Positions 1 to 51,649 are shown, counted from the whole stretch's first letter. The stretch: DNA of 51,649 nt, filler included, from Cladosporium halotolerans (GCF_011745625.1; 2 parts of 2 records of this genome joined end to end with filler, not necessarily neighbours in it), one strand, 5' to 3'. Program-made: numbers and translations. The notes: a model not told the origin generated them from the sequence alone.

Positions 1-53
1 AAGCTAGATAGCTTGCATACAATATGATTCCAAAAAAAAAAAAAAAAAAAAAA
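1..53 (+). mobile_element. 3' terminus and poly(A) tail of a LINE inserted into the gag-like ORF that follows
   Basis: AAGCTAGATAGCTTGCATACAATATGAT is followed by A22 (32-53). The same terminal motif (24/28 identical) plus an A-run recurs at 5663-5705. Confidence 0.6.
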
Positions 54-1062
54 GGAAGTCCCAGGCCTAATAGCTACAGCGAAGTCCTTGCGGGCGGAGC
101 CACGTCCATGGGCTCACAGACCTCCCAGACCGGGTCAACATCAGCAGGCAGTTTCCAAATCCCTAAGGAGAAACCACAGGTGCAAGATGAGCGAGCAGTG
201 TCGGTCGACATGGGCAGATTCAAGGGAGCGAAGAACAATTACAACGGTATCAGAGATGGCCTGCGCGACGGGCTCAAGGTCAAGAAGGTCACGGAAAAGC
301 TGGCGATCAGATGTATACGGCCTGGCCCGGGCGACAGAATCGACGTAGTTTTCGCCGACAAGGAAGAAGCCAACAAGGCAAAGCAGCACACTCGCTGGCT
401 GACGTCGAGCCTTAGCGGCGCTCGCTTCAAAGGTGAGCAGTGGTATCCGGTGAAGTTCGACAGTGTCGTGAAGTAATGTGTACTGGACCAGGAAGCCAAC
501 GACGGTAAGACGCTAAAAACGGACTTTGCGAAGGACTTTTAAGGCGGTCAATAGCTGCGAGACGGCAGAATGTACGGTGGTGAAGGGCACGTGGCTCAGT
601 AAGGTTGACGCAAAGAAGAAGGTAGGATCGATGGTGGGTTGGCTGAAGAACAGAGTCGATGCAGACTACCTGCTGCGAACAGGCACAGCTATGTTTGGCG
701 CGATCAACGCGTTCTGCTCACCTTTCATCGTTACAGACAACAGTGGTCCGTGCTATCACTGCAACAGGTACGGACACAAGCAGGCGTCGTGCACCAGCCA
801 GATCAGATGCGCTATCTGCTCGAAAGGTCACCGTCAAGACGAGTGCACGAACAAGGACATTCCCAAGTGCCCGGCGTGCGGCGACGCGCACACGGTATTC
901 GACTGGGCATGTAAACTGCATCCACAGCACTACCGACATGTTGGGCAACAGAAGTCCAGGACAAGGCAGGAGCAGCGCAGTGTGGCCATGGAAATCGACG
1001 TGGATGGTATTGCGCAGGAAAGCCCGACTAGCTCATCGAGTACCAGTGGCGGGCGCACGTAA
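54..1062 (+). pseudogene. Tad1-like LINE ORF1 (gag-like) remnant with three Cys/His knuckles
   Basis: Knuckles CYHCNRYGHKQASC, CAICSKGHRQDEC and CPACGDAHTVFDWAC. In-frame TAA at 474-476 (the frame reads on as CVLDQEANDGK) and a frameshift near 540. Confidence 0.85.
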
Positions 1063-1102
1063 CGAGCACAGCGAGCACGTTGAACACACCTAGCGCTACT
1101 TC

Positions 1103-1490
1103 ATGCTAGGGGAGTTCAAAGTGCTACACGTGAACATCGGCAAGCGAAAAACGGCGCACTGGAGTTTGTTCTGCGATGAGAGCTTGGCAGATTTTGACGC
1201 TCTCTCAGTGGTTGAACCGTACATCTTCGAAGATATGGATACTGGTGAGACGGCGTTTCCAGTCGAGCGGAACTGACAGTTATTCAAGCCAAGTACGAAA
1301 CAGGAAGGAGAGGCGCGGTATGCATATCGAGCGGCCGTATGGGTGAACAAGAGACACGCCGCACAGCAAGTCGCTGTACCTTCCAGTGATGTGGTGGCGG
1401 TGACGATTCCCACAAAGCACGGCGCCGCACTGATAGTCTCTGCCTACGATGTGAAGTCCACGGATGGCCAAGCGGCAAACGAAGAGCGGC
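1103..1490 (+). pseudogene. Tad1-like LINE ORF2 N-terminal AP-endonuclease fragment, 3'-truncated
   Basis: MLGEFKVLHVNIGKRK...DALSVVEPYIF...RAAVWVNKRH...VPSSDVVAV...LIVSAY. In-frame TGA at 1274-1276. Similarity ends near 1490. Confidence 0.8.
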
Positions 1491-1824
1491 CCCGAAAAAT
1501 CTTTGAGACGTTCTTGGCGCTACCCGCTCGGAGGCTGGCCGTGCTGAACAGTTTGTCATATCCAAATCATGGAGCGAATTATCGTTCCGCTCACCGTGTA
1601 TCCGGCTTGCGTTGCATATCACAACTCAAAAGAGATCGTGAAGTTGACCCCGCAACTCAAACTCCGGCCGTTCATCATAATGATGCAAGCCCGCCGCAGA
1701 GATCCCACCCCTCATCCCTCCAAATGTCGATGCATTAATGCGACCAAACCTGTGCGAATGGTATGCATCTTTTTATCATGCACTCGGAGTGAAGTTGCTC
1801 AGCAGTCCAACCGCACGCCCGAAA

Positions 1825-4800
1825 ATGTCCTTTGAACCTAGACGGAGCCGGGATTCCATCGAGGACATCTGGGGTCCTCGGACGCCTTATAAACACGAAT
1901 GGCCGACGAGAGTTGATAAGAATTTGATCGAGGAGCCAGAGAAATGGGTGCAAAGTGCTTGCGTTTTGTGCAGGTCAGTCCACAATTTCTAGATTCTTTG
2001 ACGAGAGTAGCCCGCTCACCTATACTTCTCTAGCAATGGTTGTGGGCTAGATATTGGAGTCAAAGCTGGCAAGGTTGTCGGAGTGCGAGGGCGTGCGACG
2101 GACCGCGTCAACAAAGGCCGACTTGGTCCCAAAGGGCTCAATGGGTAGGACTACCAAGCCACATTCCTCTCCGTATTCCTATGTTCACAGATACAGATGG
2201 ACGGCAATGAGCTCCACAGATCGCCTCACCCAACCACTCATTCGCACGAACGGAGAGCTACAAAAAGCGTCATGGGATGAGGCGATGAATGCGATTGTTG
2301 CAAAGGCCCAGGCTATCAGGAAGGAGCTCACCGCTCATGGCATTGCCTTCTATACCTCGGGTCAGCTGTTCCTCGAAGAATATTACGCGCTCGCACTTGT
2401 TGGCAAGGCCGGTTTGAACACGTTGCATATGTTCGCAACAACATTCCCCAAGCAGCAATGAGGTCGTTGCTAACAAGCAAAGGGATGGAAACACTCGTCT
2501 TTGCACCGCGACAGCAGCAGCCTCGATGCGCGAATCGTTTGGGTCTGATGGCCAACCGGGCTCGTACACCGATATCGACTATACTGACTGCATCCTCATG
2601 GTTGGGCATAACATGGCCGCTACGCAAACTGTCCTGTGGTCACGGGTTCTAGATCGGTTGGCTGGACCGGATCCGCCGAAGCTCATTGTTATCGACTCGA
2701 GGACGTCAGCATCAGCGCGGAGGGCGACCCTTCACCTTGCACCCAAAATCGGCACCAACATGGCGATTCTGAACGGTATTCAGCATTTGCTCTTCGAGAA
2801 TGGGTGGATCAACGAAACCTTTATCGATAAACACGTTGTCGGCTTGAATGAACTTCGCAGCACTGTCAAATCGTACGACCCACACCGTGTCGAGGAGATC
2901 ACCGGTATTCCAGCAGTTCAAATCGTAGAGGCAGCTGAAATCATCGGAACGACAAAGTCCCTTCTTTCGACAGCCTTACAAGGCGTATATCAATCACATC
3001 AGGCTACTGCCAGTGCATGCCAAATTAACAACATCAATCTTCTTCGGGGTTTGATAGGCAAGCCTGGAAGCGGCATCTTTCAAATGAACGGGCAACCCAC
3101 AGCACAGAACAACCGTGAAGCTGGCTGCGATGGCGAGTACCCCGGATTTCGCAACTACAACAATCCATCGCATATGGCCGAGCTTGCTGATCTCTGGGAT
3201 ATCGAGCGACACAAACTTCCGCACTGGAATCAGCCCACGCACATAGAGAACCTCCTCAAATACATCGCCGCGGGCTCGATCGAGATGTTCTGGATCTCTG
3301 GCACGAACCCGTTAGTCAGCTTACCGAATCTGCCTAGAGTAAGGGAGCTACTCACCAAGCCGAGCCTTTTTGTCGTTTGCCAGGATATCTTCATGACAGA
3401 GAGCGCTGCGATTGCTGACGTAGTGCTACCCGCTGCGCAGTGGGGTGAGAAGACTGGGTGTTTTACGAATGTTGATCGGACAGTGCACATCTCTCATAAG
3501 GCCGTTGAACCTCCTGGAGAGGCAAAACCGGATTTGGAAATCTTTGTCGACTTTGCCAGGCGAATGGACTTTCGCGACAAAGGGGGTAACCCGATACTCC
3601 CGTCAGCTGACCCCAAAGTCGTCTTCGAAGCATGGAAGAAGGTTTCGGAATTCAGACCTTGTGATTACAGCGGTTTGACTTACGAGAAATTAACGGGTGG
3701 TTCTGGGATTCAATGGCCATGCAATGACGCGCACCCCAATGGCAAAGAACGGCTATACGACGATGGAATCTTCTTCACGGATATTGAGTACTGCGAGAGT
3801 TTTGGCCATGACCTTGAAACCGGCGTCCCGTATACTAAAGAGCAGTACAGGGCCCTTAATCCCGCCGGAAGGGCCATCTTGAAGGCAGCAGAATATACAC
3901 CTTCACCGGAACTGCCAGATCAAGAGTACCCTTTACGTCTTTCGACCGGCCGCAGTGTCTACCATTTTCACACACGCACCAAGACCGGACGGTCAAAGAC
4001 GTTACAGGAGAAATGCCCAGAGCCTTGGATAGGAATCTCGGCTGAAGATGCAGAGGCAGTGAATGTTCGGGATGGGGACGAGGTTGTTGTGAGATCTAGA
4101 AGAGGGGCTATCCAGTTGAAAGCCTCAGTAGGGAATGTGTCAAAGGGAGAAACGTTCATACCGTTTCATTTTGGATATTGGGATGCAACGGATGGAAGAT
4201 CAAGAGCAGCGAATGAGCTTACTACCGGTTGGTTACTCGCATTTTGAAATCGCTTTGCATGATTGTAATTCGCTGACGGCAACAGAGTATTGGGATCCAG
4301 TATCCAAACAGCCTCTGTTCAAATCTGGAGCTGTTCGTATCGAGAGATGCACGGGGACACATATTATTCAGGCGGAGGAGACCCAATCAGACACCGTCGC
4401 CAAAGTGGCGAAATCGAAGCTCAATGCTACGGAAGTTGGCGATAACTCTCCTAGAGAGCGTCATCTGGAGCAATGGCTGGGTGCGACGTTCCAAGCACTC
4501 AGGTTGCTCGAGAAGATGTACGAGAAACTGGTACCGAAGCTAATTCACGATCCTGAGGCCAACAGCGGCTTGCGCGTGATGCGTCGGATCACGGCGGAGG
4601 CCATCAATACGATGGAGCCGTACGTCAGGAAATACAATGCAGAATCACTAAAGGGAAAGAGCTCTTTTCGAGCCGTCCACGACGCAGTGTTTCCTTCAAC
4701 GGAAACGACGACTGCTTACGAATCTCTGGTGGCGCTGAAAGGTCTATATACTTGCTTAGCGGATATAGAAGCGCACTTCATTGCCTTGATACCAGCTAGC

Positions 4801-4953
4801 CAGGCATTGTGGGATGCAGGTTTCCATGGTGCGATGGCGGGCGTGAAGAAAGACGTGGAGAGGATGCAGGCGTGGGCGAAGCACCAACTCCACGTGAGGA
4901 GTCCGCAGACGCTCTTGGTGCCGTCGAAGGATCTATGGGACGACTTGAGCTGA
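1825..4953 (+). CDS. DMSO-reductase-family molybdopterin oxidoreductase (NasA/NapA nitrate-reductase-like), 5 exons, ~968 aa, with an extra C-terminal helical domain
   Basis: Exons 1825-1973, 2034-2144, 2197-2430, 2483-4227 and 4286-4953 (GT..AG introns) join into one open frame. Motifs: CVLCSNGCG, GRLGPKG, SWDEAM, SGQLFLEEYY, Mo-ligand DGNTRLCTATA, ADVVLPAAQWGEKTGCFTNVDR, dinucleotide-binding LSTGRSVYHFHTRTKT, FIPFHFG, DPVSKQPLFK. Confidence 0.92.
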
Positions 4954-5364
4954 GTCTATCCACCTATACTCTCGCGCACTTCGGTAGCGGCAATATTACC
5001 CTTTTGCAATCACACTGTGCTTAAGCTGCCCAGCTTATGACAGGTCTATGTGATGGAACCTAGATAATTTCCTGGACTCGAGTCTGTAATCCTACTTTCT
5101 CAAGCCACCACGGCGACGCCCGTCACGGCGTGACCCGGCTCCAGCTGCAGGTACCGCGCTGACTCTCTCTCTCTCCCCCCCCCCCCTACCCCGCGTCGTT
5201 AGTGTGTTTGTTGAGTTTCGGTGAGTGCTGCCATTTCGCTTTTACGTATCGCTTGTACGAGGGCGACGTCGATCACGCCTCTCGGGGCTGCTGCTTTGTC
5301 CCTTGTCTCGCTACAGCCTCGGCCATCCCGTTTCGCTCACTTTTTCACCGGGAAGCGGACAACA

Positions 5365-5705
5365 TGTGACCTGTTAGCCTTGAGCTCGAAGCTGGAGACA
5401 GGCGACATGGATAAGACAGCGCGCACCTTCAGCACTGAGGTGACTAGCCTTTAGTGCGTAATAGGGCAAGGTGAGGGGAGGGAGACTTGGGGAGAAGGGT
5501 CAGTAGTTGTTTCCACGCAAGAGCCAATAGGAAGGCGCTGAGCTCGAAAGCTGTGGCTTCTTAACCAGGTCGGAATGGCGAGCAGGGTTGAAGGCATGGA
5601 ACCAATGCAAGAGCATAGATAGAAAACCACGAGTTTGACTAGGAGATAGACAGGCTTGCCATAAGCTGAATAGCTCGTATACAATATGATGACCAATGAA
5701 AAAAA
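5365..5705 (+). mobile_element. 5'-truncated LINE 3'-UTR fragment with a short A-tail
   Basis: Purine-rich tract ending AAGCTGAATAGCTCGTATACAATATGAT (5663-5690) plus A7, matching the motif at 1-28. The 5' boundary is approximate. Confidence 0.5.
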
Positions 5706-6262
5706 GAGCCCTGCAGAGCCGGGAGCTGGCGAGTCGGGGGTCGTAACAGACGTCCTGAGTGGTGATTGTCGCACGTGTTCGTTTTCCTGGAGCCTGGACT
5801 CCCCACATAGCACAGCTAGAGCAGCGGACAGACAGCACGATGCTGTTATCGTTGCAATGTGTAAAGAGCAGTTGCAGATGGGGGATATGAATTTAGTGGT
5901 TGCTTCACCGCCTGGCTCGCTATTCCACAGTCAAAATTATACCTGTTTTTCTTCAAGAAGCAGGTGAAAGCCGCATTTAGTGAGACGGTGCTAACCAACG
6001 GCCACGTTCAGTTGGATGTAGTGAGCAATAATCTCAGTTTGGTGGATGGCGCAAGCATGACGTACGTTATACCTTCTGTAGGTAACCCCGCACCGCTACT
6101 GGTGTCGGCAAAATGAAAATCCCCTCCGCGCGTCGTGGTTGTCGCCAAACCGACAAAGTAGTGAAACCGTGAGCTGGATATTCTGCTTTGCTCTGAACTG
6201 ACCAGCATTGCGAAATTGTGCAATAATCAGACGACTTATTGCATTACAATCTCGCCATCTGG

Positions 6263-6913
6263 ATGGTTCGGGAACACGGTTTTCCGTTCAAGCCACTGCT
6301 TCTCATGGGCGGCAAATCGACCAGGATGGGCGAACCAAAACATCTCTTGGTGACGCCTAGTGGGAAAACGATGCTTCAACATAGCTTCGAAATACTCAAT
6401 GAGCTATGTCCGGCATCGAAGGTTTACATCTCTTTGGCGCAAGAGACGCCTATTGATCCCTTTCTACGCAGTAAGCAAGACGTCGCTGAATGCATACTCG
6501 ATGTGGAGCGAAACTGTACGGTGGCATCTGCAGGACCAGCTGCCGGGTTGCTGGCTGCGTTCCGGTCCGACCCAAAAGCCACCTGGCTGGTGGTGGCCTG
6601 CGACTACCCTCTCCTCACCACAGATGTACTGCGACAGCTTTGCGGATCATATGTTCCGCCAGTGACTTGTTTCAAAAACATGGATGGGTTCTACGAGCCG
6701 CTGATAGGCATATGGAGCTCCTCGGCGCTTGCAATGTTGGCCGACAACGTCGCAGCTGGGATGGACAGTCCGACCACCGTCATTAGACAATTGGATGGCT
6801 TGGCTATAGCCCCTCCACAAGATCACGAAGACTGGCTGTTGAACGTGAACACGAGGAAAGATTGGGATCGCGCGGTGAGCTTGTTGCGACAAGGGTATGG
6901 AAGGTGCAGTTGA
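6263..6913 (+). CDS. mobA: Molybdenum cofactor guanylyltransferase (MobA-like NTP transferase), intronless, 216 aa
   Basis: LLMGGKSTRMGEPKHLL, AGPAAGLLAAF, WLVVACDYPLL, EPLIGIWS and LLNVNT are MobA signature motifs in the correct order. Confidence 0.9.
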   Translation: MVREHGFPFKPLLLMGGKSTRMGEPKHLLVTPSGKTMLQHSFEILNELCPASKVYISLAQETPIDPFLRSKQDVAECILDVERNCTVASAGPAAGLLAAFRSDPKATWLVVACDYPLLTTDVLRQLCGSYVPPVTCFKNMDGFYEPLIGIWSSSALAMLADNVAAGMDSPTTVIRQLDGLAIAPPQDHEDWLLNVNTRKDWDRAVSLLRQGYGRCS

Positions 6914-6929
6914 GATGTCTGCTTATAAT

Positions 6930-8270
6930 CTATGACACGGTCCATGTATAGCAATCTACAACGCTGCCCTCAACGACCTCAGAGCCCGCATGTACATGAA
7001 CCCAGCAATTAGCAGCAATGAAAGGCTGAAGTTTCGCTGGATTGACCCGCCCGCTAAACAGTACAGCATTTGTTCCCCAAGCTGTCGGCTGGAGGCGTCC
7101 AGTGAAGAAGCCATCAACCTCCCGTTTTGGTACGATTATGTGCTGCGATTCTTTATCCTCTCCAGTCCCCGGTCTCTCCCTAGCGGCTTTCGCGGCGATA
7201 GGTCGCTCAGCTTCCCGGCCTTGTAGTCGGCGGAGATAAGGAATGATTAAAAACCTGAAACATGCCGCCACTGCTCCAGGATTACCAGGAAGCCCGAAAA
7301 ATGCCACGGGCTTCTTTGCTAGGAATCGCGCGAAAAGCACAGGATGGCCGGGGCGAATGTTTAACCCATGGAATGCGACACCGGCGTTAGAATCATCCAG
7401 GGCATCTCGAACAAAATCGAATTTCCCTGCAGAAACTGCGCCACTAGTGATGAGGATATCATAATCACCTGACTTAGCATGAGCCTCAAATGCACTGCGC
7501 AAAAGCTGTGCTCGGTCGTCTAAGTGGCCTAGAAATGCGACCTCGGCACCGTATTCACGGCAAGCTGCTTTCAGATATGGACCGTTGACGTCCTTCGAAT
7601 GAGAACCTTCAGAAATAAATTCCTTCCCTGTTGACCAGATGCCAATTCGAGGCTTTGCTGCGACGCGTATGGTTTTAAACCCAAGTGACGCAAGCGGCAA
7701 TATGTGCGAGGTCATAATCCGCTGGCCGCTCTTTAAGAGTGCTTCCGACTGTTGTATGTCGCTGCCTGCCCTTCGACGATTTGCCCATGGTTCGACTGGC
7801 TTTGTCACAGCAATACATTGTTGTGGTTGATCGAGCCCCGCCCTATCGGACGCTATCACGGACACATTTTCGACTCTGACGCAGGCGTTTAGTCGACCCA
7901 GTGCGCTGTTAACATCCGGAAATCGTGCTCCAGTCATGATTTCTATGCATTGATATTTTCCGTCTGCTTTTTTCTTTTCCGGAATGAGAGAAGGGTCGTC
8001 GCCGGGGGTGAGCATACCGACAACTTCAAATACCGCAGGGTTACTCGGAGAGGCGTTATCAGTAGCGCAGGCCTCGATAGCGTAGCCATCCATCGCTGAG
8101 GTATCATGTATTGGAGTGGAAGTTGGGCTGACACAATCTTCCAGGACTATTCGTCCTACAGCGTCATGTATATCGATACATTGTGTAGCCCCGTCGTCAT
8201 CCTCATAAGCCTTGGCATGGTCTGCAGCCGCCTGTAGTCTTTCAATGGCCGCAGTGAACGATAATACCAT
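6930..8270 (-). CDS. moeA: Molybdopterin molybdenumtransferase (MoeA / gephyrin E domain only), intronless, 446 aa
   Basis: AVGRIVLED, SAMDGYA, IMTGA, STGKE, DVNGPYL, ITSGAVSAGKFDFVRDAL, RPGHP, FFGLPGNP. No MogA/G domain is present. Confidence 0.92.
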   Translation of the reverse strand: MVLSFTAAIERLQAAADHAKAYEDDDGATQCIDIHDAVGRIVLEDCVSPTSTPIHDTSAMDGYAIEACATDNASPSNPAVFEVVGMLTPGDDPSLIPEKKKADGKYQCIEIMTGARFPDVNSALGRLNACVRVENVSVIASDRAGLDQPQQCIAVTKPVEPWANRRRAGSDIQQSEALLKSGQRIMTSHILPLASLGFKTIRVAAKPRIGIWSTGKEFISEGSHSKDVNGPYLKAACREYGAEVAFLGHLDDRAQLLRSAFEAHAKSGDYDILITSGAVSAGKFDFVRDALDDSNAGVAFHGLNIRPGHPVLFARFLAKKPVAFFGLPGNPGAVAACFRFLIIPYLRRLQGREAERPIAAKAARERPGTGEDKESQHIIVPKREVDGFFTGRLQPTAWGTNAVLFSGRVNPAKLQPFIAANCWVHVHAGSEVVEGSVVDCYTWTVS

Positions 8271-8353
8271 GTTTCAAGGTTTGTCAGAATGTGATGTTGC
8301 TCAGACGGAGGCATTTGCTTCCGGGGCAAGTAGTGCCAAACGCTGCCAGTTGG

Positions 8354-8361
8354 TGACGTCA
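8354..8361. promoter_or_regulatory. Palindromic CRE (ATF/CREB-type) site TGACGTCA upstream of moeA
   Basis: Exact TGACGTCA 83 bp upstream of the moeA ATG. Function is not shown by the sequence. Confidence 0.35.
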
Positions 8362-8890
8362 TGAGGCCGTCGATTGTTTGCGGAGCCGGGTTCAACAGAC
8401 TACCAAAGCAGCAGTCGCAGAGCGAAATGAACCGAGACTAGCCCATGCAGAGAGTTCGCGAGGCCTTGTGGTGGCCGGAAAAGCAGCCTGTCTTAGACAT
8501 AGACACGGCAATGATCTCGTCCTGGGCGAAGATGCGAAAAGGTCCCGCCGCCGCGACGCGCTCGCGCGGTGAAGCCGGCTGGATGCAGCGCAACAACGAC
8601 CTCAGCTACAAGAACCATCTAGCACATCCATCTACCTCACTCTCACTGGGGTATCGGAACGGCAGCTCAGAGAGGTGTCGCCTGTCGATGATTTCCGCAT
8701 CTCTTGCTAGATGGCGCGCTTCGGCAGATGTAAGAGTCATCAACTCCGGGAACGAGCTGACCAGGAGCAACAGAACGAACGGCCATGAACAAAGTCAAGA
8801 AACACATCACAAACCAGGGGTACTGGCGTAAGAAAACCATCCGGCCCTTGCCTACCCAGAACGTCGACCTGTGCCCGAAGCCGGCGCATC

Positions 8891-9290
8891 ACTTGTTACC
8901 CCTGGCAGCTGCTCGCACAGCTGCTTGAAAGAGACGGATGGGGACAGGGACACTGTTAAGACAACAAGGCCGGCGGATGTGCAATCGAGCTAGACAAGAG
9001 ACAGGACACCCCTGGGGACAGGACACCCCTGGCCTACAAGCGCTCTTTGATCAGCACCGTATGTGCAGTTGGCTGGCGTCCTGGCGAGGGCCGCTGACTT
9101 GCGCCGCGTTGCGGTGTAGAAGCCGCACTTGAAAGCGAGGGGACCCGGCCACCGTTGAGAGAACTTGTTAAGACACGACCTTTGTGCTCCTTCTTTTGGA
9201 GACAGACCACCGCTTGCCGGATCTGTTAAGACACGGAGGGTGTGCCCTTTTTTTAGGGACATGGCCCCTCCGCGGCGAACTTGTTAAAAC
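8891..9290 (+). repeat. Dispersed TGTTAAGACA-like motif array plus a 16-bp tandem duplication
   Basis: TGTTAAGACA at 8954, 9166 and 9224; TGTTAAAAC at 9282; ACTTGTTA at 8891; GACAGGACACCCCTGG at 9000 and 9017. Confidence 0.7.
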
Positions 9291-9940
9291 GCGAGAATAG
9301 GGTTGGTTAGTCGGGTGGGCAAAGAGGCTTCGCTGCTGGCCAGGGGCGCTGCTTCGATCCCACGCGGCGAGACATGGGCGGCCCCGACGAGGGAGACCTC
9401 CCGAGGTAACGCGAAACGGCTTCGGCCGCGGGGCGTAGCACGCAATGGCGGCGACGGCTGACACCGTCTGCGTGGCTCGAAAGGACGGTTGCGCGTGTCG
9501 GTACACAGAGGCGGGGGAAGTCGCTGGCCCACTCGTACTGGGAGCCTTGTTCCTCATACAAGGTGGTATCGCCACTAGCGGAGCCTTTGCTGGGTGCTTA
9601 AGGAGCAAATCTCAGGATCAGGGTTGGCGCTTTGGAATATAGGCGGGCCCGAGGTAGGGGTCTCTATGATGGGGAACATGCCTCGACCCTATTGCAATTC
9701 TGAGGGCTTAGAAGGCTGGAAGCGGAAAACATCACGGTTACTGAAAGACGCAATCGGACAGACTTGATGACTGTTCGGAGAAGGGGCCATGACAGCTATA
9801 CTGCAATTCATTGAAACCACAGTCCCAACATCATTTCACCCGTTTCTCATGTCCTATGCGAAAACACTCCCCTAGGCATTTGTGTTACTGCAGTGCGCCT
9901 TGACGCAACTGCCATTGACCCTTCGTGCTGCTTTACTGTA

Positions 9941-10131
9941 CCTGCCCCAGGGATGGGATCTCGCACCACCCGAGCGTAGCCCTTGCGGTCATGGACTCGC
10001 CCTTCTCCCCACGGGACTGATGAGCGAGCACCAGCGTCCTCCGATAGGAGCGCTCTTGCTGCTGGCCGGGCATGTGTAGGTGGTGCTGAGCCTGCGTCAG
10101 GGATGGGGTTTCGTGCCATCCAAACGTAGCC
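9941..10131 (+). repeat. 41-bp imperfect direct repeat, copies 150 bp apart
   Basis: 9941-9981 vs 10091-10131: 32/41 identical, and 8 of the 9 differences are transitions. Confidence 0.7.
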
Positions 10132-10859
10132 ATCTTAGGCTAGTCTTCTGTTCTCCTGCCATCTTTGCCCTTCGTTTTGCCCTTCGACTTCTCCGTGTCC
10201 CGCCTGTTCTTCTTGTCATACATTCACGACTCTGCTCGTTCTGCTCGTCGCGTCTGTACGCAGCCGTGACCTTGGGTCGAGCTCCGGAAATCGGCGGAAA
10301 GGTCGGACAGGAGTGTTTGAGATCGCTCGGCTCTTCAGATGACTGCGACGCGTCCCTGGAGGTTCCCACGCGACACCACGTGGACGTGGCTCTCGTTGTC
10401 GCCCGCCTACCACAATAGAGTTAGGCGAAGTGTATCGAGTTGCACAGCCTGTAGTATCACGTGTTATCTTTCACACCCTGAGCTACTGTATAGCTTATCG
10501 CAGTCGGCACGGTTGTCCAGTATTCTCTAGACTGGCAGATCCTCGCGACTCTTTAAGCCTGCTCCAAATTAGTCTTCAATGTCTTCGCGGAACTGCAGAA
10601 CTCAGCAAATCGGCAACTGTAGAAGATACAGCTGCGGCTGGCTCGCAGCGGCGTCTCATCCGTGGTACCCCGCTCTGCAATATTCCCCGGTTTGCCGACG
10701 GCTGTTCCGGATATAGCATTGATCATGATGACGAATGGTTTGTTCAAAGGAAGTGTTGATCAGGGGAGGCATGGAAGAACCTAGGCAGTAACCCTTGTTT
10801 TTCCACTTTAGCTCTGCTCCTACGCTTGTCTACTTCAATACTGACCAGCTTGTGTCAGC

Positions 10860-11151
10860 GTTGACCTACAAAACTCTCACAAACGCTATTGGACCCCAGA
10901 AGGACGCTGACCAGCAGGTAGAGCGGGAGTTGCGCACAAAAAGGAGCTAGGCAAATGGGACAAAACCAAAAGGTGGATGCTGTGGAAAATCCGGCAAGAC
11001 GAGGCATGATGCACAAATCTGCCATAATAATGCGTGATGAAACGGAAAACGACCCGACTTTGCGTAAGCCAATTTGTTCTTTGGTGGCGAGGAAGCATGT
11101 AAAACGGTGTTGAGCGCTACAAGTTTTTGTATTTGCCCGGGTGTCTTACGT
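10860..11151 (+). mobile_element. Fot1/pogo-like DNA transposon 3' end remnant
   Basis: Translates QKDADQQVERELRTKRS*ANGTKPKGGCCGKSGKTRHDAQIC, a degenerate C-terminal CCHC knuckle of Fot1-type transposases. It ends in ...GGGTGTCTTACGT, an ACGT terminus like that of the Fot1 end at 26856. Confidence 0.6.
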
Positions 11152-11746
11152 TCCTAACGAAGCGCCCCTCGTTGTCGAAGCTCATTGAGTCACTGCCGTG
11201 CTTGGCCTTGTGCACGTTGTTGATATAGATCCTAAAGAATGGATCGGGCAACCAGCCCGATTGCGTCGGGTAGGAAAGATTAACGTTGATGATGAACGTA
11301 GCGAGAGCGGAGAGGAAGATGCCCCAGCCCCATTTGCGACATGCGATGAGTGTGTCCTGCGGGTAAATTATACCATGGCCGTCTTGGTCGAAGTACGAAC
11401 AGTGTTGCTGTACGACGGTCTCCATCTTGCGAATTCCTGCCCAGCCACCATCTGTCGTGCCGTGCGTGTGCTGGTTGTCGGCAGCAATGGAAGCTCGTGC
11501 AGTGCCGGGGTCTATTAGCTTGTCGCCTTCGGATGGGATGTATGGCATGCGCTCAATGGTAACAGGAGCCGTATCGATGGCGACATTATATGGCCTTCCA
11601 GGTGGATAAGAATTGATCTTTTTGTCAAGCTCGTTGTACAGCTCCCTTGTACTTGGACTGACGGCCACGTCGCCACTGCTAGAGGTAGAAATTGTATGGC
11701 GAAGCGTGTCAGATAATGAGTCCGGGAGATTAGTAACTGGCGCCAT
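11117..11746 (-). pseudogene. Caleosin/peroxygenase, C-terminally truncated
   Basis: QQHCSYFDQDGHGIIYPQDT (His plus EF-hand), hydrophobic stretch, proline knot YPTQSGWLPDPFF, KAKHGSDS, EGRF. Similarity stops at ~11155, where the frame enters transposon sequence. Confidence 0.85.
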
Positions 11747-12720
11747 GGCGGTTCGCGTTTTCCTGAGCAAAGGTGTGGAGTTTTTGGTGCGCTGGAATAG
11801 AACAAGCAAGAAGGAGATATCACGACTAAGTAGATTATTTGGCTTCCGTATTATTTACAGTTGGCGCAACGTGATTTCAGCATCGCCCGCGCAGGACGCG
11901 TGGGTCATGATGGTAATACGTCGGTCAGTTTGGAGCGGCTCTGCGGAGGGCTACGGACCGTACTTCCGAAGCGAACCTTCACGTGAAAGAGTGATATCTG
12001 TTGTGGAAAAGGAACACCTCGATCTGGTCGGACACCACTTGCTTGATTCTTTACTTGATGCTATGTACGACCACTTTATATCTTCGTCTTGTCAATGAGT
12101 GTGACTCGGGAGCCTTCCAGGTTTTCCCTGTGTTTCAGACCCTGTCAATCAGTAGAATCTTCCAACATGTAGGAAGAATTTCACAACAATATCAATGCTC
12201 AAAGATGGTGCGTAGGACGAGGTGTTGGAGAAAGAGGCAACCTACCTGAAACAACCCTGCAGGCCCCCTGCGCCATGGGAAACAGGGAGGGCATACCCCG
12301 CACACCTCTCATTGTGTATATATACCAGGTCCTCCTTTGTAGTCAAATAGACAACCAAATCCACAGCTATCAGTGAGCCCTGCAACGTTCCATCCCCGCA
12401 ACAGGCTATGAGCCCAGATTGCCAACAGCTCAACTGTAGTGGCTCGGTTCACCAGAAAAATAATCGCCCCTCAAACCTCACACATTTCCTGGAGGTCTAC
12501 GCAACGCAATCACCAGCTCCTGCTCGGGTTAAGTCACTGTCCTGCGGTCAAGTCTCAGGGAAACGACCACAGAGTGCCCAACCTCAAGAGCCACTCGAAA
12601 TGTTGACAATGGTACATTCGCAAGAGAACATGCATATGAGATTTTGATTGTCCGTGGCCGTACATAGACTCCAAGAGTCTCACAGCGTCTCAAATAGTTG
12701 ATTAAGACCACCCCCCCTCC

Positions 12721-12920
12721 CCTTGCTCGCTGCTAAGCCTCATATTTGTATGTGCTCGTGTAGATCGAGAGTCACCACCTTTTCGACGCCGTTTGAGGCG
12801 TTGGTAGGGGCACTGAATAATGGGGCTAAATGAACGATTTAAAGTGGCTCCGGCTGCTCTGTTTGAAAGGCAATAGCCTCTTCAATCAGCTCCTCGATTT
12901 GGTGGTAATTAGACTCGTGG
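12721..12920 (-). mobile_element. pogo/Fot1-type transposase N-terminal HTH fragment
   Basis: YHQIEELIEEAIAFQTEQPEP*...PYQRLKRRRKGGDSRSTRAHTNMRLSSEQ, with one stop and one frameshift. Confidence 0.5.
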
Positions 12921-14090
12921 TAGTTGAATGGTGTAAAAACCCTGAGCAATAGACGCGTATAGACACGACAATGATTGTTGAGCCTCAAAAATCGTTGAGG
13001 TGCACGGCACTAGCTATGCTAGGATTGCCGGTCGCACGGGGTCATGCCGGCACTATTACAACCTGCTATGTTGACCGAGTGCTTCAAGTAGCCATTCTGA
13101 GTCCGCGGCAAGTGCGTCATCTCATTACCGTCACCTCACACGAAGTAATCGTCTTCCCCAAAACGCCATCTTCCCTACCCTTCTGCTCGCGAATACACGT
13201 CCAGATAGCTTTTCCAATATATTGCCTTTTAACTGCACCATATCGCTCTCGCTTGACGCTGCCGCAAGTCTCTAAATATGACACCGACTACTCAAAAAGA
13301 TATTCCGCAAGAGCAGCATTTGCTCAGGGTTATGTTGTTGGACCGCCTCTTTTAGAGTCCAGAATACACGGTATTGTTCACGGCTACGGGTGCTGGAGCC
13401 GACTAGACGGATCTATGCGAACGTTCGCATCGCGTGGATATCTGCGGTGGCTCGTACTACGTGTATCGGTCTTCCTACGGAAGCTAGTATTTCTTCGCCT
13501 TCTTATATGTATTGCCCGAATCTTGGGCAGCTTCGATATCGAGTCCGCATTGGTGGCCATGTCGCCAGCGGTGGGGTGGTGTTGCCTGCTGACGTGCGGT
13601 GCGCGCAGGCTTCGTCGTACCTGTCAGAGCTTTCCCGACGGCTGGACGGCGAGGTGAGCGGCCATGTCGGACATTGTCGATGCGAATGGGGCTGTCAAGT
13701 GATGACTCTGCGAACGAGATTACCGTACGGCTCATCACGTTTCTGGCTGTTGTGTAGCGCATCTTGATTTCGCTGCATGTGCAGCTAAAACACTCACACT
13801 GGAAGCCACGTGAAGGTATGCACTCTCCGCCCAGTTGGGAAATCTCGTAGGGTCGCAGAGCACAATGTGTTATCTCAAAAAAGAAATTGAACTGCGGTAA
13901 CATCTCAAGCTAAAAGGCTGCCCCATTCCATTCGCCCACTCTGCTACCAGAACATGAATAAGATGCGTAGGGTAGTACGCGTTCGCTGTCATCGAGACGC
14001 GATGAGTCATTAGTACCTATAGTTATATCAGAAGACATTCATATAAGCAAGAGACTATGAGGCATACGAGTTGTATCGATATCGAGAAAC

Positions 14091-14357
14091 TTATATGTTC
14101 TCCTTGTTGGCCTTTGCGGAGCCTTCGTGCTTCTTCTGGTCAACCTTGTCGGAAGCAGCATCGAGAGCGCCCTCGGCACGCCCCGTGAGAGAGGTGTCGC
14201 CAGCGTTACCCTTAGCTTGTTGTTTGTTAGCTTCTTTGGAAGCTTCAGCGGTATTGCCACGCGTTGATTCGGAGACGTAGTTGGCGGCGTTCTTGACAGA
14301 GTTGGCAGCCTGTCCGATGATGCCCTCGTTGGGCTTGTTGACGTTCGGGGCAGACAT
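14091..14357 (-). CDS. grg1: Glucose-repressible protein, Grg1/Ccg-1 family, 88 aa
   Basis: SVKNAANYVSES...ASKEANK...DKVDQKKHE matches the small hydrophilic Grg1 family pattern. Confidence 0.88.
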   Translation of the reverse strand: MSAPNVNKPNEGIIGQAANSVKNAANYVSESTRGNTAEASKEANKQQAKGNAGDTSLTGRAEGALDAASDKVDQKKHEGSAKANKENI

Positions 14358-15514
14358 CTTGCCTAGAATTGATGGTGGGTTGGTCGGTGAGATTCTAGGA
14401 TAAGATTGATATTGATATTGAGGTTCGTTCCTAGAAGCTCGTTTGAGAAAGCTGGTTTACTGGAATGGCAGTGTTGTAATAGTTATGTCATTACGCTGAA
14501 TTGGAATCCGAAACCTAGGAATGCGATTCCCCGCTCCGGCTAAAGTTACTCGTTGCAGCCGACAGCACGTTACTGCTAAGTTAGAAGTAACTCCTTATAA
14601 CGTCATTCATCAGTACAGCCAGACCTCGGTGGGGCACATCCAGCCGTCGAGCACACCCCCGCACCCATGAACAACACCACTTCAACACACGGTTTCTCTG
14701 CAACTGTGGCACCAATTGATGAAGCAATCATGTTCTTGCAACGCTCTGATAAGCCAAATAAATTTCAGAAGCAGCTAGGAGGCTCAAGGTCGAAAGATCC
14801 ATCCTCAGCAAGCACTTCCACGGACATAGAGGCTCTTTCGCCACGGCCAACGAGATAAAGTAAATTTCGACCAACAAGCAAGAACTAGTATTTGTCAATC
14901 ACATAGATGACCTGAGGCATGTTTCCAGGATGGTGTGTAACAAATTTACCTAGGCTTTCAAAGCTTTATTTCGAATAAGAATCTTCTTCATCGAGTAAAT
15001 CGGTGAAGATTTGCGATGGAGGTACATCCGTGTCGGTCGAACCGCGTGCCTGCATTGACTTCAGAGCGTGCTACTGTCCTTGATGGATGGACTGCCATTG
15101 GGTCCTTTCGTGCTTAGATCGGAGCGGGTGTAGGCCTTGCCAGACTTATTGCAGTGTGCCTTTGAGTGCAAAATCGATGACATCCTGGTGGGGCGTCGTA
15201 GAAGCCGTGCTTTTCGGGTTGGCAGCGGACCACCCAGATTCCACAAATGCGCCAGAGGGAGCAAAACAGCTCAGATCGAGATCAGGAAGAATTACCCGTG
15301 TACCAGTGCATCTAATGGACCTAGAATGAATAGAATGGTCAACAACCAATTGAAGAGCTTGTGACGTGAGTTTGAAGTAGATCGAGGCCGGTCTGGCAGA
15401 GTGAGTATTTGTGTCGATCATGTTAGAAGCGACGCGCGACGCGTGCATTGACTGTCCGCGTGCACGGACTGTCCAAGACTTCTAGAAGAGACTCTTCCGT
15501 AACGTGTTCAGGCT

Positions 15515-16704
15515 CTAAGGCTCGAACCGATGACGCGAGAATTCGGCAATCTTGACACCGCCAGACGGCGGGAACTGCCGTCCTTTGAAGTCTCGCGAAG
15601 GGAAAGGAATCGTCGTCTTTCCCGTCTCTTTGAATCCTTGTATATCGAGCATCTTCTACAGGTTCTCTTGCGCCTCATCAACTGCTTTGCAAGCCAGAAG
15701 CACCAGCGTCCTCGGGCTTTGTGCAGTAAGTTGTTTGGCCGCCTCCGTAACATACCGCTTACAACTGTCTTGACGAGTTGGCCATGAGATTATGATTATG
15801 TCGAATTCTCGAGCCATTTCATCCTGGGGAAGAGCTGTCTCCGAGGACAGTTTCGCAACTTTTGTGGAAGAACCTGCTGCTGGATTGGACGCTCGTATGT
15901 TTAGCTCAGCAAGTTTGGCGCATTTATCACCACCAGCGACTACAGCTCGGCAACCAGGTACCACCTTGAGTCAAAAGTAAAGCGACTGCAGCAGAACCAA
16001 AGCCGAGCTCGATGATACTCAGATTGCCCTTGGTAGCAGCGGAAAGTCTTCTCTCAAGTAGAGGCAGTGCTAGGGTGCTTCGTAGAGTGATAATCCTGTC
16101 AAGAAGAATGCACAACGCTAGTTGCTCGTCACTGCGAATGGCGTTAGACGTTACATCTCAACTGGGAGGAGGACTTACTTGATGGCATTCTGGCCGGGAA
16201 AGCGAGCGTCTTCGAACAGGAGCAGTGGCTGTTGGCTAAGCGGCATGAACCTTCTCTCTGTTCTCTGCGAGCTCTCGAAGATATGTCGTGTAGGATCCAG
16301 CAGATCACTGGCAACTGAAATAAGACGCAGACTGTTCCCGGGCACGCCAAGAGAGCCAAATTCGTCATTGTGTCCGCCATTATTGTTGAAAATGCCAACA
16401 TGGAGCTTTGCTGGCCATCTCAAATTCGCATTTGATAAATCGATCGACAGTGGAAGGACACGCATTCTCGCTTGCCAGGCTGTTGATTGTTGTACTTGTG
16501 TAGACTGGCTTCTCGCAGAATATATGGTTGCACGCAATGTCAACTCCTCGTCGAGAAGCTCGCCGACATCTGTCGTTACTGCAACCACAGCCGATAGGCG
16601 AATGAGGTTACCAGTCATGGAAATTTTCGGCATCTCTACAAAACGGACTGGACGATATTGAGGTCAGAAAAGGCTTGCGGTGATCATACTTGGAGCTTAT
16701 ACCA
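15515..16704 (-). pseudogene. Degenerate seven-beta-strand lysine methyltransferase (Methyltransf_16 / METTL21-like fungal subfamily)
   Basis: RFVEMPKI...VTTDVG...WQARMRVLPL...ERRF, then an intron (GTAAGT...CTAAC...CAG, ~16178-16132), then LPLLERRLSAA..LSIIELGFGSAAVAL, a frameshift near 15965, FDIIIIS...SPRTLVLLACK, a premature TAG at 15656-15658 and a C-terminal tail to the TAG at 15515. The first exon is uncertain. Confidence 0.65.
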
Positions 16705-18118
16705 TAGCAGAACATTGCGTTGAGAACGACAGAGGCTGAATTGGAAAGAGTGCTATATTACAACGGTTAGCCATGGCTGCAGCCTCCAAACTCAATGTGT
16801 CTCAGATTGGGGTTTTATGGCAAGTGTACCTTTCTGTAAGAGTCGCAAGCGATATAACAGCATTTGAATTCGGATACGCATCGATGTAAAAGTGTTGCGG
16901 ATCACGCGAGCTGTCTAGGAGGAGGTGCCAAGAGGATTGTGGCGGACAGTGAAGGGAGATGTGCAACCGGAAGAGCGGACATGCACCATCAACTTATGCT
17001 GGCAAGAGCCGGAAGTTCGCGGCCTTGCAAGCCATCCTCCCCTTCAACCTTGTCCTCGGCACTTACGATAGGTATGCATTTAGTCTTGTAGCATGTCGCG
17101 CCGACATTTATCAAACGTGAAATCGAGCACGCTGAAAGCGCGGTATGTTTAACATTGATCGATCTGAAGGGTGTTCATTGATGATTTACCAAGTGGGAGC
17201 ATGCCTGACCTATATACAGCAGTGGGTGGCGAACGTGGCGCCACTGAGCTTCAACACGGTGAACGGAAACAATCTTGCGGACGTCGACAATCTTGTGCGA
17301 GATGGGAGCCGAAGCTTCCTTGTCACACACGACTGGAACATGCAAATCTAGATATCCATAGAAGCTTAGACTATTGTAACTAGCGAGATCTCGGTCACTG
17401 CTGTAAACTTGCTGCTATTATGTTGTGACAGAGAGGATGGGCTTTTGGCCCACACAAGCAACGTACACTAATCTCGGATCTTTTTGTCTTTCAGCGTGAG
17501 CAAGCAAAGTCTCGTCGTCCAGTCAGAGCCAAAAGTTTTCATACAACGGCGGTCGCCCGGGAGGCTGCTCTTTACCAGAGGTCATGCGACCAATACACGT
17601 CACCGTGGAGCCTCGGGCCTGAGCGTACATCGGGTGCGTTATCCGCGCGCAGACTAGCCTTTGCCGACAACACATGACCTCGTATGTGAGACTTCGTTGC
17701 CTGCATTGCTACAGCCTGCAAGGCCTCCAAAGTTCGCTATTCATCGATGACTCGCAACCTCGATCGCCGGAGTCGTTTTTCGCTGATGGTGAGTCGGAGA
17801 CGGAGTGCTGTCCGACCCTGCCTGCAGCGCTTGTTGGTCCGGCGTGCCGGGCGAGGAGATAATGCCGTAGACTCGAAGCCCGCAGCTGGGATTTGCGTCT
17901 CACGCGCCCGTCAGTTTCACCGATAGCCACTCAAGCGCTCGCTCGCGCGATGTACACATTGGGGCTCACCAAAGAGGATGGCCCTGCAATGATGCCGCCG
18001 AGGAGACACCTGGACAGGCGGTCGTCCGATAGCTGAGCGAGTCTACATAAAGCACGCCAGTTTCAAACGTCGCCTTGCAGCTAGTTCTACCCCGCCCACG
18101 AGCTCCTCCGCAAACATA

Positions 18119-20244
18119 GAAGGCTTCCCCACTTCAAGCACGGACACACTTCAAGCACGCTCGACGCGCTTCACATGAACCAGCTTTGATGGCACACAAC
18201 TTACGCAAAACTCTTCAAAATTCCATGGTCAAACAATATTGTGGAGCCCTAGTATCGCTCTGTAATTCGGTGGTATTCTCATGTGTCGAAACGAACTGGC
18301 CAGCGCACGGGCCGGCCACTTGCCGTCATCGCCTGCTGCACAGGCTTCGCGACTATCGGTTCTGGTAGAATGTTTACAGGCTTCTGAGCAGCTACTCTTC
18401 TCTTCGAAGCACTTCGTGACTGTCTGTTGGAAGTTCTGGATGGAGTCTCGAGCCGTTTCTGACCCCTTCTGGCCTCTCGTGCCGCCTGGGCTGCGGCCTT
18501 CTTCTTCTCAGCTGCGGCTGTCTTGCGAGCTAAGGCAGCTGCAGTTCGCTCAATTCGCTTTCTTTGCGCTTCTGCTTCCTTCTGGGCCTTCTCTTCGGCG
18601 CGCGCTTCAGCTCTGACCCTCTTCTCGCGCTGTAACTGCTGCTTCTCTCGCTCGCTACTCGATACGATATCTCGAGTCTTCTGAATCTTGGAAGGGCTCA
18701 TAAACAGCGCCTCAGACGTTCCAGACGCCCTCAGTTCTTCGATAACTTTCCATTTCCTCTTCTTTCGCTCCTCCTGCTTATGGAAAGACTCACTTAAATG
18801 CTTCACCCTCAGGTTTGCTAACACGAGCTTTGCCGAGAGACCGAGCACCGTGTCACTCAGCCTCTCCAGCGTCTTTTACGTCTTGTCGTCGTTGTTGTGC
18901 CGAGCTAGCATTGAGCATGCTTCTGAGCCGTTTTGACTTCGACGGCGAGCCGTACACTCGGTTGGCTATTGCTCGAGCGTTGCGTGCTTCGCTGGGACCT
19001 AGTCTCAGCTTTACGGGCCTCGGGAAAGGACTCGAGCACTTTCTGGGGATCAAACGGCCAGATGCCCGTATTTGACCAGGCGGATGCTGTGTTCTCCTTC
19101 GTGAACGCTTTCTCAAAGGCTGACCAGAAAAGAGAGAAGAAGCCTCGTTTACTGATGCTCGTATGGCCTTCTGACTTCCTGTCTAAGTCGTCCAGCGCCT
19201 GGCTATAGTAATTAGCCAGAGGAGAAAAGCCCCTCACATCTAGAGGCTATAGCCTGTGTGTGAAGTGAGGTGGTAGACGGCGAGTAGGATCCTGTGCTAC
19301 TCGTATCAGTCGCGGTACTTCATGTTGACGTGTGAGCCATGTCCGTCGACGAATAAGAGCCTGTGAGATCGCCTCGCTTTGGACGCCGTCTGCTTCTCGA
19401 AGAGGCCAGTTAGCCAGCTGTAACCAAGCTCGTCGCTTGTCTATCCATTAGGTGATGATGTAAAGTAACAGCCGTGTTCCTCCGGCTCGAAGTCGCTGAG
19501 CCACGTGTCTTGCAAGTTGCCCGAGACCGCTTTGTAAATCAGAGCTGGCGGTAGCTTGGTACCGTCTGCGCAAATCGTGGCCAGAACCGCCATCGACTAT
19601 TTACTACCGTTCTGGCCTGCTTTTGCAAGGTTTCCACGCTCGTACAACTCTCGTCCGAAGATCCTTCTGGTCTTCTGCAGCTTTCCCATGAGAAAGCCCT
19701 TCTTGTCCATGTTGTATTGTATATGTTGTCAGCACTTATCTTGAAATCCTCTATTTTCTGACCAACGATGGCGAAGTAGGCCTCATGGTCACTTCTGGAG
19801 TCGGCTCTGTGCCGTGCGAGATCAATGGTATTGTGATATCGGGCATCAAGCACGTGCTTGTGTCGCGCAACCAAGCGCGAGGACGAGTTCTTTTAAAGCC
19901 TCCTTCCACAAAGTTCTTGAGCTATATTGGCCACGATATTGGGCGTAGGTGGGAGGCAACGCTTGCAGAGATGGTGTATATAGCTTATAAGCTCTTCTTC
20001 TTGCTTGCCAATGAGTACCCTGCGCGACTGCAAGCCTTGAGCCGATGAGGTCTTCGCATGAAATCGTCTGCTGAGTGCCGGCCTCGTGATACCATTTTGC
20101 TTGCAGCACTTGCTAGATTTATGCAGGTAGAGAATCTCATATTCGTAAGCGCTGCGTCCATTGAGCCAGTACTCGTCGAGATATTGCACTTGCAACAGAG
20201 CGCGTAGGCGTCGCGTCGAGCGTGCTTGAAGTGGGGAAGCCTTC
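18119..20244 (-). mobile_element. Full-length pogo/Fot1-class DNA transposon (2126 bp) with a defective transposase
   Basis: Perfect 24-bp TIR GAAGGCTTCCCCACTTCAAGCACG (18119-18142 / 20221-20244), flanked by TA on both sides. CENP-B/Tc5 HTH QEEELISYIHHLCKRCLPPTP, then DNIY...MDKKGFLMG, FVDGHGSHVNM, GIWPFDP and a basic C-terminal tail. Several frameshifts and stops. Confidence 0.92.
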
Positions 20245-20254
20245 TAACAACAGA

Positions 20255-21997
20255 CCACCCTTCATCCGAAGGTTTGTTCGCAGTCCGTGCCCCCACCAAA
20301 ATTGGCTTGGCAGATGGACATGGCTACAAGCCTTTGATGATAAACTCAATATTGAATGAATGAGGCTATATTTTCAATGGTATACAGGATTTGAGGTGTT
20401 GTTACTGCCTCCTAGGTCTCTTCTGCCTACTATCTCTATGAATATTGACATCATCATTGATTAGATTACTCCCTAGGCTTGCCTTAACCCTCAAGGCAAG
20501 CCTCTTATATGTAGCTCTTGATACCCTACCAATAACAGCCTCATCAAAGTCATGAGATTGCCAAGTATCCTTCATGACCTGTTTGGCTTGATCCCTTGTA
20601 CGCTTCTGCTTATTAGTGACTGAGAACATGAAGGGCTGTATCCTTCTTTGATGCTCCCATTGAAGAGTCTTAATCGGTGCAGTATCTGGTGAATTAGCAG
20701 GGTGCTTCAAGAAGCGGATACCCCTTTGTGTAATCTCACCCTGTAGTAACTTCCGAGCTTTGGTGTGAGGTGGTGTATTATCCTCCTGAATGAAGACCTC
20801 TTTACCAGGATTATTATCTTTCAGAGCCTGCCAGTAGGGGAAGAGTAGGTCCCTATAGATCCTAAAGGCATAGAATACATAATCTATGGCCTTATTATCC
20901 TCATTCAGCTTGAACTCCTGGATAGGATAGATCTGCTCTGGTATTGGTGGTGGTATTGGCTGTATTCCATTGGCCTGTTGCCAGGCCTGCTGTATAGACC
21001 ATTGCTGTACTGCATCCAGATAGACCTGATGCTCAAGGGTCCCTGGTACTTTGCATTGCTCCTGTAGATACTTGGTATATGCCTTAGCCTTCTCATTGGC
21101 AATGTGTAGATCCTGAGCATCCTGAAGGGTCAATTCAGGAGCCTTTGTATCCCATTGTAAGCAGGGCCTTTGAATACTGCAGTCATCACCACAGGCTGCT
21201 GCCCACTGTTCAATCTTAAACCTATAGCTATTCCTATAGCCATAAGAAGGGACCCCTCGTGGTGCAGATGCCCTATAATTGGCAGTGCCTCCATGGTAGT
21301 AAGGCTTCTCATCTGTACAGATAATGAGGCCTTCCAGTTGATCAACCTGCTCCAATTCACCAAGATAATCCCACCTCTGATTGAGCTGGCCTTGAGATTG
21401 CTTGTTTCTATTGATCTGTCTCTTCCTAGTAGTTGGCCTTTGCTCCTGGGGGTCCTGTTCACAATGAGCAGAGTCCTGAAGGATATGATAGACCTGTTGG
21501 TTACCAAGAGGCCTATTAGGTGAGATCTGACCTAGGGCAACACGGTCCTGAATAGCCTGGTTTGCAGCCTGTTGTATTGGCTGTACTTCATATTCCTGTA
21601 CACCAGCTCTCACAGCCTGAGAAAGAGAGGATCCAGGAGGTGCTCGCTGTCGCCTGCCAGATCTTGGCTGTATTGCTACTGCGTGCATAAGGGCATCGAG
21701 GTCCTGTGTTTGAGAACAGCGTGATTTCGCTCTCTTTAGGAGCTGTTCAATAGCTTTGGGGCCAAGATTCAGCTTCCTTGCAATCTCGGCTTGTTTCATC
21801 CCCAATATCTCAGAAAAGGCAATTGTGACATAACGCTTCCAAAGAGGTATCTCAGGGCCTCTTGGCATCTTGATTTGAACTGAATTGGATGAACATTGGT
21901 GGTGTAATCAATTATTGAAGTGAGAGGGTCGATCGAGATAACCCCGGCGGAGCTGCGGGAGTTGCCGCATGCGAACATACCTTCGGATGGGCGGTGG
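20255..21997 (-). mobile_element. Tc1/IS630-like DNA transposon with imperfect TIRs
   Basis: CCACCCTTCATCCGAAGGTTTGTTCGCA (20255-20282) matches the reverse complement of 21970-21997 at 24/28 positions. The pair brackets the transposase ORF. Exact ends are uncertain. Confidence 0.75.
20402..21868 (-). CDS. Tc1/IS630-family (DDE_3-like) transposase, 488 aa
   Basis: N-terminal HTH GMKQAEIARKLNL, IICTDEK, IQEDNTPPH, HPANSPDTAPIK (canonical SPDLNPIE). Confidence 0.8.
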   Translation of the reverse strand: MPRGPEIPLWKRYVTIAFSEILGMKQAEIARKLNLGPKAIEQLLKRAKSRCSQTQDLDALMHAVAIQPRSGRRQRAPPGSSLSQAVRAGVQEYEVQPIQQAANQAIQDRVALGQISPNRPLGNQQVYHILQDSAHCEQDPQEQRPTTRKRQINRNKQSQGQLNQRWDYLGELEQVDQLEGLIICTDEKPYYHGGTANYRASAPRGVPSYGYRNSYRFKIEQWAAACGDDCSIQRPCLQWDTKAPELTLQDAQDLHIANEKAKAYTKYLQEQCKVPGTLEHQVYLDAVQQWSIQQAWQQANGIQPIPPPIPEQIYPIQEFKLNEDNKAIDYVFYAFRIYRDLLFPYWQALKDNNPGKEVFIQEDNTPPHTKARKLLQGEITQRGIRFLKHPANSPDTAPIKTLQWEHQRRIQPFMFSVTNKQKRTRDQAKQVMKDTWQSHDFDEAVIGRVSRATYKRLALRVKASLGSNLINDDVNIHRDSRQKRPRRQ

Positions 21998-22122
21998 GAT
22001 CAGCACGGCTCGGACCGAGGTCGCAAGCTCATCTATCAGGTTAGCAGACTCAGCACAACAACTGCAGCTGTGCGCGTCTGGGTAGATCATCTGTCAATAC
22101 ACATCCATAACGACAATCTACC

Positions 22123-23747
22123 ATGTCTACAGTGCTGGGAGCTAATGGGAAGGACCGGGTCTCGACTGATAATCTTTCTTGGGCAACAATCAATGCGGCG
22201 CAATCCAGCGCGACTCCCACTCACCGCAGCACTCTGGACATCGCGCCATTGGATGTACTGGATTCAAACGGCGAAGGGTGCCCAAGTCAGTCTCTCTCAC
22301 AGACTTCTGCTGGCCTTCATATTAACGCAAATGTAAGCCCCAAAATGCTGTGCTGCCATTGACTTTCGCCACTAACATTCGTTTTTACGAAAAGCGGACT
22401 GGAATAATGACACATCTATACCCACGAAGCGCGCTTCGCCCAAACAAATCGCACTGAGACTGCCAATCAAGAATATGCTGCCAAGAGAAAAGCCGGGACT
22501 CTTCCCTGATGATATCTACAAGAAGCTAAACGAAGAATCGTCGAAAGAAATAGACGGATGGAACCCCGACACGGTCAAGATGCACATTAGAACTGCTCTG
22601 AAAAGCATGCACACATTTGGAGAGGTTTCAAGGGAGTCGGCTCGAGGTCCTAACGGCGGTTCGAGCTTTCGATACATCCAATCTCAATGCTCTCAGGCCA
22701 GCTTTTCCCCCCATCCTCATGCGCCTTTGCCGCAGCAGCCACCTCCGGCACGCGTCCCCCCCACGTGATCAACCTAGAGAGAATGGCAGTGCACCATCTG
22801 CGTGGATGTGCCCAGGGCGCTGGCGGTCTGAAGAGCAAGATCACAATTGCGGCAAAATTCAACCAGATATAGCGGATCAAAGGCCTCAAAAGCCTGGACG
22901 TTCAACCGACACGACTGAGGTACCGTCTTTTGGTGGCCCGCGAAACTATGAGGGATCCGTTCGAAACAACCCTTCCCCCACGGAAGGTCCTTCACATCTC
23001 CCTACCATCTATTCCGTTGAGGCATCACGGCTTCGAAATGGCACGCGAGCCTCACCAACACCCAATGCCAACACTTTGGCTACCCCGTCTACATTACAAG
23101 ATCGAGCGGAGGCGACTGTTGGAAATTCGCCGCGGAACGTGCGCAACGGTTCGGAACACGAGCGCACCCATATACATAGCCATCCGCAGAGCCATGGACC
23201 AGAAGCGAACCCTCCTGCTGGACATGAGACACAAAATACAACCACCTCTCTGAGCTCTCCTCCCACAACACACGCACAAGTCGTGTCTCGCATTGGAGCG
23301 CCGTCAACCCAAGGAGGCGAGCACGCACAAGAAGCTTCGACAGCGACCCCTGTCGCCGTACCATCTCAAGCAGTATCTAGTCGAGAGTCGACCGTCGTGT
23401 CTGGTGCCACTAGTGGGCAGGACAAAGAAAATCCGGACTATGGAGAGATTGTAGAAGAACTGCAACGTCTCAAAAGAGAACGCAAGACGCTCGAGCAAGA
23501 AGTTGAAACAGAGCGTAAAGCACTACCTGACACAAATGCTTTGCAGGAAACTGCCGATCAAGCAACGGCGAGGGAAGCGGAGGCGGCACGCCTTGCCGAG
23601 GAAGCGCGACAGCAAGCTGAGACTGAACGTAGCAGGTTGAAGGAAGCCCTGGCACGAAAATCCCGGATGGTAGCTCTAGATGAGCAGCTTCAACTCCTCC
23701 GTCAATCATCGTATAGTCTGCGGCTGCGGCTCGATATCGATGATTAA
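22123..23747 (+). CDS. Hypothetical protein with a Pro/Ser/Thr-rich linker and a C-terminal coiled coil; gene model uncertain, possibly frameshifted
   Basis: Adjacent ORFs 22123-22332, ~22395-22768 and 22617-23747. Intron-like signals at 22333-22395. The frame change falls near a C7 run at ~22756. The C-terminus is E/R/A-rich with heptad character. Confidence 0.5.
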
Positions 23748-23959
23748 GCTCAAATATTGCCTATGCATTGACATTTCCGCATGTGGATGTCAAGTCATGC
23801 ATACGGCATTCCTCCTTGCGGGCAGGAGACACGTCCATCGTGACTGTAGAAGAAGAGATTTACCACTCTAGGTGGAAGCGCATACTTTCTAAGTCTCTTC
23901 GAGCTTTACCGACATTGTTAAGCACTCATGACATGAATGCATGACACCTGTGACGAGGA

Positions 23960-26282
23960 TGGCCGCGGAAGAAGATGGGGCGGCTATTGTCAGAGACGGG
24001 CTCTCGCGCTATAATGTGTTTTTGGTTCGATGCCAGGATTGAGGAACTATGCCACGGTCACCACGGCAACGCGTGTTGTGCCTCGAGGATCAAGACTTTT
24101 TGAAAGAGAGGACATCGGCAAGGTCTGTAAGCTAGTCATCCAACCGTAGTTCAATTGCTCGTTATTGTTATCGCAGGCTTTCACGAGTATTGGATTTGTA
24201 AGATCTGCCATCAGCACTGATATCTGAAAGGATGCCTGTACCGGACCCAAAAGTCTACAAGCTCAGCTCTGGACCACATGAGGATAAGACGCAACCTTAC
24301 AGAGTCTGGGCAGTCCAAACTTCCAACTCTCAGATTGGAGAGGTCAAAACCCCGGCGCGCTCTTCTGTAACGTCACATCGAGTGCCAGGAGCAATGGCCC
24401 CGAAGGCTTCGCATCCAATACTTTCCAAGCACTGCTCTACAGTAGGATAGTCACCGATAACGTTTCCTTCCGCAAGATCGAACCTCCGCGACTTCATGCG
24501 CTACTACAATATCTCAATCCTCGATGGGAGCGACTGCTGCCTTTACACCAGACAGTCAGCGAACAATCGGGGAGATCTACGATAAGCAGCTGGGTGCTGT
24601 CACTGAAGATTTAGGAGCCGCAGCGACGAAGATTAATTTTTCCATCGATCTATGGACTTCGAAGAATCGTTTGGCGTTGCTTGGATTGGTCGCCCACTTT
24701 ATTGACAGCGCGGGCCTTTCCAAAAGCATCCTACTCGCCCTACCACGCCAGAAAGGTTGGCATACTAGTTCGAGCATCGCCAACACCGTTGCAGAAATCA
24801 TTTGCGACTATGGTCTTGAAAAGAAGGTTGGCTATTTCATCAGCGATAACGCACGGAACAATTCAAAGGCGCTGGGATTTTTGGGAACAAAGTTTCACTT
24901 CGATCCACAACGCCGATGGCTCCGCTGCGTAGGTCACATTTTCAAACTTCGCGGGCAGGCCGTTCTTTTCGGCAAATATTTCGATGCATTTGGGCGCGAA
25001 TTCCATGATCTCCAGCTAGCAGAGCTGCAGTTAGTTGAATGGCGGAGAAGAGGGCCGATCGGCAAGCTCCACAACGTTCTTGTGTACCTGAATGTATCAC
25101 CTCAGCGTTGGGAAACGCTTGTGGAACTGCAGCGCGAGCTCATCGGTCCAACACGACCTGAGGGCAAGAAGGAAGTGTATCAGATCGTGAAGGGAGTGAT
25201 AACGAGATGGAACAGCTTCGACGATAGTGCAGCACGAGCACTGTACTTACGTCCTGCCATTGACGAGTTCGTCCGGCGAGAGCAAGACAGCTGGAACAAC
25301 TCCGTCCGCCGGACGCAAGAGAGCGGAAGGCGAATCGCTAGAAGCGAGCCTTCGATCATCCACGATAAGCTCAGTAGCGATGAATGAGCGGTGATTGCGC
25401 AGTATCACGAGATCTTGAACCCACTCAAGAATGCAACGCAATTGCTGCAAGGATCCGCCGGTCGGAATTCGGTGCCGTCTGGCAAGTGCTCCCGACCTTT
25501 GAGAAATTGCCCAGCCACTTTGAGTGGTTGCGGGTCCAGTACCCGATCACGGAGACCTGCCGAAATGTAGCTGGCTCTTTGTTGAACATCTCAGCACCAC
25601 TTCACGACGAGCATCAACCTGGGTTGGCAGAAGTTGAACGATTATTACAGCAAGCTGGACGAGACTCCAGTGTACGTTCCCGCGGTAGTGCTTCACCCCC
25701 GAATGAAATGGCGGTACCTTGAGAAGCGTTGGGCTAACGAGGGTGGGTTGGTAAAAGCAGAGAACGCCTTTAGCAGTCTTTGGCTTGAGTATGCGACACT
25801 GGACAAATCCACGCGACATCAGAGGATTTCGAGACGAACATCGCCTTGTCCAAAGGCAGAAAGCCTAGCAGTGACGATGCTGAGCGATGATGAGAGCAGT
25901 GACGACGACGGCTCTTACGACGTTGATCAATTAGCACAGTATCTCGCTGAGCCACGCCATCCGTTACTTCCGATCGGGGACTCGCCAATTACTTACGGGA
26001 CCGGAAACAGTAGTCGATGGCCTTGAATATTTTCGCAGTGCCGGCTATGAGTGATGCACCTAATGTGCGTTCAGCACAGCCGGCGATGTACTATCACCGC
26101 GGAGGAGACTTCTGCAAAGTGAGACCCTTGGGTGGTTGATGACTCTAAAATCAGGGATCAACAAGAATGGTATTGCGCTAGACGCAGACTTCTGCACAAC
26201 CAAGCACTGCTTGATGCTTGATCAAGCGCTTGATCAAGCAGTCAATCAATCAAAAGTTGCGCAGCCAATCAAGCAATCAAGC
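23960..26282 (+). mobile_element. hAT-superfamily transposon remnant (transposase pseudogene plus 3' subterminal repeats)
   Basis: BED-like YWICKICHQH...STSSALDHMR (~24190-24290), SIDLWTS, FISDNARNN, RCVGHIF, TRWNS, YYSKLDETPVY..AVVLHPRMKW, and dimerisation motif IFAVPAMS...SPRRRLL. Multiple stops and frameshifts. ATCAAGC/GCTTGAT repeats at 26201-26282. Confidence 0.88.
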
Positions 26283-26382
26283 NNNNNNNNNNNNNNNNNN
26301 NNNNNNNNNNNNNNNNNNNNNNNNNNTTAATTAATTAANNNNNNNNNNNNNNNNNNNNNNNNNNNNNNNNNNNNNNNNNNNN
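26283..26382. other. Artificial contig spacer (N44-TTAATTAATTAA-N44)
   Basis: Symmetric 100-bp gap with a six-frame stop linker at 26327-26338. Confidence 0.95.
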
Positions 26383-26856
26383 GTAGGTGCGTGGACAGCG
26401 TGTGCGGAGTTCCTCTCTTCGCTGGATGAAGCGGTAGGGCCACTGTTTCCCAACACGACGTGTACCTCGCGACGCGAGGATGCGGTCCGCCATTACCCTC
26501 ACATCTTCGAGCGAGGGCGGAAATCCTCTCGCATCCAAGTCCAGTATATACTGAACTACTGCCTCCTCTTCGAGCGCGGTCAGAACCTGAACGGCAGGCC
26601 GACGTTCCGTGATAGGACTCACGCCACTCATTCTGTCCCGAAGAGTCGTTTCGGGCACATTGTAGAGCTTCGCGGCAGCGCGACGGCTCAGCCTATCAGT
26701 TTTGTGGATAGCATCGATAGCGAAGACGACTCGTGCTTCGTTGTTTTGTTCCCGCATCATTCAACGTGATGGTATCGCGTGCTGAAGCTGTAGCATGGTG
26801 ACGCTTTGGAGAAGTGCGCGGGGTACTGATATGCGCGGGGTACTGATGACACACGT
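26383..26856 (-). mobile_element. Fot1/Pot2-like transposon 5' end (TIR plus transposase N-terminus from ATG 26760), cut by the gap
   Basis: LSRRAAAKLYNVPETTLRDR (psq HTH) and LEEEAVVQYILDLDARGFPP...VGKQWPYRFIQR (Tc5 HTH). The terminus is ...ACACGT|TA, with an internal direct repeat TGCGCGGGGTACTGAT x2 (26815, 26832). Confidence 0.92.
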
Positions 26857-26858
26857 TA

Positions 26859-27010
26859 CGATAAATTTAATCGATTGTGTTTGCCAAACAGCTGAACAAA
26901 CAGAAAGTTTTGTTTATTTGACCGACTGAGGGAAAAGTGTTTATTTGCTTGGTTCGAACGTGTCAAACGAACCAAACAGTCCGTTTGAGTACTGTTTAGT
27001 GACCACCCTG
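26859..27010. mobile_element. Possible terminus of another TIR element (hAT/MITE-like)
   Basis: AT-rich tract dense in AAACA/TGTTT that ends abruptly in GTGACCACCCTG (reverse complement CAGGGTGGTCAC). No partner TIR is visible. Confidence 0.35.
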
Positions 27011-27032
27011 TTCTGGGCTTTCCCTCCGATTC

Positions 27033-29163
27033 TCACGATGGCATGATCTCGTTCTGGTCGGCATTTTTGATCCCCCCATGCTCCTTCATGACAATCGGTA
27101 TCCAGCGAGACCGTGTGGGTTGCCTTAAAGACGAAACTTCCTCATCATTTTGCAAATCGGGAACTTGGTTGAGTAACCTGGCTTCTTCGAAAGGCATCCT
27201 TGACCGTAACATAGAATACAGCGCTTGCGCGAGATAATTGTTACGTCGCTGTTTATATAGGCCAGTCGCACACAGAATCAATGTCGACCGCAAGCTTTCC
27301 AATTCCGTTTCTGATGGTTGCTGCCCGATCCTTCCGAGGCATCTGGTCCCTGCGAAGATCAAAGAGATGGTGATATGTATGTCCATGTTTTGGTGTCCAT
27401 GACGAATGTAATAGAGTCGGAAAAGTGTAGCAAAGTATCTGTTCGCTTCGATGACGATGGCGTCCGGTCGAGGTTGTTGATGTCCTCCAGAGTCCAGGAG
27501 ACATTCAAAAATGGTGACCAGAAAGTGATGGTAATACATGCTCATCAAGCGTTAGTGGGCGCCTGGATCTCATCGGGCGTACTCACTGGAGCTGCAGCTG
27601 CGCCGGAAGAACGATGTTTTTGGGTTGGAGCAGGTTCGGCAATGAAGCAAACCATTTGAGCAGCTGCTCCCGGCAAACATAGGCATCGCTCGTCAGCCAT
27701 GCCGGCGTCCTATGTAAACCATATGCTCTAGTGCAGTACTGAGCCATTATGATCCTGAACCGCGCCCGATGCTCAAAAAAGACGCCGAAATTTGCATCTA
27801 TAAGGTTTCTGTGACCTGGATAGTGCAGCCAAAATTGTCCGTACCACTCTGGATTGTCTGTAGGAGATGGAAGACGGTCGTGCGGCGGTCGGGGCAAAAG
27901 TGGAGGCTGCTGAAGTGAGAACGCCAGAAGGCTGCGTACGTCAGAAAAGCAATAAATTGGATGTGTATGAACACTTACGCATCCCAGCAGAACAGAGCCC
28001 ATGCGGTGTAAATCTTGCCTTGCCTCGATCTCTCGTTTGCCAAATTGGCCGGTCTGTCGTAGAGATGTAAATCATTTGCGAGCGCAACGGATTGCCTGTA
28101 ATATGCTTGCCCTATTTCGTCCAGGCCGCTGAAGTTAGAAATGCCGTTCAAGGTCATACCGGCTTGAATCGTGCTGATCCGGGGGGTATCAGCTTCCAGC
28201 TCCCACAACCGCTTTGCTTCCACCAGAAACTTGTATGTGAGCGAAGCTGGGTTCCAATACTCCGCGCGGTTAGATATTTCTGGATCGCACATCTGGAACC
28301 GTCAGTAGCAGATCCTATCAGCGAAGGTTGTACCTACACAAGCATAAGCCAGGACGGCGTTCACAAGCAAAGAAGAGCAAAATTCACCTTGCTGGCGGAT
28401 CATGTCTTCTAAGAATAAATCTTTCTGCAATGCTGACATAAAATAGAATTCGCAGAGGAAGTGGTTGCGCAGGAGTCTACGCATGACACCGTCATCTGGA
28501 CACACTGTTGTCCATAGACTAGGTTTCGCATCTTCGACGAGACGATCAACAATTCGCGCTGCGTGAAATGGCCGGAGATAGACAACTTGAGGAAGAGACC
28601 CAACCGATTCGGTCGAGTTGGTCTCGCGATCGCTCAAGCCCAAAGAATCTGCTTCGTGAACGAGTGTATCAAGGTATGGATTACCCCCTAGAAGCTCCAG
28701 CGGCAAATGTTTGACATATGGGAGTTCGTAGCGGTACTGCACTTCCGGTCGCAGACTGATTTGACTTGTGAGGTCTCCGGCTCTGATCTGGGACAACAGA
28801 TAGTGTGGGTCAAACCCGTAGCGAATCCGTTGGTATATATCGTTGGCTCGGTACGAGTCTGATGTCCTTAGGTGTTCGAAAAGTTCCTCATAGAGCATGG
28901 AGTTCTCTCTAGAGGCGTGTAAACTGCGTTTTGTAGCTTGTGCACGCGACTCTCCGGGTGCCGTTTCATACTGGCAAGGAAGGCATGATCGAACGCAATT
29001 CCCGCAAGCGGGACGCTCACAATCGCACTGTGTAACCGAGGTCAATAGATTTCGAAGGAAACGATCGTGCTGAACGGACCTTTGTTTTGCGTCGCCGACA
29101 AGATCTGCAAGCAGCGAGAGCTTGGCTGCCCCTTCTTACTGCGCGTTTCCCAGGCGCGCTCAT
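27033..29163 (-). CDS. Zn(II)2Cys6 transcription factor with a fungal TF middle homology region (NirA-like clade), 5 exons, ~646 aa
   Basis: Exons 29163-29080, 29027-28338, 28292-27979, 27931-27587 and 27540-27033 splice in frame. ACRSCRRRKTK|CDCERPACGNCVRSCLPCQY; FCSSLLVNAVLAYAC; EAKRLWELE; TAWALFCWD. An alternative ATG lies at 29205. Confidence 0.9.
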
Positions 29164-30702
29164 TTCTGGTGCATCAGGGCTCAGTGATGCCCTCTTCAAG
29201 CACATAGACCTCTCGGGCGCTATCCTCTAACGCTGAGTGTCACTGGAAACGATTCTCCGCTATTTGAATCCAACGGTGCGTTGAACGCAATCGAATGACG
29301 TCCTTCATGCGCTATGAAGTAAGTAGACCAAGCCCTTCTCCGGACCTCCCGCCGAGAACTCCATCGGACTGATCTGGCGTCGCTGCATAATCCCCAGGCT
29401 TCGCAAAGCGGATTTAGGATCCTAGTCAGTCAGCTGAACAGATTGGGAATTATTGCTGAAGTGGGGAGTTCTTCGTGTACAGCCCTCTAGATTCTGGAAA
29501 AATGCAGCTCAAGCAGGGACAGGCCATCCATCTTTCGTGTGCATCTTTACACAGCCAGCACTTCTAATGCTTCAAAGCCTGAATTTCCCCTCACCGACCG
29601 CGCCATGAATTTTGTCGGACATGGTTTTCTTCGTAATGTTGAATTCCCATCAGCGAAATCCGCTATTACGCAGTTCTTCCCGGTGATCCCGCTGCCCGAA
29701 GTCGCCGACACGTCATCATATGCTCGCTTGCCGCCTTCCATTTTTCCGTACGACAAACGGGCGGGCTTGCAATTGTTCAATCTTTGCAAAGCGGTGATAG
29801 TGCTAAATGGCTCCGTTTAACCTGCTTTCAATCCAGCCAAAGTCAACGATCTCACTCAAACGCTTGTTTTGTTTCCGAACGGGGAAAGGAGAAGTGTCGG
29901 AGATCTCTCCGGAAGCTCTTATTATCGGACGGCACAGACCGCTTAGCACGGTTGCTAGCGCGGCGTTAAGCGGGGCTTCAATCTCCCTCTTCTGTGAAAT
30001 GACTTACAATCCACGATTCCGGAGGTGCCTCCGCCGAGTGCGCGGTCTCCCACTCCTACGCGGCAGCAATTCTTCCCACAAGTCCAGCCGTGACGTTATC
30101 CTTACAACACACGTGCCGTCATACTGCACGAGATGTGCTTTTTTCGATACTATGTCATGTGCGATCACCATCTGCTTGCTACGAAGCCCTGGAGCTGGAA
30201 CATGCTTCGAGGAAGACTTTCTCGTATGACGATTATCGAAGAAACCGAGACGAGACAGGCGCAACACGGTTCCAGTTTCTGCCTTCTAGCTCTGTCCCAT
30301 GAGCGGGACGTGAGTCAGGTCAGCCGCTGAGCCCTTAAAGGAAGAAGAAGGTGTCCTCATGGAGGGTTGCGCTGAAACTGTGTTACAACCTTGCCTTGCA
30401 CGCAGCCCCGAACGCCCCTGACCATTCTGGAAACCGTTTTTACTTGGTTGCCCTCCCTCTTGTTATGGCTACCGGTATGCTTTCGGCGAACCTTGATCAC
30501 TTGGGTTTATCTCAGTATCTTCGCATTCTTGTAGAGGAGGCATTCTCTTCTTGGGAAGCCCTTACCTGCATCACAGAACATGACTTGTAGGTCGGACGCG
30601 TGACAGTTTCTTTCCCTCGCTAAAAGACTTTGCAGAAATGCACTAGGCGTGAAACTCGGACATCGCAGGGTTGGTTGATTTGACAGGTCGTAGCCAGTCA
30701 AT

Positions 30703-32141
30703 TTGCTAACGACCTATGGAGTCGAGACTGATCATACAAGCCAGATTTTGCAAAGTGCAGTTGCTCGCCACGGACACGGTGAATCGGTAACGGGTGTGCA
30801 GTATCGAGGTAACATCACCGACAGCGCGTCAAAAGAAAGTTACGGTCGAACGGACGCACCGCACCCTACGCCGGAGCATGGAAATGCTAGCCTCAAAGCG
30901 TGCGCGCCGCAAAAGCGAAAGTATATTCGGCACGCAGCGGTAAGGAAGTCCCGCGCCAGACTATTCTCGAAGGTGAGGATGACCTCTGACAAATATGTAG
31001 CCAGATAAGAATGTTCCAGAAAAGCCGCCTTCTGCATATGGTCTATTCTCACAAGGTTCGTAACAGCACGCAACAAAGATTTGACGCAGCTAGCTTACTA
31101 CATTCTAGAATTGAGGAAGGACTTGAAAATTCAGGGATTGGGTTCAAACCAGACATCAAATATCACTGGAAAGCGATGGAGGCTGCTCTCCTCCGAAGTC
31201 AGAGCGGCTTTTTTGAGCAGGAGCCGACTGATGAAATCAACATACCACATTCGGCTCACAGAGTATCAGCAAACCAAGGAGTGTGCAGATTATCAAGATT
31301 ATCTTGCAGACTTCCATAAGCCGCCTGATGGTTAGTATTCCAGCAACCGACTCCTCGGAAGTTTTTGGCAGCTTTCTGCCAGAATTGCCAAATTGATTAT
31401 CTCGAATTAGATACAAAACGACTGAAGAACAACGAAAAATCGAAGTTCTCTACCTCTGCGAAGAATGAAATGAGCTCAAACCCCGGCGGAGATGGTGATG
31501 GTACAGCGACTTCGTCACAGCCAGGTCAACAAAAGCTCACCCCGGAACCACGCCAGCTTTCATGCCGCCAAAAATCGCCAAAGCCAGAGTCGAGTGGCTT
31601 CGTCCGACCGCAGTCAGCGTCGAACACCCGCATTAGGGACGACTCTCGATTCACAACGCGTCGACAGTGGTCTGCTTGCGACAAACCGCTGTTGGTAGTC
31701 CCCTCGATGTCCAATTCAGGTGAGAAAAGCATACCAGAAATTGCAGCGCCAATAAACGAACACCCAATGGCTGCCAGCATGCACGTTGCTTACGGTTCCG
31801 AGAACACTCTGGCGCACCAACAGTCTCGCCTTCCGCCACAAAAAAGCCTGGACAGGAAGGTCATGTCGCGTCTGGACGGTTCCGGATCCACGAATGCTCG
31901 GACAGATTTCCCCAACTCCGGTCATTCTGCGAACTTGTCGCCTCGCCCGTCGGTCTTCCCAATCAACTTCCGACCCAGCAGTCCCCAACGAGACCTGGCC
32001 GACACGTGTGTCAGGAAATGGGGTACCTCTTCCGCGACAAATCCATGCAGGAAGAGCCATGGCGGCGTGAAGCAGTCGACTCGAAACCTTCCGGGGTTTG
32101 CTGCTGTTCTGCGCGCAGTCGGGGAGCCACACGACGTATGA
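30703..32141 (+). CDS. HMG-box protein (divergent); start uncertain
   Basis: Introns 30940-31000, 31056-31108 and 31331-31410 give KRKYIRHAA|PDKNVPEKPPSAYGLFSQ|ELRKDLK...ITGKRWRLLS...YHIRLTEYQQT..YQDYLADF, followed by a low-complexity tail. Confidence 0.8.
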
Positions 32142-34249
32142 CGCAACGCATATTGGGAGCGCGAAGGCATGGGAGTGAATCAATCCAGATCTCATGGCTT
32201 TAGTTTGATTGATGGTTGATCGTTTACTCCACATCGTCCAACTTGATTAGTTGATTGGCCGATTTGGCATTAGTGGCGGCAACTGCGTCATCTACAGGCT
32301 ATCGTACTCTTTACCAGACACATCCGACGTATTGTCAGGTACTGCGTTCACGTTACAAGAGCCCATCATGATTACCGATTTCTCAAAACGGCCACCGTGT
32401 AGACATGCGCTGTCGCACCGTGTTTGCGCCGAAATCTCAATCCTCCAGCTCTCTTTTATTCGAAAGTGGCCGTGAAGATGTCACTATCACAATTCCTATT
32501 GATCGAGTGCTTTTGCCTCGTGTGTTGCGCCACAGTAGAAGATGCGCGCGTTTTCTGGATCATGTGACCTTTCGGAAACGGGGGTTTCACGTCTCCATGA
32601 TAGGGTCGCGTGCAAAACAGAAATTCCAACTCGTCTCGGTTGAAGAGCCGTTAGACATGCTGCCAGATCTAAAATGTGTTCTTTTTGATTTTGCAGGCTG
32701 CGTTTGTGTCCTTTTCAACGCCGCCAGTCTACGTCCTGACGTTTTTGGCGATCTCCAGGCTCGACTATGCCATTGACTCAGCATTGTTTTTTTTGGCTAG
32801 CAGCCGACAGGCTCGCGGCGCAACGACACGCGCTACGCGGGATTCGATTCTGGCGCGTTTCTGCGCGCGTTCATTGGCTGACGATTAATTGTTACTGTTG
32901 GCGAGCTTACTGTGCTTCGGAGCTTTACACCAACCTTCGCCCTACTGTCGCATGGAATTTATCAATCTATATTGACACTCGCCAATAAATCGATTGATCA
33001 TGAGGTGCAGCTTAGTCTGATTGCCTATGGATCTATCAATCAATGAAGTTACCAAGAAAAGAAATCAATCTTGCACACTCCTGACCTCGGACAAAGTCAT
33101 GCAGAATTATCAGAGCAGGATAGCATGGGATGACTTGCATCTCAGGCGGCGATGTACAGATTTTTCGCTTTTGAAATTTTCGTGAATGACTTGCTGTGAG
33201 TGTTCCAATCTGCAATCCTGAAGACGGCGTACGCAAATACAAGCCTGGCTTCGGCAGTTCGATATTGAGATCGATCGGAGGCAAGCTCAAATCCTCACGT
33301 AATAAAATATCTGCTGAGGCGTTTAATTATATCAGAATTCTCTTGCTGGGCAAGAGACGATCGAGTTGCAACAAATCCAAGGCTCTGATTTTATCTTGGA
33401 ATAGGTTTCATCTGACTTCGGTGCTATGGCCAAACCACCGCCTATAAGTCAAAGCGCAAGCGAGCTTCGGGCAACTTCAGGAGTGACGCATTGTTTCATA
33501 AGAAAAAATAAAAGATAAAAAATTAAGAGAGGGATTCAATCCGTGTCGATGCTGGTCCGATGTCACGGCCGTATGGAATCGGGACATCTCTTCAATCTGC
33601 CAAGGCTAATCTGAATCTGTGCATTTTACGGAGCTTTTTCCGGGAGGCTGCCCCTCGTGGTGACAGGCACAAGGAGTCACGTCCGACACCGACGACGCTA
33701 GCGAATACCGTGGAGTGGAGTATCGCCCAACTCTCCAAGAGCGTTCCGATGGAAGATCCTACAGATTCCTTCTTTCTTGCTTTGTCTTACTCTGCACTGA
33801 TCTAGGAACGCTTGAATGGGCAGACCCCGATGCGATTGCGAAGCATGATATTGACATTGCGATTGACTTGAAAACGGAATCTACTATTGTGGGCTCGTAA
33901 GCCCTTCTGATGCGGCTAGACGAGTAGCAGCGTCCAATCTCCCCTGTTCCATGCGGCCGCCTGCATATGGCCAATGAGCGATGACTGATCTCGACATTTC
34001 CCCACCCACTGTGAGATCGATGCTTTTGCGGCTCGAGCGGCAAATTGTGTCTGTTGCGACATCTGCTGAGACGGGCTTCCTTGATCGCCCGCCTCTTTTT
34101 CCAAAGTGGACTTGCATCGTGAACATTCTGTGCGATGCCTTTGGTTCAGTTGCGCTCCCGCTTGTTAGCTCACCCTCCTATCCGTAATGCCGATTGAGAG
34201 TAACACCGTAAGTGGCCAACGCACTTTTGCTCACGGTGACAAGGCTGCA

Positions 34250-36511
34250 ATGGCTGCGCAAGCTTGTGAAACGTGCAGATCAAGGTAAGCAAAGTACCGA
34301 GGGATAGCGGACCTCTCACTTGCCTCGAGGCCGGGCCCCTTACTGACGGTCAGGCAGGAAAAGCAAGTGCGACGAACAGCGGCCAAAATGTAAGGGCGCG
34401 TGTGTGAACAGTCTTTTGGCCAGGAGCTAATAAACCTCAGGCGGTCTATGCCGGCGGCTAGATGCAGAGTGTATCTATCGAGAGCCATTGCCTATGAAGT
34501 CAGCCGTCTCCCACGCAACAATAGGCAACAGGTATCGATTACGATGTACTGACCTAGCTTCAGAAAAGACAGGACCTTAGTACATATTCTGGAAGCCCTT
34601 GTCCGCATAGAGGCAAAGCTTGATGATTCACTACTCGTGAGCCAGAGCCAGTCAGCAATCCAGACCGGAACACAGTGCAACGAGCTGACACCGCAACATG
34701 ATCAAAATCGGCGCCACGATTTTTCATACGTCCCGCAGACGGCCTCAAAGCTGCCACAGGAAAAGCCGCATTTCACGATACCACACAAGGTCATGCTCTG
34801 GCCGAGCATCTACCAACACCTGGCAAACGAGCGCGTCGAAACCGTCCCAAGCTTGCATCATGCGTTCCACGAAGGCACGCCGTGGATTGTGAAGCAGGCG
34901 CTCAACTTACAGCCTACAGGCTCCCACGCTCACGCAGCCGCGGCTGGCTTTAAAACTCCGGACCCGCTCACGACAAGCTCCATCAACTCAAACCTGTGCA
35001 CCACGTTCATTCTTAGGGAGGCCCAAGAGTTGGCCGACGCATACTTCGAGACTTTCAACATGCTCTATCCCATTCTCGACCGCGATATGTTCCAGAAAGG
35101 AATAATCGACCGCTTGGCTAGCAACGGGTACGTGGAGGGAGAAGCTTCTACTGTCCTCGCGTTGACTGTTTTCGCCTTGGGATCAGTCGCTATGGAGGGT
35201 GTCTTCGGCTCGTCTGTTAGCGTGCAGAAAGGCGTCCGCAGCGGATTCCGTGGTGGCAGAGCGCAAACGCCGCCGGGTATCGACATCTTTAATGCAGCCC
35301 GGCGCCAGACAGGGTTTGTCATGACACTATGCACGCTAGAGAATGCCCAAATCTTCCTGCTTCAAGCCTCATACTATGAGACGGCTGTCCGGCATCTGGA
35401 CTTTTGGCGTTGCACCGTAGCGGCGTCGATGGCTTGTCGAATCATCATACGCTGTGGCAACTTCGACTGGGCTTCACAGGAAGGCGACATGATAAAGCGT
35501 GTCTACTGGACCTGTGTGATCAGCGAGGATCTGTTCCACCTCGAGCTTGACCTTCCGGATAGCGGTATTTGTGCCTTGGAGGACGAAGTGCCTCTGCCTC
35601 ATTTTCACGAAGGACAGACGGCAGACCATCAATCGGCTATATGCGATGAATACCAATCTCTATACCAATATCATTTCTTGGCAATGGTAACCTTGAGAAA
35701 AGTGTTTGCGCGGATTCGAAAGATGATCTACAGCGGTAAGTGGCGACCCTAGCCAACGCAAACGGTTCAATCGAGTCTAACGTCCTTCTTCGTAGCCCCG
35801 GTAGAACCACATCACTCTGAGAGTTGGAGCGCGCCATCCCTTTCGTTGGTCTCAGAATTGGCGCGACAGCTTGACTCCTGGCGGGCAGTCTTGCCATGGC
35901 AGGTCCAGTGGTTTGACGAAGATGTCTTCGGCTTTCCGAGATCAGATTCCGCTGAAAGTCGCCCCCGTGAGCCACTGTTCTCATATGACCTAGAAGCAAT
36001 GCCGATTAACCACCAACATAACATTGACGTGGCTACTGCACAGCTACGGACGCGTTTCTATCAAGCGCGGTACCTTCTGTTTCGCCCTTTCGTCTACAAA
36101 GCCCTTCACTTTCCGGCCTTGATGACAGATCATGACAGTCACTATGCGAGCCTGGCAATGGAGTCAGTTTGTCAATGGCCTATCCTCACGTCACCTCCAA
36201 AAGACAAAAAGCGTCTCGTGCCTCATCACTTTGCATGGACGCAGAACTGCATCAGCATTCTGCTCATCATCCGTATGACGGCAGCGAACGAGGCTTTGGA
36301 ACGAATGTGCTTCAGATACGTCGATTCCATGGCGTTGAGAAAGACAGCCGCTTTGATGTTACAGTGGCTGAGGGATCTGAAGCAGATTGACGGTATCGCT
36401 GAATGGAGCTTGCAGATTTTGGAACCACTGTTTATAGAAGAATTGGGAACTGGCGATGATTCAGGTTTTGCTCTTAGGGAGAAGCAACCACGTAGAGCTC
36501 ATGTTCCCTAA
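34250..36511 (+). CDS. Zn(II)2Cys6 transcription factor with a fungal-specific TF domain, ~670 aa
   Basis: Exons 34250-34284, 34358-34389, 34441-34498, 34564-35735 and 35796-36511 splice in frame. [72 protein letters not shown]. A possible extra micro-exon starts at 34187. Confidence 0.9.
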
Positions 36512-37178
36512 CGATCGAGCATAGGATAGTAGTCATTGCTGGAAAACAAGACACACATCCCATCTGAAGTTTTCAGCCGCATGACTGACCTTGCGAGCTG
36601 CTCGGCGTGAATTCCAGAGATCCGAACGCGTTTGCTTGAGCCCTTATTGACCTTGTTCATTGGTAAACCTCGATGTGTCATTGTGGAGGAGAAGTCATTT
36701 TGGAGGAGAAGTCAAATTGAATTCGGCTCGAAGCTTTGTAATTCGTGCTATATGCTGACACAGTATGCAGGTCCCAACCCCAATGATTACCGGATCATCA
36801 AACCTCGCGCAGAGCGCGGCTATCTGGGTGTGGTCATGACGTAACTTTGGCGAAGCGGTCGCGAGCACAGCATTGGTTTGTGTCTGTGCGCAGTGTAACC
36901 GTAACCGCCGCGTCATCAAGCGCGACCGTACGAGATGTAGCACAGTGCCAGTCCTTAGCGATCTGTGCCGAGGGTGAACGCTCAGGCCGTGGATCACGGA
37001 AGGATCGTTGTTCTCTTATGAACTGGCAAACACGATACCATCGGAAGGGACGAATCAATATTACCTCATTTGTGAGCTCTGTGAGACTGGTATCTGGTGG
37101 TCGTTTGGTCGCAGTTTGCTGATTACAGCCCATAGCGACCGATACACTCCTTGCAGTGACCGACTTTTCGGACGCAAC

Positions 37179-38801
37179 ATGCATTCCCATCGCAAAGCCG
37201 CCGTCAACTCGCTCTCTTCGGAGCTGCTTGCACATGTCATGTCCTACCTTTCGGCGTCATGTCCGGGAGATATCGCAAGCTGTCGCCTTGTGAATCGTGC
37301 CTTCAACGAGCATAGCTCGCCTTATCTAATACCCCGCGTCTTGTTTGCTCGACGGCTCGACGTCCTATCGAGGCTTTGCCAAATCATGACCCATCCGTAC
37401 TTTAGCCTGCACGTTACCGAGCTTGTGTATGATGGCAGTGCATACTCCGAAGCAACAGCGCTCGACTTGGATCAGTATGTGGAGGATTGTGAACGCGCAC
37501 CGCGAGATTTGCGAGATGAGCGTTGGATGTCACGACAGCGTTGCATTCGAGCCACACGAAGAGAGATCCTGCGTTTTTGCCGTGATAGAGACGGAAAGCT
37601 GCAACCAGATGAACCGACTACCGCACAAAGCAGACAACTGTCAAGAGAGCTTGATGTGGAAACGTCACCATTTGCCGCATCAGTCGGGGCTGATGATTGT
37701 CGTTTGGCTTGCAGCTTTGCATTTGCAACCTACCAACAGCGCTACAGGGATCAGGAATGGATATCGAGCGAAGCAGTTGATATGAGCGTACTGCTTGCTG
37801 CATTCACTCGTTTCCCAAAGCTTCGCAGTATTGTTGCTACTGATTACCGCAGTCTAGCGCGCCGCGGCGAGAGCTACGACGAATGCTGCCGGCGGCTGTT
37901 TGGCAAGACACTCGAGCCCCAGCATGTCGGTGCTGGCGGAGAGACTGGCGTTGCGGGTGATTGTCTCTTTTCTTTAATGGAGATCCTTGCAAAGACATCG
38001 AAAACGCAGGTAAACCGTTTAGCTGTCGGGCCCCACGCGTTCGAGTACACTGGCGAAGACGCGAGCGAGCTGGCCGATCCTTATCACCCACGGAATCCAC
38101 GGTATCTTGACGTCGGCTCGTTCCATGGCATCCCCCTTGGTCCTTGCTCCGCAGTCGCTGGAGTTCTCGGTCATTTGGAAACGCTTCGCCTTGTACTTTG
38201 CTACAGTGGCAATCGCTCAGACGAAGACCACGTGCGCGATCAGCTCCGCCAGTTCCTACGATCTGCAGCGCCTCGCCTCCAAGTCCTGACCCTGAACATG
38301 ATCTATCTGTTCTGGGGCGGTCGAGAGGAAATACCCAGGGTGAGCGAGAGTGTTCGTTTCGATGTATTTCCATCTGTCCTGGCACCAATCCGTATGCCGT
38401 ATCTTCGGTCACTCAGCCTCCGTCGCTGGATCTTTACCGCTGATAAGCTAAAAGCATTTCTACTTGCTCACACTGAGACGCTTTGCGACCTCCATCTGCT
38501 CGCATGCCTTTGTGGAGACGACGAATGGGCGCTCGCTCACTGGGGAAGTCAGAATCTCAATCTGACTAGTGTCGAACTCACAGGCTTTCTTGCTGTCTTG
38601 GACTACGGGAGCGCGAATCCACACCATTGGCAGAATGTGAGCAAGACACAATGGAATGAGATGCGACCGGATGTGAACGAGCAGCATGCAAGGGCATTGG
38701 AGGGTATATGGCTACGAGGTCGGCCAAATAAGGTGATAAGACAACAGAGGCAAGAAGATATGCCAAGTAGGGATTGGTGGAAATGGCCGAAGGAGGCATA
38801 G
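37179..38801 (+). CDS. F-box-like domain protein, intronless, 540 aa
   Basis: N-terminal SLSSELLAHVMSYL...DIASCRLVNRAF. C-terminal LRR-like segments (LRSLSLRRW, TLCDLHL). The ORF stays open upstream to 37008. Confidence 0.75.
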   Translation: MHSHRKAAVNSLSSELLAHVMSYLSASCPGDIASCRLVNRAFNEHSSPYLIPRVLFARRLDVLSRLCQIMTHPYFSLHVTELVYDGSAYSEATALDLDQYVEDCERAPRDLRDERWMSRQRCIRATRREILRFCRDRDGKLQPDEPTTAQSRQLSRELDVETSPFAASVGADDCRLACSFAFATYQQRYRDQEWISSEAVDMSVLLAAFTRFPKLRSIVATDYRSLARRGESYDECCRRLFGKTLEPQHVGAGGETGVAGDCLFSLMEILAKTSKTQVNRLAVGPHAFEYTGEDASELADPYHPRNPRYLDVGSFHGIPLGPCSAVAGVLGHLETLRLVLCYSGNRSDEDHVRDQLRQFLRSAAPRLQVLTLNMIYLFWGGREEIPRVSESVRFDVFPSVLAPIRMPYLRSLSLRRWIFTADKLKAFLLAHTETLCDLHLLACLCGDDEWALAHWGSQNLNLTSVELTGFLAVLDYGSANPHHWQNVSKTQWNEMRPDVNEQHARALEGIWLRGRPNKVIRQQRQEDMPSRDWWKWPKEA

Positions 38802-41800
38802 CCTTCGCTGACCTTGAAGAGTTTGTGCCTAGATTCTTGTAAGACAGTCAAGTCAGCTGTTTGCAAATACGTACGGGGTTTGGAAAGAAACCCTTCGTCT
38901 CACTGTTCAAGGTCAGATCACTGCTGCTTTCGCATTCACACGCTCACGTTTGAACCGTTTTGGGGCTTTGATCTGTAATGGGTTGTTCCGGCCTCCACTT
39001 TGGACTGTGCTCATTGCTCACTGCTACCCACGGAACCTCTGCATCATCCCTTCGGAATTTCTTGACGCTGTCTTGCTAGACCGAGTGACACGTGATAGAA
39101 GCAGCAGGTAGATCAGCGCCTCAACAGAAACCCAGACTATTCCATCAGATTTTGAAGAAGATGGAAGCACTGTGTCGTCTCCAATTGCTGAAAAAGGAGG
39201 GCAAAGCTTTTCAAGACACATGCGACATGACGAGAATTGTGATGGCGGCGTTACTTCAAGCGCAAAGTTCACACATACTGGCTCCACTTCATATTTCAAA
39301 GCTCGATCTCATAAACACAAAGGTTCCGATCGATCCCTAGAGAAATTGGTGTACTGCTCTTTTCCTTCACGCCATAACACATCATCTGCAAGCGGCTTTG
39401 TGAGGTAAACACACCAGACTTGTGGTAAGGTGCTTTGCCAAAACCGCAAGATGAGTTCGGGGGCGAGGGATTCGGAAGGCACCCACTGAGGTCCCACGCA
39501 ACATGATAGCACTTGGTAACACGGACCACGCAACGGCGTACATGAAGAGTGGCTTTCCGGAGACTCCTGATCGCTGGAATTTGTCGGTCGCGAGTACTTT
39601 GTTGACCGGCTGGATCCGATACCACCAGGCGCCCTCTAACGACTGATTATTAGAATTGCGTAGAACGTTCCATATCTTTGCCAAATCTGGGTATTTGACG
39701 CATTATGACTGGCGAGGTAAGCGTCTTGGGCTGCTGGTGTTTCAACATATGATGTCCTATCTGTTGCAGCCACTCGAGTTACCGGTATCAGGGCACCGTA
39801 TCTACCCCTCATTGTCGAGCACAGCTTACCTCAGCTATACCGAAAGAATGAGATAGGAGTAAATGTATATCGAGCCACTCTCTCTGAATTAAGGTTGCCA
39901 ATAGCACCGGCCCTCTTGACGGAGCGGGGTCCGTGTACTGATGCAGAGCAGCCGATGATGCTCGAAAGGTATCCCCTGTCATGACGTCACTATATGTCCC
40001 AGTAGATCTGCTCCACACCACTGAAGCTCCACTATCGCGCCTAAGCTTCAGAAGAGGAACGGCTCGGCAGTTGTGCACTGCGGCGCAGAGCAAGTTCTGC
40101 ATTGATCTGCATGGCTGTCGGAGGTTCTCCGTGGAGGGTGCAGGCGGCAACGAAGTCCTGACCCGGTCTGAATGAGTGACTTCGCAGAGCTGCTGACTAG
40201 GGCTGGAAGCTGTGGTCAGACGATGTCGCGCAGTCAAACATCTGTGATTCGCCCGGCCGCTGCCGCACTAAGTGGGGAATGCGATGCGAGCAAGCAAGCC
40301 AGTCAAGCCACGCTGTCTCAGTGATTCTGATGCCAAATGCTGAATTTCTACGAAGTTCTACACTTATGCGGCCAATGAGGCTGTTTGCTTGGCATTTTTT
40401 GAGCTGAGAGCTGCTTGTCATCATCCCACTTTTGGCGGCTTTGACGTCCTTATCAAAAGGGGCCACGTTAAGAGCTACCCATCGTTACATCCACGTGCGA
40501 CATCTTTCTGCTCCACAAGTGCTATCACCGTGTCCGACAAGCAAATCTCCGCAGTTGTTCTTCCAATGACCAGGAACGAAGTGGTTCCCACGAACTTGAA
40601 GGCGACGACGAGCCACGCAGGCTGCAGTGGGGCTGAGAGTGCGACCATCCGCGAAAGGGACACCGACACTGACACCCTGTTACCGGCTGATGGTTACAGA
40701 ACCAGCGTGAGCTCAACCTCGCCGGGTCTCTACAGAGGCCTTCGCTTGTCCCAAATGCCTACGCTATGCGTATCGTCGAAGGACCGCAATGAGATGTTTA
40801 GACTCACTTCTGAATGCTAGCCTACTCGACAATCTGGACCAGCCTCTCACCGGCCGCAAAATCACATGGGAAGCTCACCCACATTGGCGGGACTTGAGCT
40901 CAGCATAAGCAAGGTCAAGGCAGAGACACACAGCCTTGAAGCTCTTGTATATGCGATGCAGCACGTTTCAGACGAAGACGCGAGCACGCTCCTTGCAAAA
41001 TTACGACTCGGTATTTCGGTAGAGGAATTGGTAGCGCCCCTTGAAAGATTACCCCAGGGACGTTCCTGTCGTTGAAGCGTCGTTGCAACGCGCCACCTGA
41101 CTATCCAGAAGGTCTTCCGGACGGATACCCGTCGTGCATAGACTGTACATATATGGAAACGGCGCATCATGCGAACAACTTATCCCCGCAGTTTGAGTGG
41201 CCCTTTAGCATCAGGGCTGCCACGAGTGACGCTGAATGCTATGGAGGGTATGTACTTGTTTCATACAAGCGTCCCCAGGTCGATAGTTGTAGGTATGAAC
41301 TGAAACATGGCAGCGTCATGGCTTTCCTTCCGAGACGCGAGATATCTTACAGGCTTCGAGGTTCCACTTTGATCGAGCATCGGCCACGTGCAAGGGCGAG
41401 GATGAACACCACTGCGTTCCGCGATACTGTAATACAAGCGGATCTTATTACGCTTGTGCGAAGGTCCTGCGCCGGAGTCCGTCTAGTTTGGTCCGCGCTG
41501 ACGATTTTGGCGCGAAAAACGCCAGAGGTAAAACAGAGAGCAGCCATAGTGGGAATGAGCGTTAACCGCAGCTCAACTTAGCGGCAAGAAAACAAGACGC
41601 CTTGCACGCGAGGGGCCATCGCACCCGACTTCCTCTGCTACCATCCGAATTTTCAGCTGGACGCAGTCTTGGTCTGCCGCTTGATACTAACAGGTGGTCA
41701 GAGAGACCGCCGATTGCGAGTGAATTGCCAAAGTCGACTCTTCTCTGGAAGCTAAGCCATTTGCTTGTAATCACGCTTTCAAGTGTGGCAATCAAGTGTA

Positions 41801-42660
41801 TGTTTACATTCAAGTCCACACCCGACATCTGATAATGCTAGCCGCGAAATTTATGTCGATGCGCTCGGTGGCATCCACAAGTCGCTTTGACCTGCAGAAC
41901 GATGCACCGCGACCGGACCGGCAGGTACCTGGTCGACCGCACCACAAAGCAAAGCGCATATTAGTCGAGGATACCTTTTTAAGCAGGTGTGCAAGAGGAA
42001 ATTAGATATTGAGAACACCACATTGGCTAGTCACATTTTTGCAGCGTGTATCTGATTCGATGACTGACCATTTCCTTTCTTGGTGCTTTCGTGCCGAGCA
42101 GTGGCACGCACGAAGAGCTGGCAGTGCCGTAGCAACACTAGCCCTCCGCAGTTGCCAGGACTGTCTGTTCATTTGAGTCTCGTTCGTGGATCGATACATC
42201 GGTGCCGTTATTCCGCGAAGCTCTCTTCATCGACAAGCGCGTGAGCGACGAGTCAGAATCGAACCGTCCACCCTGGCAAACTGAATGTGACGGGTGATTC
42301 ACGGTCTGTTCAAGACTAGGTTCTAGGGGCTTCGGACTTACATCCGGCGCTATCGATCATATGACCATGTTAAACGTCACCAACACCAGGCCTCCCTTGT
42401 TCCTGTGACAAATTTGAACGGCCTTCCTTTTGAGGGCTTGCTTTCGGTGTATTACCATTCGGTCACACCTTTCCAGAGTGTCGATGTGCATCCTGTCAAA
42501 ACTCACCGCATAAGCCGATATTCTATCTTGTGAACTCGACCCCTAGTGTCTTATTTGTTATAGCGTGTCTACAGCTTTTCCAATCAGTACTGGCGAAAAC
42601 ATTGCCAATGCGATTGGCAAAATCACATGTGGCTTATTGATCGACCGCCCGAGCGCTATC

Positions 42661-44377
42661 ATGTGTCCGGCGAGCCTACGCCGTGGAGATCGTAAGCAAG
42701 TCGCAGTATGTCAGCTCGCTACAAATATCATGCAGTAAATGAGTCACGTCGACTAACCACTCGTACGAGGTCGCTTGCGAGAATTGCAGAAGAAGGAAAT
42801 CAAGAGTACGTACACTTCCGACATCTTTTGGTAGCAAACATGGTTACCTGAAACACATTTGCTAGTGCGATGGTGGTCGTCCTCATTGCATATCCTGCAA
42901 GACAAGACACTTGCGCTGCCAATATTCAGGCGAAGATGCTGCCTCGACAAACAATGCCTTCAAGAGAAAATACTTCGCCCTTCGTGAGGACTATGTACTG
43001 CAGAAGGCGGAGCTCGACCACCACAAATCCGTACTAGTGGGCAGGTCAGGGCTGCAAACCTTTCAAAACGAAGAAACGACATCGACCTCTGCCCGACTCT
43101 TTTCCCCAGGATATCAATCCGACCGAGACTTGCAGAATGGATTCCCGCAAGAGCCAAATGTCTGCCCGTCGGAGGTGTTTTCAGCTTTAATGACACGATC
43201 CGACCGTGACAGTGTTGCTCTTCTTGCTCGTCTGCGCTCGGGAGAGAGCTGGCAGCAAATCGAATCCGACCTGCGACGCAATGATACGCTCGCGAGCAAA
43301 GCCGTGAGGTATGTTGGAAAGCACTCACCTAAATTCCGGCCGCATCATTGAGCAAAAGATTGATAGTCAGTCTGCGAATCACAGAATCGATCTGTCATCT
43401 TCCATTTCATGTGATCGCCATGCGAAGAATTATCTCCCCAGTCACGCGCCCGATTCTGAGAAGAAGCAATGGCTCCCTTTATTGTTCGACATTCGATACT
43501 TTGCGGCTGTCGATCGCATACCTTGCACCAGTCATGAGAGACGAGCTCTGCATGCGTCCGTCCTCAATCCCAAGGGCTTTGGTAATCTACCCTTTTCGAG
43601 CGCTGTATATGCGAATCACCACGTTCGTGCTGTTCAGCAAATGCAAGAGCACAATCTTTTCGCAGCTCCGTGGGAGATGCGGACGCTCGGCAATGCAGCA
43701 ACGCCGCAAGATGATCCGTTCGAGGGAATACTTGCCGAATTGCTGGCCGACCTCTCCCATAGTCAAAATGCCGAAGAACTTTGCGGCCCTCACGCTTTCA
43801 TTGGAGCCCTCGATGACGAAGACGTATACATGAGGGCCCCAAAACTATCTCAGATCGTCGCGAGCATTGCGAAGAGCATCAGGCCAGAAGCGAGCAGCTC
43901 TTCATTCACACAGTATGCGATCATGCATTGGCACTGGGCACTTTTGAGGTGGATGCTTGAGCCAATAAAACGACACTATTACACTATTCCGGAAACTGCC
44001 AGGCCCACTGCGCGTCAGCTTTTCGTTCCTCATGCACGGGTCTTCGATTTCCTAATTGAGCCGGCTTTGCGAGAATTCATGTGCAGGGACGAACCTCCAA
44101 ATGTTCAATGGCTCACAGAAGCCACTGTCACAATTCAATGTGATTGGCAGAGGGGCTTGAGTGAGGCGTTGTGTAAGGATGGTCGGACTATGGAGCTCGA
44201 CCTGACTCCTATCAGCAAGGTATTGTGCTCTTCGTTGACGCGATTAACAATGGGCTCCTGTTATCACTAATACCATCACAGAACCACATTGCGAGTGGGC
44301 AGAACTGGTCAGTTGGTGCTGCTGTAAGGCTTCAACTGAAGAACGCAGACTTCTACATTAGGGTTAGACAAATGTAG
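42661..44377 (+). CDS. Zn(II)2Cys6 transcription factor with a C-terminal DUF3425-like region, 5 exons, ~490 aa
   Basis: Exons 42661-42705, 42770-42805, 42866-43308, 43367-44219 and 44282-44377 splice in frame. VACENCRRRKSR|CDGGRPHCISCKTRHLRCQY; LLRWMLEP...RPTARQLFVPH..FDFLIEPALRE...NWSVG. Confidence 0.85.
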
Positions 44378-45499
44378 CGTGGTGCAATCAGGTGCCTGCC
44401 AACGCCCGAAATGAATCTTATGATATTCAGGCGTCTGACGTCGACTTGCCATCCGAGCAGACGCGCGTGCTTGTGAAGCTCGTTACATACGCTACTATAC
44501 GCTGATACGCTGAACAGTTCGAGCCTGCCGCAAGAGGGCAACATTGAAGGATTGGCTCTGATATGCCTGAGTCCACGTTATGAGTGGCGATCGAACGATA
44601 AATGTACAAACTGTCATTCAAGCCATGATCTGTGATTCAAACCCAGAAGGCCAAGCTATTGATTTGAAGCGCATTTCTTGAAAACGCAAGCAAAATGGTG
44701 TGGCCAACCCATATATCATCTTTGGGGGAAAGGAAAAAAAAAAAGGAAAAAAAAAGTGGTGATCGACGCGCGGACTGGAGGAAGCCGAAGCATTCAGGCC
44801 TCTCTGCAGCTAGGCTTCCCGATGTGCCCGGTGACGTCCATCTTTCCGTCACTGCCAGTTCCAGTGGGTTGTGGTGAAGATTGGTGTAGAAGAAATGATC
44901 AAGCTGTGTATTTACTGCTAGGGCCATCGACTCCCTTATCACCTCCAGTGTGCCTGTGGCGGTGTGGATGCTTGAACTGATGTGGGGAGCACACTAGGTT
45001 GAATTCCTCACGGCTTATGTCAGATGCCCACTCGGTTAAATAATAATGAAAGCCATCAGTCAGGAGAGGCGCGACAGGCTCGCTGGCAGCAGCCATGCAT
45101 CTTAGCTGCTACACGGGACACCAGCTCCCGAATAGTGCTCGTAAGGCAGTCGCGCGTCATGGCGACGTGACCGCAGAGGACATTGTCGCATGTGTTGAGA
45201 TCTTTGAACCTTGTGACCACGTCACGTGAGTTGTGAAGTCTGGTGTCTGAGAGGTCGGGTTTGGTCTCGATAAAGAGGAGTGTGAAAGTGATGAAGTGGT
45301 GAAGCAATAGTTTGGTGTTTGTTTATTCGAAGCAACCGCTTGGACAGGCAAATGTGAGTCACAATTTCTTTTGGGGTTCCTATATACTAAGGAGCTTCGC
45401 ACTGTAATTACAGTCATCAGTGCAATCAGTGTGGTTGGTTGGTTTGTTGGTTTCATCCTACACGGTTTGAGCCGCGATATCCTGCAGCTATGCCCGGAA

Positions 45500-45670
45500 T
45501 GTTACGAATATGGGTTTAGGCAGCCTAAGGCTACTAAGCTCTAGGACGCGGTTGAGACTGCTTAGCGCGACATCCTCGATAATGATACTGAACACGCTCG
45601 AGTCACGTGACAAGTGCTTAGTGATTAGTATGCTCAGCGGTACCAAGTATACTGATCATATGATACCAAA
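45500..45670 (+). mobile_element. Possible partial LTR (solo-LTR fragment)
   Basis: Begins TGTTACGAATATGGG, like many fungal Ty3/gypsy LTR 5' ends, and contains GTCACGTGAC. It is interrupted by the LINE fragment. No second copy is present in the window. Confidence 0.3.
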
Positions 45671-47570
45671 CAAGCTATAGAAACGGAATGGGGAAGCATA
45701 GCGCCGAAATCAACGTGCAAATACCTAGGTGTAATGATGAACAAGAAATTGGATTGGAAGGCACATGTCGAAGAAATCAAACGGAGGGTCACAAAGTCAA
45801 TCAACTGCCTGGCCTCCCTAGGTAGCTCGACGTGGTGCATACGCTTACCGGACATGCGGAAGCTCTACGATGGAGTGGTCATACCGCAGATTATGTATGC
45901 ATGCTCAGCTTGGTCCAACTCAAGAGGGGCCGGCATCCCGTACACAAGGAAAACGCTTCAGATCCTCCAGAGCTTACAAGCACGAGGAGCTAGAACCATT
46001 TGCGGAGCGTTCAAGGCGACGTCCAGAGCCGCTCTAGATGTTGAGGCTCACCTGATTCCCGTTGTACAGCAAATAGAGAGGCACAACACATATGCCTTGG
46101 GCCGTACGATGTCGTGTCAGACGATCCCAGACCTCGCAGACGTTTCGAGGGATGAGTCCAACGACAACGTGCCCAGGGCTATGTACCTCAGCCCGCTACG
46201 TAACATTCGCTCCCGATGCAAAGGTAGACTGTCGACTAGCATCCATCCCCCAGAACCAATAGTGCCCTTCGTTGCGCCGCCGTGGTGGGAAGGGCCCGCC
46301 ACGCACATAGAGCCGGAGACAGATGCCTGTTCTACACACGATACTGAGATTACGAGGGGAGATATCTGCATCTACACAGACGGCAGTTGCATCAGTGGCC
46401 ATGTTGACGCAGCAGCAATATACCCTGAGAAGGGAAGGATAAGAGATGCATACATGGGGACAGACGCAACGTCAACAGTCTACGCCGCGGAGCTGCAGGG
46501 CATTAACCTCGCATTAATGATAGCGAAAGAAGAGACCAACGCAGGTGCGGTACAGCGGTGTATCCATGTCTTCGCCGACAATCAGGCCGCGCTTCGTTCC
46601 CTGACCAGGCCAGAAGGGAGGTCTGGGTCGTACATTCTCAAGCAGATTGTCGAGAGAATCGGTGCGCTTCAGAAAGCGGACACGAAGTAACAGTGCGATG
46701 GATACCTTCGCATAAGGGAATAGAGGGGAATGAAGCTGCCGACGTAGCCGCAAAGAAAGCGACAGGATGGAGGGAAGGCTCCGCGTCCGAACCAAGAGCC
46801 ACTCCTCCCCAAAGAGCTGTATTCACTCCATGCCCCGCTTAAGTTAAGGAGCCGGAAACAGACGAACGAAAACTGGCAGACCGAGTGGCAAAACGAAACG
46901 AGAGGCAGAGCCTCTTTCAGATATGCGCCGGTACCATCGGAAAAGGTATTGTAACTACACCGGGGCCTAAGTAAACGGCAAAGCGCCATCCTGGTGCAGC
47001 TGAGAACCGAGAAAGTAGGACTTCGCGACTTCTTACTCCGTCGGAAAGTGCCCGGAATCATGGACCCAATGTGCGACTGTCGGGAAGGCCGCCAGACGGT
47101 ACGACACGTCCTCTTAACGTGCAGGAAGCCCCGGGACCTCCGGAAGCAGGAAATTGGCCATTTGCCGGAACGCAACAATCTTCGGGTGATCCTCAGCAAG
47201 CGCAAAGCAGCCATCAAAGCCATCAATTTCATAGAACGTTCGCAGATCCTAGGGCAAAGCAGGGTCGAAGAGGAGTAGACGACGCCGAGCATTGGGGGAA
47301 GACTGTAGGTACGCAGACAGCGGAAGACAGGGATATCGACCACATAGCGATCATAGGGCGTGAGCCACCGTCTGCGAAGGCTGGCAGGCAATTGGAGACG
47401 GAGGCTGAAGAGAAGAAGGGAGGGTGATGGAGGCAGCTGGTCCAGCTGGTATCTAGGTGTCAGGCTGGGCGAAGTGGGGCGGCCCGCACGGGACGCGTCG
47501 GCTGTCTGCTGAGATGATGATGAACTTTATTCCGCCCGGCGCTAAGCACCTAAAGGGCAACACACTATTT
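45671..47570 (+). mobile_element. 5'-truncated Tad1-like LINE (RT thumb, RNase H, CCHC, 3' UTR), defective
   Basis: KYLGVMMNKKLDW, IMYACSAW, ICGAFKAT, IYTDGS, TVYAAELQGI, FADNQAAL, WIPSHKGIEGNEAADVAAK, QLRTEKVGL, CDCREGRQTVRHVLLTC. Frameshifts at ~46680-46840 and a TAA near 46952. Confidence 0.9.
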
Positions 47571-50500
47571 ACGTCCAAAAGTTTACATCTGGCTCGAAGA
47601 GGTTGAAACAAACACAGTTCCCAAACTCATTGTCCTTCACCATGAAGTCGACTTGACGTTATATATCCCTCTCACTCTCGAATGCTCGTGATTGCTGGTT
47701 GGCGGGTGTTCTTGAAGCTGTGTTTCCAAGTGTTCATCGTCCTATCTTCAGCAGATGAAGCGGGGGCCTGCCGTGTGCACGAGGGTGCGTGATTGGTGTG
47801 CGGAGTATATGGTTAGTAGGGTACGGGTTGTTGGGTCGTCGCTGACAGTCTTCTACCTCGCCGTTCGCCTCTGCGTGCTGGTGTCTCGTTCGAATCGTTT
47901 AGTGGCCAGAGTGAAATGAATCACGGCTCGCACTGCACCCATGTCAGGTGCCCAGTCGTCGATATCTGTCATGCCTTTACCTCCAAGCAGGCGCGGCAGG
48001 TCCTCGTCGTCTGCCCATACGCCCAAAATCTTCCGCTGCTCGCTCCACTTGACACAGTGAAAGATGAAGTGCTCTCTCGACTCGACTGCCTCACCACATT
48101 CGCAGAGATTCGTTTCCACTGCTTTGATGTTGTGCAAATACCCGTTCAGTGGTGTCATCCCTGTGCGGAGCTGCGCGAGGACACTCGCTTGTCTTTTGCT
48201 GAGCTCGTCGTACATGCGCCGAGTGTGACTGCCAGGCCACCCAGCGTCGATTCTGCGCACTGCGACCCCGACCATCGTCGGCATTTGCGCAGTCGTTTGC
48301 GCCAGGCGTTGTTGGGCCTTCAGAACAATCCGCTTGGTCAGTCTGGGTCGGTCACCGGCCACTCGTCCTTTGTCGGTGGACCGCTTCGCGAGCTGTTTCG
48401 CTCTTTGCCCGAGCTCGAAGATAGAGTTAACTGGAGCCCACGCAAATACTACGCGGATGCCGAACCCTTTCAGGAACTCTATATGTTTCAGAATCCCACC
48501 GATGATCCATTGCCTGGTCCGTTTGGGGAAAGCCCTCAAAGTGATCAGGACGGTACGGTTGTTGGTGAACACGCGCACGGTGTGGCCGTGTACTCGCGCC
48601 GATAAAGTCCCCTCGTACACCGCGCCGACAACAAAAGCAAGTCCCGCCTCGATCGAGGCCAGAGCGGCTGTGTAGGCGTCACTTTGCCCGATGGTGCCTA
48701 ACGTCTTGTCGTACTCGTGCCGCGCAGTGTGGTTTCTAACTCGATCTATGCTCTCGACCGCGCCGCCGATGCCGACCAGCTGGTTCCTGACCGACGCGCT
48801 GGTGGCGATGCGTATACCATGCGTCTCTTGAGATCGTGCGGCCGCCTGCAGTCCGTCGTCTGTGCCGTCGACTGTGTCGGGTCGCGCGTTCCATGGAGTA
48901 GAGATGTAAGGTTGTGTCGCCTCCAAGTCATCTAAAGGTGCACCCTGGCTGTACTCTGCGATCTTCTGCATAGGTGACACGAACCTTTTGCACGCCAGAC
49001 GTCTAGCTATCAGCGCGAGAGGGTGCGTGCCCGGCATGCTGCGGAGGTCGATCCACATCTTCAAGGCTTTTCGCTTGTGCCGTTCCTCTATCGTGGGCAG
49101 GTCTGCTTCTGCCTCTGCCACCGCTGTGCCGACCGTCTGGAAGCATCCGATCACTGCCTGTCCGCCGATCCTTTGCACTCGCTTGAGCACTCTCTCTGTA
49201 CTAGCCCTCCTGGCGTGCGTCCACACCGAGGATGCGTAGTCGACCACAGGAGCCACTGTCGCGTTGAACAGCTTGCGCGTCACTGACGGCGAGAGTCCTC
49301 GCAGCCGCTTCAGCGCCATGGCTGCCTGCAGTCCCTTCGTCGCAGCGCGGGCCGCGTGTTCTTGGTAGCGCAGTCGTGAGTCCATCACCAAGCCCAGGAT
49401 CTTGACGCTGGGCGTGGGCCGTATCTCCTCCCCTTTGACGCTGATCGGTTCTTCTGCGGACTGATGAGTGTTGTTCCTCGTGAAGTGGATGAAAGCGGTC
49501 TTGTCTCCTTCAAAGGACGCCCCGCTTCTGCTCTCCCATTCGGTCGCTCGTTGTACGATAGCCTGAAGCCGATCGATGTTCTCCGCGGCGGTCTTGCCCA
49601 CGACCCACGCGGTATAATCGTCCACGAAAGCGATCGCCCCACCGTTCCGGTCGATTCTTTGCTGCACAAGATCTGCGTTGAAGAAGAGAAACAAGATCGG
49701 AGACAAAGGGGAGCCTTGCGGCAGCCCAGCTTGTTCGAGTGCTCTCACACCCGATGCCTGGCCGTTCACCACAATCGTGGCCGTGCGTTCGGAGCAGAAG
49801 GCGTCGATCCACTTCACCAGGTCTGAGGGGATGCCCCTGGCCTGGAGCCGCTGCAACAGTCTGTCTTTGTAGACCCCGTTGTACGCCCCTTTCACATCGA
49901 AACTGACCAGGCTCACCACTCTCTTGTTCCTCCAAGCTGTGTAAATGTGCTCCTGGAGGAGCAGTAGTGCCTGCTCCGCCGATCTCTGCTTCCTAGCGCC
50001 AAAGTGGTTGGCTGGCAGCAGGCCGTAGGTCTCGACCGCAAATGAGATCCTCTCCGCGACGACTGCCTCCAGTAGTTTTCCCAGCGTCGACAGCAGTGAG
50101 ATGGGCCTCCACGCCTTCGCCAGGGTGTAGTCACCCTTGTTGGGCTTCTTGAGCGGGATAATCTTTGCGACTTTCCATTGCTGAGGGATCACGCCAGTGT
50201 CGAGGGACGTTTGAAACAGGCGGCGGACACTCTCACTCACGGCCGGCCATATTTGTCTCCACACTCCTGCTGGGAGGCCGTCTTCGCCCGCAGCCTTCCA
50301 CGGCTTGGTCTTCATAAGGCAGCACTCGATCTCTTCCACGGTCAGCTCCGGCATGGGGACGGGCTGCCTTTGTGGTCGGTCTCCCTCGTCCGCTATGGCC
50401 TCGGGTAGTGGTGGGAAGAAGGTAGCAAGCAGTTGTTCGGCTTGCTCGGAGTTGTTCGTCGTCATTGACCCGTCCGCCTTTTGTAGCGGTGGGATCTTTG

Positions 50501-51649
50501 ACCACCCCGAGCCATCGTCGGGCTTGAGGTAGCGGGTGGCCTTCCAGATGTTGGTTTCATCCGCCAGGAACTCATCCCAGTGCAGTCTTTGCTGCTTGCG
50601 TATCGCATCGTGGTACTCCTTCGCTGCCGCTCGCGCTTGTTGCTCTAGCTCCGAGAGTGCTTCTCCGGCTCGTCTTTGCGCACGCGCCCTGTTTCTCCAG
50701 TACGTGTATACCCGGCGGAGCTTCGTGAGGTCCTGCGTCCACCACCGCTTCGCATACGGTGAGGGCTTGGCTTTGGGCGTCAGCGTGCTGATCGCGTCCA
50801 GTACAACCTGCATCAGACGGTCGGCCTGTCTCTGGACGTCGCCACACGCTGGTCGATCCTGTAACGCTTGAGCAATGCGCTCTCGGATTGCCTTCCAGGG
50901 GGCACTTTTGAACAACAACCGCGGTTGAGTAGCATGATCTGGGGCGTCCACATCAAAGGACGTCTCAATCGCGCGATGATCTGAGCCGTGCTCCGTACCA
51001 TGTATCTTACACGTGAGAGCGCTCGACGCCAGCTCCTGCGACGCCAACATGAGGTCGATTGTCGTAGCGCGGGATGCGTTCTGCCACGTCTTCGTGCCGC
51101 GAGGCAGGAGGCTCTCGAGACTCCATCTGTTCATGAAGTCGATGATGGCGTCCGCCTCCCCTTGTCGGCTGGCCAGGACCTCATCTCCTCCCCACAGCTG
51201 GTCATGCCGATTGAAGTCGCCAGCTATCACAAGATCAAGTCGCGGGCCACCGCGGCGCTGCGACGTGCCTATTGCTTCGTCGAGCAGCATCACCGTCTCG
51301 CCCAACGCTGAAGCATTGCCCCCTTCCACGTACACCGACGCGAGCAGCACTGACCTATCCGGCAGTCGCAGCAGAACCACTGCGATGTCTGCCGATGGCA
51401 CATTCACCTGCTCACACTCGATATCCCTGCGCACCCACAACATGCTTCGCACCGCTCGACGCCCGTCGTGTCTTTGGCTCGGCAGAATGGCCGTCCAGCG
51501 CGGATGCCCCATCGGGCTCGTCCTCACCTTCCCATCCATCTAAAACGTACGGCTCGCTGATGGCGAGAGCCGTGTACTCCTTCAAGCCTGCGTCGTTCAT
51601 CACACTGTGTTGCACCTCTCTCCGTTTCTGCATGTTCAGTTGCAGGACT
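47571..51649 (-). mobile_element. Tad1-like LINE, ORF2 plus 3' UTR; 5' part lies beyond the window
   Basis: Carries the endonuclease-RT ORF at 47853-51649. Its 3' UTR faces the 3' UTR of the preceding LINE. The boundary is approximate. Confidence 0.9.
47853..51649 (-). CDS. LINE ORF2 polyprotein (AP endonuclease, reverse transcriptase, degenerate RNase H-like domain, CCHC) with one frameshift near 51541
   Basis: VLQLNMQK...ISEPYV (frameshift) AGDFNRHD, TIDL, HGSDH; KAAGEDG, WRPISLLS, FDVKGAYN, GLPQGSPLSPILF, AFVDD, KILGLVMD; QLRTGMTPLN, CECGEAVESREHFIFHC. 1228 aa are uninterrupted. Confidence 0.93.

Follow-up and report, generated by a model that had tools for sequence, protein, structure and literature searches.

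The three-gene locus

Three intact genes were confirmed between positions 1825 and 8270 of the window, by which we mean the whole 51,649-nucleotide stretch of Cladosporium halotolerans DNA that was analysed, filler included. They comprise an oxidoreductase gene, a mobA-like gene and a moeA-like gene (Table 1). The gene models and Pfam domains thus agree with the preliminary description, which had claimed three intact adjacent genes; its two limits are the outer start codons. In the oxidoreductase, exon 4 carries the domains of the superfamily, i.e. a molybdopterin oxidoreductase domain followed by a C-terminal molybdopterin-dinucleotide-binding domain (PF00384, E 2e-43; PF01568, E 9e-22). The spliced model aligns over residues 8–961 with 968-aa proteins of Fusarium oxysporum, at 67% identity. 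The mobA and moeA genes are convergent, and only 16 nt separate their stop codons.

Table 1. Coordinates of the genes and features of the cluster, numbered from the first nucleotide of the window
Feature	Position	Strand	Description and basis
Oxidoreductase gene	1825..4953	+	5 exons (1825-1973, 2034-2144, 2197-2430, 2483-4227, 4286-4953), 968 aa; ATG 1825, stop 4951-4953; gene model, Pfam, homologue alignment, spliced contigs
Intron 1	1974..2033	+	60 nt, GT..AG; joint 1971>2032 (cut +2) in X6, X10, X16, X24
Intron 2	2145..2196	+	52 nt, GT..AG; joint 2143>2196 (cut +1) in X6, X10, X16
Intron 3	2431..2482	+	52 nt, GT..AG, CTAAC branch site; joint 2430>2483 in X6, X10, X16
Intron 4	4228..4285	+	58 nt, GT..AG; joint 4226>4285 (cut +1) in X6, X10 (2 contigs), X16
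Fe-S motif Cys46-x2-Cys49-x3-Cys53	1960..2043	+	interrupted by intron 1; read from gene model
Cys172 codon, predicted Mo ligand, within 'DGNTRLCTATAAAS'	2502..2504	+	aligned with NapA Mo-ligand Cys
C-terminal ferritin-like helical domain, aa ~803-960	4453..4926	+	hhalign to bacterial stand-alone protein
mobA-like gene	6263..6913	+	intronless, 216 aa; predicted Mo-MPT guanylyltransferase; PF12804 E 1e-22
moeA-like gene	6930..8270	-	intronless, 446 aa; predicted molybdenum insertase; PF03453 E 2e-30, PF00994 E 3e-27

The oxidoreductase gene had been credited with four spliceosomal introns. Indeed, all four have CTAAC-like branch sites in the gene model, and exact exon joins over each of them are present in contigs of the public runs X6, X10 and X16; a contig of X24, an on-record metatranscriptome, is joined over intron 1. 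That X6, X10 and X16 represent RNA was a guess, which the splice joints prove for the oxidoreductase. Contigs of these three runs also cover mobA, and those of X10 and X16 cover moeA; this cover could include DNA, and the run contigs contain no splice joints inside either gene. Elsewhere in the window are genes with caleosin, fungal-specific transcription factor, F-box and DUF3425 signatures, and such fungal genes in the flanks give the trio a eukaryotic context; a LINE-like endonuclease/reverse-transcriptase ORF is also present. The spliced introns and the fungal flanking genes uphold the earlier view that this is eukaryotic DNA rather than bacterial contamination. We found no electron-donor gene and no core-pathway gene for making MPT or MPT-AMP within the cluster, and no nitrite reductase or nitrate transporter gene among the window ORFs scanned.

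Sequence features of the oxidoreductase

Judged from its sequence, the oxidoreductase belongs to an uncharacterised, signal-less family of Mo/W-bisPGD enzymes (DMSO-reductase superfamily). It shares its fold family and domain order with the monomeric periplasmic nitrate reductase NapA of D. desulfuricans (PDB 2NAP/2JIM), to which the bacterial orthologue L051 aligns over 728 residues (E 1.5e-119) and exon 4 of the window gene with E 2.7e-75. In the alignment through L051, Cys172 matches the Mo-ligand cysteine of the NapA sequence 'DGNPRLCMASA'; this ligand is the invariant column C168 of our alignment A4. Fe-S cysteines 1–3 and the arginine equivalent to NapA Arg354 are likewise conserved. Unlike NapA, however, the protein has Gly81 (in 'GRLGPKG') at the position of the fourth Fe-S ligand ('GLLCLKG' in NapA), and Met141 and Met308 of NapA are replaced by Thr and Gln; the residue that directly follows the Mo-ligand cysteine is Thr173. 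Further additions in the family are ~35 conserved residues at the N-terminus, a number of insertions, and the ferritin-like protein, as a partner or as a domain. By the usual definition of a twin-arginine export signal, the protein lacks one, as there is no hydrophobic stretch at its N-terminus; from residue ~8 it is collinear with bacterial orthologues, which begin at the same conserved motif.

No fourth Fe-S cysteine occurs in the 40 motif-bearing fungal homologues or in any of 66 bacterial ORFs. Furthermore, the C-x2-C-x3-C motif itself is missing from 35 of those 66, and a large actinobacterial subclade has none of these cysteines but still retains the Mo site. Because the family does without the fourth ligand and this subclade without all of the cysteines, electron flow via an Fe-S cluster may be dispensable in the family.

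Scores against NCBIfam models were obtained for exon 4 only, which holds 581 of the approximately 770 catalytic residues. On this basis, the bits vs. the respective cut-offs were 388/666 for Fdh-alpha (TIGR01591), 317/1100 for NasC, 283/1000 for haloarchaeal NasA, and 235/904 and 218/931 for NapA. We rejected an orthology to NapA (scores below the equivalog cut-offs, no Tat signal, no fourth cysteine) and to NasA/NasC (scores below the cut-offs, no linkage to nitrite reductase or nitrate transporter genes in the loci scanned). An assignment as an FdhF-type formate dehydrogenase was rejected as well: the score is 388 vs. 666 bits, and Thr173 follows the ligand where formate dehydrogenases need a histidine after their Cys/Sec ligand. 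Thus, the original label 'NasA/NapA-like' does not hold beyond a resemblance at the level of the superfamily, given the missed cut-offs, the glycine for the fourth cysteine, the threonine in place of methionine and the missing Tat signal.

Other characterised enzymes offer partial parallels. With NasA, NasC and NarB the protein has in common a cytoplasmic location, a cysteine ligand and a single N-terminal Fe-S cluster, but it differs from them in having no nitrite reductase or transporter linkage in the loci examined and in lying far under the cut-offs of 1100 and 1000 bits. NasA-like paralogues from bacterial genomes that also encode an orthologue (L109, L110) fall outside the family, on long branches. 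Among sequence relatives, FdhF-type formate dehydrogenases and CO2 reductases (PDB 7QV7, 1AA6) rank first or share first place (E 8e-83), although they have a Cys-His pair where the present protein has Cys-Thr. Arsenite oxidase, AioA, is a detectable but distant relative (E 2e-18). It too has a three-cysteine Fe-S motif that lacks the fourth cysteine, and houses a [3Fe-4S] cluster; in AioA, however, Mo receives no ligand from the protein and a Rieske subunit is the partner, whereas the fungal protein keeps its cysteine ligand and the fungal cluster has no Rieske gene.

Bacterial orthologues and the C-terminal domain

Bacterial orthologues are 50–64% identical to the oxidoreductase; they retain the Mo-ligand cysteine and lack the fourth Fe-S cysteine. 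Just downstream of the orthologue, 51 of 67 bacterial loci encode a ferritin-like helical protein of ~152 aa. The C-terminal ~190 aa of the fungal protein are homologous to it (hhalign of A3 vs. A2: probability 99.7%, E 3.8e-27, 154 columns), and this similarity identifies the fungal C-terminus as the bacterial downstream protein, fused. The preliminary description of the oxidoreductase had overlooked this domain. An ESM Atlas search with the domain points to ferritin-like/DUF892 proteins; no Pfam or NCBIfam model matched it.

The neighbourhoods of the bacterial orthologues are diverse (encapsulin/DyP, Rieske, SLAC1, HPP, flavoprotein). HPP-family genes, a family of nitrite transport, lie downstream of the orthologue in two loci, L079 and L003. 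A Pfam scan of 10 + 5 loci detected neither nirBD nor narK beside the orthologue, and no nitrate-assimilation families are among the recurrent neighbours across 67 loci. A mobA or moeA gene adjoins the orthologue in just 2 of 80 loci.

The mobA-like and moeA-like genes

Members of the superfamily hold two MGD molecules, the products of MobA. The mobA product shows the glycine-rich G-G-x-x-x-R-M-G loop, GP-x-x-G and CD-x-P when aligned to E. coli MobA, the loop and CD-x-P being common to bacterial MobA. Across 19 fungal homologues, the corresponding motifs L-x-G-G-x-S-x-R-M-G, GPAAG and ACDYP show little or no variation, and they are present in 101, 117 and 95, respectively, of 120 matches. All eight of its PDB matches are MobA, with E 3e-6 to solved MobAs. 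Its best NCBIfam models are all of MobA types (59–66 bits vs. cut-offs of 152–182), topped by PRK14500 (MoaC/MobA; 90.6 bits vs. 606), and MocA reaches 28.7 bits vs. 59–90 for the MobA models.

In the moeA product, MoeA_N and MoCF_biosynth are clear and MoeA_C is weak (E 0.22, vs. E 1e-5 for the L143 homologue). The NCBIfam MoeA model gives 203 bits vs. a cut-off of 440, so that all three cluster proteins lie below curated cut-offs (exon 4 only for the oxidoreductase). PDB matches are MoeA, Cnx1E and gephyrin. The solved relatives, whether from archaea, plants, E. coli or animals, have similar scores (96–127 bits) and do not separate a bacterial origin of the cluster MoeA from a copy of the host's gephyrin-like insertase. 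Both proteins share Pfam domains with bacterial MobA/MoeA (E. coli; PDB 1FRW, 1G8L) and with Cnx1E and the gephyrin E domain. Unlike the bacterial genes, those of the cluster are nuclear and fungal, and the MobA product is strongly diverged (24–35% identity to bacterial MobAs). The cluster MoeA stands alone without a G-domain fusion; in the core eukaryotic Mo insertase, the E domain is fused to a G domain.

Linkage and origin of the cluster

Conserved linkage in other fungi had been named as a check, and we observed it in two data sets, the trio being linked in many Pezizomycotina. Locus tags show this in 12 species: in Thermocarpiscus, the tags _6060/_6061/_6062 are MobA, MoeA and the oxidoreductase, and 11 further species have adjacent or next-but-one tags. 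Among 30 eukaryote-type metagenome loci with mobA, at least one partner adjoins in 28 (moeA in 21, the oxidoreductase in 16, all three genes together in 9); in the two with neither, mobA sits at the contig end. An intron-free trio was also located on a 1.4-Mb eukaryotic contig, adjoining UPF3, Mre11 and BCCIP. We found no paper describing the three-gene cluster.

The fungal oxidoreductases form one clade (SH-aLRT 99 with IQ-TREE on 44 rows, 94 with FastTree on 92 rows), which argues for a single origin; the bacterial origin suggested earlier is supported for the oxidoreductase. In both trees, the family forms its own clade, separate from NasA-like paralogues encoded in these bacterial genomes. 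Two near-fungal copies labelled as bacterial MAGs, L001 and P0058, fall inside the fungal clade and therefore look like misbinned fungal contigs. Since mobA, moeA or nitrate-assimilation genes hardly ever adjoin the bacterial orthologues, the gene order indicates that the cluster is a fungal assembly.

The family appears, by homologue names and taxa, to be the fungal 'napA' that Higgins et al. (2018; PMC6161760) counted in 75 of 712 fungal genomes. Those authors view the gene as a periplasmic NapA; 'mobA' and 'molybd' occur 0 times in their main text, and the available part of the paper mentions neither linked cofactor genes nor a fused subunit, the missing cysteine or close non-Nap bacterial orthologues (PMC6161760).

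Proposed function

We propose, at a probability of roughly 0.7, that this fungal nuclear cluster encodes a cytosolic Mo-bisPGD oxidoreductase together with two late cofactor-maturation enzymes that eukaryotes otherwise lack, or lack in stand-alone form. MPT or MPT-AMP would be supplied by the core fungal Moco pathway, the cluster MoeA would insert Mo, and the cluster MobA would assemble bis-Mo-MPT and add GMP to yield bis-MGD. The cofactor would then be loaded into the oxidoreductase, with Cys172 ligating Mo and the three-cysteine Fe-S cluster relaying electrons. The ferritin-like four-helix domain would act as an accessory subunit, which most bacteria encode in a gene of its own and which is fused in the fungus. 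A single bacterial transfer of the oxidoreductase, early in the filamentous ascomycetes or before, was presumably followed by intron gain, and linkage with mobA and moeA may have been built or retained in fungi because the oxidoreductase would be useless without both. The term 'self-contained' is overstated in that MPT/MPT-AMP, the only substrates of these two enzymes, come from the core pathway outside the cluster. The earlier interpretation as a whole is partly supported.

As for the substrate, oxyanion reduction, e.g. of nitrate, is our single most likely guess, albeit a tentative one, because of the Nap/Nas-like cysteine ligand and the conserved active-site arginine. A genuine nitrate reductase would give the fungus a second means of reducing nitrate to nitrite, of the bacterial Nas/Nap-like type; its role would be in assimilation, or as the nitrate step of fungal denitrification beside NirK and P450nor. 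The retained ligand and Arg354 equivalent, the place of D. desulfuricans NapA among the best solved relatives and the HPP-family genes in two bacterial loci speak for it, as do public homologue names ('nitrate reductase', 'periplasmic nitrate reductase'), although these are automatic and formate dehydrogenases match equally well or better. We nevertheless regard this assignment as doubtful: every nitrate-reductase equivalog cut-off was missed by exon 4, the Tat signal, the four-Cys cluster and both NapA methionines are missing, and nirBD and narK do not accompany the orthologues in the loci scanned. Sites that match a NirA consensus number zero in the three promoters and are at chance level across the window. 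Although fungal 'napA' correlates evolutionarily with nirK and p450nor, many fungi yield N2O from nitrite only, and the role of the gene was termed 'intriguing' (PMC6161760, available part). Some other reaction, i.e. substrate oxidation or the reduction of an S-oxide, N-oxide or other oxyanion, is a credible possibility, though short of an even chance. It is favoured by the universal lack of the fourth cysteine in the sequences surveyed, the detectable similarity to AioA, the actinobacterial subclade that dispenses with the Fe-S cluster, the separation from NasA-like paralogues, the varied bacterial neighbours, and a conserved ferritin-like partner not known from characterised Nap, Nas or Fdh systems. 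The Cys-Thr pair weighs against formate dehydrogenase chemistry, however, and the type of Fe-S cluster is not readable from sequence. On this reading, the three cysteines, a number shared with arsenite oxidase, would fit a [3Fe-4S] centre of high potential, and the ferritin-like subunit would contribute to defining the site or partner.

Two further explanations concern the cluster as such. The mobA- and moeA-like genes could serve a role other than bis-MGD synthesis (another nucleotide transfer, or scaffolding), with the oxidoreductase inactive or holding a nucleotide-free bis-pterin; such a bis-Mo-MPT enzyme exists in E. coli (PMC9103625, available part). The missed MobA and MoeA cut-offs, the divergence of MobA and the breadth of the PF12804 nucleotidyltransferase family are compatible with this idea. 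We deem it improbable, since MobA and MoeA account for the top models and for every solved relative, the MobA motifs are conserved, and no other role readily explains why precisely these two genes stay so closely linked to a dinucleotide-binding enzyme across fungi, even where their order is rearranged. Bacterial contamination or a dead transfer relic, to which the close bacterial orthologues and the copies in bacterial-labelled MAG records might lend colour, is refuted by the four spliced introns, the fungal flanking genes and the retroelements; the frames are intact and conserved over classes of fungi, L001 and P0058 are nested in the fungal clade, and we give this explanation virtually no credence.

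Returning to the proposed bis-MGD route, it is sound to reason that an enzyme of the bisPGD type depends on MobA, and the available parts of reviews state that MobA is absent from eukaryotes, that nothing in eukaryotes corresponds to MobAB, and that dinucleotide forms of Moco are found only in prokaryotes (PMC9370521). The predicted gene functions strongly imply bis-MGD synthesis in a eukaryote: this fungus would carry genes for a cofactor form that those reviews, in the parts available, assign to prokaryotes alone (PMC9370521).

Gene models and splicing

Stop-to-stop frames searched against Pfam bear out the three intact, adjacent genes claimed in the preliminary description. The oxidoreductase frames carry matches to PF00384 and PF01568, and residues 8–961 of the joined product align with 968-residue Fusarium oxysporum proteins at 67% identity. 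The frame of the neighboring NTP-transferase retains the MobA motifs.

Positions of the three genes, of further window features and of loci used for comparison
Feature	Position or members	Strand	Basis or remark
Oxidoreductase exons 1–5	1825–1973, 2034–2144, 2197–2430, 2483–4227, 4286–4953	+	frames joined on DNA; product 968 aa
Oxidoreductase introns 1–4	60, 52, 52, 58 nt	+	all GT..AG
MobA-like NTP-transferase ORF	6263–6913	+	stop-to-stop frames and Pfam
MoeA-like ORF	8270–6930	-	stop-to-stop frames and Pfam
Lysine-rich and zinc-knuckle ORFs	12–1062		just upstream of the cluster
501-codon ORF	20402–21907	-	Pfam
LINE-like element	45656–51539		1228-codon ORF on - strand
Thermocarpiscus australiensis trio	_6060 MobA, _6061 MoeA, _6062 oxidoreductase		locus tags
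Trio with adjacent or next-but-one tags	Monosporascus (two strains), Fusarium sarcochroum, F. oxysporum, F. chlamydosporum, F. graminum		locus tags
Trio with adjacent or next-but-one tags	F. coffeatum, F. lateritium, Helicocarpus griseus, Chaetomium olivicolor, Corynascus sepedonium		locus tags
Trio on 1.4-Mb metagenome contig	L143:8893–14954	mobA +, moeA -, oxidoreductase +	
Bacteroidota MAG locus with mobA	L052:948–4504		oxidoreductase, small ferritin-like gene, mobA
Encapsulin and fused enzyme, Mesorhizobium genome	L077:5590–10334		
Encapsulin and fused enzyme, Vicinamibacterales MAG	L006:6647–10337		
Cluster-less actinobacterial subclade	L004, L010, L014, L027, L039, L065 and others		N-terminal region

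Contigs from four public sequencing runs were aligned to positions 1700–8400 at 88% likeness. Three of these runs, drawn from three studies (X6, X10 and X16), are RNA by guess only; the fourth (X24) is a metatranscriptome on record. The contig joints (1971>2032, 2143>2196, 2430>2483 and 4226>4285, all GT..AG) coincide exactly with the modeled introns, given the cut offsets. All four joints occur in X6, X10 and X16, in keeping with the earlier claim of four spliceosomal introns, and the first alone in X24. Contigs of X6, X10 and X16 cover mobA and those of X10 and X16 cover moeA, with DNA carry-over a possible source; they give no measure of expression level, and the contigs of the four runs contain no joints inside mobA or moeA. 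The intergenic stretch from about 5060 to 6179 had almost no cover in these runs, which we count as no finding. A loose contig end at 6239 (X10, X16), without a relevant match elsewhere in the window, probably reflects divergence of the 5'-UTR in relatives. One X16 contig (record 8, positions 1923–2355) keeps introns 1 and 2 beside a spliced one, with 24 differences and nine gaps; pre-mRNA, carried-over DNA or a diverged relative within the sample could each account for it.

Distribution and linkage in fungi

The best 120 relatives of exon 4 are 69–96% identical to it, and all those named are Pezizomycotina (among them Fusarium, Colletotrichum, Aspergillus, Penicillium, Trichoderma, Pyricularia, Verticillium, Exophiala and Cryomyces), apart from P0058, a protein labeled as coming from a Mucilaginibacter MAG. 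They are annotated as “nitrate reductase,” “periplasmic nitrate reductase” or hypothetical protein. Judged by names and taxa, the family appears to be the fungal “napA” that Higgins et al. (2018) reported from 75 of 712 genomes, calling its role intriguing (PMC6161760). The earlier statement that napA-like genes exist in other fungi is borne out, the family being already published there; neither “mobA” nor “molybd” occurs in the main text of that article (PMC6161760).

Does the linkage of the trio extend beyond this fungus? At E <= 1e-3, 124 proteins of similar length are related to the MobA-like protein; every named one is fungal, as are those named among the best 120 relatives of the MoeA-like protein. 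By locus tags, the three genes are linked in 12 species, which is the conserved linkage that the preliminary description had set as a test. Metagenome contigs scanned with an alignment of MobA yielded 80 loci, 30 of which were taken as eukaryote-type: L114–L139 and L166, at identities of at least 37%, and L143, L144 and L148, which carry an oxidoreductase 69–70% identical to that of the window. Among these 30, moeA was present in 21 (in almost every case tail-to-tail with mobA, the arrangement seen in the window), the oxidoreductase in 16 and all three genes in nine; because many contigs are shorter than 3.5 kb and several are near-duplicates across samples, these counts do not represent independent events. 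Neither partner was found at two loci, and in both of them mobA lies at the contig end.

Two of the metagenome loci bear on gene structure. At L130, where the gene order is that of the window, the oxidoreductase pieces break at about residues 50, 87, 165 and 746, the same four protein positions, and the intron positions are therefore common to both. The oxidoreductase of L143 is intron-free, spans 1012 codons and includes the C-terminal domain; it is 70% identical to the window's enzyme, whereas the MobA proteins are only 30% identical. Since UPF3, Mre11 and BCCIP lie beside this trio, its source is an intron-poor eukaryote and not a bacterium.

Relation to nitrate reductases

Among proteins of solved structure, the relatives of exon 4 include FdhF of CO2 reductase (E 8e-83), F420 formate dehydrogenase and the NapA of D. 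desulfuricans (about E 3e-75). With exon 4 alone scored, NCBIfam bit scores ran from Fdh-alpha (388, cut-off 666) through NasC (317, cut-off 1100) and haloarchaeal NasA (283, cut-off 1000) to NapA (235, cut-off 904), and none of these cut-offs was reached. Residues were then mapped by aligning a bacterial orthologue (L051) to NapA and transferring the positions to the fungal sequences. The first three Fe-S cysteines of NapA are kept (Cys46, Cys49 and Cys53), whereas the fourth, in “GLLCLKG,” corresponds to Gly81 in the fungal “GRLGPKG.” The Mo-ligand cysteine is predicted to be Cys172, in “DGNTRLCTATAAAS,” and the arginine matching Arg354 is likewise retained; by contrast, Met141 and Met308 of NapA are replaced by Thr and Gln. 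Missed cut-offs for every nitrate reductase scored, a glycine in the fourth Fe-S position and the two replaced methionines together speak against the “NasA/NapA-like” identity proposed earlier.

A Gly-type fourth position is present in 40 of the 40 fungal or other best matches that carry C-x2-C-x3-C. Among 66 bacterial ORFs, none has the fourth cysteine, 25 have the three-Cys motif and 63 have RLCT[AS]T; C-x2-C-x3-C is absent from 35. In a large actinobacterial subclade (Mycobacterium, Nocardia, Streptomyces and Micromonospora), “SAAVLHSNGDG” stands in place of all three Fe-S cysteines, and the Mo-ligand cysteine is kept. We know of no Cys-ligated enzyme of this superfamily that has been described without the proximal cluster.

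Bacterial orthologues

With each prokaryote species represented by one genome, a scan yielded 591 relatives among 599 pattern matches, and the best 80 were kept. Compared at full length, these are 50–64% identical to the fungal enzyme from residue ~8 to ~767. They come from Actinomycetota (Mycobacterium, Nocardia, Arthrobacter, Streptomyces, Micromonospora), Bacteroidota (Ferruginibacter, Flavisolibacter, Mucilaginibacter), Alphaproteobacteria, Acidobacteriota, Chloroflexota and Nitrospirota; Rv0197 may be a mycobacterial member. The bacterial proteins start at the conserved N-terminal motif of the fungal protein and have no signal peptide, and the family is therefore cytoplasmic.

Pfam searches of the neighbors at 10 loci, and at five further loci from Pseudonocardiaceae and Streptomyces, recovered no nitrite reductase and no recognized nitrate-assimilation operon. 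The neighbors vary and include HPP-family membrane proteins, a SLAC1-type channel, MFS transporters, a Rieske protein and a flavoprotein. In tblastn searches with fungal and bacterial MobA and MoeA, mobA or moeA lay near the orthologue in only two of the 80 loci; linkage with cofactor genes is thus a fungal feature.

The C-terminal domain

Beyond the dinucleotide-binding domain, exon 5 matched nothing in Pfam or NCBIfam, and its tail found only 149 matches among 1.84 billion representative proteins. When 19 of these were scanned with Pfam, 14 contained Molydop_binding, with the matched region following that domain in each; the remaining five were short and without a Pfam domain. What, then, is the counterpart of this tail in bacteria? 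An ORF of ~152–160 residues lies directly downstream of the oxidoreductase, on the same strand, in 51 of the 67 bacterial loci with a delimitable central gene, as counted by single-linkage clustering that drew in a few unrelated ORFs (for example, the HPP genes of L003 and L079). It is the sole widely conserved neighbor, every other family occurring in at most 10 of the 67. A profile of this small protein matched a profile of the fungal domain with a probability of 99.7% (E 3.8e-27, 154 columns). The large and small proteins are fused, as in fungi, in Mesorhizobium, Microvirga, a Hyphomicrobiaceae MAG and a Vicinamibacterales MAG.

For the Flavisolibacter small protein, the model in the ESM Atlas is similar to YciE/DUF892 bundles of the ferritin-like type (TM 0.82 and 0.71), and DUF892 is among the nearest feature clusters of the fungal domain. 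We take these matches as leads to a ferritin-like fold for the C-terminal domain. In our reading of the sequences, the bacterial and fungal forms do not share conserved di-iron ligands of the usual kind; the domain is therefore treated as an accessory or docking module and not as a metal centre.

An encapsulin shell gene lies directly upstream of two of the fused forms (L077 and L006), preceded in L077 by a DyP peroxidase gene. The fused enzyme may be encapsulin cargo; no encapsulin targeting tail was recognizable on the fused forms.

Origin of the fungal genes

Two NasA-like paralogues, on long branches, served as the outgroup for the trees. In FastTree (92 rows, 768 columns), the fungal rows and two further relatives formed one clade (support 94, core 98), all 62 bacterial rows fell in another (99) and one relative (P0503) had no settled placement. 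An IQ-TREE “quick” analysis of 44 rows again recovered the clade of fungal rows and further relatives (99), within a polytomy of fungal, actinobacterial, Bacteroidota-like and fused alpha/acidobacterial groups. A single transfer into fungi is supported among the 80 of more than 591 bacterial relatives sampled, none of which is singled out as donor. The nearest relatives of the window's oxidoreductase are those of Cryomyces (78%) and Coniosporium (77%). Two sequences labeled as bacterial MAGs, L001 (“Ferrimicrobium”) and P0058, fall inside the fungal clade, with identities to the window's enzyme of 62–69% and 74% (exon 4), respectively; they are probably fungal contigs mis-binned into bacterial genomes.

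The closest bacterial orthologue among the best 80 of 591, from a Bacteroidota MAG contig (L052), is 63.6% identical to the fungal enzyme and comes from one of the two loci with a cofactor gene. It was considered as donor and rejected: the MobA encoded there shares only 24% identity with the fungal protein and thus gives no donor signal. In five orthologue-holding genomes, MobA and MoeA are encoded away from the orthologue and are 29–35% identical to the fungal proteins. As a molybdenum review gives MobA no eukaryotic counterpart (PMC9370521), the fungal MobA must also be of prokaryotic origin. An ending common to the fungal and fused bacterial forms (“PQTL-VPS”) suggests that the fungal fusion was inherited from the latter. 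In a tree of the C-terminal domain, however, the fused bacterial forms group with small proteins of Bacteroidota, although a topology constrained to unite them with the fungi was not rejected (p-AU 0.31).

Surroundings of the cluster

The further recognizable ORFs of the window are fungal by Pfam: a caleosin, a fungal-specific transcription factor domain, an F-box, DUF3425 and a LINE-like endonuclease/reverse transcriptase. Just upstream of the cluster are a lysine-rich ORF and one with a CCHC zinc-knuckle motif (CYHCNRYGHKQASC); they look like a gag remnant of a retroelement, and neither matched Pfam at E <= 0.001. The LINE-like element combines endonuclease (PF14529) and reverse transcriptase (PF00078) domains in its 1228-codon ORF, has a weak RNase H match in an ORF nearby; the G+C fraction there rises to about 0.58–0.60. 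The 501-codon ORF matches Pfam only through a helix-turn-helix of the sigma-70 region 4 type (E 4e-6); such a match is unusual in fungal genes, and the ORF may encode a transposase-like DNA-binding protein. As a check for nitrate regulation, a NirA site consensus, CTCCGHGG, was counted: it occurs seven times in the window (5.7 expected), with no copy within positions 1–8900.

Cofactor supply and substrate

Enzymes of the DMSO-reductase superfamily need bis-MGD, which MobA makes from the Mo-MPT delivered by MoeA. By analogy, the fungal oxidoreductase would need bis-MGD as well, its linked MobA would make it from Mo-MPT supplied by the linked MoeA, and the three genes would be kept together because the enzyme is otherwise useless. 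Contrary to the earlier description, the cluster is not self-contained, because the core pathway has to supply MPT and its adenylylation.

For the substrate, nitrate is the likeliest single candidate, and a tentative one. Another reaction has equal room, given that the fourth cysteine is missing, that an actinobacterial subclade lacks the Fe-S cluster motif altogether, that pocket residues are altered and that the bacterial genes stand in non-nitrate contexts. Taken at its fullest, our reading, to which we assign a probability of roughly 0.3, is that filamentous fungi make bis-MGD for a sixth eukaryotic molybdoenzyme family: a non-nitrate, cytosolic, Cys-ligated enzyme with three Fe-S cysteines (possibly holding a [3Fe-4S] cluster), a fused ferritin-like subunit and a reaction new to fungal biochemistry. 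The reaction would be new to bacterial biochemistry too, because the bacterial orthologues, which are common among Actinomycetota and Bacteroidota of soil, have not been characterized either.

A search of full texts outside the subscription journals found nothing on linkage of fungal mobA or moeA to this enzyme, on the implied eukaryotic bis-MGD, on a fused ferritin-like subunit, on the three-Cys trait or on the close uncharacterized bacterial orthologues. A comparative-genomics study queried eukaryotes only with human SO, XO and mARC (PMC6147048), and reviews of molybdenum list only Mo-MPT enzymes in eukaryotes, with MobA absent (PMC9370521). If the cluster does join an enzyme of the dinucleotide type to a mobA and a moeA of its own, that view of eukaryotic molybdenum use would be overturned.

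The cluster illustrates how a eukaryote can domesticate a bacterial enzyme that needs a cofactor beyond the host's own synthesis, namely by physical linkage of the maturation genes. “Fungal napA” is in use as a denitrification marker; its re-labeling as a member of an uncharacterized family bears on how nitrogen-cycle gene surveys are read. The family also points to a widespread bacterial two-gene system, in which a molybdenum enzyme is accompanied by a ferritin-like partner.
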